Positions 1-64,000 of a stretch of 64,000 nucleotides of DNA are shown here, one piece after another; positions within the stretch are counted from its first letter, which is position 1, and each line of letters starts with the position of its first letter. This stretch comes from a virus. The position numbers were made by a program, and so were the translations under genes. Location: positions 6,708-70,707 of IMG/VR virus record IMGVR_UViG_3300025646_000030. The stretch is one strand, 5' to 3'. Under the pieces are notes generated by a model. It saw only the letters and a program-made list of their open reading frames with translations, was not told where the DNA came from and ran no database searches.

Positions 1-507
1 GCCGGAGCCGGGACGTGGTTCCTGTTTGAGCCGCACTGGCGCAAGGTGCTCGGCGGTGCGCCGGGGATGGCCACCGAGGTCGACTGGAGCGACTTCAACT
101 GCCTGGTGACGCCTTCGCTGTCCGTGGGTGAAATTTTGCAGTGGGACAAGCGACGGATCCCGGGTCCCTCGGCCTCGATTCGCTCACGCCTTCTACGCAC
201 CGCGGCGGAGTTCCAGCGGGTCCGTGAAGCCTGGGGGCGGCCCCTGGGGGTGACGTCTTTTTACCGTCCTGAACCCGTGAATCAGCAGGTGGGCGGGGTG
301 CCGGGCTCGCGTCACGTCACCGGTGAAGCCTTCGACATCTACCCAGTGGACCGCAGCCTGGACAGCTTCTACCAGTGGATTCGGCGCCGGTGGACTGGCG
401 GCCTGGGAGATGGGAGGCCGCGCGGATTTTTGCACCTTGACTGTCGCGGGGGCGGTGGCTTCGTGCCGGGTGCGGGGGTGCGGCCCGCAGCCGAGTGGAA
501 CTACTGA
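1..507 (+). CDS. Endolysin, peptidase M15A family (5' partial)
   Basis: Frame open from base 1; VTSFYR..N..VGG..SRH..GEAFDI and FLHLD Zn-peptidase M15 motifs. Confidence 0.85.
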   Translation, partial: AGAGTWFLFEPHWRKVLGGAPGMATEVDWSDFNCLVTPSLSVGEILQWDKRRIPGPSASIRSRLLRTAAEFQRVREAWGRPLGVTSFYRPEPVNQQVGGVPGSRHVTGEAFDIYPVDRSLDSFYQWIRRRWTGGLGDGRPRGFLHLDCRGGGGFVPGAGVRPAAEWNY

Positions 508-647
508 TGGACGATCGTACTCGGGATAACTGGGCGAAGGTCAAGGCCGCGCTCGAGAAGGCGGGCAAGACCGATTGCGACTTCTACCGGCGCGCTGTGA
601 TGGTAGTGCAGACGGGGCGGGATCCAGGGCCCGCTCTCGGGGATTAA
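507..647 (+). CDS. Small hypothetical protein (46 aa, MDDRTRDNWAKVKAALEKAGKTDCDFYRRA...)
   Basis: TGATG coupling to the endolysin stop; translated by hand. Confidence 0.65.
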   Translation: MDDRTRDNWAKVKAALEKAGKTDCDFYRRAVMVVQTGRDPGPALGD

Positions 648-902
648 GCGTTCTCGAGAGCGGCGACTCGTTGTTCAAGCAGCGTGAGGCGATCAGTGAC
701 TTCCCATCGCCCAGCCGGTGCATTCCAATTCAGGATGTCCTGATCCTGCTTCGTCCCATTTGCCTCGACATCAGGCGGCGGCCGGTGTCAGAGCGCACCA
801 TGATGATTCCGTTGGTGGCCTTGCTGATCACTGCAGCTGCAAGTCGTAGTCGGCTCGCCGCTGCATGTCGGTGATGTTGTACGTGCCGGGTTGGATGCTC
901 AT
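644..902 (-). pseudogene. Relic of tail-associated gene(s)
   Basis: MSIQPGTYNITDMQRRADYDLQLQ stops after 24 codons; downstream fragments VISKATNGIIMVRSDTGRRL and DVEANGTKQDQDILNWNAPAGRWE...LEQRVAALENA* lie in different frames. Confidence 0.5.
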
Positions 903-904
903 AA

Positions 905-1057
905 TTACGGTATGGGAAGCGGTACTATAAGTTCGTCGCCGGCTTCTGTGGTTAACTGATCATTAGCCTCTGTGTACAGCAGTGCATAGTAAATAGTCCT
1001 TTGCACACTAGCTGCGGCACTGACAATAGCGCTTAGGCGTGTAGCGGATAGTCGCAT
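905..1057 (-). CDS. Small virion-associated protein (50 aa)
   Basis: TAATG coupling; LLYTEANDQLTTEAGDEL resembles LLTESGDTFITQSGDTL in the 8887-10011 tail protein. Confidence 0.55.
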   Translation of the reverse strand: MRLSATRLSAIVSAAASVQRTIYYALLYTEANDQLTTEAGDELIVPLPIP

Positions 1058-1380
1058 TAGACTAACTCCGTTATTTCTAGCGTTCCATCAGTAAGGCCAT
1101 TGCGGATAATGGCGATATGAGGTGTTTGAGGTAGTGCGATATCGATACGTTCACCTTCTGCTATAAAGTGACTACTGCTTGACGCTGTTTGCGCAGTACT
1201 TCCTACACTGTAGCGAATATCTGCATTTACAGCCCGCATGCTCAAGCGACGACATGTGGCTGTTAGCTCGGTATTTGTGCTACTACTACCTGCAGCTAAT
1301 TGACGCGCTACAGCTGGTACACCTAGGGGTTCGACATACACTTCTGTGTAGCGATCTCCTGCGACAATTTTCTGAGTCAT
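1057..1380 (-). CDS. Hypothetical, probably structural beta-rich protein
   Basis: 107-aa ORF with an upstream TAGACT box. Confidence 0.65.
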   Translation of the reverse strand: MTQKIVAGDRYTEVYVEPLGVPAVARQLAAGSSSTNTELTATCRRLSMRAVNADIRYSVGSTAQTASSSSHFIAEGERIDIALPQTPHIAIIRNGLTDGTLEITELV

Positions 1381-1413
1381 AGCTAAGCCTCCGCAACCCA
1401 GTCTACGCCTGCT

Positions 1414-1722
1414 TCACCTCGTGGCGTTGCGGAGTGCAGCCTTGATGGGACTGTAGAGCGCAACTACCTGATCGATCTGGCGCGCCGTGGCCGGGTTGCC
1501 GGTGGCCTGGGCGATGGTCGAGGCGATCTCGGCAGTCATGACCTCGGGGTCAGCCGTGCGCAGCAGCGTCGGCATTTCGTCGTCGAGGCGCTCGTAGATG
1601 TAGGGCAGTGCGCGCTTGAGGGGGCGTTCGATCGCGGCGGTCGCCAGGGGTTTGATCACGGCCTCGGTGATGCCCATCACCAGGAAGGCAATCAGGCCGT
1701 CAATCAGGGTGCGGAGAGACAT
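1414..1722 (-). CDS. Hypothetical membrane protein (lysis module)
   Basis: Likely start MSLRTLIDGLIAFLVMGIT; N-terminal hydrophobic helix. Confidence 0.65.
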   Translation of the reverse strand: MSLRTLIDGLIAFLVMGITEAVIKPLATAAIERPLKRALPYIYERLDDEMPTLLRTADPEVMTAEIASTIAQATGNPATARQIDQVVALYSPIKAALRNATR

Positions 1723-1726
1723 GAGG

Positions 1727-1975
1727 TCAGCGGGTAGGTGGATCATTGCGCCGGCGTGTACCCGAGCTCGGGGTGTTGGGGGAGTCGGTGATGTAGGCCC
1801 ACATGGTTGAGGCGGCACCGCCGGCGACGGTGAAGGCTTGGGTCCATGAGGAGCCGCACTCGCCGGGTTTGCGGAGCTCGCAGGCAGCGACACCTGCGGA
1901 TGCCATCACGAGCATGTAGCCGTAGCAGCCGACCAGGAGGCGAAGAACCAGGGCTGTTACGGCGGGGTGATTCAT
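1727..1975 (-). CDS. Putative holin (2 TM)
   Basis: Two hydrophobic helices and a basic C-terminus, near the endolysin. Confidence 0.55.
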   Translation of the reverse strand: MNHPAVTALVLRLLVGCYGYMLVMASAGVAACELRKPGECGSSWTQAFTVAGGAASTMWAYITDSPNTPSSGTRRRNDPPTR

Positions 1976-2214
1976 TGTTTTGCCTCGAGCGTGGTGACAC
2001 GTCGATCGAGATCACTGAGCAGGCTGTAGGTTTGCCTTCGGTCTTCCTTGATGTCGACGTGGATTTCTTCGAGACGGGTGGCTACGGCCTCGACGGCGGT
2101 TGTGAGCCTGATTACGGTGTCACGCCCTTCACGCGAACGACTGAAGGCGCTGCCGATACCCATGGCACCGATGGTGAGGGAGGCGCCTACCGCGGCAGCA
2201 GCGACTTCAATCAC
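1972..2214 (-). CDS. TM plus coiled-coil protein (lysis-associated)
   Basis: N-terminal TM followed by heptad pattern; ATGA overlap. Confidence 0.65.
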   Translation of the reverse strand: MIEVAAAAVGASLTIGAMGIGSAFSRSREGRDTVIRLTTAVEAVATRLEEIHVDIKEDRRQTYSLLSDLDRRVTTLEAKQ

Positions 2215-2265
2215 GGATGGCCGGGTGGGGCTACTTGTTCAGAGTAGCGAGGGGCCGTTCTCGGG

Positions 2266-2397
2266 TTAGTGGCCTTGGCCGCGCAGAAGTTTCCGGCTCC
2301 CACGCGGCCTACTGTGCTGCCCGTTGCCTTGGCGCGTCTTCTTGCGCTTAGGGATTACTTCAACTTTGCTGGTTCCGCTCTTAGCGCGTACTGCCAT
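2266..2397 (-). CDS. Small basic protein (KKTRQG...RGQG type)
   Basis: Translated by hand: MAVRAKSGTSKVEVIPKRKKTRQGNGQHSRPRGSRKLLRGQGH. Confidence 0.65.
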   Translation of the reverse strand: MAVRAKSGTSKVEVIPKRKKTRQGNGQHSRPRGSRKLLRGQGH

Positions 2398-2632
2398 TTC
2401 CTTTGTTCAGTTCTTGTAGAAGATACTGCCTAAGCGCTCGATCGGCTGGTGTCGGATTAGGCTTCAGGTCGATTTCAAGGATGCGCAGTTTGAGCTGTTT
2501 GGCGTAGTACTCCTCTAGCTGCGCCTTCACCTCTGCGCTCTTGGCGTAGCGCGTCTCAATTGCGATAGTGGTGCCCACGATTGCCGTGAGCACCGCGAGA
2601 ACGGCACCGGCTGTAGCCAGGTGCCGCTCCAT
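2381..2632 (-). CDS. TM plus coiled-coil protein
   Basis: MERHLATAGAVLAVLTAIVG helix; TAATG coupling. Confidence 0.6.
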   Translation of the reverse strand: MERHLATAGAVLAVLTAIVGTTIAIETRYAKSAEVKAQLEEYYAKQLKLRILEIDLKPNPTPADRALRQYLLQELNKGNGSTR

Positions 2633-2970
2633 TAGCTCCACGGCACGCCTGCGCTATGGGTGGGTGCGAGTTTTTCTGAGATCTGCTGGTCGAGTGCAGC
2701 CTCGATCTCGGCTACCTTCTCATCGCCGAAGTGCGCCGTCACCCAGCCGACCACGGTCTCCTCGGTCAGCTGCGCGTAGGGCGTGCCGGTGTCAGGTGTT
2801 GGTGGCTCCAATCCGATGCTGCCGTAGGCGCCAGCCTGCTCGCCATCCTTGAAGCGGGTGACGGTGTAGTGGACGGTGTAGACAGTGCCGAGATCATCGA
2901 GCTTGCGCTCCATGTTGGCGACTTTCCACACGGTGAAGGGAAAGTCGATGCCGGGTTTGGGATCAGCCAT
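2632..2970 (-). CDS. Tail-fibre-associated small protein
   Basis: W.VANMER...VYTVHY...Y..LTEE.V.GWV...GVPW pattern, directly downstream of the fibre gene. Confidence 0.7.
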   Translation of the reverse strand: MADPKPGIDFPFTVWKVANMERKLDDLGTVYTVHYTVTRFKDGEQAGAYGSIGLEPPTPDTGTPYAQLTEETVVGWVTAHFGDEKVAEIEAALDQQISEKLAPTHSAGVPWS

Positions 2971-3029
2971 TGGCGTTGTGGTGATGGGGTGAGATTAGCT
3001 GGGGTGAGTAGTGAAGGGGACTTCTCTCG

Positions 3030-4217
3030 TTACCAAGTAGACAGCGCAGAGCGCTTCCATGTGTTGGTGGCAGTACAAACGTAGATGTAGCTTGTGTCCC
3101 AGCAGATCTCACCAGCGGTTCCAGTGTCTGTTGCGGATGCAGGGGTTTTTGCAATTGCAATCCTAATGCGATTGTCATTCACTTGAAGAAGTGCGCCGCC
3201 ACTATTGCTGGCTGTGCCGATCAATACTCGCCCAGACGTGTCAATTCTTAATCTCTCCGTGCTATTTGTCCCAATAAACAGCGGAGAGTTGGTAACTGTA
3301 GACAAATAGCCATAATTATTACCAGCGGCCATGTTGATTTGCGTATTTGTCCCACCTCCACCGCCAAGATACTCTCCAACGAATCCACCAATGCTACTAC
3401 CTGCGCCTGTGTCATTCGTCCGACTTCTAATCAATTGCGAACCAGTTTTTTGGCAGTCGAGGATATAACCTGGGCTCGTAGTTCCAATCCCCACGAGCCC
3501 TGCCGATGTGATGCGCAGGCGCTCTTGAGGCGCATCATTAGCCGCTGCGCCGGGGTTGGTTTCAAATGCTAGATAGCCGCCGATTGTATCGTTAGAGGGT
3601 GTACCACTGACTACAGAGTCGATGCGTGCGGTATTGATAAAACGGTCTCCATCGTAGGCAGAGAAAATCAAGGAGCCAACATTGTCGCCAGAACTAACAA
3701 TTGCAGGCTCATCCTGTGTCCCTCTTGCGCGTTGCAGATGTGTTGATGGTGCATTTGTCCCACTTGTGAAACGTGTTATTGCTACACCGCTTATCCCTTC
3801 ACTTTCTATTTGAAGATTTACTGCCGCTTCCGTATTTGCAAATGCCGATTGCCTACTGGTATCGGTGCCAATAAGTACGCGATCATTAGGTACAGTCAAC
3901 GTCGAATCCAGCGTCGTTGCACCAGTCACGTCAAGCGTGCCAGGTACATCAATGTTGCTGGTCCACTCAACGCCAAAACCAGAAGCATCCGTCTGCAGCA
4001 GCTGGCGGGCAGCACCGTCCTGCAGCTTGCTGACCGGCAGCTCGCTGATCGTCGCAGTGCCGTCATCAGCAACATTTACATCACCGCTGATGACGCTAAC
4101 GATTTGACCGGCGGTTGCTTTTTTGGTTGTGTCGTCAGTGACATCAACAACTGGCACCAGGTCGGCACTTGCTGCACTGGCTAGTGCCCCGAGCTCGGTG
4201 ATTTTGACGTTGGCCAT
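3030..4217 (-). CDS. Tail fibre protein
   Basis: MANVKITEL N-terminus; repeated ERLRI(T/D)xxGxVxIGT motifs; GEICWD..YIYVC...WKR end. Confidence 0.8.
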   Translation of the reverse strand: MANVKITELGALASAASADLVPVVDVTDDTTKKATAGQIVSVISGDVNVADDGTATISELPVSKLQDGAARQLLQTDASGFGVEWTSNIDVPGTLDVTGATTLDSTLTVPNDRVLIGTDTSRQSAFANTEAAVNLQIESEGISGVAITRFTSGTNAPSTHLQRARGTQDEPAIVSSGDNVGSLIFSAYDGDRFINTARIDSVVSGTPSNDTIGGYLAFETNPGAAANDAPQERLRITSAGLVGIGTTSPGYILDCQKTGSQLIRSRTNDTGAGSSIGGFVGEYLGGGGGTNTQINMAAGNNYGYLSTVTNSPLFIGTNSTERLRIDTSGRVLIGTASNSGGALLQVNDNRIRIAIAKTPASATDTGTAGEICWDTSYIYVCTATNTWKRSALSTW

Positions 4218-4259
4218 GGTCGCGAAGATGTTGAAGGTACTGTAGCTGCGGCGGGATTG

Positions 4260-7200
4260 TCAGATCTTGACGTCTCTCGAGAGCGTCACCGCCTCGATTA
4301 CGTCAATGCCCTTTTTGATAGGGAAGAGCTCAATGTTCAATGGATCAAAATCCTCCAAGGCTCCAACCTCGCCGGGGTTGCTGGGGATGCCTACCGACAC
4401 ATCAGGAGCGGAAATCGTTCCGGCACGTCGCAGGAAATAGGGTCGTCTCCATACGGTCGCAGTAAATCCCGCCGGGATTCCTGCAGTGCCTCTTGTGCGG
4501 CGAACTGTGCCGTCTAAAAGCGAGACACTGCCAAAGATGCCCGCGACTCCTTGCCAATGATTGTCTGACACGAGGAACCCAGCGTGCCAGAAAAGGCCGA
4601 ATTGCCCGAAGCCTGGTGTGCCTGCCAAGAAGCCAAGGAAGCCTGGTCCGATTAGCTTCCAGTTGCTGCCGACAGTTGGATCTTCGTCAAGATAGGCAGT
4701 TGTGCTCGGGGGAGTTGTGGGGTTCCACCCGTCACGATAGGCAAGCGCGTTGTTGACAACATGTATGTTGTTCCATGTGTAGTTATAGTCTGCGTCAGCG
4801 CCAGTGCCGCCGCTCGTTTCCCTAGTGCCTCCTAGTGAGATGCTCGTAGTGGGTGACGCTTCATTTTTTGAAACGGCAGCAATAAAGCTCTCGTGATGCC
4901 CTGTCAACGTATAGCTTGACTGGCCCTGATAGACAGGGGCTCCCGCTAAGTCCGACGAGATACGCGCGTTTCCGATAATCCATATCCCCCTAAAGGTCGA
5001 TTGTTTGTCGCTGATGCCTATAACAGAATCAATCCGAGTAGTATTGTTGAATTGACTTGAAGGCGCTACTGCGTCAAACGCGCAGTTGATAACATCAAGC
5101 TCGGCCCTGGCTTCTATGCAGCTCAAACCAAAAAGATAGTCCCACGTAGCACTGGTTTCTGTTTCGAGTTTTTTGTCCATTTCAGCTTTGATGAAATAGT
5201 TCAAAGCGTTATCCGGATCGGACGTTGCAGCGGCCCTAATAGCAGATAGATCCACTCCTGTGTTTACAGAGAAGAATGAATCAGGGACATTTGCATTGAC
5301 CAGTGCCTCGACTGCGCTGAGCCAGACAATTCCAATCACAGTAGCCTCCTGCTCAAATATAAAACGTAGAGGCCGGAATTGATAAAATGCCCTAGAAGGA
5401 CTGTAGCCGTAAACGACGCTTGGCCGCACCAAGAAAATCGGATGCTTGGTGCCGTCGGTCAGATATGCCCTTGTTTGATTCCACGCTTTTCCGCGTTCAC
5501 CACCAGCGTCTTGCTGGTCCATAAACGGTTGCGTGCCGTTATCTTCATCGCCGCACAGATAGGTGCGGGCTGTGTAGTCCCAACTGCGGACACGTACTTT
5601 ACAGGTCAGACTTAAATTGCCAGTCTCTAGGTAGTAGCCGGGACCGAGGCGAAGCTCGACAGTTTCGTTTGCGCTGTAGGTTGCGTTGATGTATCCGACC
5701 GCCTTAACGAGCGACTTCGCCGGTTGGTTTTTGCTACTGCTCCAGCTTGAACCGTCCCAAGACAGATTGGAGGTGGGAGGTTCTTCTAGCAATTGCGCGA
5801 CATTTGCATCGCGCCCGTTCACTGGATCAACATAAACGTATTGGATGCCTTCGCGGGCACTGATGAACCTATTGTAAGACTTCCAGTATTCAAGGCCGAC
5901 GACATTAACCGCATTATTGTTGCCAGGGGCATTCACCTGATTGTTGCTTGTCGCGGCCAGCCCTGCGCGATAATCCGCCAGTTGAGCGTAGTAAACACCG
6001 CCGAGGCTATCAGTCTTTGCAGCCTCAATGTCGGGCAAGCCCTTTTCGATCTTGCCATTGACAACCAGGTTCTCGACAGTCATCGTATCGGTGACTTCAA
6101 GATTCTCGAAAGACGTTTTTTCTGCAAGCTCGATAGAACTCGTTCCGATCGAGCTAACAGTCAGCGTGGATCCGGTCTCGATGTCTTCAAGGCCGCGCGG
6201 TGTAATGTTGAAGCCATTCTCGTTGCTACCTTGTGGAACAACGCGGCCGCCGTTCTCGCTGGTGAAGTAGTAGGTGAAGGCGTTCTGCGCACCGAGATCT
6301 TGCTGCGCAGCAGGAACCGCCTTGCTGTAGTTCAAGAAACCAGCCCACTCCCACGCATGGCCATACAGTCGCAACATGCTCGGGCGGCGAAATTCAATGG
6401 CCCAGTTGCCTCGGCCTGTTGCGGCGCCGCCACTTGGGGCATTGGGGAAGTCAACGGGATTTGCTGGATCCAGCAGGCGGCCGTTCTCGGCCTGCGGCAC
6501 AAGTGCTGCGTGGGCTTGATTGCTGGTCAAACCCAAGGCAACCAAGAAAGCGTGGACGCCTTTGTAGTCCGTAGAGCTGCGATATTCGTCATCAGCCCAC
6601 ACGGAGCTCCAGCTGATGCCGAGGCCGGTGCTGTAGGCATCCGTGTCTGTGTCGGTATCAATCGAAATAGTGCGAGCTTCTTCTATGATCGGGTCTTCAG
6701 CGTTGTAGTCGCTAGCTGTATGGACGTAGGTCTCTAGCCACACATCCAAATTTGGAGTGCTTGTGGTGGCGTAGATGTCCTGCGTGGCGACGTAGTGCTT
6801 GAACGCATGGCGGACAACTGCGCCAGAGGGGTAGAAGTTACCTGATGCGTAAACTTCGCTCGGTGCTGCGCGGCGAATCGTAAACTCGGCCGAGGTGGGA
6901 AAACCGGTCTCAGTGCCAGCGCCGCTGTTGCTGACAATGAAAATCTCTGGCCCAGTCGTTGTCAGCTCGCGGCTGATCGCACCATTGGTACGGTCCGGAT
7001 TGGTTTGAAGGATGAAGTTCCGCTGAGGCAGCCGGGCAGAAGCTGTGTTGTTGGCAAGCAGCATCACGCGCCGTTCGTCGGGCGTCCGCGTGTCAACCAG
7101 TCGGCGCAGATAGATGCGCTTGCCGATTAGCTGATCAATGTCATCCTGCGTTGTCGGATCCGTACCTGCGAATGCTGCCGTGATTTTGATCTCATTCGCG

Positions 7201-8846
7201 GATGATGCGTTCCATGCACTGCTGCTGAGTGGCGCGTACCACGGGTCGCCAAACGGGTTCTCGGCCCAGATGTAGGTGCCGCTAGCAAGGCTGTAGCCGT
7301 CTTGCAGAAGGATCGCTGGAACAGTCGCGGACGCTGCATCTGCTGCGAGCTCGCTTGTCAGCGTGATTTTGCTTGCAGTGGCAGACTGGATTGTGCCGAG
7401 ATAGATGTAACGGATATTGCCTGTCTTGTATTGCAGGTCCAAAGGCACCTTGATGCCGCTAATGGACCAGTTGCGGTCGCTCGGGAACGCGGTGGTTTTG
7501 TAACCCTTGCTATAGGCAGCGCAGCCGCCAAACGAGGAGTTGCTGTTGGTGACTGTAATCTCGCCACCGAGATCGGTGAAGTGATGAATGCCTTGGCCGA
7601 TGGCAAAGACTGAGACCTCCTGAATGAAAGCGTCTCTGATTGCGCTGATGTGTCGCGACAGCCGCGCGGGCTTCATGCGAACACTATCTGGATCAGTTGA
7701 GATGTATTGCTCGTAAGTTGGAGTGACCCAACTGCCGCCAGAGTAGATCTGCCAGCAGGACATGTCCTTCTGCAGGCTGACGCCAGTGAAGTTGGCGCAG
7801 ACCATGGACTTGAGACCTTGGACCTTGGAGCCATCCATGAAGGCTCCGCCCATGCCATAGTCCGAACGGACTGAGCAGTTGAAGATGTAGGGTGATGCCG
7901 AAGCGGTGGTATCCCAGGCCGCCGTGGGCGCCTGCGTGCGGTCGATCGGACCGACGATCTGATACTCCGTGCCGCGCGTGACAGCCAGCGCAGCAGCGAG
8001 GTCAGCACCAGAACCTACGGCGCTGAGCACCTTGGCGTAGAAGTCGTCGAGCTCGGCTTTGCTGGCGAAGTGGAAGCCGTCAAGTAGGTGGTGGCTTCGA
8101 GCTTCCCCGATTTTGTCCATCAGGGTGAAGCCGAAGAAATAACCAGTGCCGGTGATCTTCAGCATCCCGCGCCGGTTGCTGTAGTCCGCTGCTTCGTCGG
8201 ACGTTGCAGGAACCCAGTTCGGGCGGATTGTGGTCTTGCGCAGATCCGGCCCACACAGGGAACAACCACGAGGCAGCAGCACACCGCCGACGGTGGCGGG
8301 GTTGAACTTGATCAGTGCTTCGGTGGTCGGATCCTTGGACAGGCCCCAACTTGTGATGCTGGTGCTGGCCTGACCAGGATCGTTATAGAGCGTGTGGACG
8401 CCAGTGCTGAGCACGATGCTCACGCAGTCAACGTGCGCTCTCGGGTCGGTGTAGGTGTACCAGTCCTTGCTGGTGATGATCGCCGCCTCGATCACGGCGC
8501 GGTTGATCGTCTTGAACGGACGCTGCGGGGTGTAGCCACAAGTGAGACGCTGCTTCTCCAGGCGCTTCAGCTTGCTGGCGATGATCTCTTCGTCTGTGGC
8601 GCCAGCCTCGTATTCGTTGTAGGCCCCACCGACGAACTCATCGCTGCCGGTGTAGGGGTTGACGTAGAGCGTGAAAGGCGCGTTAAGCGGGTCGGCTTGG
8701 CCGTCTGTGCCGGGGAAGACCGCCGCGTTGCCGACGATCTGCTTCATCATGTCGGTCAGGGCCGCGATCTGACCGCGAAACTCGCCCTGACTGGCGTTGA
8801 TGTCGCTCAGCGAACCGCTGTCACCTGCAAATTCGAGACTGGTCAC
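4260..8846 (-). CDS. Large tail spike/fibre-like virion protein (1528 aa)
   Basis: LYVNP/YVYVDP..G.D...P.K(T/S) beta-helix-type starts; LPRGCSL.G.DLRKT motif; position in the tail module. Confidence 0.75.
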   Translation of the reverse strand: MTSLEFAGDSGSLSDINASQGEFRGQIAALTDMMKQIVGNAAVFPGTDGQADPLNAPFTLYVNPYTGSDEFVGGAYNEYEAGATDEEIIASKLKRLEKQRLTCGYTPQRPFKTINRAVIEAAIITSKDWYTYTDPRAHVDCVSIVLSTGVHTLYNDPGQASTSITSWGLSKDPTTEALIKFNPATVGGVLLPRGCSLCGPDLRKTTIRPNWVPATSDEAADYSNRRGMLKITGTGYFFGFTLMDKIGEARSHHLLDGFHFASKAELDDFYAKVLSAVGSGADLAAALAVTRGTEYQIVGPIDRTQAPTAAWDTTASASPYIFNCSVRSDYGMGGAFMDGSKVQGLKSMVCANFTGVSLQKDMSCWQIYSGGSWVTPTYEQYISTDPDSVRMKPARLSRHISAIRDAFIQEVSVFAIGQGIHHFTDLGGEITVTNSNSSFGGCAAYSKGYKTTAFPSDRNWSISGIKVPLDLQYKTGNIRYIYLGTIQSATASKITLTSELAADAASATVPAILLQDGYSLASGTYIWAENPFGDPWYAPLSSSAWNASSANEIKITAAFAGTDPTTQDDIDQLIGKRIYLRRLVDTRTPDERRVMLLANNTASARLPQRNFILQTNPDRTNGAISRELTTTGPEIFIVSNSGAGTETGFPTSAEFTIRRAAPSEVYASGNFYPSGAVVRHAFKHYVATQDIYATTSTPNLDVWLETYVHTASDYNAEDPIIEEARTISIDTDTDTDAYSTGLGISWSSVWADDEYRSSTDYKGVHAFLVALGLTSNQAHAALVPQAENGRLLDPANPVDFPNAPSGGAATGRGNWAIEFRRPSMLRLYGHAWEWAGFLNYSKAVPAAQQDLGAQNAFTYYFTSENGGRVVPQGSNENGFNITPRGLEDIETGSTLTVSSIGTSSIELAEKTSFENLEVTDTMTVENLVVNGKIEKGLPDIEAAKTDSLGGVYYAQLADYRAGLAATSNNQVNAPGNNNAVNVVGLEYWKSYNRFISAREGIQYVYVDPVNGRDANVAQLLEEPPTSNLSWDGSSWSSSKNQPAKSLVKAVGYINATYSANETVELRLGPGYYLETGNLSLTCKVRVRSWDYTARTYLCGDEDNGTQPFMDQQDAGGERGKAWNQTRAYLTDGTKHPIFLVRPSVVYGYSPSRAFYQFRPLRFIFEQEATVIGIVWLSAVEALVNANVPDSFFSVNTGVDLSAIRAAATSDPDNALNYFIKAEMDKKLETETSATWDYLFGLSCIEARAELDVINCAFDAVAPSSQFNNTTRIDSVIGISDKQSTFRGIWIIGNARISSDLAGAPVYQGQSSYTLTGHHESFIAAVSKNEASPTTSISLGGTRETSGGTGADADYNYTWNNIHVVNNALAYRDGWNPTTPPSTTAYLDEDPTVGSNWKLIGPGFLGFLAGTPGFGQFGLFWHAGFLVSDNHWQGVAGIFGSVSLLDGTVRRTRGTAGIPAGFTATVWRRPYFLRRAGTISAPDVSVGIPSNPGEVGALEDFDPLNIELFPIKKGIDVIEAVTLSRDVKI

Positions 8847-8886
8847 ACTGCTGCAACGTCAGATGGCCAGAGTCTAGCAACGGTGC

Positions 8887-10011
8887 TTAGCCAGCCAATA
8901 CTTTCAGTTTAATGTCTGAAGTGGCCACGAAATCTGCGGTGCCCGCAATAATGTCAGCCGCCCGTGTGTCGACTCTTGTATTGGTGAGCAAGAGATCGCA
9001 CTGATAGTAAGCAGAACCTGCGATTTGCGGTGCTGGCTCGTTGCGATTCTTGTACAGATAGAACTTAGCGTTTGTGTTGCTTTGGTTCTCCGTCATCAGC
9101 ACCAGGCGCAGCAGTGTCATGGCATCAGCTTCGTTGGCTTGCTGCCGGTGATCCACCAAGAACTGGAGCGTGCCGGAGCCGCGCACCAGAGCCTTGACGT
9201 TCTCGCCAAAGGTTTCACCGATAGCTGTGATGTCGAGGCTGGTGGCATCGACGTTCAGCGCCCACTCAGTAAGCTCACACTGCATCAGCCACTGACGATC
9301 AGGCGCGAACAGCGGCGAAAGGCCAAAGAGCCCGTCGAGGTTTTGTTCAGAGTTGGAAAGGGTGAGCGGCTCCAGGGATGCAGCAGCCGCATTTAGCGCC
9401 GCCGTGTAGCCGCTGTTGGAGTTGTAGGCGGCAAGTATGAAGTTTGTGCAGTTTACTTTTTTGAGCGCAATGCCAGCGCTTATGTCGTTAGCGTAAGCTG
9501 CCGCTTCGGTTGAAAACAGCGTAATGCGGTCTAGCTCATCGCGGTAGATATAAGCATCAAAGGTGGTTGTCAGTCCGGTAGTTGCACTGGTGTTGTAGCG
9601 ATCAATCTCATTTTCTTCGCCTACCGAGAACAGCAACGTGTCACCTGATTGCGTGATAAATGTGTCGCCGCTCTCGGTGAGCAGCGTGTCGTCGTAAACC
9701 TGCTGCTTGTAGAACGGGCTTGCGTCCGTGTCAGCGCCGACGTAAAAAGCGTGCGACGGACCAGACTCCCACTGCGAGCCACGGTACATCGCATGGCCGT
9801 CGGGGCAGTCAGCGTATCCGTCGGCGTTGCCATCCAGCGGTAAGCCGTCTGCGCTAGCCAACGAAATGCGATCACCAGTCCAATAGCCTTGATTGGCCAA
9901 GGAAATCGAGACCGGAGTGGCGCCAATATTCAGGCGAGCCACGCTCATCGCCATGGCTTTCGGCGTCGCCCGGCTCAGCTCCAGAATTCCGCCGTTGCCA
10001 AGGATGGCCAT
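8887..10011 (-). CDS. Minor tail protein
   Basis: Tail-tube-like C-terminal part (WALNVD..LDIT.IG); tail module position. Confidence 0.65.
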   Translation of the reverse strand: MAILGNGGILELSRATPKAMAMSVARLNIGATPVSISLANQGYWTGDRISLASADGLPLDGNADGYADCPDGHAMYRGSQWESGPSHAFYVGADTDASPFYKQQVYDDTLLTESGDTFITQSGDTLLFSVGEENEIDRYNTSATTGLTTTFDAYIYRDELDRITLFSTEAAAYANDISAGIALKKVNCTNFILAAYNSNSGYTAALNAAAASLEPLTLSNSEQNLDGLFGLSPLFAPDRQWLMQCELTEWALNVDATSLDITAIGETFGENVKALVRGSGTLQFLVDHRQQANEADAMTLLRLVLMTENQSNTNAKFYLYKNRNEPAPQIAGSAYYQCDLLLTNTRVDTRAADIIAGTADFVATSDIKLKVLAG

Positions 10012-10409
10012 CAGAAGGTACCGCTAGGCTTGCCGCTAAAGGTGAACGAAATCGGCACACTGACAAGGTCACCGGCACTGATGCTGGCGCCAGCCTGTGT
10101 AATCAATGCGTCCCCGGTGATGGTCCCAACAGTTGTGCTGGTATCCAGCACCATCGAAAGGGTGTTCAGGGTATCGGAATCGCTCAGCAGTCGATTGATG
10201 ACGTTTGTTGTTGCTACATCGCTCGGGTCATACAGCAGCGTGCCGCTACCTGTTGTCCCACGGATGCCGTAAGCGTATGTCCTATCTGCTTGGCCGATGC
10301 CTGTTGTTTCAAGTGCATCACGCGCGAAAGTGATGCTGACATCACGCACTTTGGCAATAGCGGCGCCCTCGTACCTGAGTTCTGCGGTAGCGCTAGTCTT
10401 AACAGCCAT
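10011..10409 (-). CDS. Tail-tube-like minor tail protein
   Basis: RDALETT.IG..R.Y..G.R..SG.LLYD pattern. Confidence 0.65.
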   Translation of the reverse strand: MAVKTSATAELRYEGAAIAKVRDVSITFARDALETTGIGQADRTYAYGIRGTTGSGTLLYDPSDVATTNVINRLLSDSDTLNTLSMVLDTSTTVGTITGDALITQAGASISAGDLVSVPISFTFSGKPSGTF

Positions 10410-10422
10410 CGGCCTTGGTCTT

Positions 10423-10827
10423 TTACGCCAGTCTAAGTTCTCCGACCAGGCCTACCCGAACGCTGGAACGCCCAGGCGCAACGCTCTCGATGCTGGGTGG
10501 CTCTTCAGAAAAAAACCACTTGATGCCTGCACCTGTCGCAGCGGTCGTCAGCCACGGCGCCAGTTCCTCTGAGGCGCCTGCGAATAGGGCATCGGGCAGC
10601 GTGAGATCAGTCGTGGCGCCCTTAGCTTCGTGATATGCAGCAATGATCAAAGCCGCATCGTCATCGGAGGCGTTGTTGAACTGCAGGGAGAGTTGTGCCT
10701 GTGATGGTCGGCTGCCCCACAATCGGCGGGAGGTGACGCCTGATTGCGCGGTGATGCCGCTTGTTGGCCACCGAGGCGCTGTGAAGCTGCGACTGGTTGG
10801 CTCAAGGTCGGGGAAGGTTACAGCCAT
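10423..10827 (-). CDS. Minor tail protein (distal-tail-like)
   Basis: FP.L.PTSRSF..P...L.L.F.N pattern; coupled to the upstream gene. Confidence 0.65.
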   Translation of the reverse strand: MAVTFPDLEPTSRSFTAPRWPTSGITAQSGVTSRRLWGSRPSQAQLSLQFNNASDDDAALIIAAYHEAKGATTDLTLPDALFAGASEELAPWLTTAATGAGIKWFFSEEPPSIESVAPGRSSVRVGLVGELRLA

Positions 10828-13800
10828 CACTCGATCACCCAGTTGCCAGCAGTATCGAAGCCATCGGCCAGCTCCAGGATGCCCGAAGCGTTGGTTGGCA
10901 TGTGAACTGCCTCAATCGTAAAGGTGCCCTCTTCATCGGGCGTCACGCGCTCGATCTGATAGGTGCGCACCTGCGTGCTGGGCAGCTTCAGGGTGAACAC
11001 CACGCCGGTCGGTGTCGCGGTAGTGCCGCTGCCACCAACGGTCAGCGTTGCATCGGCCGGCGGGGTGCCCTCGGTGCCGTCCCATGCAATCACGGCATAG
11101 GTGCCATCGGTCAGGGGCTTGGTGCTGACCAGGGCGCCGGCGGCGGTGACCACGCCATTGTTGAACTCGTCGTACTGGGTTGCATCCATCGCCACACGGA
11201 TGTAGTCGCTCGGACCGAACTTTGCCAAGGCACCTTCGTGGGTGGTGCGGAAGCTGATCACATGCGTGGGGATGCGGCGCATCCTGATGATGTACTTGGC
11301 TGCGTCGATCGCGTGCTCGCGGCTGGTGCAGTAATCGCTGAGGTCGAGCGACTCGACGGGGGCTCCAGAGTCCACGCCGTCCTCGGCTACCAGGACCTCG
11401 CGCACAGTGGGGAAAATGCCTGGGTTGGTGAGGTCGGTGGACGCGCGCTCCTCGCGGTAGCGAACGGAAACGCGAATCGGATCGCGGTCCTCCGGGTCCA
11501 GGTACTGCAGTTGGAAAGAGCCCTCGACGATATTGCCGGCGGTGAAGAGACCCTTGATCGAGACCGCGGTTGCCTGCAGGGCAGGCCGCAGGAAGAACTT
11601 GCCGTCGCTCTCGCCGAAGATCAGCAGATGTGTGGCCGCGGTGTCGGCGGCCCACTGGCGCAGGTTGACGCGATCGGCCACAACGCCATCAAAGAAGTAG
11701 TTGCGGTCTTGACACCACTGAGCAGCTGTCTGGAAAGATGTCAGATCGATCATCTGATCTGTGACCAGATCTCCGGCTCCGTAAGACATGTTGGTCAGTA
11801 GATCCAGCAGGATGTCGGGGAACAAGTGCGTGGCTCCGGTGCTGAGGCTGTTCAGTAGGCGCCGGCAGGTTTTACCGTCGGTGACATAGGCCGAGAGCTG
11901 GGAGAACTGGCTCCACTCCGCGGAGGAACGGATGTTCATGCCCACCAGGGCGAGGTTGTCGTACTGCGGGACCGGCAGGTTGGGCACGATCTCGTTGACG
12001 TAAACGACCCGGTGCTCCGGTGCGGTCTCAGCGGTGCTTCTGACCTCGGAGTAGACGAACATCTCGGCGAGCTTGCCGAAGTCATCGAGGTGGCTCTCGT
12101 TGTCGGTCGTGGGCAGGCCGTAGTAGGTGCGGAAGGTGCTTGGCTCGTCGCCGTTGGTCTTCTCCTCGTACTGGTAGCTGCCGCTGAGGCCCGGATTAGC
12201 CTTGCCGTAGTTGATCCCGAAGGTGGCGGTGTTGAGCGGGACGGACTCGCCGTTGATCACCACCGTGGTGCCGTTCTCGGGGATGGTCAGGCGGGACTTC
12301 TTGGCATCGAGGACGTAGAGCTGGCCGCCGGCCATGCCGTTGCGCACCTCGAAACCGGTGAGGGGCTCCAGCATGAATTCGCGGTGCCGGATGCTGCCGT
12401 ACTCCAGGCGGATGTAGTTGAACAGCGCCTGGCGGGTTTCGCTGCGCACCCCGTAGGCGTTGCTCAGGGTTGTCCAGTTGCTGCTGCCCGACTCGCGCCA
12501 GCGCAGCTTGAAGAAGCTGTAGCGCTGCGCTGGGCCGTTGACCGTGCTGCTCTGGTAGAAGACGTTGATGATGTCCTCCGCTTCTTCGTTCTCGAAGCAC
12601 CTGCAGTAGGCGTTGTCGGCGTAGTTGTGGGTCTTGGCGTCACGGAAGTTGCACAGGCCGTTGATGCTGATTCCGAGGGTGGAGCTCAGCCCGAGCTCGA
12701 CGGCCTGGCAGGGGCGGTTGGTGGTGATGTGGGCACTGGCGTAGCGCAGGATGTGGCCGCCGGTGGTGGCGACCTCGCGGCGGCCGGCGTCGCCGCCCGT
12801 GTCCTTGAGATAGCTCTCGGTGAAGCCCTTGATCGTGCCGCCGCGCACCACGGTGAAGGTGGCGGTGATGGTGGTGCCGCCGGTGCCCTCGAGGTCGGCC
12901 TGGCTGACGAAGACCTCATTGCTGCGGCTGGTGAGGACCGCCAGGGCGCTGCCGACCTTGTAGAGCTCACCGACCACCAGGTTGTCGTCCCAGTTGTGCT
13001 GCTGGCTGGCGACCGCGCTGGCAACGTCCTTGCACTCAGCCTCGCCGTCTGCGGGCTCGGTGTAGACGTTGAACTGGGTGGCCCAGTCGCTCTCGTGGAA
13101 CAGGCGGTAGGTGATGGTCTGGCCCACCGAGACGTTGGCGGTGCCGTTGCCGATGATCCCGCTGAAGGTGCTGAAGTGCGCGCGGAACTTGTCGCGCTCA
13201 TTCATCTGCTGGCTATCGACCGGGCACTGGACGTTCACTTTGTCGTCGGCCTTGGGTTTCAACCGAGAGCGCACACCCGGGCGGATCACCGGGTTGACCT
13301 TGAACATCAAGTCATTCCCGATCGGGGCATAGACCCCGAAAGTGGCCTGCGACGTCGGATTGTGGCTGGAGCAAAAGTCAGGTTTGGGCCCACCCTGCCA
13401 GTAGACCTGGAACACGTCGGCGCTGGAGGAGCTCCCGTCGTCGTTGGCATTGCTGCGGCCCAGGATGCGGTCGGCGCCGGTGATGCGGCCGCCGCCGGGG
13501 CGGAAGTAAATCGTGGTGCGGCCGGCCTGCTGGGTGGCGGCGTTGTCCTCGAACAGGTAGCCGCGGAGCGTGTTGGAGCCGATCGCGAAGTTGTTCGGAT
13601 CGATCGAGGCGATCGGGCCCTCGCCCAGCAGGAAGACACCGCGCAGCATCTGCCCGCCTCCCAGCGACAGGATCTGGTTCCACAGCATGGGGGTGTTGAC
13701 CCGCACGCCGCCGTAGGTGACGCCGCCGATGGTTTCGCGCAGGGCATAGACGATCGGGATCACCGAGCCCAGGGTGGAGATGTCCTGGTTGGAGTCGAAG

Positions 13801-14126
13801 CCGTAGCGGGGCGCGAAGCGCTCGTTCTCAGTGCGAGCCTGATCAAGCTCGTTGCGGCTCTTGGGCTGGCCCGGTGCCTTGGGTTTATCGAGCTTGGGCT
13901 TGAAGAAGCTGGCGGCGATGGTCAGACCGACCGACAAAGTCGTCAGCACCAGGGAGATGATCGACAGCGTGACGGGGTCAATGCCGGCCACCACAGACGG
14001 CTGTGGACCCTCGGCGGCGCGGCGGCGGACCTCCGCCTTGTAGCGCGCAAAGTCCTCATCGCTGATCCCCAGTAACGAAGCCAGGTAGCGATCGGCGGGC
14101 AGAATCGGTGGCAGGTTGGGATCCAT
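10827..14126 (-). CDS. Tail tip/host-specificity protein (gpI/gpJ-like)
   Basis: 1099 aa; IPIVY, LGEGPI, DLLTN..YGAG, ID..SF..AA.WC motifs. Confidence 0.8.
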   Translation of the reverse strand: MDPNLPPILPADRYLASLLGISDEDFARYKAEVRRRAAEGPQPSVVAGIDPVTLSIISLVLTTLSVGLTIAASFFKPKLDKPKAPGQPKSRNELDQARTENERFAPRYGFDSNQDISTLGSVIPIVYALRETIGGVTYGGVRVNTPMLWNQILSLGGGQMLRGVFLLGEGPIASIDPNNFAIGSNTLRGYLFEDNAATQQAGRTTIYFRPGGGRITGADRILGRSNANDDGSSSSADVFQVYWQGGPKPDFCSSHNPTSQATFGVYAPIGNDLMFKVNPVIRPGVRSRLKPKADDKVNVQCPVDSQQMNERDKFRAHFSTFSGIIGNGTANVSVGQTITYRLFHESDWATQFNVYTEPADGEAECKDVASAVASQQHNWDDNLVVGELYKVGSALAVLTSRSNEVFVSQADLEGTGGTTITATFTVVRGGTIKGFTESYLKDTGGDAGRREVATTGGHILRYASAHITTNRPCQAVELGLSSTLGISINGLCNFRDAKTHNYADNAYCRCFENEEAEDIINVFYQSSTVNGPAQRYSFFKLRWRESGSSNWTTLSNAYGVRSETRQALFNYIRLEYGSIRHREFMLEPLTGFEVRNGMAGGQLYVLDAKKSRLTIPENGTTVVINGESVPLNTATFGINYGKANPGLSGSYQYEEKTNGDEPSTFRTYYGLPTTDNESHLDDFGKLAEMFVYSEVRSTAETAPEHRVVYVNEIVPNLPVPQYDNLALVGMNIRSSAEWSQFSQLSAYVTDGKTCRRLLNSLSTGATHLFPDILLDLLTNMSYGAGDLVTDQMIDLTSFQTAAQWCQDRNYFFDGVVADRVNLRQWAADTAATHLLIFGESDGKFFLRPALQATAVSIKGLFTAGNIVEGSFQLQYLDPEDRDPIRVSVRYREERASTDLTNPGIFPTVREVLVAEDGVDSGAPVESLDLSDYCTSREHAIDAAKYIIRMRRIPTHVISFRTTHEGALAKFGPSDYIRVAMDATQYDEFNNGVVTAAGALVSTKPLTDGTYAVIAWDGTEGTPPADATLTVGGSGTTATPTGVVFTLKLPSTQVRTYQIERVTPDEEGTFTIEAVHMPTNASGILELADGFDTAGNWVIE

Positions 14127-14503
14127 CAGCGGAACGTGCAGAAGGTGAGCCGGCGGAGCGCAGTCAGGGGGACCCAGGCCACGCCACGGCGGTGGTGAAC
14201 CAAGAGCAGGCCGTTATCCACCACAACGCCGACACCGAGGCCGGCGGGGCCGTTGTGGAACAGGCAGATCGCGTGCTGCTCAGGCCCGGGCAGCGGCCGG
14301 GTGGCGGCATCCCACAGCTGCTGCAGCTGCAGCCACTCGCCGGCCTCGGCCAGAGCCAGCCAGCGCAGGTCGAAGGGTGGGTGTGAGACACCAGCGTCAT
14401 CGAGCACGGCCCAGACCATCACCAAGCAGTCGCAGCCCTGGCCATCCTCGGGATTGGCCCCGAACACGTGAGGAAGGCCGATCCAGCGGTGCCAGCACGC
14501 CAT
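14126..14503 (-). CDS. NlpC/P60-like tail assembly protein (gpK-like)
   Basis: WIGLPH.FG....GCDCL motif. Confidence 0.75.
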   Translation of the reverse strand: MACWHRWIGLPHVFGANPEDGQGCDCLVMVWAVLDDAGVSHPPFDLRWLALAEAGEWLQLQQLWDAATRPLPGPEQHAICLFHNGPAGLGVGVVVDNGLLLVHHRRGVAWVPLTALRRLTFCTFR

Positions 14504-14982
14504 CAGCTCACCACCAGCGTCGCCGAACTCGGAAGTGCGCCGACGAGCTTGGTGCTCAGGTAGCGGCGGGGCACCTGGCTACGTACGGCGTCAAGGGGCG
14601 AGGTGAGCGTGAGCAGAATCTTTTCGGTGTCCATCTCGTAGCGCGCCACACGCCAGACTTCGCTGCGGATCAGGGTCACGTCGGCGAAGGTCTCGGGATC
14701 CAGCGAGACAGTCTTGAGCTCGAGTAGCCACCGACTGGTGACAGCCTCGGTGAAGATGTTCACCGTCAGGGCATCGAGGCCGGCACCCAAGGTGGTCTCC
14801 GAGCGGTCGCCGCCCTTGGCGCCGGCGCCGGATGACACGGCGAACGGGGCGAACTGGTATGTCACCCCGCCGTAGATCCGAGGCTGATTCACTGAGAAGT
14901 TCTGGTAGGCGTACACCGGTGAGGTGGCCGTGCCGTCCTTCTGCAGGAAGCGGGCGTAGTTGACGAAGGCGAAGGTGCTCAT
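14503..14982 (-). CDS. Minor tail protein (gpL-like)
   Basis: Y.F.PF and L.SPLDAV..QVPRR motifs; follows the tape measure gene. Confidence 0.7.
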   Translation of the reverse strand: MSTFAFVNYARFLQKDGTATSPVYAYQNFSVNQPRIYGGVTYQFAPFAVSSGAGAKGGDRSETTLGAGLDALTVNIFTEAVTSRWLLELKTVSLDPETFADVTLIRSEVWRVARYEMDTEKILLTLTSPLDAVRSQVPRRYLSTKLVGALPSSATLVVS

Positions 14983-15030
14983 CAGGCCAGGGAAAGCGAT
15001 GTAACATTAGAAAAGTCAAACATCACTTAG

Positions 15031-15645
15031 ATGCCCCAGTCTTACGAAGGGTCTCGCTATGGTTCTATCGTAATCATGCACAAAGAACCAGGCAAGTATT
15101 ACTGGCACTATAGATGTGATTGCGGAGTGGTCGGGCGGGTCTATTCTGGGCAGATTGGCAAGCTAAAGAGATGCAAAAAGTGCTACCTAAAAAACATTGG
15201 CAATAGCAGAAGAACCCACGGAAAGTGCAAAACACGTATTTATCGAATTTGGCAGAACATGAAAAAGCGCTGTTTGGCTAAAGAGCACTCAGACTATGCC
15301 TACTACGGGGGTAGAGGTATTACTGTGTGCGATAAATGGATGCGCTTTGAAGGATTTTACGCAGATGTTGGTGAGCCCCCATCAAGTAGGCATCAATTAG
15401 ACCGAGTAGATAATGACGGCAACTACGAGCCGTGCAATGTGAGATGGGTTTCACGTAGTCAGAACTGTAGAAACCGTAGATCCAACAGGCTTATAGAGTG
15501 GAACGGCGAAGTAAAAACAGTTGCCGAATGGAGTGAAGTCTTGGGCATTAGTCAGGGGGCTTTGCGCCAACGTCTTCATAGGGGATGGTCTATACAGCGA
15601 GCTTTTACGAAAGGTGTTAAATCCCAACCTGCTTACGAGTCTTAA
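15031..15645 (+). CDS. HNH homing-endonuclease-like protein
   Basis: CDCG, YYGGRGITVC..W..F..F, LDRVDNDGNYEPCNVRW...N.RNRR motifs; antisense to the tail operon; AT-rich. Confidence 0.85.
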   Translation: MPQSYEGSRYGSIVIMHKEPGKYYWHYRCDCGVVGRVYSGQIGKLKRCKKCYLKNIGNSRRTHGKCKTRIYRIWQNMKKRCLAKEHSDYAYYGGRGITVCDKWMRFEGFYADVGEPPSSRHQLDRVDNDGNYEPCNVRWVSRSQNCRNRRSNRLIEWNGEVKTVAEWSEVLGISQGALRQRLHRGWSIQRAFTKGVKSQPAYES

Positions 15646-18600
15646 CGCTGTTTTGAAGAGCACTTAGAGCCAAAGCCCTTCCACGCTCTGCTGCTTCAGC
15701 CATTCCTTTGCGGTGCTGTTCGGCACTTACGTACTCGACACCGTTGATCACCTGCGACTCGAAGCGCACATCGAGGGGCTTCGGATTGTTGATTGCAGCG
15801 ACGGTTTCGCGCTCGGAGCGTTCTGCCACCAGGCGCTCGGTCGACTTGGTGAAGGGGATCGCCGTGTTGTTGATCGTGGAGAAGGCGTTCGAGACCGAGG
15901 AGCCGCCCTGTTGGAAGGGCACGGTCATGCCGGAGCTGCCGGCCTCGGTGCTGATTCCGCTTCCGCCGGTGAAGGCGATTTTGTCGTTGGGGATGACGGT
16001 GCCGCTGGCGCCCGGGATGATCAGCTCGGGGCCGAGTTCACCCACGACGTAGGGGCGGTTGGCGCTGACCGGGCCGCCAGCGGCGCGTTTCCCGAGGGCG
16101 GCGAAGCCACCGACGATGCTGCCGAGGCCGCCGAGGATGCCGGCGATGCTCATCAAGGTGCCGTAGGTGCCGCTCTCGGCGTCCTGCATGGCTTGGATGG
16201 CACCGGTGATGGCCAGGGCGCCGGTGGCAACGCCGGTCATGGCGCCGAGGAACTTGCCGAAGCCTTGCTTGCCGGTGTCGGCGGCATCCTCGGTCTGCTT
16301 TCCGGTGGTTTCGGCTACGGTGCCTAGATGAGTCAGCGACTCTCCAATCCCCTTGAAGGACTGCTCAAGGGAGGCTTCAAGGGAAGCCTGACCTTCTGTG
16401 GCGAGCAGCTGCTCAAGGGACAAAGTGCTGATCGGTGCAGGGGCTACGACAGGTAGGGAGCGAGGCGCTGGGTTATCGCCAACACGATCGCCGATGCGGA
16501 TGCCGTAAGGGATGCCTGAGGTATTGGCACCGAGGTCGGGACCACCGATGCCTGCACTAAGACTAGAGCTGAAGTTGTTGACTGCTGCGTCAAAGTTTGT
16601 GACTGCAGTATCGAACTTGATTCCTGTGTTTGCAAATTCCCGATTGACCCTGTCTTGGGCGGATTCCACTCCGAAGAGCTTGCGCATGCGCTCGAACACT
16701 TGCTCTTGCATTGGTGCCATTGCGATGTCAAGGAATTGCTGCAAGAATCCTTGGCTTATTGTTTGTGTGAAGTTGCTCATTGCTTCACGGAAATCAGTGG
16801 TACCACTGAACAAGCTCTCCAGCAAACCCCGGCTAGCAGTTGCGTAAGCTTCAGTGGCAGCGACCGCCATGCCCAGTCTTTGCTCGAAATTCTCCATTGC
16901 TCGGTTCAATGGATCGAGCTGCTCATTAGTGCGACGATAGCTTTCAGCTAACTGCGCGGCTTTTTCTTGCAGCTCGGGAACTAAGTTCGGATTAGCTAGA
17001 CGCTGCTCAGGCGTGAGTCGATTAAGTTGCGAGGCCAGATACCCTTGCGCTGCCAAATCGGAACGCCGGTTTGCGTTCTCAAGGGAGTAACCAGGCCGGA
17101 TCAGGGCCTGCTGAGCCTGGTTGAAACGCTCGAGCAGACCCTGAATCCCGGGCCGGATATCGGTAGCTTGCTGAATGAGCTTCGTAAAGTCATTCTTCAG
17201 CGTCTCAAGAAGAAGCTGAGATTGGCGCTGAGTTAGGTCAGCAGCATTACGTAGAGCTCCGATGATGCCGGTGTTTTTGGCTGGATCACCGAGGATCGAC
17301 TTAATTGCTTTGGCAAGAATCGAGCCATTAAGCAGCCGATCAATCTCTTTTCGAGCACTTTGTAGGTCAATCGTGCCAACTGCCGCACCTTTTAGGATGT
17401 CAGCTATGCCCTGCTTGTTAGACGCAATGACATCGGGTGATACACCTTTAAGTAGCGAGCTTTTCGCTAGTTGGTCGTACACCTGGGTCAGGAAGACATC
17501 AACCGCTGTCTTGATAGGAATCAGGCTTTGCAGCGCTGAAGGATCTGTTAAACCTTGAGCAATGGACTTACTAAGCGCTTCTGTGTCGTTCTGCAGCTGC
17601 AGGATTTCTTTGTCGAGACGGCCGACCTCGGAGGCAGCGACTCCCCAGTTCGCGGGATCGCCTAAGCGCTCGAGGAACTGAGCAAGGTTCTGGTTGTCAC
17701 GAATCGCGCTTGTTCGTTCAACGAGCTCTCGCGCCATGGCGAAGTTGCTCTCCAGGCTGGCGCGCATGCGCGCTGTATTTCCACCGATGTCAACAAAGGA
17801 ACTGAGCTCCTCCATCTTCGGAGGTGCTACAGGCGCGGTTCGCTTGAATCGCCCGGTGCCGAGCTCTTGTGCAGCCAGTTGGAGAGCGAAACTGCCTCCT
17901 TGGGACTGGCCCATGAAAGCCTTTGCTCTCAGATTCAGCGCGTTCTCAAATTCACCTGCAGGCATTGTGAAGGCGCCCGCGTAGTTCTCTTTTAGAGCAG
18001 CGATTACCTGTTGCGCAGGTGTAGCACTGCTCAGACCGAGGTTCCGTCCAGCTCCTGTCTTAAGAAGGGCAAGAGCACGCTCGGCGCTGACTCCTTGCTG
18101 CGCTGCTGCGTTGAGGAAATTCCTGCGATCCTCGTCGGTTACAACAAAGTCCTCGCCCTGGATGGCGGCGGCCTGAAGGGCGTAGCGCAGGGCTTCTTTT
18201 GAAGCACGGATACGCTGTGCTGCTTCGTAATCGACGATCTTCTTATTCATCTGCCCCATCTTTTCACGGAGCTTCAGAGTCTGCTCTTCTAAGCGATACT
18301 TATAGTCACTGAGCTGCTTTTCGATCTCGTTGCGCTTGAGTACTAGATCTGTTTGCTGACGTTGACTTTCGACCTGGGCATCGAATAGAGCTGTCTCGTA
18401 CTCGTCGAAGATCTGCTTGAGGTTGGCGCCAACATCACTGAGACCTCGATTTTCGATCCTCTGACGCTCTTCGAGCTGAGCGCGCTGCTCTTGAGCCATG
18501 GCATCGCGCATCTGCTGCTCGAGTTGCAGAGCTTTCTGCCTCTCACCCCACTCGAAGTCGGTAATTTCTTTGGTGAGTTGTTTGCGGATATCTTTCAGTT

Positions 18601-21271
18601 CTTTCTCAAGTGCGCGACGTTCTTTGGCTAGGATTTGAACTTCGTCTTTCGCCTTATCGTTTGCATTGAGCTGCTCTTGGAAGCGCGCAAGCCGATTTAA
18701 CTCTTCCCTTGTCTTCGCGATTTGTTCTCTGCGAGTACGCAGTAAAGCTTCTATGAATGTTTCTTGTCTGCCACTCTCCAGCATCTGTGGCGTTATATCC
18801 ATATTCTTCATTAAGTTCATTGATGCAGCGATTGCCCGCAGCGCGCCTTGCCAGCCTTGAGCCTGTTTAATGTCAAAAGCTGCATTGATAGCGCTATCAA
18901 GTTCGCCTATCTTTTTGGTGAGTTGATCAACTCTGCTATTTAATATCTGCTGTTCAAAAGCCTTGGCGGCTTTTGTGGCTGCTGTTGCATTCTCTCCGAC
19001 CTCGGCGTAAACCGTGCTCAGGCGCTTAACCGCTAGTTCAGCGCGGGTTTGATCCGCGATTTCTTGCTGAGCTCGTTGGAATCTCTGGAAGAGGTCAAAA
19101 GCAACTGTAATAGCTACTTGAAGAGCTACTAGCTGCAACGAGAAGCTTACAAAGCTTTTGATCATATCTTTAATCTTTGCTCCTACAGTTGCTCCCGCTT
19201 GTCCAAGGTTGTCTCTCACGCTTGTATTGAAATCTGCGATGCTTTGACGTACCTGTTGCGTTTTAAGCTGCAGCTTGTCAAGAGCATCAGCAGTTTTCAG
19301 GCCAAATTCAGCGACGCGGAGCTGTGCCTTCTGGAAAGCGGCATCTACGCCAAGCAATGCTTGACCGATCTGGCTGATGAAAACAGCGACCTGGCCGAAC
19401 TTTGGCCCTGCTTGCTGCACGAGCTCGGCGACTTGGATGAGGAAAACACCCAGCTGCACTACCGCTGCACGTAAACCAACGATCAGCGCGGTTATACCTG
19501 TAGTGACAGCTATAACAAGAGTTCTCCCTAAATTCGCGACTAGAGTCGATACACTAGCGATGGCAGTTGAAAAGCCAGTTAAGATAATGTCAATTACGCC
19601 CGCCAGCTGTACTTTGAGCCAGTTAAAGCCCTGACCCAACTTTTGCACTGTGTCAAAAACGCTTGGGATTACGTTGCGCAGAACAAACAGTGTCTTCGCG
19701 AGAGGAAGAACACCCACGCGATTAAGAACATCAAACTGTGCACCAAGCTGATTCAAGTACTGTGCTATCGGGTTCTTTAGGATTTCGCCGTAGATATTGA
19801 GGAGAGTGGTAAACGCTGGTATGACAGTCTTGTTTAATACTTCACCGATACCTATCAATGCACTTAGGTAAATCTTGAACTGTGCAAACTTAAACGCAGC
19901 AAAGCCCTTGGCGAGATTTGCCAATCCACTTGCGATTTGCGCAACGGCTTTGACCGCTTGGTCCGCAAGCATGGCGATCTGAGGTCGGAGCCGGTCGACC
20001 GCGCTCTGGATCTGCAAGAACATCTGGATGGCGACCTGCTCGCCCTGCTGACCCATCCCGATCTGACGCCGCTGGTTGAAGCCAGCCAGCGTGGGCGCAG
20101 CAGCGGCAGCTCCCACAACGCCCCGCGCGACAGCGCCAAATGCTTTACCGAGAGCGTCTGCAATGCCAAAAGAACTCTTGAATATCAGTTGCAGTCGCTC
20201 ATACAAGATGGTTAAGCCATCCAGAAGAGGATCAAGCAGTCCTTTACCGAATGCACGCTTGAGCTCGTCCTGGAATTCAACGATGTTGCTCGTAATGCCA
20301 GCGAAGCCCTTTGCGGCCATCGCCTGGCCCGCCGTGAAGGCAGCCAAACGACGCTGGAGGAAGGCCACCAGACCCTCAGCTGAGTTCTTGGCCTTGGTCA
20401 CCTCCTCATTGGTGAGGCCTAGCGAGCGGGCCAGAATCGAGTTCTGGTCAATCGTCCCTGTGAGGATCGATCGGATCTCTTGGGTGGCGTACATCGGGTC
20501 AGACAACCCGAGCGTCCCGAGAGCGGCACTGAAAGTGATTGCGAGGTCTTCCGCATCTTTGAGGCCGCCCCCGATGTTGCCAATCTGCGAAGCAACGACA
20601 CCGAAGACTTGAACGATCGCTTCAGAAGTCGTACCTGCGATCTCGAGGGAGCGCTGTCTGATGCTGTCGATCGTGTCGTTAATTGGCTTGTTGAGCTTTA
20701 AGATCGCTTCGTAGGGCTCCGTGATGCGCTTGCCATTAACGGCAACATCTGCGGTTGATACAAGGGTGGTCTTGGTACGAAGCAGTGCTTCTTGTAACTG
20801 GATCTCCCTACCGATGGTGTCGGTAAAGAATGCGCCGAATGCACTTTTTAGAATGTTTACGGACTGTGTTACGCCAAATACGGTATAGCCTAGATTCGCA
20901 GTGGCTTTTGCGAGGTTGTCGACGCCGCTGACAGAAGCACTGATCGATGTGCCTAGTAGATTGCCGGGAGTAGCACCCGCAATCAACTTGTAAGCTTTGA
21001 CAACCTTTTCGCCTGTTTTAGAAGCAATATCTCCTAGGTCTTCAATGTCCTGAATTCGCCCGCCAATGACGGGCATCTGACGAGCGATTTTGTAGGTAGT
21101 ATTAAGGGCTGTACCTAATTGCTTAACGCCAGCGATAGTTTCATTGATACTAGGTATGCTTATATTGATCTTTCTGTCTTGGCTTACACTGCTAAGACGT
21201 CTATCTAGTTTATTGACCTTGTCGTCCGCTTCTTTAGTTTCAGCAACAATGCGGATCGTATAGTCGGCCAC
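15617..21271 (-). CDS. Tail tape measure protein (1884 aa)
   Basis: Long Ala/Gln-rich helical ORF after the chaperones; RAAGGPV..RPY.VGE.GPEL C-terminal motif. Confidence 0.9.
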   Translation of the reverse strand: MADYTIRIVAETKEADDKVNKLDRRLSSVSQDRKINISIPSINETIAGVKQLGTALNTTYKIARQMPVIGGRIQDIEDLGDIASKTGEKVVKAYKLIAGATPGNLLGTSISASVSGVDNLAKATANLGYTVFGVTQSVNILKSAFGAFFTDTIGREIQLQEALLRTKTTLVSTADVAVNGKRITEPYEAILKLNKPINDTIDSIRQRSLEIAGTTSEAIVQVFGVVASQIGNIGGGLKDAEDLAITFSAALGTLGLSDPMYATQEIRSILTGTIDQNSILARSLGLTNEEVTKAKNSAEGLVAFLQRRLAAFTAGQAMAAKGFAGITSNIVEFQDELKRAFGKGLLDPLLDGLTILYERLQLIFKSSFGIADALGKAFGAVARGVVGAAAAAPTLAGFNQRRQIGMGQQGEQVAIQMFLQIQSAVDRLRPQIAMLADQAVKAVAQIASGLANLAKGFAAFKFAQFKIYLSALIGIGEVLNKTVIPAFTTLLNIYGEILKNPIAQYLNQLGAQFDVLNRVGVLPLAKTLFVLRNVIPSVFDTVQKLGQGFNWLKVQLAGVIDIILTGFSTAIASVSTLVANLGRTLVIAVTTGITALIVGLRAAVVQLGVFLIQVAELVQQAGPKFGQVAVFISQIGQALLGVDAAFQKAQLRVAEFGLKTADALDKLQLKTQQVRQSIADFNTSVRDNLGQAGATVGAKIKDMIKSFVSFSLQLVALQVAITVAFDLFQRFQRAQQEIADQTRAELAVKRLSTVYAEVGENATAATKAAKAFEQQILNSRVDQLTKKIGELDSAINAAFDIKQAQGWQGALRAIAASMNLMKNMDITPQMLESGRQETFIEALLRTRREQIAKTREELNRLARFQEQLNANDKAKDEVQILAKERRALEKELKDIRKQLTKEITDFEWGERQKALQLEQQMRDAMAQEQRAQLEERQRIENRGLSDVGANLKQIFDEYETALFDAQVESQRQQTDLVLKRNEIEKQLSDYKYRLEEQTLKLREKMGQMNKKIVDYEAAQRIRASKEALRYALQAAAIQGEDFVVTDEDRRNFLNAAAQQGVSAERALALLKTGAGRNLGLSSATPAQQVIAALKENYAGAFTMPAGEFENALNLRAKAFMGQSQGGSFALQLAAQELGTGRFKRTAPVAPPKMEELSSFVDIGGNTARMRASLESNFAMARELVERTSAIRDNQNLAQFLERLGDPANWGVAASEVGRLDKEILQLQNDTEALSKSIAQGLTDPSALQSLIPIKTAVDVFLTQVYDQLAKSSLLKGVSPDVIASNKQGIADILKGAAVGTIDLQSARKEIDRLLNGSILAKAIKSILGDPAKNTGIIGALRNAADLTQRQSQLLLETLKNDFTKLIQQATDIRPGIQGLLERFNQAQQALIRPGYSLENANRRSDLAAQGYLASQLNRLTPEQRLANPNLVPELQEKAAQLAESYRRTNEQLDPLNRAMENFEQRLGMAVAATEAYATASRGLLESLFSGTTDFREAMSNFTQTISQGFLQQFLDIAMAPMQEQVFERMRKLFGVESAQDRVNREFANTGIKFDTAVTNFDAAVNNFSSSLSAGIGGPDLGANTSGIPYGIRIGDRVGDNPAPRSLPVVAPAPISTLSLEQLLATEGQASLEASLEQSFKGIGESLTHLGTVAETTGKQTEDAADTGKQGFGKFLGAMTGVATGALAITGAIQAMQDAESGTYGTLMSIAGILGGLGSIVGGFAALGKRAAGGPVSANRPYVVGELGPELIIPGASGTVIPNDKIAFTGGSGISTEAGSSGMTVPFQQGGSSVSNAFSTINNTAIPFTKSTERLVAERSERETVAAINNPKPLDVRFESQVINGVEYVSAEQHRKGMAEAAERGRALALSALQNSVKTRKQVGI

Positions 21272-21301
21272 CTTGCCCTGCGCTCATGCGGTATCCGTAT
21301 G

Positions 21302-21787
21302 TTAAGACCGGCGCTCCGCGGGAGTCATCAGAGCTGTGAACACATGGATAGGAATTCGCTGAGACTTCACCAAGTTACGTAGTACGTACTTGGTAACTTC
21401 ATCTGGACCCTCTGCAGCCTCTGAATCTGGCTTCCAATCAGGGAAGGGTAAAAAGTCCTTGACTTGTAGTTTAGGTGCCGGACCTTTTGACCCAGAAAAG
21501 CCGTGAGCTATCTGTATTAACGTTGTCGTTAATCTTGCTGTGGCGAGCGCTTGAAGATTAGCCTGCTCTTGTTCGTGGTCAAGAGCACGCTTTATTGCCC
21601 AGCGCACGACAGCTACAGGCGTGCGGACAAACCGCTCTCGGGGGAAGTCGTCCTTGAGCGGCGATGCCCGCAGCTTGAAATAGATATCGTCCCAATCAGT
21701 TAGAGGAGTTGTTAGGACTTTTTCGCATTCACTCAGGATTTCTTCCGGGGAGGGCTGAACACTTGCTCCTCCTCGTCCTCGTTTTTT
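21302..21787 (-). CDS. Tail assembly chaperone, frameshift extension (gpGT-like)
   Basis: -1 frame is open without stops from the slippery site at 21787 to 21302. Confidence 0.75.
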   Translation of the reverse strand, partial: KKRGRGGASVQPSPEEILSECEKVLTTPLTDWDDIYFKLRASPLKDDFPRERFVRTPVAVVRWAIKRALDHEQEQANLQALATARLTTTLIQIAHGFSGSKGPAPKLQVKDFLPFPDWKPDSEAAEGPDEVTKYVLRNLVKSQRIPIHVFTALMTPAERRS

Positions 21788-22278
21788 GCTTCATTCTCCT
21801 TCGGCCAACCATCCCGCTCCCATAGCACGAGCTCGAAAATCTGATCCATCAGCTTCGTGGGCATGTTCTCAGTGTCTCCTTGCTCCCAGTCCTTGAGTTG
21901 AATCCACTTGTCGCCATCAAGCTTCGATTCGCCTCGGTACTGCATAAACAGTGTCACGAATTCAACCCGTTGCTGGACAGCACTGATGCTATCAACTTGA
22001 AGGTCGTCCAATTCTGCTGCGTATTCGTACACGAGGTCTGTCTCCTCGCTGCCTACCTTGCCTAGCAGGTCAACAGCTTCTTTGGTGCTAATGCCTTTGT
22101 CTTTAGCGATACGTTGTGCAAGCTTGATTGACTTAAAGGTAGAGCGGGACTGTTTCTTGGAGAACTCCTCGATTCCCTTGGCTTCACCCGGAACTAGGTC
22201 ATGGTAAACAGGGAAGCGGAACGGTCCAATTTCGCAATAGGTGGTCGGCTTAAAAAGCAGTGCGCTGTACTTGCTCAT
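21733..22278 (-). CDS. Tail assembly chaperone (gpG-like)
   Basis: Between tail tube and tape measure genes; contains the slippery site. Confidence 0.8.
   Translation of the reverse strand: MSKYSALLFKPTTYCEIGPFRFPVYHDLVPGEAKGIEEFSKKQSRSTFKSIKLAQRIAKDKGISTKEAVDLLGKVGSEETDLVYEYAAELDDLQVDSISAVQQRVEFVTLFMQYRGESKLDGDKWIQLKDWEQGDTENMPTKLMDQIFELVLWERDGWPKENEAKNEDEEEQVFSPPRKKS
21781..21787 (-). other. -1 ribosomal frameshift heptamer A AAA AAC
   Basis: In-frame X XXY YYZ near the end of the chaperone gene. Confidence 0.75.
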
Positions 22279-22504
22279 TGCGGATTGGGAGAGTCACCTG
22301 CCACGCGCGATGAGGCGTTGGCTGGTTGACGAGCTCGGTGGGAATTTCAACCTCCAGACTAGCGTCGCCATACGCCAAGCGTATAAGATGGCTTTGGACG
22401 AGGGGTTCCAGATACAGGGCGCCGCAGTGAATTGTGGTGCCCTCTATCCGGCAATTCACCGCAAAAACAGTGTTAATTGGATCAATCAAAATGTCGTGTT
22501 GCAT
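22250..22504 (-). CDS. Hypothetical protein
   Basis: 84-aa ORF filling the gap before the chaperone. Confidence 0.55.
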   Translation of the reverse strand: MQHDILIDPINTVFAVNCRIEGTTIHCGALYLEPLVQSHLIRLAYGDASLEVEIPTELVNQPTPHRAWQVTLPIRNEQVQRTAF

Positions 22505-22510
22505 TGCTAC

Positions 22511-22535
22511 TAAAAAAGCCCCTCGAAAGGGGCTT
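22511..22535 (-). terminator. Rho-independent terminator after the major tail gene
   Basis: AAGCCCC-TTTCGA-GGGGCTT followed by TTTT. Confidence 0.8.
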
Positions 22536-22560
22536 GGATTGCTGAACCGCTCTCGGTAGC

Positions 22561-23565
22561 TTAGGCGGTCTTGAAGGTGGTGCTCAGACCCTGGATCGGG
22601 CGCTTCAGGCCGCTGGCCGATGCAGTGCCGTTGGCGTCCACCGACTGGGTCAGGGCGCCGTCGGCCACCACCAGGCGGTAGATGGTGCCGGCAGCGAGGT
22701 TCGCATCGGGGTTGATGGTCACCACGTTGCTGGCCAGGCTCACCGTCGCGGGCACCAGAGCACCGGAGGACGCGACCTCGAGGCGGAAGCCGGAGCCGTC
22801 GGTTTGACCCAGAGCAAGTTGGGTCAGAGCTGTGGTGCCGTTGCTGGTGTAGGTGACGGTGATGTTGGCGCCCACGGCATGGCTGTCGGCATTGTCCACC
22901 GGGCTCACAGCAGCCTGACGGGTACCAGCCACAAGGAAGAGCAGCGAAGACTGAACGCCACCAGTGCTGATGGCGGTTGCGCCAGCGTCGTAGCGGCCGA
23001 ACACAGGACGTGCTCGGGACATCAGGTCGAACGAGATCTCGGTCAGACCCTCAGCAGTGAGGTTCTCCGAGTAGTTCTGGATCACCGCGTTGAAACCGGT
23101 GAAGTCGTAGATGTAGTTGCCGCTGGTGCCGTCAGCCTGGCCCAGCTCCTTCAGGAACTCGATGTAGATCTCGTAGTTCTTGTTGTAACGGGCTTTCTGG
23201 ATCAGCTCGAAGCCTTCGTTGTAGCCGCCGCGGAACACAGGGCAGTCCTGGCCGGCGGGGACTTCGGTGTCCTTCAGGAAGTAGGCGGTCACCGAGGCCT
23301 GCACAGAGGATCCGGTGATCACGCTGTCCATCCAACCGTCATCACCCAGGAGACGGAACTCCTGGTTGTTGTCGTTGATCTGGAAGCTGGTGTTGGTGAT
23401 GCCTTGCAGCTCGACGTAGCTCGAGCCGGCGTCCAGGGTCGGCAGGGTGATCAGACCGGCGCTGGAGCGCGTAGCGAAATAGCGGCAGGGAGGGGTCAGA
23501 TCCACGGCGCGGACGATGGTCCGGTGAGCCTTGTGGAACGACAACCCGATGGCGTAGTCGGCCAT
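22561..23565 (-). CDS. Major tail tube protein with C-terminal Ig-like domain
   Basis: Position; strongly biased codons; VTINP.ANL..GT.Y.L.V Ig-like ending. Confidence 0.8.
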   Translation of the reverse strand: MADYAIGLSFHKAHRTIVRAVDLTPPCRYFATRSSAGLITLPTLDAGSSYVELQGITNTSFQINDNNQEFRLLGDDGWMDSVITGSSVQASVTAYFLKDTEVPAGQDCPVFRGGYNEGFELIQKARYNKNYEIYIEFLKELGQADGTSGNYIYDFTGFNAVIQNYSENLTAEGLTEISFDLMSRARPVFGRYDAGATAISTGGVQSSLLFLVAGTRQAAVSPVDNADSHAVGANITVTYTSNGTTALTQLALGQTDGSGFRLEVASSGALVPATVSLASNVVTINPDANLAAGTIYRLVVADGALTQSVDANGTASASGLKRPIQGLSTTFKTA

Positions 23566-23577
23566 GGTGGTGACTCC

Positions 23578-24051
23578 TTAGGGGATCGGGGGGTTCAGAA
23601 CGGCTCCGCGGATGCGGGCCGTGAGGGCCTCGAAGGTGACCTCGGTCCGGGCCATGTACGTGACTTGGTCCCGTGGGAAGGTGCGGGCCAGGCGGCGGCT
23701 GATGTCCAGCAGCGAGACCGGCATGCGCGTGCCTTCCTTGGTGCCGTAGTTCGTGAAGCGCACGTTCCAGGTCTCGAAGGACAGGACGGTGCCCACAGAA
23801 CCGGGGCTGGTGATCTCAGGAACGTCCTCGATGACGCACTCGATGCCGGTGATCGTCCAGTTGGACGGCACCATCGAGGCGCCAGTGACGTAGACCGCAG
23901 GAACGCGGCTGCCATCGGGGAGGCCGTAGTACCCAGGCCAGGCGGTGTAGGCCTTGAGTGTTGTTCCGTCGCTCTCGTAGAGATCGAGGATGTGGAGCTC
24001 AAGGCTGCGCCGGAGCGCCGTAACCGGTGGGCAGTGGGTCGAGATCGTCAT
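23578..24051 (-). CDS. Tail completion/terminator-like protein
   Basis: Position immediately upstream of the tail tube gene. Confidence 0.6.
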   Translation of the reverse strand: MTISTHCPPVTALRRSLELHILDLYESDGTTLKAYTAWPGYYGLPDGSRVPAVYVTGASMVPSNWTITGIECVIEDVPEITSPGSVGTVLSFETWNVRFTNYGTKEGTRMPVSLLDISRRLARTFPRDQVTYMARTEVTFEALTARIRGAVLNPPIP

Positions 24052-24422
24052 TGCTGGGCCTCCAGTGCGGAGCGCAGCAGCTGGCCGAACTTGGCCGGGG
24101 CCTCCTCAAGAGGGGCCTTGGTCCAAGGGCGACCGGGGAAGCGGAGGCCGGTGGTGGCGACTCCGCCCTCGTGGACTTGCCCGGCGTATTCGACCGGCCA
24201 GGTGAACGTGATCGAGCCGTCGGCATTGACGACCCGGGTCTGGCTGGCGCGAAGACGTCCGGTGTCCACGATGTCCCGCACCTGGGGTGGTGTGGGATAA
24301 GGCCACTTCACAGACGAGATTTCCTCGGTGAAGCGGGCATCAAGCCAGGTTCCGAGTTGCCGCATGGCCTGGGCCTTGGCGGTCTCGAGTGCTTGATTCA
24401 GTTGGCGCTCAGGGCGGGCCAT
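24048..24422 (-). CDS. Neck protein (HK97 gp10-like)
   Basis: VDTGRLRAS, YA..VHEG, PGRPW motifs. Confidence 0.75.
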   Translation of the reverse strand: MARPERQLNQALETAKAQAMRQLGTWLDARFTEEISSVKWPYPTPPQVRDIVDTGRLRASQTRVVNADGSITFTWPVEYAGQVHEGGVATTGLRFPGRPWTKAPLEEAPAKFGQLLRSALEAQQ

Positions 24423-24820
24423 TACGACGCACCTCCGATCACGCGGAATGTGCCCTCGATCGTCTGGCGCAGATCACCGCGGTGATAAGCGTCCATCCCC
24501 AGATCGAAGACCAGCTCGAAGCGACCTCGGTAACCGTTGATCACCGCTTCGGCCTGAGAGCCGTTGGTGATCCGCGGATCGAGCGTCGCCGGGCTAAGCA
24601 GGCGGCCCCGGCAGATGTACGTGGTGTTGTCGGTGCCGGCCTCAGCTTTCCAGGTCGGGGCCTGGAGCGAGAGAGCGGCGAGATACTCCACCACCTCAGT
24701 GGCCTGGATCGCGTTGCCTGTGGCGGGATCTGTGGTGGCAAACCCCGTTCCGAGTTCGAACGCCAGTTCGGCGTTGCCCCAGGGGGCGTAGGACGCGATG
24801 GTGGTTGCCGAGATCGCCAT
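24422..24820 (-). CDS. Head closure/head-tail joining protein
   Basis: Position between adaptor and neck genes. Confidence 0.6.
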   Translation of the reverse strand: MAISATTIASYAPWGNAELAFELGTGFATTDPATGNAIQATEVVEYLAALSLQAPTWKAEAGTDNTTYICRGRLLSPATLDPRITNGSQAEAVINGYRGRFELVFDLGMDAYHRGDLRQTIEGTFRVIGGAS

Positions 24821-24822
24821 GG

Positions 24823-25131
24823 CTACAAGGCGAAACCGCTGAGGGACAGGCTGTCGAGCAGCCGCTTGTACTCCTGGCCGTAGAGCGTGGCCTCGAGGCC
24901 GGATCCAGCAGGAGCGCCGGATTTGGCCTCGATTTGCATGCCGATCTGCATGGTCCGAATGGCCAGCAGATGGGCGGCGAGGGTGCTGACGGCATCGGTG
25001 TGAACCGCGCCGAACACCGTCTCGCTGGCAGATCGCCCGGCTTCAGCCAGCGCTCCTTGGACCACCGAGGACGATTGCTCGCCGAACTCGGGGAAGCGGA
25101 GGAGAAATGCGCTGGCCGAGGGGACCGCCAT
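24823..25131 (-). CDS. Head-tail adaptor (DUF4054-like)
   Basis: F..RFPEF, LAAHLL, T.YGQEY motifs. Confidence 0.8.
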   Translation of the reverse strand: MAVPSASAFLLRFPEFGEQSSSVVQGALAEAGRSASETVFGAVHTDAVSTLAAHLLAIRTMQIGMQIEAKSGAPAGSGLEATLYGQEYKRLLDSLSLSGFAL

Positions 25132-25547
25132 CAGCCGTTACCCTCTGTGATGGCCTGGGTCCGCTTGGCGATGGCGTTGCGGACCTTGATCCGCTGCTCC
25201 TTGGCTGACCACTTGTTGAGCTGCTCGAGATCGAAGGAGGCTTCGACGAGCTCGAGGGCTTGGCTGATGGGCAGATCGGCGATGGTGTTGGCCACCACCT
25301 TTGCTGCCACTTCTTCACTGGTGCTTTCCTCTTCGGCATCGATGCGCAGGGCACCGAGCTTGAGGAGGTTCTTCACCACGTCGTAGTCCTTGATCTTGTC
25401 CCACACGGCCTCGGGGAAGTTCCGTGTGACGCCGGAGTTGACTTGGATGTGGTCGGTAAGACCGCCGCCGTCAACGAACGAGAAACCGATGGTGCACTCC
25501 TTATCCATCGGGGGGTTTTCAAGTTCAGGGCGATAAACGAGGATCAT
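25131..25547 (-). CDS. Hypothetical head-module protein
   Basis: 138-aa ORF after the capsid gene. Confidence 0.7.
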   Translation of the reverse strand: MILVYRPELENPPMDKECTIGFSFVDGGGLTDHIQVNSGVTRNFPEAVWDKIKDYDVVKNLLKLGALRIDAEEESTSEEVAAKVVANTIADLPISQALELVEASFDLEQLNKWSAKEQRIKVRNAIAKRTQAITEGNG

Positions 25548-25586
25548 GATGAAGACGTGGTGAAGGTTTGACCAGTTCTGAATAGG

Positions 25587-26504
25587 TCAGGCTTTCTCAA
25601 GAACGAGAGCGCTCTTGGGGTAGTACAGCGAGAGGCCGCCGATGCGAGCGTGAGCCGCAACGGTGAACTCCAGCGCCTGACGCAGCGGAGGCAGAAACTC
25701 CAGGGGCTGCGGGATGTGCAGTTGCAGCTTGTCGGGGCTGCGGTCGTACACCACGATCCGGTCCTTGGACAGGGAACCACCCGACTTACCGGCCTCGAGC
25801 TCGTTGATCGGCTCGATCGCTTGGATCATCGGGTTGGTGCGCAGGAAGAACTCCATCACCGTGGTGTCGGAGGTGGTGCTGCGCGGGGTGGTGGAGATGA
25901 TGCGGTACACGTTGTAGGGCACCAGCATCGTGTTGGGCATCTCCTTCATGTTGCTGTTCTGCACGAGGCGGGTGGGTGCCTCGTTGAGCAGGGCCAGCAT
26001 CTCGTCGGTGGTCACACCGGCGGTGTCGAACCACTTGTCGGGGACAAGCTTGTCGACCTGGTCGTTGTTGAAGAAGCCCTTCATGCCGGAGGGGGTATCG
26101 CCGAAGTAGGCGATCTCCTGCACTTTCTCCTCGTAGGCGCGGCGCACAGCATTGGCGCGGCGCTGCTCCAGGTTCATGCCGGGCACCATGGCGGCGGCAC
26201 GGGTCTCCTGGATGGTGTAGGCGAACGAGGCGCCGAGGGAGCGGACCGGGTGGGTCACTTCCTTGCGGAGCACGTCAGCGCGGGGCAGATCCTGCGCTTT
26301 GTCGCCGATCACCTTCATCGAGCCTTGCTTGTCGAAGACTCGGTAGGTGTAGGAATCGGCGCCGTTGCCCACTTCAGAAGAAATGGGGATGAGGGAGGAG
26401 TACTTGATGTCGGCGTACTCAACCTCGAAGGTGCGAGCCAGGATTGTCTCCAGCTCGCGAGCGAGAAAGACGCCGACCTCGTCGTTACGGATTTCGGTGG
26501 TCAT
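25587..26504 (-). CDS. Major capsid protein (DUF2184/HK97 fold)
   Basis: FLARELE, IAYFGD...GFFN, GG...YYP motifs. Confidence 0.9.
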   Translation of the reverse strand: MTTEIRNDEVGVFLARELETILARTFEVEYADIKYSSLIPISSEVGNGADSYTYRVFDKQGSMKVIGDKAQDLPRADVLRKEVTHPVRSLGASFAYTIQETRAAAMVPGMNLEQRRANAVRRAYEEKVQEIAYFGDTPSGMKGFFNNDQVDKLVPDKWFDTAGVTTDEMLALLNEAPTRLVQNSNMKEMPNTMLVPYNVYRIISTTPRSTTSDTTVMEFFLRTNPMIQAIEPINELEAGKSGGSLSKDRIVVYDRSPDKLQLHIPQPLEFLPPLRQALEFTVAAHARIGGLSLYYPKSALVLEKA

Positions 26505-26521
26505 GGGAGGAAGCTCCGTGA

Positions 26522-27133
26522 TCAGGTGTCGGCGGAGTAGGTCATGCCGGGGATGTCAATCTCCAGCAGGGCCAGGCCGGCGGCCGAGGTTTCGGACAGC
26601 CAACGGGCGCCGGTGACGGCGATGGTGTTGGATGCCACTGCGGTCTTGCCGAAGCGACCGAGGAATGCACCGGCGGTGGTGCCGGAGTAATCCGCCTTGT
26701 AGAAGCGGACGGCATCACCGAGGGCGATGGCTTCGACGCTGTACACCCAGATGACGCCCTTGGAGACCACGTTGATGGTCTCTTTGTCGGGGTAGCCCAC
26801 GCGGCCGTCGGAGTAGACGGGGGTGGGGTTGGGGGTGTAGCTGGAGCCGCCGCTCACGCCCTCGAGCACCAGGGAGCTGACGGCCATGCCCTGGATGTTG
26901 GTCACGCCAGTGGCGATCTCAACGGCAAGAGCGTCGTTGCTGGTGGGGCTGTTGTCGGTGGCGACCAGGACGCCATAAGGGATGGCGGCGCCGGATTGGT
27001 TGCGGTACGAACGGCAGACATAGGCCTGCAGGTCGGCCAGCATGCCCTCGTGGCCGGCAACCTCGCGCAGCGGGTAGCTGCCCTGGGCACCGGTCGGGTT
27101 GGCGACGGTGGTAGCGGTGAAAGTGACTGCCAT
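26522..27133 (-). CDS. Head decoration/cement protein
   Basis: IPYG..V and G.IWV motifs; between protease and capsid genes. Confidence 0.75.
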   Translation of the reverse strand: MAVTFTATTVANPTGAQGSYPLREVAGHEGMLADLQAYVCRSYRNQSGAAIPYGVLVATDNSPTSNDALAVEIATGVTNIQGMAVSSLVLEGVSGGSSYTPNPTPVYSDGRVGYPDKETINVVSKGVIWVYSVEAIALGDAVRFYKADYSGTTAGAFLGRFGKTAVASNTIAVTGARWLSETSAAGLALLEIDIPGMTYSADT

Positions 27134-27145
27134 GGAAGGAACTCC

Positions 27146-28408
27146 TTACTTGGTGGCGGTGAGGGGACGCTTCCAGGCTTCCGCCTGCTTGCTCCGGTAG
27201 GTCTCCGCCGGGGAAGCAGTACCGCGACCAGCACCTTTCAGTGCGTCGCGGAGGGAAGTGGTGCTGTCGGCGCGGTCCTCCTTGGTTTCGGGCTCATCGC
27301 CCTCCTCCTCCTCCTCGGATTCGTCCTCGTCCTCCTCGGTGTCAGCGCGGGCGGCCAGGATGCCGTCCACCACGCCTTGGATGTAGGAGGGCTCAGCGTC
27401 CTCGCGAGGGGCAGAACCGGTCAGGTTTTCGAAGGCCTGGACATAGAGGTCTTCGTTGTCCACGCCGTCGAACTTGAAGTCCTCGGCGAAGGCAGGTGCC
27501 AGCTTCTGCAGCGTGGCGAGACGAGCGGCGACGAGCTGGTCGAGCTCGGCGGTGTCAATGCGGTCGGAAGAGGAGCCGTTCTCGAGCTCGGTGACACGCT
27601 CTTCGAGGGCGTCAGCACGACCTTCGGCTGCTTCCTTTTCGTAGGCCAGGTTGTCGATCTCTTCCTGCTGAGCGTCAAGCTTGGTGGCAAGCTCGTCGCG
27701 CTCAGCAGTTACAGACTTGAGCTGGCGCTCCACGTCCCGTGCGAAGGACTGGACCGCGCTAGCTGCTTCTGCGGGCAGATCGATCTCCAGGCCGTCGAGT
27801 TTGACGGTAGCCATTACGGGAGATGCAGGTGTACAGGGCTGGAGCGCCGGATCAAAGGAGACGGCATCAGCCGCATCCATGCGATCCATGAGCAGGCGAA
27901 CCTCCGGGCCAGCCCGGCCGCGGGGGACGATCGCGATGTGATTCACCCGGATGTTGCGCTGAACGCCCTCGTAGGACTCGCCCTCGGGGGTGATACCAGG
28001 AGTGGGGTCGAAATCGACCTTGTACCCGGCAGAGACTTCAGTGGCGTCTTTGCGTTTGATCTTCTCGATGGCGTCTTGGTCAGTAACGACCAGGGCGACT
28101 TCAACAAAACCGTCGTTGTACCGGACCTGGCTACCGGAGTAGCCGACCTGGAACTGCTTGGTGTTGGCTGAATCGAGAAGAACAGGTGGGTGACCCCACG
28201 TTGCGGGCTTCATGCCGAACGTGGATAGCGATTCCGGGGAGCTCACCTCTTCAGGTGGACGATATTCCCGGACCTGGGAGCCATCCGCACGCTTGTAGAG
28301 CTGTGTGCCCGTGCGCGCCGCACGACACCAGACGCGGAGATAACCCTCGTCGGTGGTTTCGCTGCCCGTAATGGGCGCGAAATCGTAGCGAGAAACGGAT
28401 GTTTCCAT
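27146..28408 (-). CDS. Prohead protease/scaffold (DUF2213)
   Basis: EGYL, ARTG.Q.Y, EYRPPEEV, HP, E.SAGY, NHIAIV.RGRAG motifs; coiled-coil acidic C-terminal half. Confidence 0.9.
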   Translation of the reverse strand: METSVSRYDFAPITGSETTDEGYLRVWCRAARTGTQLYKRADGSQVREYRPPEEVSSPESLSTFGMKPATWGHPPVLLDSANTKQFQVGYSGSQVRYNDGFVEVALVVTDQDAIEKIKRKDATEVSAGYKVDFDPTPGITPEGESYEGVQRNIRVNHIAIVPRGRAGPEVRLLMDRMDAADAVSFDPALQPCTPASPVMATVKLDGLEIDLPAEAASAVQSFARDVERQLKSVTAERDELATKLDAQQEEIDNLAYEKEAAEGRADALEERVTELENGSSSDRIDTAELDQLVAARLATLQKLAPAFAEDFKFDGVDNEDLYVQAFENLTGSAPREDAEPSYIQGVVDGILAARADTEEDEDESEEEEEGDEPETKEDRADSTTSLRDALKGAGRGTASPAETYRSKQAEAWKRPLTATK

Positions 28409-28470
28409 GCCGACAGCTTAAGGCGTTTGGTTGCAAGCGATAGGCTGATTCGGATAGCGTATGGCCGAAC

Positions 28471-28686
28471 GTGGCGATCTATCGGCAGCTTGCACTTTGC
28501 GAGCGTATTAGGCAACTAAGAATAAAGACTGGATACACTCAGTCTCAGGTAGCTGAAAAGCTTGCTATCAGTCAAGCGGCCTACTGTAGGCTTGAAAAAG
28601 GAGAGATTGAGTTCGCAGTATCAAAGCTGTTTGAGTTGGCAGATTTGTATGGGTTTCCGGCCTCGTTGTTGATCGAGGGGCTCTAG
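28471..28686 (+). CDS. XRE-family HTH transcriptional regulator
   Basis: RIRQLR...GYTQ.QVAEKL.ISQ..Y.RLEKGE. Confidence 0.85.
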   Translation: MAIYRQLALCERIRQLRIKTGYTQSQVAEKLAISQAAYCRLEKGEIEFAVSKLFELADLYGFPASLLIEGL

Positions 28687-28847
28687 GCGTTCAAGACCTC
28701 GGTGTGCCAAACGACGGCGCCTTCGGAAATGAGGCGTTTTCGGATGGCTTGGGTTTCGTGGACGGGGCAAAACAGCGTTTGCGCCCCGGCGTTGTTCCAG
28801 AACCAGATGCGGGTGTAGGCGTGCTCAGGGGTGCGGGCGGGCTTCAT
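28683..28847 (-). CDS. Small hypothetical protein (54 aa)
   Basis: Translated by hand: MKPARTPEHAYTRIWFWNNAGAQTLFCP... Confidence 0.6.
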   Translation of the reverse strand: MKPARTPEHAYTRIWFWNNAGAQTLFCPVHETQAIRKRLISEGAVVWHTEVLNA

Positions 28848-28852
28848 GCGAC

Positions 28853-29140
28853 CTACGGGGCGAAGCCTTCAGCCCAGATCGAGTCGCGCTTCAGACGGGG
28901 TTGCTCGCCATGGCCGTTGCGAGCGCGGTTGGTGGAGGGATCTTCGAGGACGGTTTTTCCGGCCTCGGTGTGGGAAACGTCAGGGCCGCCTTTGCCGTCG
29001 ATGCCACGTCTGCGGCGCTCGCGGTTGAGTTCAGCGCGGCGCTTGCGTTCCGAGGGGCGTCGGTTGATCTCCGCTTGGGCGCGTTGGCGCTTGGCCCGGG
29101 CCTCGGGATGGGAGCGGTAGTAGGCGGCGGTGGAGGTCAT
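28853..29140 (-). CDS. Basic minimal HNH-like protein with C-terminal DSIWAEGF tag
   Basis: G.GGPDVSH...NRARN pattern; Arg-rich. Confidence 0.65.
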   Translation of the reverse strand: MTSTAAYYRSHPEARAKRQRAQAEINRRPSERKRRAELNRERRRRGIDGKGGPDVSHTEAGKTVLEDPSTNRARNGHGEQPRLKRDSIWAEGFAP

Positions 29141-29143
29141 GGG

Positions 29144-30583
29144 TCAGTCTTCCCACTCGTTGACAGTGAATGGGCGCTGTCCACGTCGGGTCGTGAGCGG
29201 GCGAGGCAGTGCAGTACCGAAGGGCTGTTGACGTTCGCGAGCAAGACGCGCATCGCGCTCGGGTTTGAGGGCGAGGAAGAGACGTGCGGGTTTGACACCT
29301 AGGCGGCGGGCTTCGCTCTTAATTGCAGTGGGGCGAAACTTGAGATCACGTTCAAACGCTGCACGGTCTGTTGAGCCTCGTTGAGCGGTCAAAATCCGCC
29401 GCGTAAGCCCTGGAATTCGAGGTTGATCCAGACTGCGAACAAACCGTGAACGGGGCATGCGCCCCTCAGTCCAGAGCAGGTCGGCCTCGAGCGCGTCGTG
29501 GTACCGGTTGACCGCTACCTCGAATTTTTCCCAAGAACGACTGTAGTCACGAGCTTGTGTTTCGATATTATCAAGCACACCTTTGAAGCGGTTATCTGTG
29601 AAGTCTCTTGCGTCTGCCTCGCTATACCCGACCATTGAAGGCAATCTACGTAGATCACTTAGTAAGTTTTCGACACCATCTCGGGAATGCACTGGGTGCC
29701 TGTAATCATCGATATCAGTAGAGTAACCAAAGTCAATAATGGCAACTTTGCGGCTACGCGGCTGCACCATGATGTTGCCGCTATGAATATCGCCATGTGC
29801 GAGACCCTCGGTGTGTAGTTTGCGGAACTCGCGGAGCATTTTGACTTTGACAATCGAAGGGGCGCTAGCTGCAGTGCCATAGGCGTCTGGGTGCACAGAG
29901 TCCAGGGTCTTGTAGCCCCTCATGTGAGAAAGGATCAGCGTCTGCGACCGCACGTCACCGTATTCGTCTGTGACAGCGTTCATGCCTAATGGTTGTGGGA
30001 CGTTGACCCCTTTGCCGTGTGCTTTATCCAGGCGGTCATATTCCCAGCTGACGTCGTCATCGTCTCCGTTGCGGAATAGCTTGACGCCGTACTTCTCAGA
30101 TGGATGGACGAAGTAGGTGCCGAATGCACCTTCCCCGGCTTGGCAACGCGGGTTGGGGATCGCCGCGTCAAACTTCGCCGGGGCTGTCAGCTTTCCCAGG
30201 CCATTGCCGCACTCCATGGCGCGACGACGCGCGTTGATCTTTTCCTGTACGTCCCACTTCTGCCCACCGGCGACGGCCTCATCGGCGATTTTCCGAGCCT
30301 GCTCAGGTGTGAGCTTTTGATTATTTCGGGCGCTATCAGGTCGTGCGCGCCGTTCTCCAACGGTTAGAGGGCGTTGCTTGTTGCGTATGTGTTTAGCCAA
30401 ATAGGCACCTCCTGTTAGTACGCCTGCGGCAAGAGCCACTTTAGCTGCGGTTTGGAGGTTTGAGTTGGTAGAGGAACCCGCTTTTTTACTGCATTTATGG
30501 TTCTTGGGAATAAACGACTCACCGCACGGCTTTCCCTTCCCGCCCTCGGGGGCGTCGATCCTTACCAGGCCGAGGACTTTCCC
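29144..30583 (-). CDS. Protein kinase module (Cys motif, TM, kinase), probably expressed by -1 frameshift
   Basis: GEGAFG, VKLF, HGDIHSGN, IIDFG kinase motifs; frame entered at G GGA AAG; the only annotated upstream start is a TTG inside the previous gene. Confidence 0.85.
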   Translation of the reverse strand, partial: GKVLGLVRIDAPEGGKGKPCGESFIPKNHKCSKKAGSSTNSNLQTAAKVALAAGVLTGGAYLAKHIRNKQRPLTVGERRARPDSARNNQKLTPEQARKIADEAVAGGQKWDVQEKINARRRAMECGNGLGKLTAPAKFDAAIPNPRCQAGEGAFGTYFVHPSEKYGVKLFRNGDDDDVSWEYDRLDKAHGKGVNVPQPLGMNAVTDEYGDVRSQTLILSHMRGYKTLDSVHPDAYGTAASAPSIVKVKMLREFRKLHTEGLAHGDIHSGNIMVQPRSRKVAIIDFGYSTDIDDYRHPVHSRDGVENLLSDLRRLPSMVGYSEADARDFTDNRFKGVLDNIETQARDYSRSWEKFEVAVNRYHDALEADLLWTEGRMPRSRFVRSLDQPRIPGLTRRILTAQRGSTDRAAFERDLKFRPTAIKSEARRLGVKPARLFLALKPERDARLARERQQPFGTALPRPLTTRRGQRPFTVNEWED

Positions 30584-31545
30584 GGCGTCAGTCCGTCGCG
30601 GCGGCTCGTTTTGCCCGAGCACTTCCACTTCGCCCTGGAGAGGCAAAGCGGAGTGTTGCGGTCCTTACCACCGCAGTCCTTGCCGTGGGACTTCATGTCA
30701 CCGAAGCTACGAGCGCAGTACCGGTCGCCTTTGTCGGTGCCGGGTGCGATCTTGTAGCCCTTGGCGCCGTAGCGCACCTTGTTCTTGCGGCCGGTCTTGG
30801 GGTTGGTGACGGTCTTGCTGTACTTCTTGCCGTCCTCGGTGTCGCGGCGGGTGGGGGGTTGGAGCTGGACCGGGGCGTAGTGCTGGATGAAGTTGTCGGT
30901 GCGGCCGAAGCCGCGGGCCTTGCGGCGGCGCGGTTGACCGGTTCGGGGATCGATCGGGATGGCCTCGCGCTGCGGGGTGAGATCGCCAGCGGTCAGCTTG
31001 GGCTGGGTTCCCTGGGGTAGGCGGCGTTGATCAGGGGCGCGGTAACCGGGCTCGAACCGACGGCGGGCGGCCTCGGTGCGGAGGCGCAGCTCGCGCAGGG
31101 TCGTTTTCGCAGCCATGCCGGTGGCTTCACCGGCGGCGGCCATCGTGTTACCGATTTGCCCAAGGCGCCGAACTTCTTCCCGGGCGGTCTGGGCGATACG
31201 GCCCTCGGCGTTTTTCACAGCAGCTGCGGTGTTGGCCCGCATGCGCTGCGTTTTGGACTGACGCGGAGGTGCTGCCTTGAGCAGGGCGCGAGGTGACGAT
31301 CCGGGAAGACGCGGTGCAGGCGAAGGACCCCGGAAGCCAGGCACCGAGCTCGAGGGGCGAGCGGTTCCTGAGCGACCCCGCTTGCTCAGCGCAGCGGCAC
31401 CGAGAGCGAGGGCACCGGCGGTCAAACCAATACCAGTAGCGATGGCGACTTTGGTGGCAGGGCCTTTTGTACATTTTTCGCCCTCGGAGATAGCTCCTTT
31501 GCCGCACTTGAGGTCGAGGCGTAACGCACTCGGGGTCAGTGTCAT
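30562..31545 (-). CDS. Modular basic protein (Cys motif, TM, C-terminal VRYG..YCAR..WKC domain)
   Basis: Starts MTLTPSALRLDLKCGKGAISEGEKCTKG. Confidence 0.8.
   Translation of the reverse strand: MTLTPSALRLDLKCGKGAISEGEKCTKGPATKVAIATGIGLTAGALALGAAALSKRGRSGTARPSSSVPGFRGPSPAPRLPGSSPRALLKAAPPRQSKTQRMRANTAAAVKNAEGRIAQTAREEVRRLGQIGNTMAAAGEATGMAAKTTLRELRLRTEAARRRFEPGYRAPDQRRLPQGTQPKLTAGDLTPQREAIPIDPRTGQPRRRKARGFGRTDNFIQHYAPVQLQPPTRRDTEDGKKYSKTVTNPKTGRKNKVRYGAKGYKIAPGTDKGDRYCARSFGDMKSHGKDCGGKDRNTPLCLSRAKWKCSGKTSRRDGLTPGKSSAW
30577..30583 (-). other. Candidate -1 frameshift heptamer G GGA AAG
   Basis: In frame, four sense codons before the stop of 30562-31545; the -1 frame is the kinase ORF. Confidence 0.65.
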
Positions 31546-32894
31546 AGCCCTAGTGCCTCCCAGTCGATGTCGAAACCATCGGCGTAGACGGAGTCGAGCT
31601 TGCCGCGTCGGCGCATAATCTCCTGGTATGCGGCGTTGATCTGCTGAGCCTTGCGAGGATCGCCGCCAGCGTCAGGGTGATTCTGGCGCATCAGCTGGAG
31701 CCACTTCTTCTTGATGTCGGCATCTGAGGCGGTCTCGGGTATATCGAGGTCTTTGAAAGGATTCTCGACGGCCTTGTTAGCCCCAACGTTGCGGCTGCCC
31801 TGACTGCCAGAAGCTGCGTTCTGCTTTGCACGTTGCTGTGCCTGCTCACGAGCTGCGTTCCACTGGCGTTTGTAGTTCTCGGCACCCATGACCCACTCAG
31901 CCTCTTTGGAGACCAGTTGGGTACGAGCACGGCGAGCTCCAATGAAGTTCCCCGCACCTAAATACATCAAAGTGCCGCCAGCCATAATGGCTCCGGCCTG
32001 CCTTTTCTTGGGTTCTTTGGCGTACTCGTTGGCTATTACACCGGCGCCTGCGATACCTAAGCCGGCGCCGGCAATTTCACCTGCGCGTGCGATACCACTG
32101 AGCTCCTGAAATACCTTCTTTCCCTGTGCAATTCCTTCATCTGGAGTCGCGCCTTTGCCCAGAGGTCTTGAAGCAATACGCTTTGCTGAACTATATTTTG
32201 CAACGCCCAGCGCAAGTCCCCCGAGGGCGGCGGCACCGCCGACACCAAGAGCTACATTGCGAATGGTGTTGTTTTCTTTTGACTTGGCTTTAGTGGCAGG
32301 ACCTTTGGTACATTTTTCGCCCTGGGAGATGGCGCCTTTGCCGCATTTGAGGTCTTGCCTTACTGCTTTAGGGGATAACGCTGAATCTGTGCGTCTCATA
32401 AATTTGTCAAAAGCATCTGGATCTTTAGCTAGCTCTCCTAACTCCTCGAAGGTCATAGCTCTACTTTTAAATGCGTCTTGAAACTTTTTGCTTTTGACTA
32501 CGTCTCGTATGGCTGCGCGCTTTGCCTTGTCGGCTTGCATTGCATGAGCTACTTCTTGCGGATTTTCTCGTACCCGGCGCTGGGCAGATTCCACGGCACG
32601 TTTACCTAAAGATTCAGCCTTGGCTCGGCGTGCTGCGATGGCAGCTGGATCGCGCGGGGGTGGCTTAGGAGGGGTCTTGGGGATATTCGGCACAGTGCGC
32701 TCATCCCCACCTCGAGGCTTTCTCCCTCGGCGGCGCAGCGCAATAGCCCCTGCGGCTAAACCCAAGCCAAGAGCGATAGGTGCAACTTTCTCAACAACCT
32801 CTTGAGCAGCGCCCTTAGTGCACTTTTCGCCCTTAGAAATTGCGCCTTTGCCGCATTTCAAGTCGTTCCTGACCGTACTCGGAGTAAGGGCCAT
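31542..32894 (-). CDS. Two-module protein with C-terminal DnaJ (J) domain
   Basis: Two LKCGKGAISxGEKCTKG units; NPFKDL.I...IKK.W..L...NHPD.GG...INAAY. Confidence 0.85.
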   Translation of the reverse strand: MALTPSTVRNDLKCGKGAISKGEKCTKGAAQEVVEKVAPIALGLGLAAGAIALRRRGRKPRGGDERTVPNIPKTPPKPPPRDPAAIAARRAKAESLGKRAVESAQRRVRENPQEVAHAMQADKAKRAAIRDVVKSKKFQDAFKSRAMTFEELGELAKDPDAFDKFMRRTDSALSPKAVRQDLKCGKGAISQGEKCTKGPATKAKSKENNTIRNVALGVGGAAALGGLALGVAKYSSAKRIASRPLGKGATPDEGIAQGKKVFQELSGIARAGEIAGAGLGIAGAGVIANEYAKEPKKRQAGAIMAGGTLMYLGAGNFIGARRARTQLVSKEAEWVMGAENYKRQWNAAREQAQQRAKQNAASGSQGSRNVGANKAVENPFKDLDIPETASDADIKKKWLQLMRQNHPDAGGDPRKAQQINAAYQEIMRRRGKLDSVYADGFDIDWEALGL

Positions 32895-32897
32895 CGC

Positions 32898-33857
32898 TCA
32901 CATCCCCAGTTGGGCGTAGTCGACTTTGAAGCCTTTTGCGTACATGCCGTCTTTGTAGCCGACGCTCTTGCGCCATTTCTTCTCTTTCTTCTCGTTAATC
33001 GCGTGTTGTTGAAGATCTGTGTTGCCAAAGGCGCCTACACGACGAGCGGCACCAAAGCCAGCTTGCGGACCGAACACCAGTGTAGAAGCAGCTACAGATG
33101 CGACTTTACCTGCGGTACTACCTTTTTCGTTTTTACCGCCTGTCATCCCTGTTGCCAGAGTTTTGCCGATGTTGTAGCCAGAGGTCCACTTAACCGTCTC
33201 TAGTGCGCCACGGCCAATACCTTTAGCGACTTGGCCTGCTTGAACAAGTGCGCTTGGACCTTGGGCTTTTTGTGATTTAACAGGGTCTAATTTACCTGTT
33301 TTTTGATTAAACGATGAATACTCCATCAGCTTACCCGACTTGGACGTGCGAGCAGCTATTTGTTGAGCGGCACGAATTTTAGGGTCTACCTTTTGCGCTG
33401 GACCCTTCGTGCATTTCTCGCCTTGAGAAATGGCGCCCTTGCCACATTTAAGGTCAAGGCGCTCTGCAGCGTCCAGTCGGGCTCGGATGTAAGAGCGGCT
33501 ACGTCCCTGGATGCCGAGATCGCAGGCAGCGAGGTATTCCTGCGGGGTCAAGGCGTCGTTGCGGTCCATCTTCTTGCCGCAGTTCCCATCGCACTTGCCT
33601 TTGCCCTTGCGGCCGCCGCATCCGCAGCCTTCGCCGTCCATGGGCTTCTTGCCGTACATCCCGCCGTCCATCGGCTTCTTGCCGTACATGCCGCCGTCCA
33701 TGGGGGCCTTGGTCTGCTTGGCCCCCTTTGCGGAGCGCTTGCGGTTGGTCTTGCCTTTTGGCATAGGCATTTCCTGATCGTCCTCGCCCTCGCGGATCTC
33801 GTCCGGGCCAGCCTCCATCTCCATTGGCGGGCGCTTTTTCATGGAAGAGGCAGGCAT
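32898..33857 (-). CDS. Modular Lys/Gly/Met-rich protein with Cys motif
   Basis: KKPMDGGMYG repeats; RLDLKCGKGAISQGEKCTKG; C-terminal DGMYAKGF. Confidence 0.8.
   Translation of the reverse strand: MPASSMKKRPPMEMEAGPDEIREGEDDQEMPMPKGKTNRKRSAKGAKQTKAPMDGGMYGKKPMDGGMYGKKPMDGEGCGCGGRKGKGKCDGNCGKKMDRNDALTPQEYLAACDLGIQGRSRSYIRARLDAAERLDLKCGKGAISQGEKCTKGPAQKVDPKIRAAQQIAARTSKSGKLMEYSSFNQKTGKLDPVKSQKAQGPSALVQAGQVAKGIGRGALETVKWTSGYNIGKTLATGMTGGKNEKGSTAGKVASVAASTLVFGPQAGFGAARRVGAFGNTDLQQHAINEKKEKKWRKSVGYKDGMYAKGFKVDYAQLGM
33632..33704. repeat. 30-bp tandem repeat (~2.4 copies) coding PMDGGMYGKK
   Basis: cgccgtccat(g/c)ggcttcttgccgtacat(c/g)c repeated. Confidence 0.9.
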
Positions 33858-33895
33858 GACTACAAGGCGGGACGCCTACAAGCGATGTGCTCAGG

Positions 33896-34777
33896 TTACC
33901 GCTGTTGTGATACGGGAGTCGGGGCGATCTGCTCAAAAACCGCTGCGCGGTTTAGGGATACACCCGATGCACTCACACGAGCCTGCGCATCTCGGACTTC
34001 GTCGCGGTGCCGTTCTCGGGAGGCGGCGTAATCCGGGTCCATATTGGCGACTTCGGCATCCCACGGCGCGAGGTAACAGCGACAGCGCGGGTGCAGAGGA
34101 ACACGAATATCTTGCCTACGATAAATGTGCCCTGCGCGAGGTACGCATAAAGGGCATGCTCTATCGTCAGCAGTGGCGTAATACATCACAAGCTCAATGC
34201 CCTGCGCTGCGTAGTACGTATTGGATGCATCGTTGTACGCACGAAGCGATTCGGTGCGCACGATCGCTTCAGCACGGGATTTCACCACGCTGAGGCGAGA
34301 GCGCAGGTCCTGGACCATGGCGTCAGTGGGTCGGCCTTCGGCAACACCTTGGGCGACGGTGAAGGCAGCGGTCTGGGCGAACTTCTCACCGTGTCTGCGT
34401 AGGTAGCCCTTGGCTTGGGCAGCAGCGGCGTAGGTCGCTTCGAGAGGGATGGAGACGTCAACGCGAGGCCCTGTCTTCACCTGACTGGTGAGCTCATCAG
34501 CGACGGTCAGGCCGTAGCGAGATGACGTGCCCGCGAGGTTGCGCAGGATGCGGTCATAGGCGTCCACCGCGTTGGGGTTGAACACTGGGATCAACATGCG
34601 GAACTCCTGGAGCAGGACCAGGTTTCGGCTCACGGGGTCGGCGTAGCCGATCCGCATATGCACCCGAGCGCGGCGAACCAGGCGGTTGAAACTCGCGTCC
34701 AGTACGCGATTCAACATAGTGATGGTGCCGTTCTCAGAGGTGCGCAGCAGTGCGTTGTAGCGCTCAAGTAGGTTCAT
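33896..34777 (-). CDS. Minor head morphogenesis protein (Mu gpF/SPP1 gp7 family)
   Basis: RAEAIVRTE, D.RAC.LC, PLHPRCRC motifs. Confidence 0.9.
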   Translation of the reverse strand: MNLLERYNALLRTSENGTITMLNRVLDASFNRLVRRARVHMRIGYADPVSRNLVLLQEFRMLIPVFNPNAVDAYDRILRNLAGTSSRYGLTVADELTSQVKTGPRVDVSIPLEATYAAAAQAKGYLRRHGEKFAQTAAFTVAQGVAEGRPTDAMVQDLRSRLSVVKSRAEAIVRTESLRAYNDASNTYYAAQGIELVMYYATADDRACPLCVPRAGHIYRRQDIRVPLHPRCRCYLAPWDAEVANMDPDYAASRERHRDEVRDAQARVSASGVSLNRAAVFEQIAPTPVSQQR

Positions 34778-37700
34778 GCGGCTAGTAAACGAGCGCGCTG
34801 AAACTGATAGGCAATAGTATATGCATCCCCGCGGTCACTCTTATTAGTTGCTTTAGCTGATGGACTTACTTGCTTTTCTAGGTCTTTACGAATCTGCTTT
34901 TGAGCGTTCTTAACACGATTGGCGTTGTAACCACCATACCAAGTTTCAATCATTCTGTCTTCAATCTCAGAGCGGATGCGTGCTTTGGTCGCTTCGCGTT
35001 GTGTCGGTGATTTAAGTGCAGCTGTGTATTCTTTCATTTTACTGGCAGCGTTATCCCCGAATAAAGTGTTTAGATCACCTTCCATGGGTTTGTTTTCACT
35101 AACTCGCCATACGAGTTCATTGAGAAGCTCGCCGGAGCGCTTCCTATCGACGTTCAGGTAGGACCAGGCTTCTCGCTGTAACTGCTTGTCGTACAGGTAG
35201 CTATTGCCCTCAGCTAAGTTTTGCTTCCAATTAGCTCCGTACTCTCGGTTATTTTTATCTATCTTTTCTGTGAGGCCATGCGGGATATTGTCATTGTTAA
35301 GTATACGGGTGTTTCCACCGGTGAAAGCCGCTCCTCCTGAAATCTTGTAGAAATCGTCGCCTTTGCTCACCCAAGTGCGCATGTTGTCGTCGCTATGACT
35401 GAACATCCCGAATGTGGGGCCTGCTACATTGACTACTTTCACATCGCGATAACCCATATCGTGCAGAATAGCTAGTGTTTCACTTGCTACATTGCCTCCA
35501 TTACTGTAGGACAAAATGTCTACGGGTTTACCAGTTAAACGGCGTTGAGCTACTACAAAAGCAGCGGCGCGGACAGCGTCAGGATTAAAACCTCGCTCGT
35601 CCACGTTTTTCCGTAAGTACTTAAAGCGGTCTTGTATGTCTTTAATACTATGCATAGCTTTAGCTGCTCCTTTGGCTTGCTCCCCTAGCCCTATAGCTGA
35701 GCCTAGTTTCTCCGCACTGCGAACAAAGGCTTCACGTTCTCGGACAACTAGATCATCAGGCACAGACGTAGTGGGCTGTGAAATGTTGTTGGCGTAAGGG
35801 AGTATGTCTCTGTCTCCCCAAATTTGACTGAATGCCTTGGCTTTAGCCAGCATGTGGCTACCTTGACCACGGTGCGTGAACTTATTGTCGTCTGCGTAGG
35901 ACAGCATTACGACAGCACCTTTACTATTAGGTGTCTGTCCATACCAAGCTGGTTCAGTATCGTTTGAACTAAATCCACGGTCTTGACCTTTGTCCTTAAA
36001 GTTGTAGACAGACGCTTCGAAATCACTGACTTCGTTCGGCTTTTTATTAAGACGTCTAGCAGCTCGCTCGCGGAATTGACGTTCCATCTCCACGGCTAGT
36101 TTTTCAGCTTCGATCGCTGACTTGGCAACATTTTTGCGATATGCGGAGATCTTGGCTCGCTTTGTGCCTAATACGGCTATTGCAGCAGCTCCCCCTGTAA
36201 CGGTCAGCGCTCCTGCGACAACCTTTGCTGTACTTAAATTGGACTTCTGCTCGGGTGCAGTTGCATTTGTATTAGGCTTTGCACTGGTTGTCTTAGTGCA
36301 CTTATAGTTATCGGGAATCGCAGACTGACCACACCGCTTGTCAACGCGAAATTCATGCAAATCTACAGCGTCGTTACGAATTAAGTCCGCAATTTGCTCA
36401 ATATGATTATCCCCCATTCTTGTGAACTTCCCTTTTGTTTTCATAGCAAACAGACGCTCATCGGAAGACAACGCTTGCCGAAAACCATATTTCTCGTAGA
36501 TCGAGCGGCGTTTCTTCCCTTTATTATCGTTAGCATAAGGAATGGCGGTTATGATTGAGTTGTCAGGGATCTGTTCCATCTGAGATTGGAACATTTTCTT
36601 CACTGTAGATGCTACACCTCTTGCATTACGTGACGCTGCAGGCGACTTGGCGTCAAATTCACCATCCACCCGAAATTGAGTGGAGTATGCGCGAGCTCCA
36701 CCAATGCTATCTTGAGGTTTCGTGTTATAGATAATCAAAGTTTCACCAACAGATCCTGTACTCAGTAGAGTTCCGTCCTCCATCTGCCAGTTACTAAAGT
36801 TGTCTTTATTGTTAACGGATGTAATCCGCCCACCTTTTGCCTTAAGAGCCAAGTGCGCTGCGCTAACCTTGGCATCTCCTACTAAGCGGCGCACAGGCTC
36901 TTGGAAGTTCTTGGGAAGACGACTTATTCCGGTATCTACTTCTGCAGTAGATAGTGTTTTAATAGTACGTTTGCTTAATTCAGCAACTGTCTGCTGAGTC
37001 TGAGTGCGCACTACATTGTTCGCTACACGACGACCAGCGCGAGCTCGTACAGCAGTACGACGGTAAAGCTCCCGATTATTCGTGCGCAGAGATCGCCGCG
37101 CCTGTAGTGTCCCCTGTCGGGCTGTCCGTGCGATTGTCTTACGATTGCGTACTGCTCCTACAACAGAAGCAACACCCCCTGCAACAGCTGCAATTTTAGC
37201 TGCTTTATCTAAAGCCCCACCGCCTGACTTTAGATGGCAAGTTGATGTCGGCGGAATACATAAGTTTCCGCATTTCTGATTGGGAGGAAAGCATGTGAGA
37301 CCGGGCTGTGCTGCTCCTTTTACACGGTTAGCAGCTTCCTCAGATTGAGGAGGTGTGTTCTTAGTGCATTTTGCTTTTTCGGGAATACCAGACTTGCCGC
37401 AACGCTTATCTAGTCGAGCAACTGTCTCTAAGTAAGCTGCAACTCGAGGTGTGAAATGTTGTTCTTCGTCGTCGCGATTGCCATACTGAGCGCGGCGGCG
37501 CTCGTACTCGGCTTGAGCTGCTTCTCGGGTGGCGTAACGCGGTGTGCCGTCAGGGTTCTTCTGACGCATCATCGATGCGATGACTTGGGCAGGGGTGCGC
37601 CGACGCGCGGGGCGGCCGCCCGCGGGGGCGGGTGTTTGCGGTTGGGGCTTACGTCGTCGAGGACCCGGGCGGATCTCGATCTCCGCAGAAGTGAAACCGT

Positions 37701-39261
37701 ACTCGGTCTTGAGTAGCTGGATCGCTTGTGCGGGGGTCAGTTGTTGCTTACCTGAAAGCTCCCTGGCTGCTTGTACCGCAAGCCGATCGGTAATGGTATA
37801 GGGGGACTTGCCTGTGCCTGCTACTTTTGTATGGTAGTAATCAAGAAGAAAAAGTGCGTCATGTTCTGCACCTTTGCTCACGGTGTTTGGCTTAGTGCTT
37901 GTTTGCATTAAGTAATCTATACGCCTACGTTCTGCCGCTTTGCGTAGCTCTAATAGTCCGGGTTGTTCCGCTATTACATTTTTTTCAAACTGTTCACGCT
38001 CAGCACGCGGACGGTCAAAGGCAGGTGCATCTGCTGCTTGGATGAGGCTTTTGCTCTGCTCTTTGTAGTATTTATCGAAAAATTCGACATGGCCATTATA
38101 GATCTCTCGTGCGGCGGAGCTAGGCGCGAGATTACGTATAACTGTGTCTACATACTTGGCATGCGCGGCACGTTGTCTTTCGTTAGTGATCGCTCTTGTG
38201 GATCGACTAACGAAGGCGTCGCGCTGGTTGCTATCGATGTACTGCGCACCTGGACGTCCGAGCACCTTGAACCCTTGCTGCTTGGCTAGCTGCAGAAATG
38301 CATCCCGATCGGATTCGATTCTATCCGTGATAGCATTGACATAGTCTGCTCCTATTGTTGTTGGCGATAAGTTTAAATTCCATTCTGTATTCATAAAAGC
38401 GTGAGCAGTCGGGACTGCAAATACACTTGTCCCGTCTTTGTGGGTAGCTCCCCAGAATGCTGTGCGGTGCTTTGTATTCCATTCGTAAAACGTATTAGAA
38501 CTACCTTGATTATCAACAACTTTTAGGGCTGCGTTTAAACTACTGCTCCCGGCTACCCAGCTACGTGGGATCGTAGTGGCGGGAATGCCGGACTCGGGAT
38601 TCGCGGCGTAGCTCCTGTTGCGCTGAGTGCGCCCAGCAATGCGAGAAAGATTTCTAGCTTCTGCACTGGCTGCTCGGCTGCGCGTATAGGCGCGCGCTTG
38701 TCCTATGAATGGAGTTCGGTCCAGGATCGCTCCGATTCCCTGCGCCACTGCGTAATCGATTTTGGCGCCAGCACCCTTGCGATAACCAAAAACGTCTCCA
38801 GCTTTAAGGCCGCTATGAAGAGCAAGCCCTCCAGCTACGACTGAGACAGGTATTACTACCTTGGACCAGTTGTTTTCTACCCATTCTTTGAATTCACCTT
38901 TTTCTTTTAATGTACCAGGCTTAAGCTTGACAGCCCCGCGTACAAATGAGCGCTTGCTCGATTCCAGCTCAGAAAAACTGCCGGTACGAGCAAAACGACC
39001 TAAACGCTTAATTCCCCGTTCTATGTTTGCAATGCCACTTACTGGATCTGTTCTCTTTGCTGCAAGATGAGGATCATTGCCTTGACCCTTTAAGCGACAG
39101 TTCCATTCAGGTGGGATACACCTGTTACCGCACTTAACGTTGGGTGGATTGCACTGTACTAAAGTGCGCGTTTTGCCTGTGCGGAAGTCCAATCGCTGCT
39201 TAGTCGCAAGATAAGCGGCGGCGCGGGCCTGCGCTGCATCAATCGGGGTCTTCTCGTCCAT
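34774..39261 (-). CDS. 1495-aa multi-module protein (4 Cys motifs, 3 hydrophobic helices, GNAT-like and alpha/beta-hydrolase-like domains)
   Basis: See findings; SYSNGG nucleophile elbow; RRSIYEKYGF. Confidence 0.8.
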   Translation of the reverse strand: MDEKTPIDAAQARAAAYLATKQRLDFRTGKTRTLVQCNPPNVKCGNRCIPPEWNCRLKGQGNDPHLAAKRTDPVSGIANIERGIKRLGRFARTGSFSELESSKRSFVRGAVKLKPGTLKEKGEFKEWVENNWSKVVIPVSVVAGGLALHSGLKAGDVFGYRKGAGAKIDYAVAQGIGAILDRTPFIGQARAYTRSRAASAEARNLSRIAGRTQRNRSYAANPESGIPATTIPRSWVAGSSSLNAALKVVDNQGSSNTFYEWNTKHRTAFWGATHKDGTSVFAVPTAHAFMNTEWNLNLSPTTIGADYVNAITDRIESDRDAFLQLAKQQGFKVLGRPGAQYIDSNQRDAFVSRSTRAITNERQRAAHAKYVDTVIRNLAPSSAAREIYNGHVEFFDKYYKEQSKSLIQAADAPAFDRPRAEREQFEKNVIAEQPGLLELRKAAERRRIDYLMQTSTKPNTVSKGAEHDALFLLDYYHTKVAGTGKSPYTITDRLAVQAARELSGKQQLTPAQAIQLLKTEYGFTSAEIEIRPGPRRRKPQPQTPAPAGGRPARRRTPAQVIASMMRQKNPDGTPRYATREAAQAEYERRRAQYGNRDDEEQHFTPRVAAYLETVARLDKRCGKSGIPEKAKCTKNTPPQSEEAANRVKGAAQPGLTCFPPNQKCGNLCIPPTSTCHLKSGGGALDKAAKIAAVAGGVASVVGAVRNRKTIARTARQGTLQARRSLRTNNRELYRRTAVRARAGRRVANNVVRTQTQQTVAELSKRTIKTLSTAEVDTGISRLPKNFQEPVRRLVGDAKVSAAHLALKAKGGRITSVNNKDNFSNWQMEDGTLLSTGSVGETLIIYNTKPQDSIGGARAYSTQFRVDGEFDAKSPAASRNARGVASTVKKMFQSQMEQIPDNSIITAIPYANDNKGKKRRSIYEKYGFRQALSSDERLFAMKTKGKFTRMGDNHIEQIADLIRNDAVDLHEFRVDKRCGQSAIPDNYKCTKTTSAKPNTNATAPEQKSNLSTAKVVAGALTVTGGAAAIAVLGTKRAKISAYRKNVAKSAIEAEKLAVEMERQFRERAARRLNKKPNEVSDFEASVYNFKDKGQDRGFSSNDTEPAWYGQTPNSKGAVVMLSYADDNKFTHRGQGSHMLAKAKAFSQIWGDRDILPYANNISQPTTSVPDDLVVREREAFVRSAEKLGSAIGLGEQAKGAAKAMHSIKDIQDRFKYLRKNVDERGFNPDAVRAAAFVVAQRRLTGKPVDILSYSNGGNVASETLAILHDMGYRDVKVVNVAGPTFGMFSHSDDNMRTWVSKGDDFYKISGGAAFTGGNTRILNNDNIPHGLTEKIDKNNREYGANWKQNLAEGNSYLYDKQLQREAWSYLNVDRKRSGELLNELVWRVSENKPMEGDLNTLFGDNAASKMKEYTAALKSPTQREATKARIRSEIEDRMIETWYGGYNANRVKNAQKQIRKDLEKQVSPSAKATNKSDRGDAYTIAYQFQRARLLAA

Positions 39262-41132
39262 CAGTACTGCTCCCAGCCGACGCGGAGGGCTTCAGCTTCG
39301 CCCTCGGAAACAGGGGAGAGCCCAGCTACATTCTGCCGTGGGTAGAAAGAAGCGACAGCCCGCTTGGCCGCCTGCGGCGTACGGAAGCCGATGGTGTACG
39401 GACCTTCGACGAGCTCGCCTTGATGATCGAACCGGGCTCGGTGAAGTTTGCGCCCGTGAGCGCGCTGGGGGCCAATGATGAACATCGGTGCATGACCCTG
39501 AGCGTCGATCCGTTGCCCATCAGGAGAAACAAGAGCGCCAATGCGGCTTCCATCTTTCTGAGCAGCAACACGGATCCGGTAACCATGCGCCTGATGGAAC
39601 TCGAGGGAGTCGAAGGCGAAGCGGGGATCTTCTTGTGGCGCTTCTTGCGCCGCCGCTGGATCAACTTCCACTTCGTCGGGTGGCGCACCCTGAGGATTCT
39701 CACCGGGCGCTCCCCCTGCCCCCATGAGCTGAGGGTTTTGTAGCGCTTGTGCTTGAGCTTCCATATTCATCATCTGCATTTGGAAGTCCGCTTCAGCCTT
39801 CACCTGCATCTGTTCGCTGAACTGTTCGTCCAACGTGGTTTCGATGCTGTACTCCGTCCCTCCGAAGCGGGCCTCGCGGATCTCGAGTGGGTTCAGCACG
39901 CCCATGTTCACGTATTGCGAGTCCACCTGAGCCATCTGCAGGCGCAGCTCAGCCTTCTCCTTGTCGGTTTCAGTGAAGACGCTCGGGAAGTGGACGCTCC
40001 ACTTCTGCGGGGGCCGTCCTCGGGTTGGTCCTTCGCGCGAGGCGAGGATGTAGGTGAAGACCTCAGTGACCGCGGTACGGCAGTAGAGCTCCTGCCACTG
40101 CTCCACCAGCGAGGCCCAGACTCGCTCCTCGAAGCGGCCTTCCTTGCCCAGGCCGCCCGGGGAGTCGCCCATCAGGATCGAAGCGGGCCAGCCGGTGGCC
40201 GCTTGGAGATCCTTCACGAAGGGATCGGTCGCCGAGGCGATGTTGCTCAGGGCTCGGTTGAGGAACTGCAGCTCCTCCTCCACGTCGACCACCATGCCGC
40301 CGTAGACGCTGCGGCTGAGGTTGTTGGCCTCCAGGCGCTTGCGTAGATCGGCCTCGTTGCCGGATGCGATCCGGTTGAACAGGCCAGGGATCTTGTGGAC
40401 GAACAGGTCCGAGTCGGTGGTCATCGACTCGAGGCCAGACAGGGCGCTCTCGTAGCGCTTATAGGCCTCCCACACGAGCTGGAGAACCGGCAGGCCCCAT
40501 CCGGTGTTCCGTGCTCGGACGTTCCAGGGGAGGTAGAGCCCGTCGAAACGTGCCACGCGGGATGCGTGGATGCGCACATTGACATAGCCGCTGGTCTGCT
40601 CGGGCGACACCCGCTGGGATGTCGTGATCCGGTAGTGCGACGGCTTGCTGTAGTCGATGATCGAGAAGTCCTCGGGGATCAGCTCGTGCCGAGACAGGGG
40701 GATGTACCCCCGCACGGAGCGGATCCGGGCGAGATCGGCAGGTTCCTCAGGTGGGAGGCCGTCATCGATGAGCAGGACCAGGCCGGCGCCGCCGTAGAGG
40801 CGCTGCAGCTTGACGACCTCGGCGAAGGCGTGGTGGAACTGCGTGGCCTTGAGGTACTCCTCGAAGATGGAGATCAGATCGTTGGCGTCGTCCTGCTCAT
40901 CGCCACCGAGCTTGATCGTGACCAGGTGGCGCAGGATCTCATCTGAGATGGTGTCGACGTAGCGCCGTGGGATGCCGTGAATGTAGAGGGCTTCGAGCTC
41001 GGCCTCGGAGAGGATGGGCTTGGCACCGACGGAAGTAGCAACCGTTTTGTCCTTGGTTGCTACTCCCATCCCGGACAGTACATTTACTAACGCACCATCG
41101 TTCCGGTAAGTATCAGCATTCGTCGTATCCAC
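39261..41132 (-). CDS. Portal protein (DUF1073) with C-terminal extension
   Basis: RLYGGA, IHASRV.RFDG, GWG, P.SILMG.SPGGL motifs. Confidence 0.9.
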   Translation of the reverse strand: MDTTNADTYRNDGALVNVLSGMGVATKDKTVATSVGAKPILSEAELEALYIHGIPRRYVDTISDEILRHLVTIKLGGDEQDDANDLISIFEEYLKATQFHHAFAEVVKLQRLYGGAGLVLLIDDGLPPEEPADLARIRSVRGYIPLSRHELIPEDFSIIDYSKPSHYRITTSQRVSPEQTSGYVNVRIHASRVARFDGLYLPWNVRARNTGWGLPVLQLVWEAYKRYESALSGLESMTTDSDLFVHKIPGLFNRIASGNEADLRKRLEANNLSRSVYGGMVVDVEEELQFLNRALSNIASATDPFVKDLQAATGWPASILMGDSPGGLGKEGRFEERVWASLVEQWQELYCRTAVTEVFTYILASREGPTRGRPPQKWSVHFPSVFTETDKEKAELRLQMAQVDSQYVNMGVLNPLEIREARFGGTEYSIETTLDEQFSEQMQVKAEADFQMQMMNMEAQAQALQNPQLMGAGGAPGENPQGAPPDEVEVDPAAAQEAPQEDPRFAFDSLEFHQAHGYRIRVAAQKDGSRIGALVSPDGQRIDAQGHAPMFIIGPQRAHGRKLHRARFDHQGELVEGPYTIGFRTPQAAKRAVASFYPRQNVAGLSPVSEGEAEALRVGWEQY

Positions 41133-41312
41133 GGCCGTCGGGCTGATTGATTTACAAAGATTATCGCTCAGCCATAAAAAGGCGGACCGGACTTAACTGT
41201 GAGCCTTAAACGATAGAGTAAGTTTATACATTAAGAGCGCAACGGTAAGGCAACCTTTTCAATCCCCCGGCGGATCGCCCTCGGTAGCCTGGAGTAGCGG
41301 CGCAATGCGCGG

Positions 41313-41633
41313 ATGCTGGACCACCACATCGATGGGTCCCATCTCTGCTCAAAACGCTTTGCCAAGCTGCGATTTCGCCAGGACATCCTGAGCTCGTGGG
41401 GTGAGTGCTGCGCCTACTGCGGCGCACCGGCCGGCACTCTTGACCACGTCCGTGCGCGTAGACGCGGTGGGCCGACGACCCGCCGCAACCTCGTTGCCGC
41501 CTGCGCTCCGTGCAACCAGGCGAAAGGCTCTGAGGATTGGCGGGCCTGGTTCAGGGCGCAGTGCTTCTGGGATGCGCAACGAGAGGACGCGATCTACGAG
41601 TGGATGGGGGCTGCGAGGATCGAACTCGCCTGA
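41313..41633 (+). CDS. HNH endonuclease
   Basis: CAYCG, TLDHV...GG, NLVAAC..CN..KG. Confidence 0.9.
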   Translation: MLDHHIDGSHLCSKRFAKLRFRQDILSSWGECCAYCGAPAGTLDHVRARRRGGPTTRRNLVAACAPCNQAKGSEDWRAWFRAQCFWDAQREDAIYEWMGAARIELA

Positions 41634-41677
41634 TGCCGATTATGAGTCGGCTGCTCTCACCAGATAGCTAAGCCCCC
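41605..41677 (-). tRNA. tRNA with CAU anticodon, probably tRNA-Ile2 (elongator Met not excluded)
   Basis: Cloverleaf GGGGGCT/AGCCCCC-A; anticodon arm GCCGA-CTCATAA-TCGGC; T-loop TTCGATC; G1-C72 paired, so not initiator. Confidence 0.9.
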
Positions 41678-41734
41678 GGCGATATACAAATAAAAGTAGG
41701 CGGTCACACTCACGGCCGACGCGCGCACCGCTGC

Positions 41735-43216
41735 CTAGATGTGAGCGAAGAATCCTGCTGTGTTTGGTGTCTCTGGAATAGCGTGACAAGCGAACGCCAA
41801 AGCCATCACTGCGTCGTCGTGCGCTCCTGATGCAGCTTCACGTTGGCCGTTTTCCTTCTGCTGGAAGGCGCGCAGCTCATTAGGAATGACGCCCTCGGGG
41901 AAGATCAGCTCATCGCGCTCCATCAGGAACAGGATCCGATCTGTCGCTACCACCTTGCTTGGTCGACTCGTATTAAAAGTTTCGATAGCATATTTGGGCA
42001 ACGCAGTGGAGAGCGCTTCTGCGATCACAGCTCCCATTGCTTGCTTCTCCACGATTACCCGCTCTGGAAGGTAATCCTCAATGAGGCTTTTCACATGGCG
42101 CAAGCTGTAATCGCTGCTCTTGCCGTTCTCGTGGTACAGGCCGACAACCTCGTAGGGCGTCTCCGTAATGTCCAGGACAATGGCTGTGAAGTAGTCGTTG
42201 CCGCCGGCGTTCGGGTCGACTCCGATCACATAGGTGCGGCCGATCGTGCCGCATTCCCGCAGGTGGCCCCGGGTGGCACGGCGCACCAGATCCGATGGGT
42301 AGATCTGGGTGTCGGTGGCACCAAAGGCAAGCTCGTACTCGGAATCCCAGGCCGCCTGTGTCATGCGGCGCGACTCGCGGGTACGCTGCGCCCACTCCGG
42401 GTCACACCCGTAGATGGGGTGCTGCGAGTAGTGGATCGCCACCCGATTCCAGGAGTCCTGCACCTGGGCGAGACGCGCGTTCAGGCCGGCAACGTCTCGC
42501 CGGCGCACGTAGTCGTACCAGTCCTCGGGGGTGCCTTGATGCCAGAGCTGGCCAAACCAGTCGAGCTCGGTGTCGGGGGTCGAGGTGACGATCACCTTGG
42601 CCTTCTCGCCCACCATCGAGAGCGTGGGCATGGCGCCGCGGTAGATCTCGGCAGCACCGTCGAGGAACGCGCCCTCGTCCATGAAGAGCACTGAGCAGCT
42701 CGGGATGCCACGAGCAGCGCGGGGTGACGCCGGGAGGAAGTACAAGGTGCCTCGCCCCTCGATGGCGATCTGCGTGTTGCTGTCCGTCAGGTAGCGGATC
42801 GACTCGCCCTCGATGCTGTTGGCCATGGCACGCACGCGGCGACCAAGCTCAGAAGCGTCCTGCTGTGTCTTGGAGAAGACCACTGCCGCGAAGCCGCGCT
42901 CGGTCAGCGCACGGCAGAGGAGGTAGGAGCACACCGTCTCCGAGGCGCCCATCTGGCGCGACTTGTTGATGATCGTGTTGGGGTGCTCGTTGATCGAGCG
43001 CACAAGATCGATCTGATACGGATACGGGTCGAACGGGGCGACGGTGCCCGCCGTGCGGATCCAGGTGCGTCTGGCGAAGTCCGGCCATTCCTCCACGCCT
43101 GGGAGCTTGGTGATGCGCTGCTCTGGGGCGTAGTTGGCCGAGCGGGCCTTGCGCTTCGCAAGCTCGAGGCGCAGTTTGTCCGCGCGGCGTTGGAGCTGGG
43201 CGAGGGAGGCGGTCAT
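41735..43216 (-). CDS. terL: Terminase large subunit
   Basis: KSRQMG Walker A, LFMDEGAF Walker B, IGVDP, HDD.VMALA. Confidence 0.92.
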   Translation of the reverse strand: MTASLAQLQRRADKLRLELAKRKARSANYAPEQRITKLPGVEEWPDFARRTWIRTAGTVAPFDPYPYQIDLVRSINEHPNTIINKSRQMGASETVCSYLLCRALTERGFAAVVFSKTQQDASELGRRVRAMANSIEGESIRYLTDSNTQIAIEGRGTLYFLPASPRAARGIPSCSVLFMDEGAFLDGAAEIYRGAMPTLSMVGEKAKVIVTSTPDTELDWFGQLWHQGTPEDWYDYVRRRDVAGLNARLAQVQDSWNRVAIHYSQHPIYGCDPEWAQRTRESRRMTQAAWDSEYELAFGATDTQIYPSDLVRRATRGHLRECGTIGRTYVIGVDPNAGGNDYFTAIVLDITETPYEVVGLYHENGKSSDYSLRHVKSLIEDYLPERVIVEKQAMGAVIAEALSTALPKYAIETFNTSRPSKVVATDRILFLMERDELIFPEGVIPNELRAFQQKENGQREAASGAHDDAVMALAFACHAIPETPNTAGFFAHI

Positions 43217-43689
43217 TCGTCCTCGGGATCAGCGCTCTTCAGCAGATCCATCTCGCTGATGGGCTCTGGCTCCTTGACCGTGTCGGCCTTCAGCTCGAGC
43301 ACGCCGTAGATCTGTGATTCGAGGTCGGACACCGTGCGTTCGAGCAGCTTGCGCTCCTGGTAGGCGGCAGCGCCATTGAGCAAGGCGCGGGAGGCGGCGA
43401 TGCGGTCCGACGCCCTCGCGGCCGGGTCGTTCATGATGTCCGTGAGCGTTTTGATCGCGTCTGGCATCAAAGCGACGTGTTTTGACTCAGAGCTGTCGAT
43501 CAGCTCCTGCTGCATGTTGTAGATCGCTCTTTGTACAGCAGGACGCTTGCGCCAGTTGTAGAGAGTCTTCTCGGAGATGCCCAGGGCGCGGGCCACCTCG
43601 CGACAGGTTTTGCCTCTCGCGAGGAGGTCGGCAGCAAGGCGCTCCTGCTCGCGAAGGCCGTCGATGATGTTCGGTAGGCGCGCGACCAT
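43213..43689 (-). CDS. terS: Terminase small subunit (HTH)
   Basis: EVARALGISEKTLYNWRK HTH, directly upstream of terL. Confidence 0.75.
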   Translation of the reverse strand: MVARLPNIIDGLREQERLAADLLARGKTCREVARALGISEKTLYNWRKRPAVQRAIYNMQQELIDSSESKHVALMPDAIKTLTDIMNDPAARASDRIAASRALLNGAAAYQERKLLERTVSDLESQIYGVLELKADTVKEPEPISEMDLLKSADPEDE

Positions 43690-43743
43690 AGCCAGATAGT
43701 TACTGGAGTGGACGGGTTTTTACCGTCTGTTTTCGTAGCCTAC

Positions 43744-43980
43744 TCATTCCTGAACCGGTGAGCGTGTAACGCGATCGAGCGCGGCGCAGAACTCATAGAG
43801 CGAGCGATGGTCGTAGCGCTGTAGGTCGCGCGCAGCGGCAAGGCGAGCAGCGTCGGTGACATCGCGAAGAACAGCGCGAAGACCGGAGGCAATCACTTCG
43901 CCGTCCTCGGGAGCTACGGCGGCTGCGCGTTTGAATGTTGCTACTAATTGGGGCAGAGAATAGTGCTCATTGAGTTGCAT
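43744..43980 (-). CDS. Hypothetical protein
   Basis: ORF in the operon. Confidence 0.55.
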   Translation of the reverse strand: MQLNEHYSLPQLVATFKRAAAVAPEDGEVIASGLRAVLRDVTDAARLAAARDLQRYDHRSLYEFCAALDRVTRSPVQE

Positions 43981-44239
43981 GGGTCTTCGCCAGTGTCGTC
44001 ACCACTGAAGCAACAATCGCTTCGAGGTGAGGGCGCGGGACTCCCGAAACCACACGCGCGGCGTTCTCCACCGCCTGGGCGTAGGTGTGAGGCGTGGGGC
44101 GTGCTGTTGGTGCCGTGCCAAGGGCACGCTCTCGGATCAGTTGGCCACGAGAAACGCGCAGTGCGGCGGCCTCGGTGTCGAGGCGGTCGCGCTCCTCTGG
44201 GGTGAGGAAGACTTTGGCTTCGAAGCGCTTTGACGGCAT
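43967..44239 (-). CDS. Ribbon-helix-helix (MobC-like) protein
   Basis: KVFLTPEERDRL...A....SRGQLIRERAL. Confidence 0.65.
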   Translation of the reverse strand: MPSKRFEAKVFLTPEERDRLDTEAAALRVSRGQLIRERALGTAPTARPTPHTYAQAVENAARVVSGVPRPHLEAIVASVVTTLAKTHATQ

Positions 44240-44340
44240 CGTTATGACGTTGTGCGAGGTGGGTTGCTTAAGCGGGGCTAAGTAGCCGAGATCGCCTGTG
44301 GTGCAAGGGATCTGAGGTATTGGCGTTGGCAATCGCCTTG

Positions 44341-44523
44341 CTAATACGACGGGAGGATCACCTGCACGGAGACGCTGTAAGAAGGCGGGCAGCCGATGCC
44401 CTGCGTGTAGATCACGTCCACGTCGGTTACCTGGAGGCCAGTCTCGGTGTTGAAGCGATCGAGAGCCTCGGTGAGGGTGCGCTCGAGGAGGGCCTTGTGG
44501 GCTTTGGCGTCGTCGATGGTCAT
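44341..44523 (-). CDS. Hypothetical protein
   Basis: Likely start MTIDDAKAHK. Confidence 0.55.
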   Translation of the reverse strand: MTIDDAKAHKALLERTLTEALDRFNTETGLQVTDVDVIYTQGIGCPPSYSVSVQVILPSY

Positions 44524-44754
44524 GGGAAGTTCAAATTTGGCGTGGATTTGACGTTGGGTAGACTCGCAACGACCCATTTCTGGGCCATCGCGTAACTGTC
44601 GCGCCCGGCGGCAGTGAGGCCACCACCTCGGGAGGAGTGGCTGCCGGGCACCTTACTAGCGCTTGCGGCCGAGCTTGTAGCCGATAGCAACGCCGAATAA
44701 GTAGCCGACCATAAGGCCGACGAGATAAATGGTCATGGCGAGTAACTGATCGGA

Positions 44755-44985
44755 CTACTCAGCGTGTCGCCAGTCAGTTTCTGGCTGATGCTCGCGCAGG
44801 AACTCCACCAGTAGGCGGTGAGCTTCTCCAGCATCTTCGATGAACTGTCCTCGATAATGAAAACCTTTGCCGTCAATACGGATGACGCAATCAAAGTCGT
44901 TACGGAAGATAATGCTGGACTGCGCCATTGCATCGCTGGCGGAAAAGACGTTCTCGTCACTGTTAGGCATAGTGAGATCAGACAT
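44755..44985 (-). CDS. Hypothetical protein
   Basis: GFHYRGQFIEDAGEAHRL. Confidence 0.6.
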   Translation of the reverse strand: MSDLTMPNSDENVFSASDAMAQSSIIFRNDFDCVIRIDGKGFHYRGQFIEDAGEAHRLLVEFLREHQPETDWRHAE

Positions 44986-45005
44986 GAGGTGTTTGGTAAG
45001 ACGTG

Positions 45006-45362
45006 TTATTGGGCTTCAAGCTCGGTGGCAATGGCGAGCAGCTCGTTCGCATCGCACTGCCATATGTCTTGGCCAGGATTCACTTTTGTGTAGGTCACGG
45101 CAGCACGCAGGGCGGCAGCGAGGCACTTCACGTCTTGTTTGAGGTGCTCGTCCTTCCAGTCGGCGCGGAACGCATTGAGCACCGCCTGAGCTGCGGGAGA
45201 GAGTTCAGCACTGGGCGTCTGCCCCTCCGGCACGGGCTCGGCCAGGGCGGCGCGGGCCTGCTCAATCAGAGGGTCACCGTCAGGCCCTCCAAGCCAGTGA
45301 GCGTGGCCCTCGTTCTCAAGGGCTGAAAGAAGTTCGATGCACAGTTGTTTATAGTTGGTCAT
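45006..45362 (-). CDS. Hypothetical protein
   Basis: LSPAAQAVL...LAAALRA...LLAIA.ELE. Confidence 0.65.
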   Translation of the reverse strand: MTNYKQLCIELLSALENEGHAHWLGGPDGDPLIEQARAALAEPVPEGQTPSAELSPAAQAVLNAFRADWKDEHLKQDVKCLAAALRAAVTYTKVNPGQDIWQCDANELLAIATELEAQ

Positions 45363-45382
45363 GGTGGTGGTAGTGGGATGGA

Positions 45383-45559
45383 CTACTTGATTTCAGTGTC
45401 AACAAGAGGCAAGGACGGACCAAGGCTTTCAAGCCAGCACAACATGCACCAATTACCCTCGTAACCTTCAATGTCACTACTGATGTGATGCTTATGCGTG
45501 CCGTGTTTAGGGCACACAATTTGTTTTTGTGAAATCTTGAGATTAAAGAAGTCTTCCAT
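45383..45559 (-). CDS. Small Zn-finger-like protein (58 aa)
   Basis: Translated by hand: CPKHG...WCMLC. Confidence 0.6.
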   Translation of the reverse strand: MEDFFNLKISQKQIVCPKHGTHKHHISSDIEGYEGNWCMLCWLESLGPSLPLVDTEIK

Positions 45560-45577
45560 GGTGTTTAGGGATGTTGA

Positions 45578-45922
45578 CTAATCGGGCAGGGATTCAAGAG
45601 CGCGGCGGATGATGTCGCAGTCTGCTGGAACAGGTCGCCAACCCTCTTGCGCGTGCTTGAGTGCTTCAAGCGCCTGCTCCTTCAATCTCTGCGGCTTGGG
45701 GCGGCGAGCGGCGCGGAGGTCGTCGGCCCATTGAAGCGACTGCCCTTTGTGGCGCAACTCGTATGCCAGCCACTTACAGCACGCTTCAAGCTCCTGATCA
45801 GCGCCGGCTCGGAAGACCTCCAAAAAGACTGCATCGACATCGGCACCCATAGCCATTACCTGTTTGCACCAAGCATCGACTTGCCATTGCGGCGGAGTGA
45901 TCAAATGGTTGCTGTCAGTCAT
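45578..45922 (-). CDS. Hypothetical protein (ADQELEACC family)
   Basis: Paralog of 45915-46139 and 46296-46487. Confidence 0.65.
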   Translation of the reverse strand: MTDSNHLITPPQWQVDAWCKQVMAMGADVDAVFLEVFRAGADQELEACCKWLAYELRHKGQSLQWADDLRAARRPKPQRLKEQALEALKHAQEGWRPVPADCDIIRRALESLPD

Positions 45923-46139
45923 CGAGTTGCTCCAAAGCGCGGCGAATAGTATTTTCGTGGACGGCATCAAGTCGGTCAGAAACATAGTCCAGTAAAGCCA
46001 GAGCTTGTTCTTTCAAGCTCTCGATGCGTCGTGTAGAACGAAGCCATCTGCCTACGCCATAAAGCTTCTGCACCTCGCGGCAGCACGCCTCCAGCTCCTG
46101 ATCAGCGATCTGTTGGGCAAGTTCGGTTGCAGTTTTCAT
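45915..46139 (-). CDS. Hypothetical protein (ADQELEACC family, C-half)
   Basis: ADQELEACC, LKEQAL, IRRALE. Confidence 0.65.
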   Translation of the reverse strand: MKTATELAQQIADQELEACCREVQKLYGVGRWLRSTRRIESLKEQALALLDYVSDRLDAVHENTIRRALEQLDD

Positions 46140-46303
46140 TGGACAATCCAGTGGTTTTCAAGGCGGTGCGCTAAGGCTTGGCAGTGTGCTTGATATGCGT
46201 TGTCGTAAGTGCCAACGTGAATTTTCTGTCTGGTAACAGGATGGACGTACTGAGCCTTCAGCTGAAGATACTCGCGCAGGTGATTTAATTCAGTGTCAGT
46301 CAT
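46136..46303 (-). CDS. Short AP2-like remnant
   Basis: KIHVGTYDNAYQAH resembles the AP2 domain end. Confidence 0.4.
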   Translation of the reverse strand: MTDTELNHLREYLQLKAQYVHPVTRQKIHVGTYDNAYQAHCQALAHRLENHWIVQ

Positions 46304-46487
46304 TTGCTTTCTCCAGAAACGCTTCAAGTTCTTTGATGGCTTGTTCGTAGCCCCATCGGGCGGCTTGGGTGGCGATGTGCAAGTCGCTGGCAGCTACCCG
46401 AACAGGCGTGCCTTCGTGCCAGATTTCAGCCATCCACTTTTCCACCAGCTCAGGCGGCGGGGCGATCGGGTGGTTGTTGTTAGTCAT
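46296..46487 (-). CDS. Hypothetical protein (HPIxPPPELV N-half)
   Basis: MTNNNHPIAPPPELVEKW...AARWG. Confidence 0.6.
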   Translation of the reverse strand: MTNNNHPIAPPPELVEKWMAEIWHEGTPVRVAASDLHIATQAARWGYEQAIKELEAFLEKAND

Positions 46488-46662
46488 CTTCAGTCGGCAA
46501 ACGGTCAAGAAGGCTCTCAATGCAATGGCCGGTGACGTTCTCGGCGCCAAGGCAATACCGTTCTGCTTCACGCAGCGCCATGCGCAACCGTTCAACAACC
46601 GGCCACGGATCTTTAAGTTCGGTTGAGAAGTCACCAAATGGTGCAGGGTGAAATTCAGTCAT
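46480..46662 (-). CDS. Hypothetical protein
   Basis: Overlapping ORF in the operon. Confidence 0.55.
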   Translation of the reverse strand: MTEFHPAPFGDFSTELKDPWPVVERLRMALREAERYCLGAENVTGHCIESLLDRLPTEDD

Positions 46663-46849
46663 AGATGGTTTGCTCGTAACCTTCAGCCATAAGCGCTGCT
46701 GCTAACGCCATAGCCAGTTGTTTGGTGTAGCGCTTGGTGCCTCCAGCCACCATGTCAGTGACGGTCCAGCGATTGTGATCGGTCCAGATAACGATCTTAT
46801 CGCCATCTTTTTCAAAGAAAACGGAACGTGGTTTGCTTGAGTCAGTCAT
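46655..46849 (-). CDS. Hypothetical protein
   Basis: Overlapping ORF in the operon. Confidence 0.55.
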   Translation of the reverse strand: MTDSSKPRSVFFEKDGDKIVIWTDHNRWTVTDMVAGGTKRYTKQLAMALAAALMAEGYEQTIYD

Positions 46850-46870
46850 GAGGGTGATCAGTGTGTAGAT

Positions 46871-47452
46871 CTAAACTCGCGCCAAGGTGACGCTCTCGGG
46901 TTGGTTTTGATACTTCCCAGCGCGGTGCTCATAGGACACGGCGCAGGCTTCGCCTTCAAAGAACAACGCCTGCACAATACCTTCGTTGGCGTAGATCCGA
47001 CAATCAGCGCTCGAGGAATTGCTGAACTCCAACGTGAGGTGACCGTTCCAGCCTGCTTCCCCTGGAGTGGTATTAGCGATCACGCCCATCCTTGCATAAG
47101 TCGACTTGCCAATGAATAAGCAAGTGATGTTCGCTGGAATCGCCAGATGCTCCAGTGCCACGCCCAGGCCGTAGCTATGTCCGGGAAGGATGAAGTACTG
47201 GCCGCGCTCGTCCTCGTGGAGCGCGACGCTCTCGAGGTTCGCCGGGTTGAAGTCCTTCGGGTCCATCACCGTGCCCGGCACATGCCGGAACACCAGGAAC
47301 TCCCGCGGTGAAAGCCGCAGATCGTAGCCGTAGGAGCTGCATCCGTAGCTCAACACCTTGCGCTCGTCCGCCTGGCGGATCAGCTCAGGCTCGAAGGGCG
47401 TGATCATGCCCGCCGCAGCGCGCACGCGGATCCAGATGTCGTTCTTCAGCAT
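46871..47452 (-). CDS. dcd: dCTP deaminase
   Basis: SYG.SSYGYDLRL, GKSTYAR.G, E.GW.G.LTLE, YANEG..Q, KYQNQ. Confidence 0.93.
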   Translation of the reverse strand: MLKNDIWIRVRAAAGMITPFEPELIRQADERKVLSYGCSSYGYDLRLSPREFLVFRHVPGTVMDPKDFNPANLESVALHEDERGQYFILPGHSYGLGVALEHLAIPANITCLFIGKSTYARMGVIANTTPGEAGWNGHLTLEFSNSSSADCRIYANEGIVQALFFEGEACAVSYEHRAGKYQNQPESVTLARV

Positions 47453-47700
47453 GAGGCGACGAGCTTGGCGAAGTAGGAACGCAGCAGTCTCCAGTTGATG
47501 GAGACTGCGCGAGTGTGGCCGTGGAAGCTGCCCGGTGGGGCAACGATCTCGCTGTGTTGAAGGGTGCTGAACCGGTGCCCGCAGCTCGGGCAGATCCGCT
47601 TGCGCAGGAAGTGACCTTCGCTGCTGCGAAGCGTGCGCTCCACGTCAGTCGTCAGCGAGCCGCACTCAGGGCAAGGCGGGCCGATCCGGTTCAGCGCCAT
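47446..47700 (-). CDS. NrdR-like zinc-ribbon protein without ATP-cone
   Basis: CPECG...T.V..T...RKRICPSCGHRFST. Confidence 0.7.
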   Translation of the reverse strand: MALNRIGPPCPECGSLTTDVERTLRSSEGHFLRKRICPSCGHRFSTLQHSEIVAPPGSFHGHTRAVSINWRLLRSYFAKLVASC

Positions 47701-48812
47701 CAGAACAGCTCCTCCTCCTGGAGCGAAGGCGCCGGGCGCCAGGGTGAGGTGGCCCAGCGGGCGCCAGCGCCGAGGGCAAGGCCCAGGGCGATGGCGAGGA
47801 TCGCGTAGCGCTTCATGGTGTCGGTGTGGGTGTCGTAGGGGCGTAGGCGCGAAGCAGCTGCGTCTTGCGTTCTTCGATCAGATGCGCCGAGGAGACGATC
47901 GAGCACGGGCCGCCCTCGGGGAGGCAGACGCGGTAGCAGTCGTTGCCGGTGGCGTCGACGTAGTAGTCGACGGTGCAGAGGTCACTCATGCCACCTCGCA
48001 AGGGGCGCCGACGTACTGCTCCCAGAGCCCGGTATAGACGGCGTGCCACGGGTGCTTCGGGTCGTGGCGGCCGTCGTAGGCGTAGAGCGTGTCGAGGAGC
48101 TCAACGCGGGCGGCCTGCACGATGGGGTTGCACCCCGGCATGAATGTGGAGGGAGAGGACTCAGGCATGAACGGGGTGCAATGGGGCAGGGTGCGAGGCG
48201 CTTAGAAGTCGTCCTCGGTAGCCATCAGATCGGCGCGTACCGTGCGGGAAGAGGCGCGCAGCGATGAGGACTGGCGGCCGGCACGATCCACGGCGTCAGC
48301 CGTGTCGCCTACAGCGCTGAGCAGGGGACCGGCCACCGGGGCGAGTTCCTGGCAGTAGGTCGCAAGCGATGTCCAGAAGTTGGAAGACATGGTCGTGAGA
48401 GAGCGAGGTGGATGAGCGAGACGCGAGGCGCTACGTGAGAGGCACCCGCAGGGCGACGATGCGCAGGTCGTGCCAGCCGAGCTTGCTGAGGAGCCGTGCT
48501 CGGTAGGCGGCCGCGTCGATGTCGGCGAAGCGCACCGCGGCGCCGGGATCGGAGACCTCCTGCACCGGGACGCCACCGATCCCGGTGCAGGCAGCGAGGA
48601 AGCCGCCCGCCGTGCGGATGGCGTACCTAGTTGTGGAGGGAGGGCATTGAGTAAGTGCCAGCGGGAACGAAGCGGGATGCGAGTCCTCGGTTGCGTAGGT
48701 TTGCATTAGCTCGGAGAATTTCAGTAGCAGTAGCAAAAGTGGTGTAAAGAGCAACACCGGTATCAATTTGCATGAGTTCGTACGCAGCAAAACCTGTCAT
48801 GGATGGCTCCAT
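47700..48812 (-). other. Run of about six small hypothetical genes
   Basis: Coupled short ORFs: 47700-47816, 47813-47989, 47986-48168, 48202-48390, 48431-~48706, 48627-48812. Confidence 0.5.
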
Positions 48813-48990
48813 GTTGCTGAGAGATAGGGGACGATCTCGGGAGACAAGCCGCGCTCGGGGCAGCCGGGGCTCCGCTCAACCATTCTGCCGCGCTTGGAGA
48901 TGGGAGAATGTGGCGGCATGGTCTGGCGGAACTCACAGCGCCGGCCGTGTGGATGAGCGCCGCGGGGGGTGAGAGCCTCGCGGCTTTTCC

Positions 48991-49281
48991 TCAGGCGCGG
49001 CGGATGCGGTAGGTCACGATCTCGGCGCCGGCTGCATCCATCTCCTGCACCGTCAGCTCGCCGCGGTTGAAGCGGTCGCGCTCGGTGCGATCCAGCTTCG
49101 GGAGTGTGATCTCGGAGACGCAGTCGGCGTAGGACGCCAGCCAGTAGGGCAGATGACCGTAGACGTGCCGGTGAAGGATGTCTTCAGGGCGGACGTATTC
49201 AGCGCAGTTGCCGCGGACGCCTTTTTCCTTGAGCCAGGCAAGGATGGAATCGTTGGTAAAGGTGATAACCGGATCAGACAT
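48991..49281 (-). CDS. Csx16-like (Cas_VVA1548-like) protein
   Basis: AWLKEKG...HVYGHLP.WLA...RGELTVQEMDAAGA pattern. Confidence 0.65.
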   Translation of the reverse strand: MSDPVITFTNDSILAWLKEKGVRGNCAEYVRPEDILHRHVYGHLPYWLASYADCVSEITLPKLDRTERDRFNRGELTVQEMDAAGAEIVTYRIRRA

Positions 49282-49339
49282 AGCGATTGAGAGATGCAAG
49301 AGGACTTACACCACGCGGGATGCCTCGTGGACGGGCGGA

Positions 49340-50416
49340 TCAGACCAGGGCGAGGCAGGCCTCACGGGCGCGGTCGATGCGCTTGGCACCGTTGCCGCCC
49401 CAGAGGCTCTCCAGGCGGGTGCGGGCGCGCTCGGTTTCGTTCTTCGCACGACCCACGTCATGCGTTTCGCATTGTGTGATCGCGTTGAACAGGCCGTAGA
49501 GCGTGCCAGCTACGCCGGGGATGTCGCGGATGCCCAGGCCGGTCTCGCCGGCGTAATGACTACGCACCGTGGCCACCTCCGGGATGTCGCCCAGCGTCCG
49601 GGGGCGGGTGGCGCCGGACTTGTCCTTGTAGGGCGTGGCCAGCTTGTCGGCGTAGGTGGCCTCAAGCACGCGGCGGGCGATCTCGGTGGTGAGCTGCACG
49701 TTGGTCAGATCACGCAGCTCGTCGATCGATTGGGCAAAGCTGCGGCGCTCCAGGCTGATCAGGTGTGGCAGCTGCTCGGCAAACTGCGTCACTGATGCGG
49801 TGTGCTTCCGGCGGATGCCGGTGCCCTTGGCCACTGCGCGCCCTGCCGCCTTGCCGGTCAGGTAGGCGAGCTGGTTGGCGCAGGCCAGGCGCACGTCGCT
49901 GAAGAAGACGCCGAAGCCGCTGCTCCCGTCATGGGAGTTGAACAGGTGCAGGTAGCGGCGCACCTTGTCTCCGGGGACCACCTCGTCCTCGGTTCGGATC
50001 GACGCAGTGGCAAAGATCTTGCGGCCGTTGCGGATCGAGAGGACGTTCTCGATCGTCACGTCCTCGTGGAGGTAGTCGAGGATGCGCACCAGGGCGTCGT
50101 TCTGCACCGGGGTGTAGGCCGAGCCGTGGATGCCAAGCAGGGCATCGGTGTCGCTGCGGACGATGGCGACGTGCTCGGGGGATTCCAGCGGGCCGTCTTG
50201 GCCCATGAAGGTGACGGGGCGGCGCTCAGCGCTCCAGTTCAGGCCGGCGATCTCGAAGGCGTCGCGGGCGGTGACGTTCTCCGGGATGGCGGTGCCGACG
50301 CGGTCGATCAGCGGGTTGACCGCATAGCCACGGTCCCGGTAGCGGCCATAAACCATGGGGCCTTTGCCATCTGCGGCGTAGGCGGTGGTGACTCGATTAG
50401 GTGCAGTGAAAGTCAT
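49340..50416 (-). CDS. DUF932 family protein
   Basis: AGLNW, Y.PVQN, NSHDGSS, VRLACANQL, HT, T.YGLFNAIT. Confidence 0.88.
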   Translation of the reverse strand: MTFTAPNRVTTAYAADGKGPMVYGRYRDRGYAVNPLIDRVGTAIPENVTARDAFEIAGLNWSAERRPVTFMGQDGPLESPEHVAIVRSDTDALLGIHGSAYTPVQNDALVRILDYLHEDVTIENVLSIRNGRKIFATASIRTEDEVVPGDKVRRYLHLFNSHDGSSGFGVFFSDVRLACANQLAYLTGKAAGRAVAKGTGIRRKHTASVTQFAEQLPHLISLERRSFAQSIDELRDLTNVQLTTEIARRVLEATYADKLATPYKDKSGATRPRTLGDIPEVATVRSHYAGETGLGIRDIPGVAGTLYGLFNAITQCETHDVGRAKNETERARTRLESLWGGNGAKRIDRAREACLALV

Positions 50417-50561
50417 TTGAATACTTAAATGAATGTCAGCCCGAAGGCTGTTGTTAATAGCTGCGCGTTGTACCGAGACGCACCCCTCGGGAGGACTTGG
50501 CTTCGGATCCCGAGCGCAGCGTAGCCGGTCTCGGGCAAAAGGGCGACCTGTTCAGGACGGG

Positions 50562-50837
50562 TTACCGGTGGTCCAAGGCTTCGTAGTGGTAGAAGGCGGA
50601 GGCCCAAGCAGGGAACTCGGGATCCTCCGGCAGGGGATAGCCCTCGACGTGCTCCCAGTCCGAGGCGGAGATGCCCTCGGGGGAATACCAACCGCCCTCA
50701 TCGGCGGTCCATCCGGCTTGCCAGCGGATGCGGTTGATGCGGTCCTCCTCGGCCATGGCGGCCTCGACCGCGCCGAGGTGGTCGTACCAGTTGGGGCGTC
50801 GCTCGAGCTGAGCGAGGTTGAAAGCGGGGTCAGTCAT
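50562..50837 (-). CDS. Hypothetical protein
   Basis: ORF in the early operon. Confidence 0.6.
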   Translation of the reverse strand: MTDPAFNLAQLERRPNWYDHLGAVEAAMAEEDRINRIRWQAGWTADEGGWYSPEGISASDWEHVEGYPLPEDPEFPAWASAFYHYEALDHR

Positions 50838-50991
50838 TGTCTTTTGTTAGGAGGAGTGCAAGGGTGTCAATCTGCTCGTAAATGGGGGAGTAATCGAGTC
50901 TGTTGTATATCTCGGGCGTGATGCGAGCGATGACCTCATCAGGTAGATCAGTGTTGTCACCTAGGTAGTGGAGAATGTCTTCGTCAGTCAT
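50830..50991 (-). CDS. Hypothetical protein
   Basis: Likely start MTDEDILHY. Confidence 0.5.
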   Translation of the reverse strand: MTDEDILHYLGDNTDLPDEVIARITPEIYNRLDYSPIYEQIDTLALLLTKDND

Positions 50992-51141
50992 GGTGATAAG
51001 GAACGGATCTAAGTGAGTTGAGCAGAGCTGCCATCTCCGACTGGTAAGGAATGCCTCCTTCAATCGGACTAGGCTCTTTGTTGCGTAGGTAATAATCGAG
51101 GGCAGTAATCAATAAAAACCTGTCGAATCTGTGTAACTTGG

Positions 51142-51402
51142 TCATTCGCCTAGCTCCAGAAGGTGGGCTTCGAGGTAGGTCATGAGATCAGCAATCCGCT
51201 GACGCTGTACGTCGCGCTGGTGACACGCCTTGCGCCAGGCGTCAGGGCCTTGCACGTAGTAGTCGCGAGCGTTATGTTCGATGCGACTAAAAGCGTCGCG
51301 AAACTCAATCAGCTTGCGGTAGGCGTTCTGATAGCCCTCGGTGAGCATCTTGCGAGAGGTGCCGTTCAGGTGAACGGTGGGAAGGGTGAGATCAGTGGAC
51401 AT
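51142..51402 (-). CDS. Hypothetical protein
   Basis: PTVHLNGTS...NARDYYVQG. Confidence 0.7.
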   Translation of the reverse strand: MSTDLTLPTVHLNGTSRKMLTEGYQNAYRKLIEFRDAFSRIEHNARDYYVQGPDAWRKACHQRDVQRQRIADLMTYLEAHLLELGE

Positions 51403-51405
51403 AAC

Positions 51406-51723
51406 TCAGTGGCTGATGTGGACAGTTGCGATCCCGTCGAGCGGGACGCCGAGGCGATAGGCAGCGCCTGCGCTGAGGTCGATTGAGTTGCAATCGCAGC
51501 GGTCGGTGACGGGCACCGTGATGGACCGCCCGCGGTGAGTCACCCGCACTCGGGTGCCGCAGGGCAACCAGGGGTGAGCGGCGCTCACACCCCAATGGCG
51601 ATAGGTCTGGCCGCAATACGTTGTGCGACCTTCGTACCACGAGTGGTATGTGGTTGCGGTGACGTAGCGCGCTTGTGCAGGGGCGCAGAGCGCAAGCGCG
51701 GCGAACAGGGCGAGGCGCTTCAT
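51406..51723 (-). CDS. RlpA-like double-psi beta-barrel protein with signal peptide
   Basis: MKRLALFAALALCAPAQA; AAHP.LP.GT.VRVT, V.DR, IDLS..AA..LG. Confidence 0.85.
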   Translation of the reverse strand: MKRLALFAALALCAPAQARYVTATTYHSWYEGRTTYCGQTYRHWGVSAAHPWLPCGTRVRVTHRGRSITVPVTDRCDCNSIDLSAGAAYRLGVPLDGIATVHISH

Positions 51724-53095
51724 CAGACCACCACGTCGCTGTAGTAACGGGAGCCGGGACCGAAGTCCTCGATCAGGTGAGGGAAAGCGCCCTCGATGCG
51801 GCGCTTGTTTGGACCGTCGGCCTTGAACCACGCCTGTGCCAGGGCGGCGCAGAAGCCACCGCCGTGGCGTTGCATGGCGGCAAAAGTGCGGAAGGTCTCG
51901 GTGTAGGTAAGTGTGGAATTCATTTTGCTTGAATGAATGAATGACAGGCGGATGGTCAGTGCCACAGAACGGGTTGGGGATCGCCAAGGGCGGTGAAGAT
52001 GCGGCGCTCGGTCTGGCGCAGGTAGGCCCAGAGCTCTTCGCCCTCGGGGAGCACATCGGCTCCCTCATGGGTGTTGAGCTCCGCCAGTTCAGCGGGCCAG
52101 TCGATCCTGTTAAGAGCATCGGCGCAGAGGTAGCGCAGATGCTGCTTTTGGGCGTTTGTCAGTGTCATTTGGCTTGAATGAATGAAAGGCGGATGATGAG
52201 TTCCTCAACACAGTCGGCCTGAGATTTGTATTCCCAGGTGACTGGTGAGATGACGTAGTCATTGATGAAGTGTTCCTCCCACCATGCATTGATGGCGGAA
52301 CGGATTTGATCTTTGTTCATTTCGCTTCCGCGATAGAGACGTAGAACGACGGCTCATTGCTGGCGATTCCTCGCGATTGCTCCCACTTTTGTGTTATCTG
52401 GAGAGCTTCCATCTCACGCTGGGTTTCGATGGAGTAGATCCAGCGGTTGCGCTGTTTGAGCACGCACTTCACCTCGCCTAGAGCGACGTTGGTGAGCGCC
52501 TTGGCCTGCATGTGGTGCAGGAGCCATGTGCGTTCTGCGTCGTAGAGCGCAGTCAGCTCCTGGATTTGCAGCTGCAGTTGCCGTGCTCGGGCTAGGTGTT
52601 GGCCCACTTCACCCGTCGGCGCATAGGAGCGGGCACGTTTGGCGGGTTTGGCTGGCGCTTTGACAAAAGAAATGGTCATAGTCATTCACAACTGAAATGA
52701 TGAGTGAGAAAAACCGATTCGTTAATCGGTCACGATCAGCTGACGAAAGGTGAACGGTTCGCCGCGTTTGGCGTACTCGCTCAGGAGCATGTCCACAGCG
52801 GTGGGATCCTCCACCCAGTGCTCGTGCTCCCAGTCGTCTGACAGGAAGTGCCAGACGGGATGAAGCTCGGGGCCGGGCTCGGGATCAGGCGGCGAGAGAG
52901 GCCGGGGGTCAGGGCAGTAGGTCATGGGCCGGGATACACCGTGGGCGTGGGCGGAAGTGTGTTCGTGGGGTGGCGCATGCCGTGGTCGATCGCCATGGCG
53001 GCGATGGCCAGGCCGAGCAGAACACCGGCAACGTGCTCGGCTGTCACCCAGGGAGCGGGGCGCCGGCGACGACGGTCTGAGCGTAGAGGCGTCAT
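51723..53095 (-). other. Run of six small early genes
   Basis: Coupled ORFs: 51723-51923, 51956-52168, 52165-52320, 52317-52685, 52722-52925, 52922-53095. Confidence 0.55.
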
Positions 53096-53113
53096 GGGAA
53101 AAGGTCAACCAAA

Positions 53114-53797
53114 TCAGGAACAGGATGCCGCAGCACGCGCGGAACGCACGCCGTGTGCGGGAAACGTGATCACGAAGTCGCGGTCACCACGGGCGCAAAG
53201 CGGAGTGCCACCGCCGCAGGTGACGCATTGCGTCGGGGAACCATCGAACGTGGCCGGGCACTGGCGGAACTGCACGCCGCGATAGGTGAAGTGGGCCGGT
53301 GCGTCCTCGGGGACCACGCACACCACCGGATAGCCACGTTTGGCGTAGCGGGCAGCTTCCGCCCGCACCTCGGTGGACAGGTTCACCACGAAGCCACGGC
53401 GCAAGGCGCTGCGGATTGCAGCGAGATTTGCCGTGGTGCGCAGGTGGTGGGTATAGGTCCACGCGGCGCTCAGATGGCGCGTGGCATCGGCGAGCTTGCG
53501 CAGCAGATCGGCGCGGATGCGGCCGGCCTCGTGCCATAGGTCGCCCGCGACGTTGTGGCGAAACAGATTGCCAACCCGGATACGGCCTACGGCCGCGATG
53601 AACTCGAGTTCAGACAGGCCACGGGTGCCGGCCGTTACGGCATCCCAATGAAGCCGGGTGAAATAACCAGCCTCGGCATAACAGCCATCATCGCCAGCAA
53701 GTGGGCACGTTGGCGGGCAAGACGGGCGGGCCGTGGTGGACACGGCAATGGGTCCGGTCTTGTCATTAGAAGACCGGACGGTAAGGGCGGTGTTCAT
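53114..53797 (-). CDS. Cys-rich phage protein (gp88/radical-SAM-like family)
   Basis: SSNDKTG, CPPTCP..CYA, RHNVAGD, WTYTH, CPA..CVTC..LC, FPAHG. Confidence 0.7.
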   Translation of the reverse strand: MNTALTVRSSNDKTGPIAVSTTARPSCPPTCPLAGDDGCYAEAGYFTRLHWDAVTAGTRGLSELEFIAAVGRIRVGNLFRHNVAGDLWHEAGRIRADLLRKLADATRHLSAAWTYTHHLRTTANLAAIRSALRRGFVVNLSTEVRAEAARYAKRGYPVVCVVPEDAPAHFTYRGVQFRQCPATFDGSPTQCVTCGGGTPLCARGDRDFVITFPAHGVRSARAAASCS

Positions 53798-55467
53798 GCT
53801 TAACTCACAGCGAGAGGATGAAGGCGGCAAAGCCGCAGGCGCGATGCGCCCAGAGAGCCAACCCGTAGAAGGGAATGGCTCTGGGGGCGAGTCAGTAGCA
53901 GTCGCGGTCGTACTGATTCATGGCGTCAATGCCGCGCTTCCAGATAGCCAAAGCGCGGCCGTTCATTGCCATGTAAGTTTCATGCTCGCGCCAACGGCGG
54001 CTGTGGAAGGGTTCCCACCCGTGGTTGGCGGCGCAGGCTTCCTCCCATAGCAGGTCCATGCGACGTTCTGCGCAGATGGCGATGTTGGAGAAGTCGGTGC
54101 TCAGCATGGTTTGACCTCGTCGATGGTGGCATCCGCAGGTATTTCAATACCCCGGACGTGATCAGAAAAGTGGTTCAGCGCATCGTCTAGATCGACGCAC
54201 TCGGTGATTTCGGTCCAGCCAAAGCGGCCAGACGGTGTGCTCCAAGAGATTCGGAAGGTCATTGTTCGGATTCAAGACGGGTTTGGAGTACTGAAACGAT
54301 GTCCAGCACGTTGGACAGATGTGGTGCGGCTGCGCGGTAGTCCGCGTCTCCGGTGATGAGCTGCTCGGCTTCAAACAGCAGACGCCAGACCTCGAGGACC
54401 TTGGCGTAGCGGGCGTCGCTTGTAGTTGGTCGTTGCATAGGAATCAGAAAGCGTTGAAAGCGTCCTCGGGCCACACCTCCTCGATGTGGAAGGTGGCGTC
54501 TGGGTGGCGGCGGGTGAGGCCGGCAAGTTCCAGCACGACATCGGCGCGGCTGTAGCCCCAGATGCCTGTGGGGTTGGTGCGTGTGCCGAGGTCGTCGGTG
54601 ATGGTGGCGTAGATCTCGTAGGTCATCAGCGCATCAGGTAAAGGATCTCATCACCGTTCTCGGCTACATCGTTTGCCCAAATCCACAGCAAGCGCCGTAG
54701 ATTCTGCTGGTGATCACATAGTTGGGCGCGATCCCACGCGCCGTAGCCGGATAGGTGCTCGCGTATCAGCCACGCAGGGCCGTCAAATGACAGGCGATTA
54801 ACCCAGTGCTCTACCGCTTCATCGGACGGACCGGGCCGGGCGATATCAGAAACGCACTCGGTAGGGAGAGTACGGATGGCCATGCGGCCATCAAACCAAT
54901 CGTTCTTGAACATGGATAGAACAGTTTGTGAATGGGTTAAAGAGCACGGCGGCGAGCACGTTCCTGCGAATAGGTACACATCTGGTCGATGTAATACCCT
55001 TCCCGGATCGGATTCCAGCCGCGCATAGCGTCGGCAGCTTTTTTGCAATCTAGGATGATGTAATTCAGGCTGACCGCATCACACGATGCAGCATGATCGC
55101 GCCATTTGGCGAAGTCTTCAGCAGTTGCATGGTTGGCAATCATTACACTTCCTCCCAAGAATAGGTTTCAGGAAACTCAAACAGATCGCCATCTTGCGAC
55201 AAATAATGGTTCACACCATCGACATTGTGACAATAGGTGTTGAGAATTGATTCCCAAGCTTCCCAATAACATTCACATTCCGGCCCCATGGCCAGATCTT
55301 CTACATCACTGGCATTAACGCCAGCAGATGCCACAGCTTGCAAGCCGTAGCGTTCGGCCCACACTTGTGGCACATAAATGCCGTGGTGACCGTCAATAAT
55401 GCACACGGGTTCAGTCAAAGCAGTCATAGCTGATAACTCACAGCGAGAGAACATGCCACATAGTTGT

Positions 55468-55516
55468 GGCAATAACTGGGCAGGGGATTGCACCCTGCCT
55501 CCCGCTTAGACGGATC
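55468..55516 (-). repeat. 49-bp intergenic direct repeat, copy 1 (two-hairpin element)
   Basis: 47/49 identical to 55690-55738. Confidence 0.9.
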
Positions 55517-55689
55517 AGTTAGACCTGAAATTAATCAGGGCTTCCTGGATAGCACGCTCTACCCAAGCTTTAGGCACTGGGTAAAGTTGCCATTGCTTCC
55601 AGGTTTTAAACACAACCTGACGCTCGGCAACAGGAAGATGTTTGTAGCTCATGGATATCTCCATGTGTGCAGTGCCCATCTCTGCTGGG

Positions 55690-55738
55690 GGCAATAACTG
55701 GGCAGGGGATTGCACCCTGCCTCCCGCTTTTACGGATC
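55690..55738 (-). repeat. 49-bp intergenic direct repeat, copy 2
   Basis: 47/49 identical to 55468-55516. Confidence 0.9.
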
Positions 55739-55948
55739 GGCTCAGATGGACACTTGGTGCCAATCCTCCTCTACTTCCTCTAGTGGCACTTCTGCCACAT
55801 ACGTGACAGCTTCCGCTGGAGAATGCTGGAAGTCCCAGCCGTGAATCAGCTGGGCGCGATCACGCTCAACCGCTTCACGGCTGTATCCCCACACCATTTC
55901 GGTGTGGTAGCTATAAGCAAAAACAGTGAGGGTCATTGAACTAAAGCT

Positions 55949-55972
55949 AAAGACAAAAGGTGCAAAGCACCT
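55949..55972 (-). terminator. Putative intrinsic terminator
   Basis: AGGTGC-TTT-GCACCT followed by TTTGTCTTT. Confidence 0.6.
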
Positions 55973-56602
55973 CAGCCAAGCAACCCCCGGACGCAATACG
56001 TCAGGGGGAATGCCTGGGGGAGATGGATTGTGCGTGCTGAGCAGAGCCGAATGCTCGGTGCCACCGTGGGCACGCCGGCCACGGTTGTGGGGTGTCACCC
56101 CACTCCAGTTCGCATTATTAGTGCGGTGTCTGGACTTATTCCCATAGGTACAACAAAACAGTCGCGCCCCGGTTCGCCAGGGTTGCGCTGTCAGCTTCAC
56201 TGCCTGCCCACCAGGTAGCCACTAGCTTCGAAGGACTGAGAGTCCGCGCCTGCTAGCACTTACCTAGACCCGATGGCTCGGGCTTGGCTCGGCATCATGC
56301 CGCTGCACCTATTCCCCCATACCATCCGGGTCGGTTAGGGCCACAGCGCTCCCGCGCCATACGTGGCTTGTCCCTCCGGCGAGGCCAGGATTCAGACGAT
56401 ACGTAGGTGCAACCGAAGGCAATCGCCGCCCGTGGTGTACACCCCGGCCAGGCCAGAGCAGGAAGCTGCTTCCATGGCGAGGCTCATTGTCCGATACGTC
56501 TTCCCTCCAAGCTGGGCAGGCTCACCCGATAACGGGCTCGACACTGCGCTCGGCACGGTTGTTGTAAGTAGCTGACACGGTGGCTGTCACCCACCGATCC
56601 AT
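55950..56602 (-). ncRNA. Candidate large structured ncRNA (~580-650 nt)
   Basis: No credible ORF; more than 12 local hairpins, several 8-9-bp long-range helices and a closing 5'/3' stem; flanked by promoter and terminator. Confidence 0.7.
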
Positions 56603-56608
56603 GGCGTA

Positions 56609-56637
56609 AGCCTTGCACAGCTGCCGCCGATTGTCAA
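56609..56637 (-). promoter_or_regulatory. Sigma70-type early promoter
   Basis: TTGACA-N17-AAGGCT; predicted +1 near 56602. Confidence 0.65.
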
Positions 56638-56922
56638 CCCCTGCCGATTGGCTTAGGTTGGCGCAACGGGTCCGGCGGGAGCAGAGCCCCTTAGGGGTTG
56701 CTCGCAAGGCCGGATCCGTTCCGATGCACCAAGCATTGCACCGATGCCTGCAGCCGTCAAGCACTGCTAGCGAGTCTCTTGGATCTCGGTCTGAGACGAC
56801 TGCGCAGCCTCTATAGAGATAGAGTCGCACTGAGTCTTATGCGACACAGAGCGGGATGGTATGTAGTACTAACGAAGCCATATTAACTACTACTAAATAA
56901 ATGTATATGTATGCCTTGCTTA

Positions 56923-57300
56923 TTACTGCTCGCTCGCCCTAGTCAAAAGTCCGTTGATAATGTCAGCTGGCCGGCACTGGCGAGCAACGCACTCAGTGTC
57001 GAGCCATCTACGGTTGTTGGGTGTCAATGTAATCGATATTTTCAAACGCTCGTTTTCTTTGCGTAGTTGCTCGTTACTCTTGGACTGAGCGATACGGGCC
57101 GAGGTAGAGCGCCAGCGATCCAGCGTCCCCGGTGCCAAGTCGCCGCGCTCGGTGGCTTTCTGGAGGCGCTGCAGGATGCTCTGGCGCGACACCCCGAAGA
57201 TCTCGCCGACGTCAGCCCATTTCACGAAGCCGTGCGCTTCGTAAAGCCTTTCGCACGTCTGCGTGATGTCTTCGAGGGGTGTGTATTTGGGCGAGCCCAT
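56923..57300 (-). CDS. HTH DNA-binding protein
   Basis: WADVGEIFGVSRQSILQRL; RHH-like C-terminus. Confidence 0.7.
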   Translation of the reverse strand: MGSPKYTPLEDITQTCERLYEAHGFVKWADVGEIFGVSRQSILQRLQKATERGDLAPGTLDRWRSTSARIAQSKSNEQLRKENERLKISITLTPNNRRWLDTECVARQCRPADIINGLLTRASEQ

Positions 57301-57351
57301 TTCAGGGTCCTAAGAGTGCAGACCCAATGGTTGCACAGCGCCTACAAAACG

Positions 57352-57561
57352 TCAATCCCTCTCCGCTTCCGGCCCGTGGTACAGCCACTCCAGCTGTTGG
57401 CGCAGGTCGGCCTCGTGGCGTTCGTCGTCCACGTCGTCGTAGTCGTCCTCGGGGTCTGCCGGGAGCTCCACCACGATCCGGTTGATCCGGGGGCTCTTCG
57501 CTAAGCGCTCCAGCAGCCACTGCTCCCACCAGCGGAGGCCCAGATCAAGGCGGTCGCTCAT
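57352..57561 (-). CDS. Hypothetical protein
   Basis: Likely start MSDRLDLGLRWWEQ. Confidence 0.55.
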   Translation of the reverse strand: MSDRLDLGLRWWEQWLLERLAKSPRINRIVVELPADPEDDYDDVDDERHEADLRQQLEWLYHGPEAERD

Positions 57562-57599
57562 CAGTCGTCCTCGGTTACTCCAGATTGGGGCGCCCGCGC

Positions 57600-58463
57600 T
57601 CAAGCGGTATGGCCCTGGCGCGCAAGGTGCAGGCGCAGCTTGTTCAGCGCGGCGTAGTGGATCTGGCCGACACGCGAACGGGTCAGTCCCAGCTCCTCGG
57701 CCAGGGCGCGGAACGTCGTGTTCTCGTGGAAGACGGCATGCAGAATTTGGGCCTCAGTCTGGTTCAGGCACTCCGCCATGGCCAGCCGAAGGGCCTCGTA
57801 GTTGGCCTCCCGCTCCGCGCTTTCGTAGGCCTCGGGGGTCGAGTGGTCCGCGATGAACTCCACCAGGGCGTTCTCGGATTCGCGGCTCGGTGCATCGAGG
57901 GAGCAGCAGAGCGTGGTGGCGTGCTGGTCGAACACCTGCCGCATCCGCTCTTCCGTGACGCCGAGCTGCTCGGCCAGTTCGGCCTGCGTGGGTGGGCGGC
58001 CGTGCTGCGCTGTGTACTCGCTGGTGGCGCGTTGCGCCTTGTACAGGAGCTCGTACGTGTTGATCGGCAGGCGGATCGTCCGCGAGTAGGTGTTGATCGC
58101 CCTCGTGATCGCCTGGCGGATCCACCAATAGGTATATGTGCTGACGGCGTAGCCGCGGGTGGGATCGAAGAGCTCCAGGCCGCGGATCAGGCCGAGGGAG
58201 CCCTCCTGGATCAGGTCTGCCAGGTCGAGGCCACGACCTTGGTAGCGCTTGGCGATTGAGACGACCAGGCGGATGTTGGTCTCGATCATCACCTGCATCG
58301 AGCGCTCACCAGCGCGGCGCACCCTTGGAGGGGCAGCATCGCGACCGCCTCCGTGGTGCAGCCAGGTTTGGATCTGGCGGCAGTGGTGCAACTGCAGCTC
58401 CTTGGTGAGGACCTGGTGTCGACCGACCTCGGTTAGATAGTCGTGGATCTCAGAGTTGGACAT
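57600..58463 (-). CDS. RpoD/SigA-family RNA polymerase sigma factor
   Basis: [44 protein letters not shown], region-4 HTH. Confidence 0.95.
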
Positions 58464-58514
58464 GCGGTCGTTGGCAACCGGATTCGGGCGGGCGAAGGTA
58501 CGAAATGAAGGCGC

Positions 58515-58841
58515 TCATGACTCATGGCGATGGGATGGGATGTCCTGCTGCGCGGGGAGCGCGTAGCCCGGGGGCGTCTGAACCTGAGCGACGGGCGGCG
58601 GGTCCGGGGGGTCATGCACCTCAACGGGCAAGGGGGCTGCGAGGAGCAGGGCGTCCGGGTCACTTGTGAGGTGATCGGCGAGGACCCACTGAGCTCTGAG
58701 CAGGTCTTCGAAACAACGCTCCAAGAGCGGGGCGCTGCCGGCGTAGGCGAGGGCGCTGGACGGCGAGTTGCGTAGCTCCCATTTGTAGTAGCCGTCCTCG
58801 GTGGAGCGGATGGTGATGTGGAGGGGGGAGGCGAAGGTCAT
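58515..58841 (-). CDS. Hypothetical protein
   Basis: ORF coupled to the helicase stop. Confidence 0.55.
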   Translation of the reverse strand: MTFASPLHITIRSTEDGYYKWELRNSPSSALAYAGSAPLLERCFEDLLRAQWVLADHLTSDPDALLLAAPLPVEVHDPPDPPPVAQVQTPPGYALPAQQDIPSHRHES

Positions 58842-60292
58842 TAATCCGCAATTACGTGTAAAGCACTTGAAGCACGTGTGATACCGACGTAAGCAAGTTG
58901 ATTTTGTTGACGGGTTGGTTTGTTGCTCCAGCCGTCAATTTCCCTGTGAAGGAAGACATTGCGAAATGTACTCCCCTGACTCTTGTGAATGGTCAGCGCA
59001 GATGACGGTTGCAAGCGCCCGACGCTGTCCTTGCGAGTGAAGAAGAGTCTCCAAAGCATTCGGCGTCTCTCAGCAGACGCTTCTTTCGCTTTGTCTCGGA
59101 TGGCTTTCATTGTTGCCTTCCATCTACTCAGTGAATCTTGTGCTATTACTCGGAAGGTGACGCGAGACGAAGTGTCGCCTGGTATGCATGCGGTAATACG
59201 CCATGTGTTCCACGGTTCTGGCTGTTCTGCCTTTTCTGGCTTTTTAATGTTCTCGTCCTTAAGGATCTCCAGCCAGTCTAGATCTGTATTGAATATGTGT
59301 GGTTCGGGTAAGGCGCTCTCGATGACAACATCTGTTGTGCTGTAGAGCAAAGGGCTTCCCCCGTCTGGACTAGGTATGGCGTCGGAAGTTAAGCAACTCA
59401 TCCCTGCTACGAACTCGGGGGCATCAATCCCGTAGCGCCACTCATGGATCCGCCTATTTAGAGCTTCTACAGTTCTATTGGTCCATGCGAGTACGCGACA
59501 ATAGTCAGGGTCGTATAGCGAATCGCTAGACTTGAATGTATTAGACAGCGCTAGAAGCCACTCTTCTTGGCTTCCGTACGCAATTACTTTTGTATCTCCC
59601 CCTTCTGTCGAGAAAAACGGAGCCCGGCCCATGTCTAGCTCTCTGGTCTTTGTTGCCAGATTTAGAATGGCTCCGTCGTGTCTAAGCACCGACGTAAGTC
59701 GGTATCCTGTGGTGTAGGAGGTGAATGCGCGGCATACTGAGTCTTCACCTACTGGTAGCAGCTGGCGATCGTCGCCCACAAAGACAACAGGGCGCTCGCC
59801 CAACTCCTTGAGTAGTAAGTCATAAAGCTCACTATTTAACATTGAGCACTCATCTACGATGACAACGTCTATTTCCGGGTTTGGCACATAGCTGTGTATC
59901 CCTTCGTCCCATACCTCTGTTATGGTTAACATGTTTTTCCCGTAGGGGTCCGGCTCGAAGGTTTCTTTTCCTGTATCAAAATCTCGCTTTTGCCTTAAGC
60001 CTAGAAGTCTGTGAATAGTTGTGGCCTCAAAGTCTCTGGCGCCGTAGCTTCTTAACGCTTTCTCTACTTGTGCTCTAGCCTTGTGTGTCGGCGTCGCGAC
60101 AACCACGCGATAGCCTACGCTACTTAACCGACTAACCAGTGCGGCTGTTGTTACTGTCTTGCCAGTTCCTGCATAGCCACACAGTAAAACTCTGGAGCTT
60201 TCTCCATATATGTCAAGCAAGATAGATTCGACAACTTCTTCTTGATCCGCTGTCAAAGTCAGGGCCTTTGTATCGCATACTGTGTCGGTCAT
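58841..60292 (-). CDS. Dda/RecD-like SF1B helicase
   Basis: GYAGTGKT, TPTHKA, VDECSM, GD.RQL.PV, TIHKSQGSTF, YVGITRA. Confidence 0.92.
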   Translation of the reverse strand: MTDTVCDTKALTLTADQEEVVESILLDIYGESSRVLLCGYAGTGKTVTTAALVSRLSSVGYRVVVATPTHKARAQVEKALRSYGARDFEATTIHRLLGLRQKRDFDTGKETFEPDPYGKNMLTITEVWDEGIHSYVPNPEIDVVIVDECSMLNSELYDLLLKELGERPVVFVGDDRQLLPVGEDSVCRAFTSYTTGYRLTSVLRHDGAILNLATKTRELDMGRAPFFSTEGGDTKVIAYGSQEEWLLALSNTFKSSDSLYDPDYCRVLAWTNRTVEALNRRIHEWRYGIDAPEFVAGMSCLTSDAIPSPDGGSPLLYSTTDVVIESALPEPHIFNTDLDWLEILKDENIKKPEKAEQPEPWNTWRITACIPGDTSSRVTFRVIAQDSLSRWKATMKAIRDKAKEASAERRRMLWRLFFTRKDSVGRLQPSSALTIHKSQGSTFRNVFLHREIDGWSNKPTRQQNQLAYVGITRASSALHVIAD

Positions 60293-60296
60293 TGGT

Positions 60297-61016
60297 TCAA
60301 GGTGCAAGGCGGGCTTTATGCAGGCGCGAAGCGCCGTACCAGGCGGCGATCTCAGGGGTCCACGCTTCGAGGTGGGGCCACATCAGATCGCAGAGCTGTT
60401 GGATCTCGAGTTGGGCGTCGCGCTTTGCGCGGAGATCAAGGAAATGCAGCAGCGCACGTAGTGAGAAGGTCACTACAAAGTGCTGTCTGAAATCGAAGGG
60501 AATCATGCCTCGGGCGTGTTCTTCGGCGCGGCCACTCTCGATTGCAAGCTTGTAACGCACAGCAGAGTCGATGCAGATGATGCGATCGATCTTGCGTTGG
60601 TCCTCGGTGTACTCGTAGGACTTGCCTTGCCGATCTCGGTAGGTGCCGACGGGGCGGAGGTAGAAGACCTCCTCGATGTCCCGCGTGCCGTTTACGGCGT
60701 CGATGATGCGCTGTCCCGTGTACCGACCGGATTGACAGTCGAATGAGACGCCGACCCGGTGGGTGCGGGCCTGCTGCATCACGGAGTGAGGGAACCAACC
60801 GACGTTGAAGGTGATCGCTGGGTGCTCGAGTGGACCGTAGTGGCCACGGTCACCTTTAAGCAGGTGGCGGACAACAATCTCGCCGGCCTCGGTTTCGCCA
60901 AGGGCCTTTTCGTCGAAGACGAAGTCCTCGCTGTAGTCCTGGTGCATGGCACACCAGATGGTGAGCTGCGGGTTGAGTGTTGCGTTCAGCAACTCGACGC
61001 GGAATAGAGGGTCCAT
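60297..61016 (-). CDS. thyX: FAD-dependent thymidylate synthase
   Basis: HYGPLEH, RTHR..SFDCQSGRY, LRALLHFLDLR...AQLEI. Confidence 0.95.
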   Translation of the reverse strand: MDPLFRVELLNATLNPQLTIWCAMHQDYSEDFVFDEKALGETEAGEIVVRHLLKGDRGHYGPLEHPAITFNVGWFPHSVMQQARTHRVGVSFDCQSGRYTGQRIIDAVNGTRDIEEVFYLRPVGTYRDRQGKSYEYTEDQRKIDRIICIDSAVRYKLAIESGRAEEHARGMIPFDFRQHFVVTFSLRALLHFLDLRAKRDAQLEIQQLCDLMWPHLEAWTPEIAAWYGASRLHKARLAP

Positions 61017-61270
61017 CAGCCCTTGCGATAGGTGATTGGTTTCGACGAGCAGTGGATCTGCGGCACCCGCCAGGTGCGACCGTCGCGGTCGTATAGGTGC
61101 AGATGGGGGAAGCTCATCCACAGCTCGCCGCCCAGCACTGTGAAACGCTCATCAAGCGGATGGCCCTTCACGTAGACGGCTGAGCCGATGCGGAAGCGCC
61201 AGGGATACACCTGGTTCGTTTCGGCCGGCGTCGCCGCCAACGTCATCGGGACAGAAGGAATGATCGGCAT
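61016..61270 (-). CDS. Hypothetical protein
   Basis: TGATG coupling to thyX. Confidence 0.6.
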   Translation of the reverse strand: MPIIPSVPMTLAATPAETNQVYPWRFRIGSAVYVKGHPLDERFTVLGGELWMSFPHLHLYDRDGRTWRVPQIHCSSKPITYRKG

Positions 61271-61273
61271 GGC

Positions 61274-61840
61274 TCAGGCAGCAACGGGAGCAAGGCGTGA
61301 CTGCACCTGCTGGTACAGGTCGATCAACGTGCCGTCATTCACCAGGCGGCGATCGAAGAGTGGGTAGTCGTCCAGGCCGCCCTCGGAGGCATGCGCAGGT
61401 CCGCGCTCGGTGCCGGGGCGTTCGATCCGCCAGAGCTCTCCACCCAGGCGGCGCACCAGGGCCGCTTCGTTCGGGAAACGCACGTCATCCACCACGACAG
61501 GGATGCCGGCGTCGAGCTTCTGGCGGGTGGCGCGCTCCCAGCACATCAGCCACACCTCGGGGTGAACGGACTGGCGGCCGTACTCCGTCCCCAGTGTCTG
61601 CATTATGTGCCTTGCACTTGTGTTTATACCGGAAATCTTCTCTGACTTGTCTTTGTACAGTAGTCGTTCTGTTTCGGCTTCGTCTATCCCAAGAGCACTT
61701 AGTAGCACTGCTGCCATCAGCTTTATGGGTGTAGCAAATGCAACAGTGTGAAAACCATACGCGGACTGTAGATAAGACGCCACAGTGGATTTACCACTTT
61801 GAGGGGCAGGCGAGTACAAACCAATTAGTCGGGCAGTCAT
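61274..61840 (-). CDS. Deoxynucleoside monophosphate kinase
   Basis: SGKSTVA, FA.PIK, R..MQ.LGTE.GR, DDVRFPNE, HASE. Confidence 0.9.
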   Translation of the reverse strand: MTARLIGLYSPAPQSGKSTVASYLQSAYGFHTVAFATPIKLMAAVLLSALGIDEAETERLLYKDKSEKISGINTSARHIMQTLGTEYGRQSVHPEVWLMCWERATRQKLDAGIPVVVDDVRFPNEAALVRRLGGELWRIERPGTERGPAHASEGGLDDYPLFDRRLVNDGTLIDLYQQVQSRLAPVAA

Positions 61841-61898
61841 GAGTAGTCTCCTGTGTGAAATACCGAGAATTCCTTTGGGGGTAGTGGTCTGTGTTTGG

Positions 61899-62309
61899 TC
61901 ATGTCCGAGAGCGGTTTTCGACGATGGAGGGATCAAGGATTCCGAGCAGTGCCAGGAGCATCGAGGCGCCGGCGCGGCGGTAGATCTCCGGGGGGCTGCC
62001 GCCGTTCTTTGGGTCGCCGAGGATTGACCACAGCAAGGCGGTGAACTGGGCGATCACCAGCTCGGCGTTCTCCTCCTGGGCGAAGAGCGCCACCAAGGAG
62101 CGCAGCGCGTGAGAGGCGAGGAGCAAGGGCTCGAGACCGAGCTCGGAAAGCTCCTTGGTGATCTGCTGCAGCTGCTCGCTCTTGCCGTCGAGATCAGGAC
62201 CCAGGAGCTCGGTGAAGGTGAGTCCGCGCTCGGAGGCGATCTGACCTGCCATGGAGCCGGCCAGTGCTGTGGCGAGGTATTCCTCGATGCGGTTGGAGGT
62301 CGTCATCAT
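61899..62309 (-). CDS. Hypothetical protein
   Basis: 136-aa ORF in the operon. Confidence 0.65.
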   Translation of the reverse strand: MMTTSNRIEEYLATALAGSMAGQIASERGLTFTELLGPDLDGKSEQLQQITKELSELGLEPLLLASHALRSLVALFAQEENAELVIAQFTALLWSILGDPKNGGSPPEIYRRAGASMLLALLGILDPSIVENRSRT

Positions 62310-62992
62310 TTGCGTGCGTGGGTGAAGCGCTTCAGTCGTGCAAGAAAATGTTTGTAATACTGACTTAGATCGTCTTCGTCCAGTTCTTCGATCTGGGGCT
62401 TGTCGTCAGGGATAGCGACGACGACCATGGCGCGATTGATCGCCAGACCCATGTGGCCATAGACGTAATTCGCCGCTGTGACGTACGCTGCGCACTGCAG
62501 GGAGTAGTCGTACATCTTGTCTGGCTTGCGGGGAGAATCCGCCGTCTTCCAGTCAAGTAACGTCGGCTGCAGGTCGTCAGTGTCCAGGTACGCAATACAG
62601 TCCAGCGTTCCGGCAAAACCGTCGGGATGCCAGATCGCGCCTTCCATCAGGAGAGGCTTTTCGATGCGATTGAGGAACGATCTCGTGCTCTTCCAGTAGG
62701 GCGTGAGCAGGAAGTTGAACCGTGGCTCCTTCCCGTCTGTCAGGAAGTTCTCGATGTTCAGGTGATGCTCCGTACCGCGGAAGCACGCGATCTTGAGGAT
62801 TTCATCGGCGCGCTCGATGCCGATCGACTCGCGCCACAGCTCGAGGCCGCTGTTGTCGCGGGAGCCAGAGAGGACCGTGGTGACGGAGGGCATCCGACCA
62901 CAGGGTGTTTCGTACGCACGTTCGCCGCCCTCGTGGGAGCGCACCGGTTCGTATTGAGGAAGAAGGCTGATGCGCTGGGGAAGGGCAGGCAT
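62306..62992 (-). CDS. PD-(D/E)xK exonuclease
   Basis: PSVTTVL, RGT..H, AGTLDC, LDWKT, Q..AY. Confidence 0.88.
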   Translation of the reverse strand: MPALPQRISLLPQYEPVRSHEGGERAYETPCGRMPSVTTVLSGSRDNSGLELWRESIGIERADEILKIACFRGTEHHLNIENFLTDGKEPRFNFLLTPYWKSTRSFLNRIEKPLLMEGAIWHPDGFAGTLDCIAYLDTDDLQPTLLDWKTADSPRKPDKMYDYSLQCAAYVTAANYVYGHMGLAINRAMVVVAIPDDKPQIEELDEDDLSQYYKHFLARLKRFTHARK

Positions 62993-63003
62993 GGTCAGCT
63001 CGC

Positions 63004-63031
63004 AAAGGAAAGGGCGGGTTGGCGCCCGCCC
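63004..63031 (-). terminator. Putative intrinsic terminator/stabilising hairpin
   Basis: GGGCGGG-CGCCAA-CCCGCCC then TTTCCTTT. Confidence 0.55.
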
Positions 63032-63049
63032 GATTTAGGAACCCGTTAC

Positions 63050-63583
63050 TCAGGCTGTTGGGTCAGCCCAGGGATCCTTGTTCTCAAACAGGGCATAGAG
63101 GTTGCAGTCGACCTTCTCGTACTGCCGGGAGATCTCGGGGCGAACCGGTTTCGGGGGAGCCGCGAGCAGGTTGTAGCTGACCTTGCCACCCTTGTCATCG
63201 CGGGTGATCTTCAGGTCGTACTGGGAGAAGTCGCCGTAATCCTCATCGGCCATGTACTTGGCCAGTTGCTTCAGCACAGAGATCTGGGTCAGCTCGAGGA
63301 TCTTGAACTCTTCGTCCTCGTAGTCCCAGACGATGCCGGCGAAGAAACGCTTCGGCGCAAGCGAACCGTTCAGATCAGGCTTGATGTTCTCAGGCATCAC
63401 TTCGGGCTTCATCTCCCAGCGCACCGGCTTGTTATCGGTGTTCCAGGCAGACCAGCCGCTGATGCCGGCGCCCATATAGCGGACGCGCTTCTCACCTTCA
63501 ATCTTGCTCAGATTGATGTAGCGGCCGGAACCGGATGATTCGGCAAGGATTTCTTCGAAAAAGGAGTTAGCGATAGCAGGCAT
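63050..63583 (-). CDS. Putative single-stranded DNA-binding protein
   Basis: Aromatic beta-rich, WDY..KILELTQ, YDLKITR; next to the exonuclease. Confidence 0.6.
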   Translation of the reverse strand: MPAIANSFFEEILAESSGSGRYINLSKIEGEKRVRYMGAGISGWSAWNTDNKPVRWEMKPEVMPENIKPDLNGSLAPKRFFAGIVWDYEDEEFKILELTQISVLKQLAKYMADEDYGDFSQYDLKITRDDKGGKVSYNLLAAPPKPVRPEISRQYEKVDCNLYALFENKDPWADPTA

Positions 63584-63595
63584 GACGGCGAAAGT

Positions 63596-63775
63596 TCAGG
63601 AAACGGGGGACGTGCCCCTGGCTTGGAGGTGGCTCCGCACGATCTGCTCGCAGATCTGTGACGGCGAACTCTCTTCGGCCTGGGCGAGGTTGACCAGATA
63701 GCGGTAGGCGGTGTCTGTGAGGTACAGATGCCGCTTGCGCTTCAGCTCGCCGTAGAGGCGGTGCTTGGTGCCCAA
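63596..63775 (-). CDS. Small RHH-like DNA-binding protein (59 aa, TTG start)
   Basis: Translated by hand: MGTKHRLYGELKRKRHLYLTDTAYRYLVNLAQAEESSPSQICEQIVR... Confidence 0.6.
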   Translation of the reverse strand: MGTKHRLYGELKRKRHLYLTDTAYRYLVNLAQAEESSPSQICEQIVRSHLQARGTSPVS

Positions 63776-63796
63776 CCGCTTTGGTCAACTGAAATC

Positions 63797-63825
63797 ACAC
63801 TAACCAGCGACGAGGGGGTCGTCAA
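63797..63825 (-). promoter_or_regulatory. Sigma70 promoter
   Basis: TTGACG-N17-TAGTGT. Confidence 0.75.
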
Positions 63826-64000
63826 CCCATCAGGGCAGGTTGAATCGATCTAAATGAGACTCACCCCGAGACGAGGGGGGGGGGCCTTCACGCTACGCAT
63901 TTTACTTTTTAATGGTGCTAACGGGCTACGCCTTTCTTTTTAGTGCGAATGGTTGTCCTGATCCGACTGGGGCGGTACGGTGACCAGTACCCGAGAGCGC

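Follow-up and report, generated by a model that had tools for sequence, protein, structure and literature searches.

Polyvalent proteins are long polypeptides that join unrelated enzymatic domains; terminase-portal phages encode them beside their portal, MuF and virion genes, and packaging and injection are predicted for them (Iyer et al., 2017; PMC5512222). The internal proteins of phage T4 are diverse and have only a capsid targeting sequence in common that the prohead protease cuts off, and the ejection proteins of phage SPN3US are cut at A-x-E (PMC3012670; PMC7411985). MuF polymorphic toxins have variable toxin-like C-terminal domains, are encoded in the head module by the portal gene and are exchanged through recombination (Jamet et al., 2017; PMC5576092).

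The window in this study, i.e., the whole 64 kb stretch of viral DNA that was analyzed, contains a cassette of genes between those of the portal and a DUF2213 prohead protease. Similar to polyvalent proteins as described in the main text of PMC5512222, this cassette adjoins the portal, MuF and virion genes of a terminase-portal phage, its giant protein p1495 combines a module X with a lipase-like hydrolase and thus has at least two disparate activities in one polypeptide, and two members of its family possess ART-PolyVal and InPase domains. Different from polyvalent proteins, no Phage_Mu_F fusion was found in 150 representative motif proteins, and a conserved junction precedes almost all of the effector domains, with a Cys knuckle and, in most cases, a weakly hydrophobic helix after it. 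The terms transmembrane, cysteine, TM helix and Zn-ribbon are absent from the main text of PMC5512222, and no LPD-type family of Pfam matched the window proteins. The cassette shares variable toxin-like C-terminal domains, a head-module position by the portal gene and exchange by recombination with the MuF polymorphic toxins described in PMC5576092. Its MuF is, however, a separate protein of 293 residues, no immunity genes were noticed, and its lineage is probably not temperate, different from the temperate phages with MuF toxins. The separate MuF ORF and the lack of Phage_Mu_F fusions ruled out membership in this toxin class. The features of the locus are as follows.

39261–41132, minus strand: portal protein (Phage_portal_3/DUF1073), 623 aa (Pfam PF06381, 5.6e-53; phrog_146, 7.5e-84)
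34774–39261, minus strand: p1495, giant mosaic protein with four knuckle motifs and three hydrophobic helices
39097–39153, minus strand: type C knuckle C-x6-CG-x2-C-I-P-P-x-W-x-C, p1495 aa 37–55
38803–38859, minus strand: hydrophobic helix of the p1495 N-terminal domain, aa 135–153 (KD 1.53; modelled helix 132–154)
37366–37401, minus strand: type A knuckle RLDKR-CGKSGIPEKAKC, p1495 aa 621–632
37237–37293, minus strand: second type C (four-Cys) knuckle, p1495 aa 657–675
37150–37206, minus strand: Gly/Ala-rich hydrophobic helix, p1495 aa 686–704, then RNRK
36367–36972, minus strand: module X, p1495 aa ~764–965, alpha/beta domain, possibly GNAT-like (AF2 pLDDT >90)
36298–36333, minus strand: type A knuckle RVDKR-CGQSAIPDNYKC, p1495 aa 977–988 (junction pLDDT <50 with AF2)
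36166–36222, minus strand: Gly/Ala-rich hydrophobic helix, p1495 aa 1014–1032, then TKRAK (KD 1.93)
35146–35928, minus strand: lipase-like minimal alpha/beta-hydrolase, p1495 aa 1112–1372 (predicted fold)
33896–34777, minus strand: stand-alone MuF-like minor head protein, 293 aa (PF04233, 1e-12; phrog_115, 9.7e-25)
32898–33857, minus strand: p319, conserved, after MuF, with a type A knuckle, no hydrophobic helix and the C-terminal tail ..KDGMYAKGFKVDYAQLGM
33411–33446, minus strand: type A motif of p319
31542–32894, minus strand: p450, with two type A units, a C-terminal J-domain and the tail ..KLDSVYADGFDIDWEALGL
32820–32855 and 32310–32345, minus strand: type A motifs of p450
32742–32798 and 32199–32255, minus strand: hydrophobic helices of p450
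31620–31757, minus strand: J-domain of p450 (DnaJ PF00226, 4e-7)
30562–31545, minus strand: p327, with a type A unit, a helix (31393–31449), a basic region and a Cys-rich C-terminal domain
31471–31506, minus strand: type A motif of p327
30577–30583, minus strand: slippery heptamer G_GGA_AAG in the p327 frame, from which a -1 slip continues into the p500 frame
29144–30646, minus strand: p500 ORF, with a type B unit, a helix (30395–30451) and then a protein-kinase-like domain (~29597–30136)
30491–30526, minus strand: type B motif of p500
28853–29140, minus strand: p95, small basic protein ending ..KRDSIWAEGFAP (phrog_6437, 2.4e-26)
27146–28408, minus strand: DUF2213 prohead protease with a fused scaffold-like C-terminal half (PF09979, 1.1e-41; phrog_530, 1.2e-86)
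25587–26504, minus strand: major capsid protein, 305 aa, with R6-N-D8 near its N-terminus (phrog_264, 4.1e-81)

The portal stop codon overlaps the start of p1495. The order of p1495 is a conserved all-alpha N-terminal domain (aa 1–~600), module X and the lipase-like hydrolase; no Pfam or PHROG family matched it, and the pLDDT values of its AF2 models were 83.7 and 80.2. Module X is the commonest module of the family, present in 121 of 250 motif proteins. Its hydrolase gave a VIA Z of 12.9 and an rmsd of 2.7 Å over 156 residues to Lip_vut1 and Bacillus subtilis LipA, the top 50 rows of the fold search were all alpha/beta hydrolases, and its S-Y-S-N-G-G reads as a putative nucleophile elbow. The J-domain of p450 scored best against the membrane-anchored co-chaperone DjlA, with a model value of 3.9e-5 that was below the cut-off. 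In Pfam, the kinase-like domain of p500 matched Kdo (1.6e-7) and Pkinase (9.5e-6) as well as APH, and p327 matched no family in Pfam, PHROGs or NCBIfam. Homologs of p319 with a conserved center were found in 99 of 167 loci. The C-terminal tail of p95 is common to p319, p450 and many relatives. The initial annotation had named a portal, a MuF and a DUF2213 protease as flanking genes and a kinase, a J-domain, an alpha/beta-hydrolase and a GNAT-like domain as effectors. The three flanking genes, the kinase (APH, 4.3e-10) and the J-domain were confirmed; the evidence for the hydrolase is its predicted fold, and the similarity of module X to GNAT acetyltransferases is weak (Foldseek probability 0.84–0.87, E 0.06–0.09). 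The GC3 of the cassette was 0.44–0.60 and that of the core head genes 0.76–0.87.

When the 64 kb window was translated in all six frames, the pattern CG-x3-I-x5-C had exactly 9 matches, all of which were on the minus strand and in five ORFs of the portal-to-DUF2213-protease interval: four in p1495, two in p450 and one each in p500, p327 and p319. In 300 block shuffles, there were 0.3 matches on average and at most 3. All nine coordinates of the initial annotation were correct, its two four-Cys versions were exactly as described, and its R-x-D before eight of nine copies holds for a distance of up to 25 residues. R-x-D was immediately upstream (-5 to -3) in 6 of the 9 copies, and the second four-Cys copy of p1495 was the sole one without R-x-D within 25 residues.

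Three motif subtypes were recognized: R-x-D-L-K-CGKG.IS (type A), GKP-CG.S[HF]IPK (type B) and the four-Cys form (type C). All four Cys residues were 100% conserved among 181 unique type C copies. About half of type B is of the Cys2His2 kind: in addition to the two Cys residues, His or Cys is present at +4 as well as +9 in 105 of the 204 copies, and 52 copies have neither. Type A has just two Cys residues. A zinc knuckle or similar metal-binding hairpin would have four Cys/His ligands. The R and D ahead of the motif and the K residues at +10 and +13 were invariant. AF2 predicted a beta-hairpin (42–44/47–49) in the first type C knuckle of p1495 and a pLDDT below 50 for the type A junction; with only two Cys residues in type A, the knuckle may represent a linear motif and not a folded element. 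The four CGKGAIS copies were identical at 18–19 of 20 residues, and 6–14 of their 20 codons differed synonymously. Thus, selection acts on the peptide itself, and the copies do not stem from a recent duplication of DNA.

A Gly/Ala-rich hydrophobic 19-mer followed 7 of the 9 motifs within 70 residues, corresponding to 6 distinct helices. Most copies are therefore followed by such a helix, as had been claimed, but the p319 motif has none and the helix of the first four-Cys copy is 79 residues away. Among relatives, a helix was found within 70 residues after 108 of 177 type A and 38 of 205 type C motifs. Although a helix is usual, p319 and the divergent P0177-like proteins possess the motif without one, so the proposed combination of tag and anchor into a single unit held only in part. 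The 294 helices analyzed contained 37.5% Ala and 16% Gly, and their KD values ranged from 1.2 to 1.9. The summed Hessa-type insertion energy, calculated without position terms, had a median of +2.5 and was below 0 in 3.4% of the helices. Thus, Ala/Gly-rich helices are present as first described, but their weak hydrophobicity weakens the claim that they are membrane anchors. Both flanks are basic, with mean charges of +2.4 (C-flank) and +1.8 (N-flank), and the positive charge of the C-flank exceeded that of the N-flank in 143 of 294 helices, with the reverse in 95; this small bias likewise weakens the argument from the positive-inside rule that the effectors face the cytoplasm. The helices have many small-xxx-small patterns and resemble two C-terminal helices (residues 1674 and 1709) of the phage's own tape measure protein, which has 1884 residues. 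One relative matches Gly-zipper_YMGG at 3.6e-4. The SAR domains of endolysins and pinholins are also Ala/Gly-rich, weakly hydrophobic helices that can be in or out of the bilayer; they are N-terminal, with an N-in topology and a periplasmic enzyme. Different from SAR domains, the helices of the cassette are often internal and basic on both flanks, and the enzymes are mostly of cytoplasmic type.

R-x-D was found within 25 residues upstream of 182 of 184 type A, 183 of 204 type B and 147 of 205 type C motifs, compared with 163 of 1250 random windows. In the DUF2213 protease-scaffold proteins, it occurred 9 times in that of the window (2.6 expected), 7 times in that of S-CBS4 (1.9 expected) and 10 times in that of locus L207 (2.6 expected), an enrichment of 3.5–3.8-fold in three proteins that are homologous, so that the counts are not independent. 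The sites at R176, R264 and R379 were invariant down to S-CBS4 (42% identity), and R-x-D was also at residues 5–14 of the capsid protein in all three lineages. Some sites fall within the DUF2213 protease domain itself. In a lineage with a Mu-like protease, R-x-D was not enriched (3 vs. 1.9 expected) and none was found ahead of the knuckles. Given its enrichment in the scaffold and its N-terminal position in the capsid protein, R-x-D is a plausible prohead-protease site; judged from enrichment and conservation together, we give even chances to its being the cleavage motif of the DUF2213 protease. The link between R-x-D and the protease had been missed in the first reading.

The motif family comprised 558 clusters at 50% identity (E ≤ 1e-3; 1.84 billion representatives searched), and 542 of 8000 scored candidates matched with E ≤ 0.01. 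Viral contigs from a single siphophage lineage accounted for nearly all members. In 596 Gb of cellular genomes, two pattern scans found 6 and 17 stretches, of which only L019, L020 and L037 (perhaps also L030), all small MAG contigs, were genuine; the same patterns matched at least 119 and at least 120 viral contigs. Given this virtual absence from cellular genomes, the lineage is probably not temperate. Among 167 loci, the giant protein was found in 155, the portal in 136 and MuF in 127. The type C knuckle lay 30–129 nt past the portal match in 134 of 135 loci that were retrieved with the motif and in 35 of 35 usable loci retrieved with the portal (40 fetched, 5 too short). The giant four-Cys protein directly followed the portal in all of these 35, and its gene overlaps both the portal and MuF genes. 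Confinement of the motif to phage head modules was thus essentially borne out. In L206, from another lineage, a divergent knuckle protein is directly upstream of a Mu-like head protease and capsid gene, and in L207 a motif protein is ~3 kb downstream of the capsid gene, outside the portal–protease interval. No match to p1495 was obtained by tblastn among 50,697 phage records, and the family has no known cultured member; the nearest cultured relative is S-CBS4, with 39% portal identity. The initial annotation knew of no description of the unit, and searches of Pfam, PHROGs, NCBIfam and the main text of PMC5512222 brought up none.

The cassettes of 31 loci ranged from 4.8 to 10.2 kb with 3–7 motifs, and there were 3–9 units per phage. 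The median identities were 91% for the capsid protein, 82% for the protease and 33% for the giant protein. Along the protein, the identity to P0009 changed from 60–86% to 86–98% and then to 32–74%, with the shifts near junctions. Moreover, modules X and H occur in free combination: they were 95% and 54% identical, respectively, in P0009 and 87% and 95% in P0005. This mosaic identity shows that the conserved junctions double as breakpoints of module exchange, as far as sequence comparison can tell. The domains of 150 representatives included LRAT (22), Pkinase (16), DnaJ (8), NlpC/P60 (7), ADPrib_exo_Tox (3), ATLF (2), ART-PolyVal (1), InPase (1) and several lipases; Tle3-like, metalloprotease and poly(A)-polymerase-like domains were also found in relatives, which join kinase, LRAT, ART and other domains in proteins of 900–2200 residues. 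These surveys support the earlier view of a polymorphic mosaic cassette with interchangeable enzyme domains joined by the motif. The N-terminus M-[AT]-LTPS-x-x-R-x-D is common to p327, p450 and relatives, and the C-terminal tail R-R-D-S-[IV]-[YW]-A-x-G-F to proteins of the p95, p319 and p450 types. Internal copies have D-S-A-L-[TS]-P as the counterpart of the M-A-L-T-P start of stand-alone ORFs, which keep the unit at the N-terminus and have N-tails of 32–36 residues ahead of the helix.

The tail assembly genes G and GT of phage lambda are overlapping late genes in which a -1 frameshift at G_GGA_AAG yields a short zero-frame product and a long fusion. The identical heptamer, also in overlapping late genes, precedes the zero-frame stop of p327 (30562–30564) by 4 codons, and the -1 ORF has 479 codons. 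The 14 distinct junction sequences (window and 13 further loci) all keep ACGCCGGGAAAG, with the stop 2–6 codons on. L009 and L010 have in-frame fusions in the same protein register, L009 with one extra G. A 5-bp hairpin ~22 nt downstream of the slippery site is shared and overlaps conserved D-A-P-x-G codons; no convincing stimulatory RNA structure was found 5–9 nt after the site. Different from lambda, the site is in effector genes rather than those of tail chaperones, the fusion is hard-wired in L009 and L010, and the product is predicted. The p500 ORF is probably expressed as a p327–p500 fusion, with p327 as the zero-frame product. This site, which joins two of the five ORFs, had also been overlooked in the first reading.

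We consider it an evenly balanced proposition that the cassette encodes polyvalent mosaic effectors of the head module, which would be loaded into the prohead and leave it with the DNA. The junction runs from a short helix ending in R-x-D through the 12-residue Cys knuckle and a polar linker to, usually, a weakly hydrophobic Ala/Gly-rich helix that is basic on both flanks. The N-terminal domain of the giant protein and the shared end peptides, M-[AT]-LTPS..R-x-D and R-R-D-S-[IV]-[YW]-A-x-G-F, may serve as incorporation signals, analogous to the capsid targeting sequence of T4. If R-x-D is its cleavage motif, the DUF2213 protease would cut the polyproteins inside the head into single knuckle-helix-enzyme units. 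After ejection, the marginally hydrophobic helices would enter the inner membrane or attach to it, holding the enzymes at the entry site, i.e., the kinase, the DjlA-like J-domain and the lipase and, in relatives, LRAT/NlpC, ART and metalloprotease domains. The frameshift signal at G_GGA_AAG would set the ratio of p327 to its kinase fusion. Similar to the T4 internal proteins and Alt and to the ejection proteins of SPN3US and phiKZ-like phages, as far as described in PMC3012670 and PMC7411985, diverse cargo would have only short terminal peptides in common, and the consensus tripeptide recurs in scaffold and capsid proteins; R-x-D is the proposed counterpart of the L-x-E or A-x-E consensus at which the T4 and SPN3US peptides end. 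Different from those systems, the protease is of the DUF2213 family, the signal is repeated inside polyproteins, and a Cys knuckle and hydrophobic helix follow it.

In S-CBS4, the genes of the portal-to-protease slot are non-structural and code for glycosyltransferases, a methyltransferase, an HNH endonuclease and a repressor; position alone is therefore no proof of packaging. The cassette could instead be a moron-like accessory region in a hypervariable late-operon slot, whose enzymes are tethered to the inner membrane of the producing cell for, e.g., host takeover, superinfection exclusion or envelope remodelling before lysis, with N-out/C-in anchors and Cys loops oxidized in the periplasm. 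The DjlA-like J-domain (below the cut-off) and the lower GC3 agree with such a role, and the 32–36-residue N-tails would fit tail translocation without a signal peptide. The C-flanks are also more positive on average, but this bias is weak, and on the summed scale the helices are not hydrophobic enough for the translocon to insert them efficiently. Moreover, the internal units of 1000–1700-residue polyproteins cannot all be N-out/C-in unless cleaved, the fixed position of the giant protein beside the portal in 35 of 35 loci with overlaps to the portal and MuF genes is atypical of a moron, and family members have ART-PolyVal and InPase domains, which are predicted to be packaged. We thus regard action in the producing cell as rather unlikely.

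Identity breakpoints near junctions, free combination of the X and H modules, predicted disorder of the type A junction and knuckles with and without a helix would also fit a structural spacer, in which a metal-binding or disulfide knuckle and a flexible linker have no targeting role and the sequence is mainly a recombination joint for domain shuffling. However, synonymous differences at 6–14 of 20 codons leave little DNA identity for homologous recombination, a mere spacer hardly explains the invariant R, D, K+10 and K+13, and stand-alone proteins retain the unit at their N-terminus; we find a spacer improbable. Equally improbable is a delivery channel, in which the Gly/Ala helices would oligomerize as glycine-zipper inner-membrane pores beside the tape measure protein while lipase and LRAT/NlpC domains breach the envelope, since, despite the tape-measure-like small-xxx-small helices, the Gly-zipper_YMGG match and the membrane- or wall-directed lipase, Tle3-like and NlpC/P60 domains, the tape measure protein normally fills this role in siphophages, the targets of the kinase, J-domain, ART and poly(A)-polymerase-like domains are cytoplasmic, and 3–9 units per phage are too variable for an essential channel.

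Polyvalent head-module proteins as such are already known; the junction motif is undescribed, and it is probably involved in the loading, cutting and delivery of proteins that accompany the phage DNA. Tentatively, and with more doubt than for packaging itself, we propose that the junction is a new three-part address label, in which a capsid-incorporation and protease-release signal, made up of the helix, R-x-D and the Cys knuckle, is joined to a conditionally membrane-inserting Ala/Gly helix. If true, this label would let a siphophage load polyproteins in its head and cut them into single units there. Infection would then plant a changeable set of enzymes, including a kinase, a J-domain co-chaperone, a lipase, an acyltransferase, an ART and a protease, on the inner membrane of the host where the DNA enters, with one of them dosed by the frameshift.

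The window comes from a virus record of 70.7 kb that is classed as complete. Its head genes, including the cassette between portal and protease, are ordered as follows:

39261-43216, minus strand, terminase followed by portal (PF06381)
34774-39261, minus strand, p1495, the giant protein
then, minus strand, MuF (PF04233), p319 and p450, the latter with a C-terminal DnaJ domain
then, minus strand, p327, the kinase-like p500 and p95 (phrog_6437)
27146-28408, minus strand, DUF2213 protease carrying a fused scaffold-like half
then, minus strand, cement-like protein
25587-26504, minus strand, major capsid protein

As these genes abut or overlap, they constitute one late operon. A tape measure protein of 1884 residues, a J-like protein and fibres indicate a siphovirus-type tail. 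The GC3 was 0.44 for p1495 and 0.52–0.60 for p450, p500 and p319, whereas it was 0.76–0.87 for the portal, terminase and capsid genes (34774-39261 vs 25587-26504 and 39261-43216), which suggests a different history of the cassette or a different constraint on it. Between p95 and the protease, a 71-residue ORF on the plus strand (28471-28686) resembles an XRE/Cro-type helix-turn-helix protein, and in the Synechococcus phage S-CBS4 a gene at the corresponding position, in the same orientation, is annotated as a "transcriptional repressor". Another plus-strand ORF, of 106 residues (41313-41633), lies in the terminase-portal gap and shows by eye an HNH endonuclease-looking Cys/His pattern.

Six-frame translation of the window yielded nine matches to CG-x3-I-x5-C in five ORFs, all on the minus strand and all where the initial annotation had placed them. 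In 300 block shuffles of the window, the mean was 0.3 and the maximum 3 matches; the match positions and the shuffles rule out chance or a GC-rich-sequence artefact as the origin of the motif. The four CGKGAIS copies and their flanks were alike at 18–19 of 20 residues, yet 6–14 of 20 codons differed synonymously. Thus, selection maintains the knuckle peptide. An R-x-D, described earlier as preceding eight of the nine motifs, was found within 25 residues upstream of eight and directly before six. The Gly/Ala-rich hydrophobic helix proposed to come next followed seven of the nine motifs within 70 residues, but p319 had none, and the corresponding segment of the first four-Cys copy was beyond 70 residues.

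A total of 615 motif copies, ranging from 1 to 6 per protein, were identified in 250 related proteins. They were of three types:

Type A, R(97%)-x-D(100%)-[KL]-[KR]-C-G-K-[SG]-x-I-[PS]-x-x-x-K-C-[TS]-K-G
Type B, G-K-P-C-G-x-S-[H 62%/F 26%]-I-P-K-x-[H 57%]-x-C
Type C, C-x-P-P-N-x-x-C-G-x-R-C-I-P-P-x-W-D-C-R-L-K-G, with four invariant Cys

Type C was located at residues 20–60 of giant proteins in 170 of 205 cases. Of 204 type B copies, 105 had His or Cys at both extra positions and 52 at neither. Motif position 5 varies between the types (Cys in C, often His in B, Ala/Ser in A), which suggests that the knuckle may be a small hairpin for metal binding and that this hairpin has degenerated in type A. 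AF2 modelled a type C copy as a hairpin (pLDDT 69–79), and one type A junction had a pLDDT below 50. Neither p327 and p319 nor the motif regions matched anything in Pfam (E<=0.1), PHROGs or NCBIfam, and no Pfam family recurred over the motif in the 150 relatives scanned. Nor was a description of the unit found in the literature searched, in agreement with the initial annotation, although the supplement of PMC5512222 (131 domains) may bear on this point.

The R-x-D was present within 25 residues upstream of 182 of 184 type A, 183 of 204 type B and 147 of 205 type C copies, compared with 163 of 1250 random windows. Its spacing and context were also fixed, that of type B being Y-L-x-x-R-x-D-[FA] at -13/-14. 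The same tripeptide was enriched 3.5–3.8-fold in the DUF2213 protease-scaffold proteins of three lineages (9, 7 and 10 vs 2.6, 1.9 and 2.6 expected), the stretches concerned being 27146-28408 and 25587-26504 in the window, 14239-15384 in viral locus L015 and 1795-3036 in viral locus L207. Three of the sites do not vary from the window to S-CBS4, and one of the three comes directly after the protease domain; the capsid proteins of all three lineages have R-x-D at residues 5–14. The window's tail proteins are depleted in it (J 0 vs 4.0 expected). In a lineage with a Mu-like protease, R-x-D was not enriched and did not occur before the knuckles. Internal copies read R-x-D-S-A-L-[TS]-P, and stand-alone ORFs begin with M-A-L-T-P-S. 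The overall pattern matches what PMC3012670 and PMC7411985 describe for T4 (L-x-E, capsid targeting sequence) and SPN3US (A-x-E). Because of its enrichment in the protease-scaffold proteins, its conservation in capsid proteins and this likeness, R-x-D has, in our estimation, an even chance of being the cleavage motif of the DUF2213 protease. Complex prediction of the p319 junction with protease residues 1–200 gave scores of 0.14 and 0.00, where the mark was 0.32, which says nothing on binding either way. The protease alignment used (A8) comprised the window, 6 loci and 33 of the 42 protease proteins left after filtering, and that of the junction (A9) comprised 43 of 61 segments. The protease homologue search could not widen the R-x-D comparison, as none of the 120 clusters listed fell below 78% identity to the window's protease. 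In addition, the C-termini of p95 (28853-28888), p319 (32898-32951) and p450 (31542-31595), which are not otherwise related, share (R/K)-x-D-[SG]-[IVM]-[YW]-A-x-G-F, and many relatives and small cassette proteins end with R-R-D-S-[IV]-[YW]-A-x-G-F. This shared tail may be a second, C-terminal handling signal.

A helix within 70 residues after the motif was present for type B in 173 of 205 copies, for type A in 108 of 177 and for type C in 38 of 205. The 294 helices scored consisted of 37.5% Ala, 16% Gly, 15% Val and 11% Leu. Their summed insertion energy, on a scale without position terms, had a median of +2.5 and was negative in 3.4% of them. The flanks were basic at either end, at +1.8 N-terminally and +2.4 C-terminally. 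Given the weak insertion energies and the basic charge on both sides, we read these helices as probably marginal and conditionally inserting rather than as ordinary anchors. This weakens the membrane anchor proposed initially. The positive-inside argument for a cytoplasmic effector is weak, as the C-flank was more positive in 143 helices and less positive in 95. The C-terminal part of the tape measure protein (15617-21271) also has two Ala/Gly-rich helices (residues 1674–1727) with the composition of the cassette helices.

The view of the cassette as polymorphic and modular was borne out. Median identity was 91% for the capsid protein and 82% for the protease, but 33% for the giant protein. 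The 31 complete cassettes ranged from 4.8 to 10.2 kb with 3 to 7 motifs, that of the window being 10.85 kb with nine; viral locus L232 also has nine. Identity profiles showed blocks that switch near the junctions, and modules combine freely among family members; alignment A7 comprised the window and 56 proteins chosen from 250. Pfam recovered both the kinase and the J-domain noted at the outset. The alpha/beta-hydrolase is lipase-like by predicted fold only (VIA Z 12.9, rmsd 2.7 A, 156 residues), and the GNAT-like domain is, on its model, possible. Among the 150 listed representatives of 558 clusters scanned with Pfam, the domains were LRAT (22), Pkinase (16), DnaJ (8), NlpC/P60 (7), ADPrib_exo_Tox (3), ATLF (2), ART-PolyVal (1), InPase (1), several lipases and one poly(A)-polymerase plus HD; none had MuF fused to a motif protein.

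The conserved N-terminal 600 residues of p1495 were predicted as a confident all-alpha domain (pLDDT 83.7). Alignment A6 comprised the window and 53 of 115 N-terminal segments, filtered at 80% identity. ESM Atlas had no usable match for residues 1–610, and PDB sequence searches with two C-terminal parts gave nothing below E 0.0087. For the N-terminal 620-residue fold, the best Foldseek E was 0.3 (PDB) and 0.029 (BFVD), and the VIA-wide Z of 6.6 reflected helical hairpins only. A new fold is not implied, because the fold was searched whole rather than as single domains. In p319, residues ~45–100 (33560-33720) contain, upstream of the knuckle, a tandem P-M-D-G-G-M-Y-G-K-K repeat and an extra Cys cluster, GCGCGG..KCDGNCGKK, whose end G-[NS]-C-G is kept in many relatives. 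The Cys-rich basic C-terminal domain of p327 (residues ~240–327; 30562-30830), K-K-Y-S-K-T-V-x-N-P-x-T-G-R-K...C-L-S-R-A-K-W-K-C, matched no family; many relatives have this domain too, in some cases as part of fusions of 1700 residues (related protein P0065).

p327 and p500 overlap by 85 nt (30562-30646, minus strand). The p327 frame contains G_GGA_AAG, the lambda-type frameshift heptamer, at 30577-30583, with a stop four codons on. A -1 slip would yield ...TPGK-VLGLVRIDAPEGGKGKPCG and join p327 to the kinase ORF p500. Two viral loci, L009 and L010, encode the p327-kinase fusion in frame, and the register of the -1 product is that of the L009 fusion, which has one extra G. The heptamer, early stop and long -1 ORF are kept in 13 further distinct loci, a recurrence that rules out sequencing error as the cause of the split. 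No convincing stimulatory structure was found at the site.

A profile built from 51 module segments (alignment A1, 51 of 56 found) identified 558 clusters among 1.84 billion representatives (E<=1e-3) and 542 proteins among 8000 scored candidates from a 5.8-billion set. For two degenerate DNA patterns, the viral contigs matched numbered at least 119 and at least 120; cellular genomes totalling 596 Gb gave 6 and 17 stretches, of which only three or four small MAG contigs were genuine. The matches in Cupriavidus, Marinobacter, Nocardia and Bifidobacterium were off-frame and by chance. Of 167 viral loci, themselves retrieved through the motif, tblastn showed 155 with the giant protein, 136 with a portal and 127 with MuF. 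Forty loci were also fetched by portal alone, and the type C knuckle was just downstream of the portal in all 35 with enough downstream sequence. Confinement to such head loci, a check proposed initially, held on the whole, with two outliers, L206 and L207. In L206, a 105 kb viral contig, a divergent protein (8001-10286) encoded immediately upstream of the Mu-like head protease and capsid genes has four knuckles of the form N-S-Q-P-CGDSHIPDGHQC-H-V-G, with neither hydrophobic helix nor R-x-D; these copies argue that the knuckle predates the knuckle-plus-helix unit and is more widespread than it. In L207, from a different DUF2213 lineage, the protein with the motif is ~3 kb downstream of the capsid gene. 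No phage-collection record matches p1495. The nearest cultured phage, S-CBS4, has 39% portal identity and other genes in the cassette slot. A cyanophage origin, considered because this Synechococcus phage has the closest cultured portal, was set aside; cellular contigs with close relatives came only from Rubrivivax and Burkholderiaceae MAG bins, which points weakly to a betaproteobacterial host.

These results come from sequence comparison and predicted structures, with cassette contexts from motif- and portal-retrieved loci. The best reading, which we hold to be about as likely as not, is that the cassette encodes polyvalent effectors loaded into the head. Their junction would serve as a signal for both incorporation and cleavage, and its helix would be active at membranes under certain conditions. 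Alternatively, the proteins would be late-expressed membrane enzymes that are not packaged, which we consider rather unlikely. That the unit is a mere spacer and recombination joint, or that the proteins are channel components, is in either case improbable.

In the available portions of the polyvalent-protein literature, processing and cellular destination are not treated; the cassette makes both testable. If the unit of the head-loaded effectors is a passenger tag, it would be a portable one for foreign proteins, with its own release site and membrane-targeting helix, similar to the use made of the T4 capsid targeting sequence. If true, this reading would also give a first indication of what determines cleavage by DUF2213 prohead proteases, which are widespread, and would show the lambda-type G_GGA_AAG frameshift in a second natural role. 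Moreover, the cassette would give access to the repertoire that a very abundant, uncultured group of environmental phages uses in early host takeover; the protease search alone gave 993 clusters at 90% identity.

Follow-up and report, generated by a model that had tools for sequence, protein, structure and literature searches.

A conserved slippery heptamer apparently couples a kinase reading frame to a head-block gene in an uncultured water phage and its relatives

Recoded fusion proteins and their settings

To our knowledge, the programmed frameshifts described in tailed phages lie almost exclusively in genes for tail chaperones, with a few more in those for capsid proteins. Here, we describe a new setting for this well-known recoding trick, a kinase gene in the head-assembly block of an uncultured water phage and about thirty relatives, which is apparently translatable only by a one-base backward slip at a fixed heptamer. 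The window, that is the whole stretch of DNA analysed, comprises 64,000 nucleotides of the IMG/VR record IMGVR_UViG_3300025646_000030 (positions 6,708 to 70,707).

Among the closest described systems is the G/GT pair of phage lambda, with GGGAAAG as its slippery sequence (Table 1 in PMC3296357) and a ratio of 30:1 (PMC5009743). A sequence-only reading that preceded this analysis had named GGGAAAG as the lambda gpG/GT site, and this is confirmed in print (PMC3296357). In E. coli G_GGA_AAG is highly shift-prone (PMC5009743), a property that may not hold for the phage's own host. The window site resembles lambda G/GT in its heptamer, in the zero-frame stop close by and in a predicted shifted product that is a C-terminally extended fusion. 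At the window site no strong downstream structure is evident. Unlike the lambda pair, which lies between tail tube and tape measure, the site is found between portal/MuF genes and the prohead protease, and the predicted extension is an enzyme of roughly 480 aa instead of a tail-binding domain.

A likeness is also seen to retroviral and totiviral Gag-Pol, where a small share of ribosomes shifts frame and so attaches an enzyme to an abundant structural or packaged protein, fixing the ratio and perhaps bringing the enzyme into the particle before proteolytic separation (PMC5009743). In contrast to Gag-Pol, the present locus belongs to a DNA tailed phage, and carries a bacterial-type heptamer, and packaging and cleavage of its products are putative. 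In 10A/10B of T7/T3, the capsids of Listeria and Lactobacillus phages and the carboxysome protein CsoS2A/B, -1 or +1 frameshifting yields two forms of a particle-associated protein at a set ratio (PMC5009743). Two forms of one protein are likewise predicted here, with a putative particle association, but where those systems add a short or Ig-like domain to a shell or scaffold protein, the window would add a whole enzyme with its own targeting-like module.

Polyvalent proteins (Iyer et al. 2017, PMC5512222) are multi-module effectors whose genes adjoin those for portal/MuF and which are presumed to be packaged, with kinase, GNAT and peptidase modules among those shuffled in a cassette-like manner. 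The window similarly encodes multi-domain putative effectors next to its portal and MuF genes; unlike in polyvalent proteins, the modules are spread over several genes by way of a repeated linker, and one joint is a candidate recoding site. The word "frameshift" has 0 occurrences in PMC5512222, and the literature searched yielded no account of frameshifting that links a kinase to head or packaged proteins.

The junction and the gene block in the window

The junction is made up of the following features.

30562..31545, minus strand: zero-frame gene of 327 aa, with an N-terminal linker module and hydrophobic helix, a body without assigned function and, after a small KWxC domain, the tail ...SRRDGLTPGKSSAW before the stop
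30592..30846, minus strand: small conserved domain EDGKKY...YGAKGYKIAPGT...CLSRAKWKCSG, with RRD at either side
30583-30577, minus strand: slippery heptamer G_GGA_AAG in the reading phase of the 327-aa gene, at Pro321-Gly322-Lys323
30562..30576, minus strand: zero-frame tail SSAW and TAA stop, for non-shifting ribosomes only
29144..30583, minus strand: ORF of the -1 frame, read from the heptamer onwards; 479 codons, with the re-read GGG AAA counted in
30386..30565, minus strand: N-terminal linker module of the kinase, VRIDAPEGGKGKPCGESFIPKNHKCSKK, then a Gly/Ala-rich hydrophobic helix, AAKVALAAGVLTGGAYLAKHI; upstream of any post-heptamer start codon
29600..30136, minus strand: protein-kinase-like catalytic domain (GEGAFG loop, VKLF lysine, HGDIHSGN, IDFG) with Pfam and PHROG matches
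30530..30536, minus strand: another copy of GGGAAAG, here in the phase of the kinase frame, where it encodes the G-K of GKGKPCG; not kept in relatives and used as an internal control

Read on the minus strand, the upstream gene ends ...ACG CCG GGA AAG TCC TCG GCC TGG TAA. The X_XXY_YYZ phase is satisfied, with G_GGA_AAG in the zero frame of ORF 30562-31545, and four codons separate the heptamer from the zero-frame stop (TAA, 30564-30562). The -1 frame is open from 30664 down to its stop at 29146-29144, and the predicted trans-frame product comprises 323 + 477 = 800 aa. Three statements of the sequence-only reading are thereby confirmed: that the heptamer at 30577-30583 is in frame with the upstream gene, that the -1 frame at this point is a kinase ORF (479 codons, with Pfam kinase matches) and that the fusion runs through ...SRRDGLTPGK into the kinase, where it continues as VLGLVRIDAPEGGKGKPCG.

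The 327-aa protein gave no match in Pfam or PHROGs, and in the Atlas it found only unnamed viral clusters of ~80 aa, with DUF6321 and DUF5754 as weak leads; its small KWxC domain is also found as stand-alone viral proteins of ~80 aa. The -1 ORF matched APH (4e-10) and Kdo (2e-07) in Pfam, both beyond the Pfam cut-offs, together with Pkinase (1e-05), RIO1 (5e-05) and ABC1, and it also matched PHROG kinase families and, weakly, Ser/Thr kinases in PDB. The motifs read from the translation (GEGAFG at residues 171-176, VKLF at 188-191, HGDIHSGN at 284-291 and IDFG at 304-307) supply the Gly-rich loop, the catalytic Lys, the HxDxxxxN loop and DFG, and the predicted product belongs by these to the protein kinase-like superfamily.

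The surrounding block is bounded by genes for head components.

39261-41132: portal gene
31542..39261, minus strand: upstream genes of the block with the same linker module (a 1495-aa protein, a MuF-like protein, a 319-aa protein and a 450-aa DnaJ-domain protein)
27146..28408, minus strand: DUF2213 prohead protease/scaffold gene, downstream of the block
25587-26504: capsid gene

One repeated module is common to the portal and to the 1495-aa, MuF, DnaJ-domain and kinase proteins, and at the DNA level repeat family D2 is shared by the kinase linker module and two sites in the 1495-aa gene. At the junction the linker reads (R)RD-x-(A)LTPGK / V-x-G-L-x-R-x-D-A-P...GKPCG, the slash marking the heptamer. 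Paralogous junctions are present as first described, inside a neighbouring gene (RRTDSALSPKAVRQDLKCG) and at gene starts (MALTPSTVRND, MTLTPSALRLD). The pair at the heptamer was also considered as a G/GT tail assembly chaperone and rejected, as it lies in the head block and not directly upstream of the tape measure gene, which is located ~9 kb away (15617-21271). A separate G/GT-like pair is found at 21302-22293 with a candidate A_AAA_AAC at about 21782-21788.

Comparison with cultured phages and cellular genomes returned little. In blastn against cultured phages the region matched only over 150-220 nt at the small domain, in Roseobacter phage CRP-212 and in S-TIM5-like cyanophages. Neither the kinase nor the 1495-aa protein had a tblastn match in 50,697 phage records, so that no cultured phage with the block came to light, and a pattern scan of 185,579 species genomes revealed no kinase relatives. 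The nearest capsid is that of Synechococcus phage S-CBS4 (55%), which is without this block. The sole tRNA in the window is a tRNA-Met.

GGGAAAG is not enriched in the window (7 observed versus 7.41 expected from shuffles), and the chance of an in-phase copy in the 28-codon overlap of one gene pair is estimated from the window frequency at ~0.002. Taken alone, the heptamer in the window is weak evidence, and the case rests on the relatives. The site exceeds chance by its phase, its position and, above all, by its conservation in the related sequences.

Conservation of heptamer and frame offset

Relatives were sampled by the kinase and, blind to the heptamer, by the small domain. The kinase-based sampling gave 12 relatives, 8 of which have the kinase N-terminus on the contig. 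In six of these 8 (L003-L008) the kinase ORF stands in -1 behind an identical heptamer, and one (L002) has the kinase fused in frame. In one (L011) the kinase continues in frame from a homologue of the 95-aa gene of the window and starts at the ATG of that gene. The small-domain-based sampling covered the best 80 of 139 relatives and the window, 81 sequences altogether. In 26 of the 81, an in-phase heptamer is followed by a stop after 0-4 codons and accompanied by a -1 ORF of 97-761 codons, which holds the kinase in 22 of these 26; a heptamer with a -1 ORF of only 30-31 codons occurred in 7/81, an in-frame fusion in 1/81 and no in-phase heptamer in 47/81. Among the matches listed, the heptamer-less relatives have a domain gene ending ..SRR(S/A/D..) at its stop and a next gene with its own start. 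Seven contigs retain the heptamer although no long -1 ORF follows it, and its short-term persistence can therefore be due to ancestry alone.

When both samplings were pooled with a further one and contigs counted by name, 32 other IMG/VR contigs displayed the heptamer, a zero-frame stop 0-4 codons on and a -1 ORF that is either long or cut off by the end of the contig. The conservation of heptamer and frame offset that the sequence-only reading had wanted examined in related phages is thus observed in 32 further contigs. These stem from many metagenomes, and their kinases share as little as 57% identity with that of the window; the downstream ORF is intact over 460-760 codons with all kinase motifs.

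Codon usage at the junction points in the same direction, with the caveat that the sequences are phylogenetically related and codon counts are therefore not independent trials. Over 22 distinct junctions, GGA and AAG were each found in 22/22, and the preceding Pro CCG and Thr ACG each in 21/21, while neighbouring conserved residues employ several synonymous codons (Leu 4, Arg 3, Asp 2). In contrast to the heptamer, a conserved G-K pair 15 codons downstream is written with GGA in 10/19 and with GGC in 7/19. Just past the heptamer, the residues of the -1 frame are conserved while their codons vary synonymously (Val 21/22, Gly 18/22, Leu 21/22, Asp 21/22), as is the PCG motif (Pro 20/22, Cys 19/22, Gly 19/22). 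As judged from these related sequences, heptamer and frame offset are conserved beyond coding needs. The heptamer is kept in four upstream contexts, namely the KWxC domain, an 18-codon leader ORF (L004), ..IDPARQRRDAALTPGK (L105/L107) and ..PPTRRDAEDGVLTPGK (L150), and in L030 it stands in another codon context, CTG GGA AAG.

No stable or covarying RNA structure was found at the junction in single-sequence or alignment folds. Single-sequence folds of 7 sequences in search of a stimulatory structure gave z-scores from -0.4 to +1.5; the alignment fold of 7 sequences reached -11.3 kcal/mol with 1 covarying pair, and that of 20 rows (19 valid, without L150) reached -3.2 kcal/mol with 0 covarying pairs. 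A consistent Shine-Dalgarno-like stretch upstream was likewise not found, and the only constant neighbour of the heptamer is the stop codon 0-4 codons downstream. Not every bacterial frameshift site has a stimulatory element.

Expression of the kinase frame

We consider it probable, from the comparison of sequences, that a conserved -1 programmed ribosomal frameshift joins the 327-aa protein to the kinase in a fusion of 800 aa. Ribosomes on the 327-aa gene would reach CCG GGA AAG, where a fraction would slip back by one base, tRNA-Gly re-pairing with GGG instead of GGA and tRNA-Lys with AAA instead of AAG. Shifted ribosomes would then read linker module, hydrophobic helix and protein-kinase domain in the -1 frame, and the non-slipping ones would terminate four codons on. 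Comparison of the contigs shows, at the level of the genes, that the site and its frame offset are conserved and that an own start is lacking. It strongly supports the core proposal of the sequence-only reading, namely that a -1 slip at G_GGA_AAG links the upstream protein to the kinase and restores the linker motif.

The search for an own start of the kinase bears directly on this proposal.

30620..30646, minus strand: candidate -1-frame starts inside the upstream gene (TTG 30646-30644, GTG 30628-30626 and GTG 30622-30620)

The kinase could be a separate gene beginning at one of these codons, with a heptamer that merely codes for Pro-Gly-Lys, which we regard as improbable. Such codons do exist in the -1 frame upstream of the heptamer in the window and about half of the relatives, GTG recurs at -48/-66 in about half of the related junctions, and gene overlaps are common in phages. 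The sequence-only reading had counted the TTG as the only upstream start; it is present, and both GTGs lie in the same frame. The GTGs are, however, by-products of the zero-frame codons for the conserved K-W-K-C, being forced by Lys-Trp, and no convincing ribosome-binding site precedes any of the three in the window sequence. In 12 of the 32 related contigs the candidate starts are closed off by a -1-frame stop before the heptamer, or are absent, and in these 12 no ATG, GTG or TTG stands in the -1 frame from the preceding stop to +100 nt. In L003, L005, L006 and L008 the -1-frame stop lies 4-10 codons upstream and the first start at least at +126, past the conserved GKPCG..KC motif. Going by these sequences, an own start is excluded in the 12 contigs that are without one ahead of the conserved N-terminal motif; the window itself holds three weak candidates, and some independent initiation may occur there. 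A separate gene would also leave unexplained why the silent positions of GGA and AAG are invariant and why the LTP half of the linker motif stands in the other frame.

Termination at the zero-frame stop followed by a restart nearby in -1 at a non-canonical codon would agree with the constant proximity of that stop (0-4 codons in 26/26 loci with heptamer and long -1 ORF) and with the ATGA/GTGA overlaps of other gene pairs in the block (e.g. L019, L022 and L051). We nevertheless find it highly improbable, since 12 contigs have no ATG, GTG or TTG near the stop in the -1 frame, the -1 residues V-L/A-G-L between heptamer and stop are conserved as protein although a downstream restart has no need of them, and the lineage with an extra G joins the frames exactly at the heptamer. 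This same lineage, the window's closest relative (L002/L154), could raise the suspicion of a 1-nt assembly or sequencing error, or of a fusion gene that broke recently and has become a pseudogene, as it has one more G in the G run and is in frame. The probability of such an artefact or decay is in our view close to negligible, given that the same offset recurs in the 32 other contigs and that a pseudogene would not maintain an intact downstream ORF with its kinase motifs. Moreover, Logan contigs of 3 runs spanning 30200-31000 have 0 differences and 0 gaps relative to the window, and those of 4 runs have no insertion/deletion rows, so that the check for a 1-nt indel reveals none in independent assemblies, where rare variants are invisible. 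As a separate observation, one Logan contig of run X7 skips 30560-30596.

The programmed frameshift remains our preferred reading, and the extra-G lineage bears on it as well. Its plain in-frame fusion (...GLTPGKVVGLARID...) is present in two assemblies differing at 3 of 4077 nt, and as assembled it shows that the fusion is a viable product. The sequence-only reading had regarded an in-frame fusion in relatives as evidence against recoding; it exists, in one lineage only, and in our view it speaks for the fusion product, given that the frameshift arrangement is retained in every other relative, the next closest ones among them. The companion idea that recoding keeps a toxic kinase at a low ratio fares less well, since the in-frame lineage argues that full-level fusion is tolerated.

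As the kinase is without a conserved own start, slippage would be its route of expression, setting its amount relative to the upstream protein. We infer that ribosomes do slip at the heptamer, with an efficiency that may serve to fix a low kinase dose. The products may be head proteins that are packaged, with cleavage at the RRD boundaries separating them, and a cargo status of the upstream protein is suggested by gene position and analogy. In L004 the zero-frame product has shrunk to an 18-residue leader, and with such a leader as the only upstream partner piggy-back packaging cannot be the whole story. The linker seems to recur between different upstream and downstream modules in a swappable block that lies between the portal/MuF genes and the prohead protease. 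Tentatively, (R)RD-x-ALTPGK / VxGLxRxDAP...GKPCG could be a portable "recoding joint" with its own heptamer, recombining among cargo cassettes of aquatic phages and allowing Gag-Pol-style dosing of capsid-loaded, host-delivered enzymes (the kinase, and other modules in relatives), and the L004-type leader site could be a pure translational attenuator.

A conserved frameshift controlling an enzyme in a head-assembly block would add a new class to the known ones. For annotation it would mean that such kinases are not to be treated as orphan ORFs with odd starts. It would also link recoding, in a testable manner, to the dosing of putative virion-delivered effectors, for which natural controls exist in the in-frame lineage, the leader-only variant and the seven relic sites without a downstream ORF.

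The junction in its head-assembly block

The window, with a G+C content of 58%, derives from a 70.7-kb IMG/VR virus record and carries a head-assembly block on the minus strand. Its capsid protein shares 55% identity with that of Synechococcus phage S-CBS4, whose portal-to-protease interval holds other genes.

Head-assembly block in gene order, with copies of the linker module described below
41735-43216 (-), terminase, block gene 1
39261-41132 (-), portal, block gene 2
(-), 1495-aa protein, block gene 3, after the portal; 3 linker copies
(-), MuF-like protein, block gene 4
(-), 319-aa protein, block gene 5; 1 linker copy
31542-32894 (-), 450-aa protein, block gene 6, C-terminal DnaJ domain; 2 linker copies
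30562-31545 (-), 327-aa gene, block gene 7; 1 linker copy, N-terminal
(-), kinase ORF, block gene 8, following the 327-aa gene; 1 linker copy, N-terminal
(-), two small ORFs between the kinase ORF and the DUF2213 gene
27146-28408 (-), DUF2213 prohead protease, downstream of the small ORFs
25587-26504 (-), major capsid gene, last of the block listed

A J-domain protein such as the 450-aa protein, which also has two hydrophobic helices, is uncommon in a phage head block. The 319-aa gene contains three tandem copies of a 30-nt repeat at 33632-33721 (-), encoding the repeated peptide PMDGGMYGKK, and a tRNA-Met at 41605-41677 (-) is the sole tRNA within the window.

The 327-aa gene ends in ACG CCG GGA AAG TCC TCG GCC TGG TAA, where the heptamer G_GGA_AAG (30583-30577, minus strand) lies in X_XXY_YYZ phase. 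The -1 frame is free of stops from 30664 to 29144 (-), and its product matches Pfam APH, Kdo, Pkinase, ABC1 and RIO1 with the kinase motifs intact; a slip at the heptamer is predicted to yield 323 + 477 = 800 residues. The sequence-only reading, which proposed this slip, gave a TTG within the upstream gene as the only annotated upstream start of the kinase; that TTG is present at 30646, but GTG 30628 and GTG 30622 are further possible starts ahead of the heptamer, and the earliest start codon past it in this frame is a GTG at +144 nt, within the hydrophobic helix. A second GGGAAAG at 30536-30530 (-) is in phase with the kinase frame, where a slip would end after 4 codons; it is regarded as incidental because it belongs to a downstream Gly-Lys pair whose codons vary among relatives (GGA in 10 of 19).

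An assembly indel, against which a check of reads had been advised, was not seen at the level of Logan contigs: those of three runs (three samples/studies, possibly including the source) each cover 30200-31000 without a single difference or gap, and the contigs of four runs list neither insertions nor deletions, contigs being a level at which rare variants are hidden. One Logan contig of run X7, an estuary metagenome, aligns on either side of 30560-30596 but skips those 37 nt, which contain the heptamer and the stop; the contig may be a relative bearing another linker. Single-sequence and alignment folds of the window and its relatives revealed no stimulatory element at the junction. The sole constant neighbours of the heptamer are a conserved ACGCC before it, a T after it (21 of 22 junctions) and a nearby stop.

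A tail-chaperone-like ORF pair at 21302-22293 (-) borders the 1884-aa tape measure gene directly on its upstream side and probably represents the "first" frameshift that the earlier reading implied. Its -1 ORF opens exactly at GCA AAA AAC, a slip candidate at about 21782-21788, and this heptamer (A_AAA_AAC) is unlike that of the kinase site.

Conservation of the junction among relatives

The search for kinase relatives returned 12 loci, two of which (L012 and L013, 40-47-residue matches in giant-virus bins) were left out, while L009 and L010 start within the kinase and have no N-terminus on the contig. Of the remaining eight, whose contigs include the N-terminus, six (L003-L008) have the ACGCC GGGAAAG junction as in the window, with the kinase ORF in -1. 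In L006 and L007 the single -1 ORF (729 and 761 codons) encodes an extra module that separates the kinase from the junction. L004 lacks the 327-aa gene body and has instead an 18-codon ORF, VSLTPASLRRDGALTPGK followed by a stop, whose GTG start overlaps the DnaJ gene stop and which ends directly past the heptamer, the kinase then lying in -1. The closest relative, L002 (87%), carries GCCGGGGAAAG, with one additional G, and reads through in a single frame (...SRRDGLTPGKVVGLARIDAPKGGKGKPCG...); in L011 (40%) a homologue of the window's 95-aa gene supplies the ATG for an in-frame fusion with the kinase. The kinase therefore stands alone in none of the eight loci, nor in the window. In L003, L005, L008 and L006 the -1 frame has a stop 4, 10, 5 and 4 codons ahead of the heptamer, and the next ATG/GTG/TTG comes at +126, +183, +183 and +132 nt, beyond the conserved GKPCG...KC motif.

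The 95-aa gene itself lies downstream of the kinase at 28853-29140 (-) and encodes MTSTAAYYRSHPEA... In relatives (L011, L049, L081, L030, L118) its homologues are modules either fused in frame ahead of the kinase or making up the -1 product at the same heptamer junction.

Codon usage was compared over 27 loci, which reduce to 22 distinct 159-nt junctions; since these sequences are related, the counts are not independent trials. The heptamer codons are GGA in 22/22 and AAG in 22/22, and Pro is CCG (21/21) and Thr ACG (21/21). A neighbouring conserved Leu is CTC 13, CTG 4, CTT 2 and CTA 1, one Arg position is CGC 16, CGT 4 and CGG 1, and a conserved Gly-Lys pair 15 codons downstream is GGA 10, GGC 7, GGG 1 and GGT 1 followed by AAG 17 and AAA 2. 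Directly past the heptamer, the -1 frame keeps the residues V, L/A, G, L, ..., D, A, P, ..., G, K, P, C, G while their codons vary synonymously, so they appear to be translated in the -1 frame.

IMG/VR was also sampled blind to the heptamer, with an alignment of the small domain preceding the junction as the query, which stopped short of the heptamer; the best 80 of 139 relatives were used, giving 81 sequences with the window. An in-phase heptamer with a zero-frame stop within 0-4 codons and a -1 ORF of 97-761 codons was present in 26 of the 81; by blastp to window proteins, 22 of these encode the kinase (one at just 28%), 2 only the 95-aa-gene homologue and 2 neither. In seven (L025, L034, L035, L037, L038, L046, L014) the heptamer survives together with the opening four -1 codons (VLGL), and the -1 frame closes after 30-31 codons; these seven are deletion derivatives whose downstream cargo was lost just past the site. 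One is the in-frame L002 contig, and 47 are without an in-phase heptamer. Among the matches listed, the domain gene of these 47 mostly ends in SRR, SRRS, SRRA or SRRD(T/ED/EGV) before its stop, the next gene having its own start, and in L019 and L022 an ATGA start-stop overlap lies exactly where the heptamer would be. L052, likewise one of the 47, does have the junction, but with a disturbed upstream frame and on a contig that breaks off there.

A scan for the standard junction pattern matched 52 stretches, 37 homologous and 15 unrelated, five of the latter resembling ordinary tail-chaperone pairs. In the unrelated IMG/VR contigs L108, L134, L143, L145 and L146 the same ACGCCGGGAAAGT context ends a 99-169-codon ORF, with the stop 0-1 codons on and a -1 ORF of 82-84 codons, as in ordinary tail-chaperone frameshift pairs. 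The extra-G pattern matched 7 stretches, the L002 contig being the only homologous one, and the metagenome collection added one further case, L154, with 3 mismatches in 4077 nt to L002.

When loci were merged by contig name, 32 IMG/VR contigs, the window excluded, combined the heptamer with a -1 ORF either long or cut off by the contig end, beside 7 relic contigs and 1 in-frame contig. Heptamer and frame offset are thus both kept in related phages, as the earlier reading suggested should be examined. A canonical start is missing from the -1 frame between the preceding stop and +100 nt in 12 of the 32. In L030 the heptamer stands in the codon context CTG GGA AAG. A plain in-frame fusion, named beforehand as evidence against recoding, does occur in one lineage (L002/L154), whereas the 32 contigs keep the frameshift form.

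The linker module and the meaning of the proposed fusion

The block contains at least 8 copies of the motif R-x-D-x-(K/R)-C-G-x-x-x-I-x-x-x-x-K-C-(T/S)-K with a Gly/Ala-rich hydrophobic helix behind it. At the DNA level the repeats form two families, of 4 copies of 87 nt and 3 copies of 59 nt, the latter containing the kinase copy. Internal modules are preceded by (R)RD-x-(A)L(T/S)P and those at gene starts by M-(A/T)-LTP. At the kinase, as had been proposed, the linker reads as split across frames, LTP being encoded in the zero frame and VRID...CG in -1. (R)RD flanks the modules of the block (window 29000-39300). L004 has lost the entire body of the 327-aa gene by a clean deletion between two (R)RD motifs, and L105, L107 and L150 have lost the small KWxC domain by one between two RRD motifs, which gives the heptamer new upstream contexts; the linkers thus serve as sites of recombination.

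From sequence comparison, the simplest account of the whole data set is a conserved -1 programmed frameshift. G_GGA_AAG is documented as shift-prone in E. coli (PMC5009743) and GGGAAAG as the lambda G/GT slippery site (PMC3296357), and a literature search that covered listings and passages of selected papers turned up no account of a site of this kind. The frameshift form is shared by the window and its two next closest kinase relatives (83%), so a +1 G insertion into that form most simply explains the in-frame lineage.

The in-frame lineage shows the fusion to be a product that works, and argues that its full-level synthesis is tolerated. The leader-only arrangement of L004 would show that the junction is able to serve solely to attenuate synthesis of the kinase. 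From gene position, the natural ends in SRR, the natural starts in M(A/T)LTP and the polyvalent-protein concept, as outlined in PMC5512222, we infer packaging of the block proteins, possible processing at RRD | (A)LTP and a role for the dose of the kinase.

Follow-up and report, generated by a model that had tools for sequence, protein, structure and literature searches.

A structured, conserved non-coding RNA downstream of a sigma factor gene in freshwater and estuarine phages

Introduction

What is the role of the roughly 650 nt of minus-strand sequence (56637-55950) that follows a phage sigma factor gene and precedes about 56 kb of same-strand genes, the terminase gene included? The stretch lies within the window, by which we mean the whole 64,000 nt of viral DNA under analysis. 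A preliminary description of this DNA had proposed a highly structured RNA starting near 56602 at the head of an early operon and acting as a decoy, a scaffold, or an antitermination leader. The results below support the idea of a structured, conserved, non-coding RNA of ~650 nt with this start. They do not support the term early operon: because the element follows the sigma gene and heads ~56 kb that include the terminase gene, the unit behind it could be middle or late. Among the proposed roles, the antitermination leader comes close to the reading toward which our judgment tilts, without strong conviction: a bistable leader that acts in cis on a long transcription unit. A free RNA resembling GOLLD or ROOL fits less well, and the likeliest role is that of a leader for the control of the genes behind it rather than that of a free-standing RNA machine.

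Results

The locus and its relatives

In order along the minus strand, the element consists of tandem promoter-like sequences, a class-specific central domain of ~500 nt, and a near-invariant 3' module of ~155 nt. Upstream on the same strand, outside the RNA, lies its syntenic partner, a gene for a phage sigma-70-family factor (57600-58463) with Pfam regions 2, 3, and 4. Of 60 loci carrying the 3' motif, 52 have a sigma homolog upstream and in the same orientation, the other eight having less than 1,920 nt of upstream sequence, and a sigma factor gene is upstream of the element in all five phage genomes of ~60-72 kb, each of which holds a single copy of the module. A helicase gene and other genes are also found upstream of the locus. 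The first gene 3' of the RNA (55742-55936, minus strand) encodes 64 amino acids of no family. Among 39 sequences, the first gene after the module falls into 11 unrelated clusters, and its AUG in the relatives lies 84-94 nt past the start of the motif.

At least 45 viral contigs of IMG/VR carry related DNA, as does one MAG contig of 3.4 kb. Of 32 million bacterial and archaeal contigs, a single one has the 3' motif, and this contig holds the whole RNA; an attP site or a copy of a host gene was rejected on the basis of this count. The phages carrying the element are freshwater or estuarine and ~70 kb in size. By terminase and sigma factor, their nearest cultured relatives are cyanophages at 31-39% identity, and a cyanobacterium is the probable host. 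In the isolate S-CBS1, the sigma gene is followed by no gap of this kind, and a DNA search of phage GenBank gave no match to the element. Scans of IMG/VR with single proteins gave no match for either the 125-aa protein encoded upstream or the helicase, and one distant locus for the sigma factor; the relatives were reached only through an alignment of 31 homologs. A literature search turned up no description of the element in the accessible portions of its sources, one of which presents a catalog of more than 10,000 candidate structured RNAs drawn from IMG/VR that may list it (PMC10690425).

The preliminary description saw no credible open reading frame here, and this agrees with the comparison of relatives. 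This GC-rich stretch does contain frames of 37-84 codons in the orientation of the RNA, as would be expected if one or more small protein-coding genes had been missed. However, no frame is kept among the relatives, indels among 11 of them are mostly not multiples of three (5/6, 9/11, and 13/16), and substitutions follow base-pairing; a missed gene is thus highly improbable, its chance being next to negligible. A search of the region and of seven relatives with ARAGORN gave neither tRNA nor tmRNA. As had also been proposed, G-U wobbles identify the minus strand as that of the RNA; among 38 sequences, for instance, one pair is GU in 31 and another in 35.

A near-invariant 3' module

The 3' module comprises a hairpin, an H-type pseudoknot, and an irregular hairpin of ~23 bp, all on the minus strand. 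It starts with the hairpin GUGGGGU-GAC-ACCCCAC (56087-56103), which in relatives has, by eye, the stems GCGCAGU/ACUGCGC, GCUGGGU/ACCCAGC, and GCCAGGU/ACCUGGC. The pseudoknot (56032-56084) is backed by covariation. In its stem 1, CCGUGG/CCACGG (56084-79 with 56069-64), all six pairs are changed on both sides among 38 sequences, and its loop GCGUGC (56075-70) is 95.2% paired with GCACGC (56037-32), three of the six pairs having changed on both sides. A hairpin, GGCA..GAGC/GCUC..UGCU, sits between the strands of the pseudoknot. The long irregular hairpin (55968-56025) is nearly invariant in 36 sequences and also covaries: CAUCUC (56025-20) closes on GAGGUG (55973-68) with 99.6% pairing and three of six pairs changed on both sides. 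Inside it are the pairings CCAGGCA/UGCUUGG and CCCCC..GACGU/GCGUC..GGGGG.

In an alignment of 18 sequences, the module was 97.5% paired and 9 of 44 pairs were changed on both sides, compared with a shuffle mean of 3.5. With 38 model matches, pairing was 98.7% and 18 of 38 pairs were changed on both sides against a mean of 7.9. None of 500 shuffles reached these values in either alignment, and slid controls gave 3-5 pairs. A separate test that included the pseudoknot loop and the closing helix yielded six pairs changed on both sides against 1.8, again with none of 500 shuffles reaching this. Counting those of the central domain described below, compensating changes exceeded shuffles in all five tests (0/500 each).

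Folding energies relative to dinucleotide shuffles give a mixed picture. With 20 shuffles per strand, the stretch as a whole (688 nt) has z = -3.18 for the minus strand and z = -2.27 for the plus strand. The 3' 156 nt fold better than shuffles (z = -3.94; 0/200 as good), and the central 498 nt do not (z = -0.80; 24/100 as good). The signal of the whole stretch is due to its 3' 156 nt. As a comparison, two coding controls gave z values of 0.01 and -1.58.

At the DNA level the near-invariance covers ~75 nt, part of which is due to the search because many loci were found by an exact 3'-motif pattern; 15 loci found by way of a neighboring protein also carry the motif, 14 of them with the exact pattern and one (L031) with a variant. 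In L027, the RNA is 96.7% identical to the window over 92 nt with only 35% identity of the protein. The RNA region of L025 is 76% identical over 647 nt, and the upstream 125-aa protein is 45% identical. Such constraint across phages with 35-45% protein identity points to a contact with conserved machinery of the host, be it RNA polymerase, the ribosome, or an RNase. The 3' module is among the more clear-cut uncatalogued RNA structures of phages.

Two exclusive pairings at the 3' end

The strand GAGGUG has two mutually exclusive partners, CAUCUC backward and GCACCUC forward, and both pairings covary. The forward hairpin, GAGGUGC-UUU-GCACCUU followed by UUUUGUCUUU (55950-55973, minus strand), was called by a terminator scan and is 97.3% paired, with three of seven pairs changed on both sides. 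By eye, a U to G change within GAGGUG is matched upstream in L029, L010, L071, and L080 and downstream too in L029 and L010. Because both pairings are kept by compensating changes, we conclude that the element is bistable.

The long hairpin and the hairpin with a U-tract at 55973-55950 had both been pointed out before and are both present. In the window, the G+C-rich hairpin at 55973-55957 and the U-run TTGTCTTTAG have the form of an intrinsic terminator, although the scan of the region, with two sites against 2.4 expected in shuffles, is weak when taken alone. Among 39 family sequences, the window alone has a full U-tract after the second hairpin. In the relatives, the RNA lacks a U-tract and continues into the start codon of the small, variable gene behind it. 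A small covarying hairpin, with which the module ends, stands directly before this AUG and switches from GCUG/CAGC to GCAG/CUGC (by eye). Since the U-tract is limited to the window, a terminator/antiterminator is not a mechanism of the whole family, and the run into the start codon without a U-tract fits a cis leader better than a GOLLD- or ROOL-like RNA.

The central domain

The central domain of the window (56105-56602, minus strand) is a multi-helix domain of ~500 nt, termed class A, and is 64-79% identical in 10 other loci. Between 56386 and 56135, pairing extends to 97.7% of cells in the class-A alignment, and both sides have changed in 12 of 76 pairs, compared with a shuffle mean of 5.7 (0/500 as high) and 0-4 in slid controls; only some four or five lineages contribute to this covariation, and one of the five measures, further pair types, is not above shuffles (28 against 27.5, reached by 258/500). 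A second class, class B, cannot be aligned with class A and has 24 of 57 pairs compensated against 12.0, with all five measures at 0/500. Both structures were predicted from their own test alignments, which favors them over the slid controls.

At the 5' end of class A, the hairpin GGUGG-GUGACAG-CCACC (56579-56595) is variable. It is absent in L025 and L068, and by eye the stems GCGGAGC/GCUCCGC, GCGGGGC/GCCCUGC, and GGGUG/CGCCC stand in its place in relatives. Of 11 class-A sequences, 10 retain the block CAACAACC (56557-56564); its proposed partner shows no covariation, and the block is probably unpaired or in a tertiary contact. A long-range helix joins UGCCCA (56513-56518) to UGGGCA (56205-56210). 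This pair is invariant in nine sequences, and L058 and L009 have UGCCAC with GUGG(U/C)A, two compensated pairs when read by hand. In the adjoining sequence, GGCA (56204-56201) pairs with UGCC near 56292, with one compensated pair. No pairs are claimed for 56500-56390, a segment that is unalignable between two class-A sub-groups. The motif GGCGGCGAUUGCC stands on opposite sides of GGACAAU in the two sub-groups.

Further along, the hairpin GGCGC-GGGA-GCGCU (56345-56358) lies within the stem GCCAC/GUGGC (56367-56363 with 56344-56340), of which three pairs are changed on both sides. Its GGGA loop, noted in the preliminary description, is retained on three different stems, including CACCUA/UAGGUG and GGCCGG/CCGGCC. 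An 11-bp helix between AUAGGUGCAGC (56302-56312) and GUUGUACCUAU (56144-56154) closes a multi-branch sub-domain and is 98.2% paired, with A-U replaced by G-C in two sequences. This helix supplants two pairings proposed earlier; a pairing of UAGGUGC with GCCCUA was also dropped in its favor. The hairpin GACAGCGC...GCGACUGUU (56157-56192) is 100% paired, and L009 has U-A for A-U in it, which counts against a helix between TGTCAGCT and AGCTGACA.

That helix was one of five long-range pairings put forward in the preliminary description, of which one, GCCUGCCCA/UGGGCAGGC, survives; in its 9-bp version, GCCTGCCCA/TGGGCAGGC, it is 97.9% paired. Every sequence string quoted for these and the other features is present on the minus strand where it had been placed. 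The other four pairings fail the comparison. On the 11-sequence alignment, four of the proposed helices taken together are 70.8% paired, against 71.0% in shuffles. Individually, the closing helix ATGGAT/ATCCAT (62% paired), TGTCAGCT/AGCTGACA (51%), and TGCACCTA/TAGGTGCA (65%) are rejected, as is the pseudoknot TACAACAA/TTGTTGTA, which shows 76% pairing and no compensating change.

The middle region as a whole takes the form of several mutually unalignable classes between shared ends. We considered that RNA class might track the neighboring 125-aa protein and rejected this, for the protein of L029 is 69% identical yet its RNA is of another class, and that of L025 is just 45% identical yet its RNA is of the same class as the window. 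Unalignable classes between shared ends, together with a middle that folds no better than shuffles, are what one might find in a plain control region, that is, promoters and a long spacer UTR with recombined filler in which only the 3' ~155 nt are functional. Set against this are the compensated pairs of both classes, which are far above slid controls, the retention of the GGGA loop on its three stems, and a length that is never below 560 nt, so we give this reading a small chance.

Promoter-like sequences

Two sequences matching a promoter pattern precede the RNA on the minus strand. P1 is TTGACG-N14-TGC-AATGCT (56732-56760), with a -35 box and a TG-extended -10 box, and P2 is TTGACA-N14-TGC-AAGGCT (56609-56637), with a predicted start near 56602. 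The latter had been described as TTGACA-N17-AAGGCT at 56637-56609, and it proves to be part of a conserved promoter-like pattern. The expression TTGACN{15,17}TGCWAKRYT has two matches in the 64-kb window, both at this locus, with 0.03 expected, and a looser expression matches in 24 of 37 related loci. This promoter type recurs in relatives as one to three tandem copies, and L058 has a near-identical copy of P2 at the same relative position. In five genomes, all seven pattern matches lie at most ~1.5 kb upstream of the module and share its strand; the reversed control gave no match. Conservation covers the -35 box, the spacing, and the TG. A generic promoter scan called neither P1 nor P2, because the -10 boxes AAGGCT and AATGCT fit TATAAT at only 2-3 of six positions. 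In every locus with a promoter match, at least 560 nt separate the last promoter from the 3' motif.

The same features could belong to a transcription-primed replication origin or a site of single-strand initiation. The promoters would then make a long folded primer, as with ColE1 RNA II or the promoter-dependent origin of T7, and DNA synthesis would start at the invariant 3' element. This would suit a single-copy locus to which the promoter type is confined in these genomes, a helicase gene next to it, and near-invariance of ~75 nt at the DNA level. However, the locus has no AT-rich region and no iterons, conservation and covariation extend into the translation start of the next gene, and GC skew does not turn here, a weak measure given that all genes are on one strand. 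We therefore regard an origin as very unlikely.

Comparison with known RNAs and control systems

With the covariance models of Rfam 15, the whole window gave a tRNA only. A search of 55500-57100 at E values up to 10 gave only a chance match to RAGATH-10 (15.9 bits against a cut-off of 41.2), and 14 related loci (118 kb) gave no match, riboswitch families included; the RNA is thus uncatalogued there. The readings as a group I intron, a group II intron, or RNase P were discarded, since neither a model match nor joints support them. The contigs of four RNA runs contain no excision joints, which is a weak observation because contigs drop rare forms.

The models for GOLLD and ROOL are in Rfam. The element resembles these RNAs in being large, phage-borne, and multi-helix with pseudoknots and in its lake or estuary origin. 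It differs from them in having no Rfam match, in not lying beside tRNAs, in a body that falls into unalignable classes, and in being fused to a putative promoter cluster and a gene start. GOLLD and ROOL are described as large ornate RNAs of phages and bacteria (PMC12286853).

Closer in layout is the phage lambda late leader, which shares with the element a regulator gene directly upstream (here for a sigma factor), a promoter (predicted here) followed by a non-coding leader, a terminator-like hairpin (in the window), and a very long same-strand array that includes the terminase gene. In lambda, the promoter PR' gives a 194-nt 6S transcript that ends at the terminator tR', with read-through once Q acts at qut. 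By contrast, the leader described here is three to four times longer and elaborately folded, its regulator is a sigma factor and not Q, and the U-tract is missing in most relatives. The put RNAs of HK022 are cis-acting and bring about processive antitermination independently of proteins, with a core of two adjacent stem-loops of ~70 nt. By description, the element is like put in lying on the nascent transcript after the predicted promoter and before the first genes, in the logic of reading through a long operon, and in a core of two adjacent stem-loops of ~70 nt under strong sequence constraint. It differs in adding a pseudoknot and a ~500-nt domain and in that its second hairpin competes with the first.

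The early region of T7 has the tandem promoters A1-A3 and the RNase III site R0.3 before gene 0.3. Here, too, tandem promoter-like sequences and a long, irregular hairpin spanning about two helical turns stand ahead of a small first gene, but the T7 leader is short, its hairpins are not near-invariant across distant phages, and the host of the present phages is probably a cyanobacterium. Riboswitches and attenuators share with the element one strand with two exclusive, covarying helices and a conserved pseudoknotted domain directly upstream; the element differs in matching no known aptamer class.

A possible mode of action

If the element is a cis-acting leader, RNA polymerase would start at P2 near 56602 or at P1 near 56725, just past the phage's sigma gene, and would transcribe the ~500-nt class-specific multi-helix domain and then the 3' module. 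Backward pairing of GAGGUG with CAUCUC would close the long hairpin, and polymerase would run on into the small genes and the ~56 kb. Forward pairing with GCACCUC would, together with the U-tract of the window, cause termination and yield a discrete RNA of ~650 nt. In relatives without the U-tract, the same switch may set processing, stability, or translation. The switch could be set by polymerase itself in a put-like manner, by a protein, or by a ligand. What a cis leader leaves without explanation is the need for a structured, class-variable domain of ~500 nt.

A bolder reading, to which we give a modest chance at best, is that of a new kind of large phage RNA with two coupled functions. The ~500-nt domain would be released to act in trans as a decoy or scaffold, for example on a host system that differs between strains, and the 3' module would act on polymerase without proteins, the switch choosing between release of the RNA and read-through of the ~56 kb of genes.

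If the cis-leader reading is correct, a phage family sets one elaborate RNA between its own sigma gene and most of its genes. It would offer a bench-testable case in which RNA controls long phage operons, in hosts for which little is known of such regulation. The exchangeable structured domains raise a further question, namely the task of a class-variable RNA of 500 nt that stands first in an operon.

RNA-library contigs and a possible role in trans

Four contigs in RNA libraries, from four runs of three studies, match the element, a presence that is not proof of transcription. They are a contig of 413 nt with two differences on 56135-56547, one of 415 nt with three differences on 56174-56588, one of 267 nt with eight differences on 56316-56582, and one of 262 nt with 10 differences on 55957-56195. 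Two of them thus reach 56588 and 56582, toward the predicted P2 start.

Contigs at 99% identity within the central domain would also be expected of a large ornate RNA acting in trans, with the central domain as its body (a scaffold, a decoy, or a GOLLD- or ROOL-like assembly) and a 3' module that merely ends, processes, or stabilizes it. In keeping with this, the central domains are long (no locus with a promoter match has fewer than 560 nt between its last promoter and the 3' motif), come in two structured classes with conserved GNRA-type loops, and have been exchanged between otherwise distant phages, and the window has a terminator-like end. On the other side, relatives have no U-tract and their conserved RNA reaches the start codon of the first gene, no large-RNA family of Rfam matches, the central domain gives no thermodynamic signal, and it is the 3' module and not the central body that is most conserved. 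A trans-acting RNA is on balance unlikely, although its chance is appreciable.

In runs X16 and X17, the flanking genes of a 7-kb stretch have no contigs at 95% or above, a missing cover that is not evidential and does not count in favor of a discrete or abundant RNA. Run X18 holds two pieces that are ~88% identical, on 53243-53461 and 57411-57647. Short pile-ups at 58091-58290 are conserved sigma-factor pieces from other organisms.

A conserved non-coding RNA near a phage sigma factor gene

The region downstream of a sigma-70-family gene in the window encodes a conserved, structured, non-coding RNA. It consists of three modules (promoters, a central domain of ~500 nt and a 3' module of ~155 nt), and its 3' element is bistable. 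The RNA is tied both to the sigma gene and to a private promoter type. In this 70.7-kb IMG/VR virus record the minus strand carries almost every long ORF, and ~985 nt without a credible ORF separate the gene of a 125-aa protein upstream (56923-57300) from that of a 64-aa protein downstream (55742-55936). The sigma gene (57600-58463, Pfam regions 2-4) is upstream on the same strand as the RNA. This arrangement is seen in 52 of 60 motif loci, and at each of the other eight the sequence available upstream is shorter than 1,920 nt. The sigma gene directly abuts the non-coding region in some loci, and in others the 125-aa gene lies in between. The closest cultured relatives are cyanophages: the terminase is 31% identical to that of a Cylindrospermopsis phage and the sigma factor 39% identical to that of Synechococcus phage S-CBS1, where no comparable non-coding gap was found.

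The 125-aa protein has 31 homologues (93-44% identity) and no Pfam family. By eye, its centre, GVSRQAVLNRLQ, is helix-turn-helix-like and its end ribbon-helix-helix-like; judged from sequence, a role as a DNA-binding regulator is possible. Its gene is 5.5-7 kb downstream of the RNA, not upstream, in some phages.

Scans of phage GenBank and with single proteins found almost no relatives. Alignment of the 31 homologues led to 26 metagenome and 11 viral loci, many of which have similar DNA downstream of the 125-aa gene, more conserved than the protein. Identity was 76% over 647 nt of RNA-region DNA in locus L025 (45% for the protein) and 96.7% over 92 nt in L027 (35%). A pattern of 38 letters, taken from the best-conserved stretch, matched 45 IMG/VR contigs and, in a bacterial and archaeal collection of 32 million contigs, one, a 3.4-kb MAG piece with the whole RNA. 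Removing duplicates left 42 distinct sequences. A search of Rfam 15, suggested in the preliminary description, matched the RNA region to no family at gathering thresholds; relaxing E to 10 yielded nothing beyond a chance hit. That description also held that no credible ORF is present, and the relatives bear this out. Most indels among them have lengths not divisible by three, and none of the ORFs stays in frame, which makes it extremely improbable that the region contains small genes.

Part of the stretch is present in 20 public runs, five of them RNA libraries. When 53000-60000 was examined, four RNA runs from three studies gave contigs inside the RNA: 413 nt (56135-56547, 2 differences), 415 nt (56174-56588, 3 differences), 267 nt (56316-56582, 8 differences) and 262 nt (55957-56195, 10 differences). 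These contigs are silent on strand, ends and level, and RNA libraries can contain DNA.

The 3' module

The 3' module (~56104-55950, minus strand) is nearly invariant and occurs once per genome in five of five genomes. RNAalifold and reading by eye gave four elements. A variable hairpin is followed by a 6-bp stem, and pairing of its loop, GCGUGN, with a downstream NCACGC creates an H-type pseudoknot around a small hairpin; an irregular hairpin of ~23 bp and a 7-bp hairpin complete the module. Among 18 sequences, 97.5% of cells were paired and 9 of 44 pairs had changed on both sides, and none of 500 shuffles scored as high. A covariance model of the module found 38 matches in 48 sources, including one weak reverse-strand echo (L058). 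In this alignment 98.7% of cells were paired, with 18 of 38 pairs changed on both sides compared with 3-5 in slid controls. The model did not include the pseudoknot or a closing helix, CAUCUC/GAGGUG. For these two together, pairing was 97.9% and both sides had changed in 6 of 12 pairs. GAGGUG can thus pair with either of two mutually exclusive partners, and selection maintains both pairings. On the opposite strand the many G-U pairs would become A-C mismatches, which identifies the minus strand as that of the RNA.

The first downstream gene starts with an AUG 84-94 nt after the motif start and falls into 11 unrelated gene clusters (39 sequences). Relatives have a small hairpin ahead of this AUG, in which GCUG/CAGC switches to GCAG/CUGC. 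In the window this hairpin is missing, and the second hairpin is followed by a U-tract and is thus terminator-like. We infer that the 3' element chooses between stopping or processing the transcript and reading on into ~56 kb of same-strand genes; in the window it would act as a terminator/antiterminator pair. It is rather doubtful that the molecule is instead a trans-acting ornate RNA, and a transcription-primed origin is very unlikely.

Some relatives vary in this part. L009 (2545-2640), of the window's central-domain class, is without the usual 3' module and has in its place a GGGGG-UUCAAGU-CCCCC hairpin, whose loop resembles a tRNA T-loop, followed by a UUCG-capped hairpin and the customary GCUG..CAGC hairpin before the AUG; ARAGORN called no tRNA in this replacement. 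L058 (3405-3628) and L010 (3457-3677) have an extra hairpin of ~65 nt between pseudoknot and long hairpin, with a partial second copy of the CACAAACCAUCUC linker in front of it.

In the window, a 49-nt element occurs twice downstream of the RNA (55468-55516 and 55690-55738; 222 nt apart, 96% identical), each copy directly after the stop codon of a small gene. A 252-nt RNA-library contig matches the second copy at 55690-55737 with 7 differences.

The central domain

Between the common ends lie several mutually unalignable classes of central domain. Class A, that of the window, includes 11 other loci (L025, L048, L054, L058, L060, L061, L067, L068, L074, L085 and L086), together with L009 and the contig-end fragment L027. 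The comparison of folding energy with shuffles gave a signal for the 3' module (z = -3.94) and none for the central domain (z = -0.80; coding controls 0.01 and -1.58). At 56386-56135, 97.7% of cells were paired in 11 sequences and 12 of 76 pairs had changed on both sides; shuffles averaged 5.7 and none reached 12, and slid controls gave 0-4. The count of further pair types in this segment was not above shuffles. In class B (14 sequences) 24 of 57 pairs covary, and each of the five measures exceeded all shuffles. It is unlikely that a functional 3' element is joined to a filler middle, since covariation shows that at least two classes have a middle of structured RNA.

The helices of the class A domain include GCCAC/GUGGC, which encloses a hairpin whose GGGA loop occurs on three different stems, CCGG/CCGG, which changes to CCAG/CUGG, an 11-bp helix, AUAGGUGCAGC/GUUGUACCUAU, and the hairpin GACAGCGC/GCGACUGU. 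Reading by eye added, in the 5' third, a CCGAGC/GCUUGG stem, a CCCG/CGGG hairpin that becomes CCCGGU/ACCGGG and GCCUGGC/GCCAGGC, and a long-range UGCCCA/UGGGCA pairing that becomes UGCCAC/GUGG(U/C)A.

All strings quoted for the fold first proposed, with its five long-range pairings, are present where they were placed. Four of its helices together were 70.8% paired compared with 71.0% in shuffles, and its pseudoknot was 76% paired with zero compensation; GCCTGCCCA/TGGGCAGGC is the sole long-range pairing that stands. A compensated change in L009 places the true partner of AGCTGACA locally, and the long-range one was rejected. The partners proposed for TAGGTGCA and TTGTTGTA were replaced, as each pairs in the other's neighbourhood in the 11-bp helix given above.

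At 56500-56390, the motif GGCGGCGAUUGCC(U/C)GCGG follows GGACAAUGAG in the window's sub-group and precedes GGACAAUAAG in L058 and L009; the swapped order suggests that the domain has undergone internal rearrangement or permutation.

Promoters upstream of the RNA

Upstream of the RNA are one to three tandem copies of TTGAC(A/G), 14-15 nt, TGC and a weak -10 box. A looser expression matched 24 of 37 representatives, and by alignment other loci carry a variant -10. In the window, TTGACN{15,17}TGCWAKRYT has just two matches, 56760-56732 and 56637-56609 (0.03 expected), from which transcription would start near 56725 and 56602; a generic promoter scan called neither site. Across five genomes (60-72 kb), all seven matches lie at most ~1.5 kb upstream of the 3' module on the same strand, and the reversed control gave none.

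In the leaders of L025, L024 and L026, two small hairpins come right after the promoter, with caps GGAA or GAAC, and UCCG or UUCG. The window is without them, so the 5' end of its RNA is shorter by ~60 nt. Two related phage genomes carry another promoter of this type (G002:C1:22199-22229 and G004:C1:22455-22485), ~1.4 kb upstream of the module, where it precedes the 125-aa gene instead of following it.
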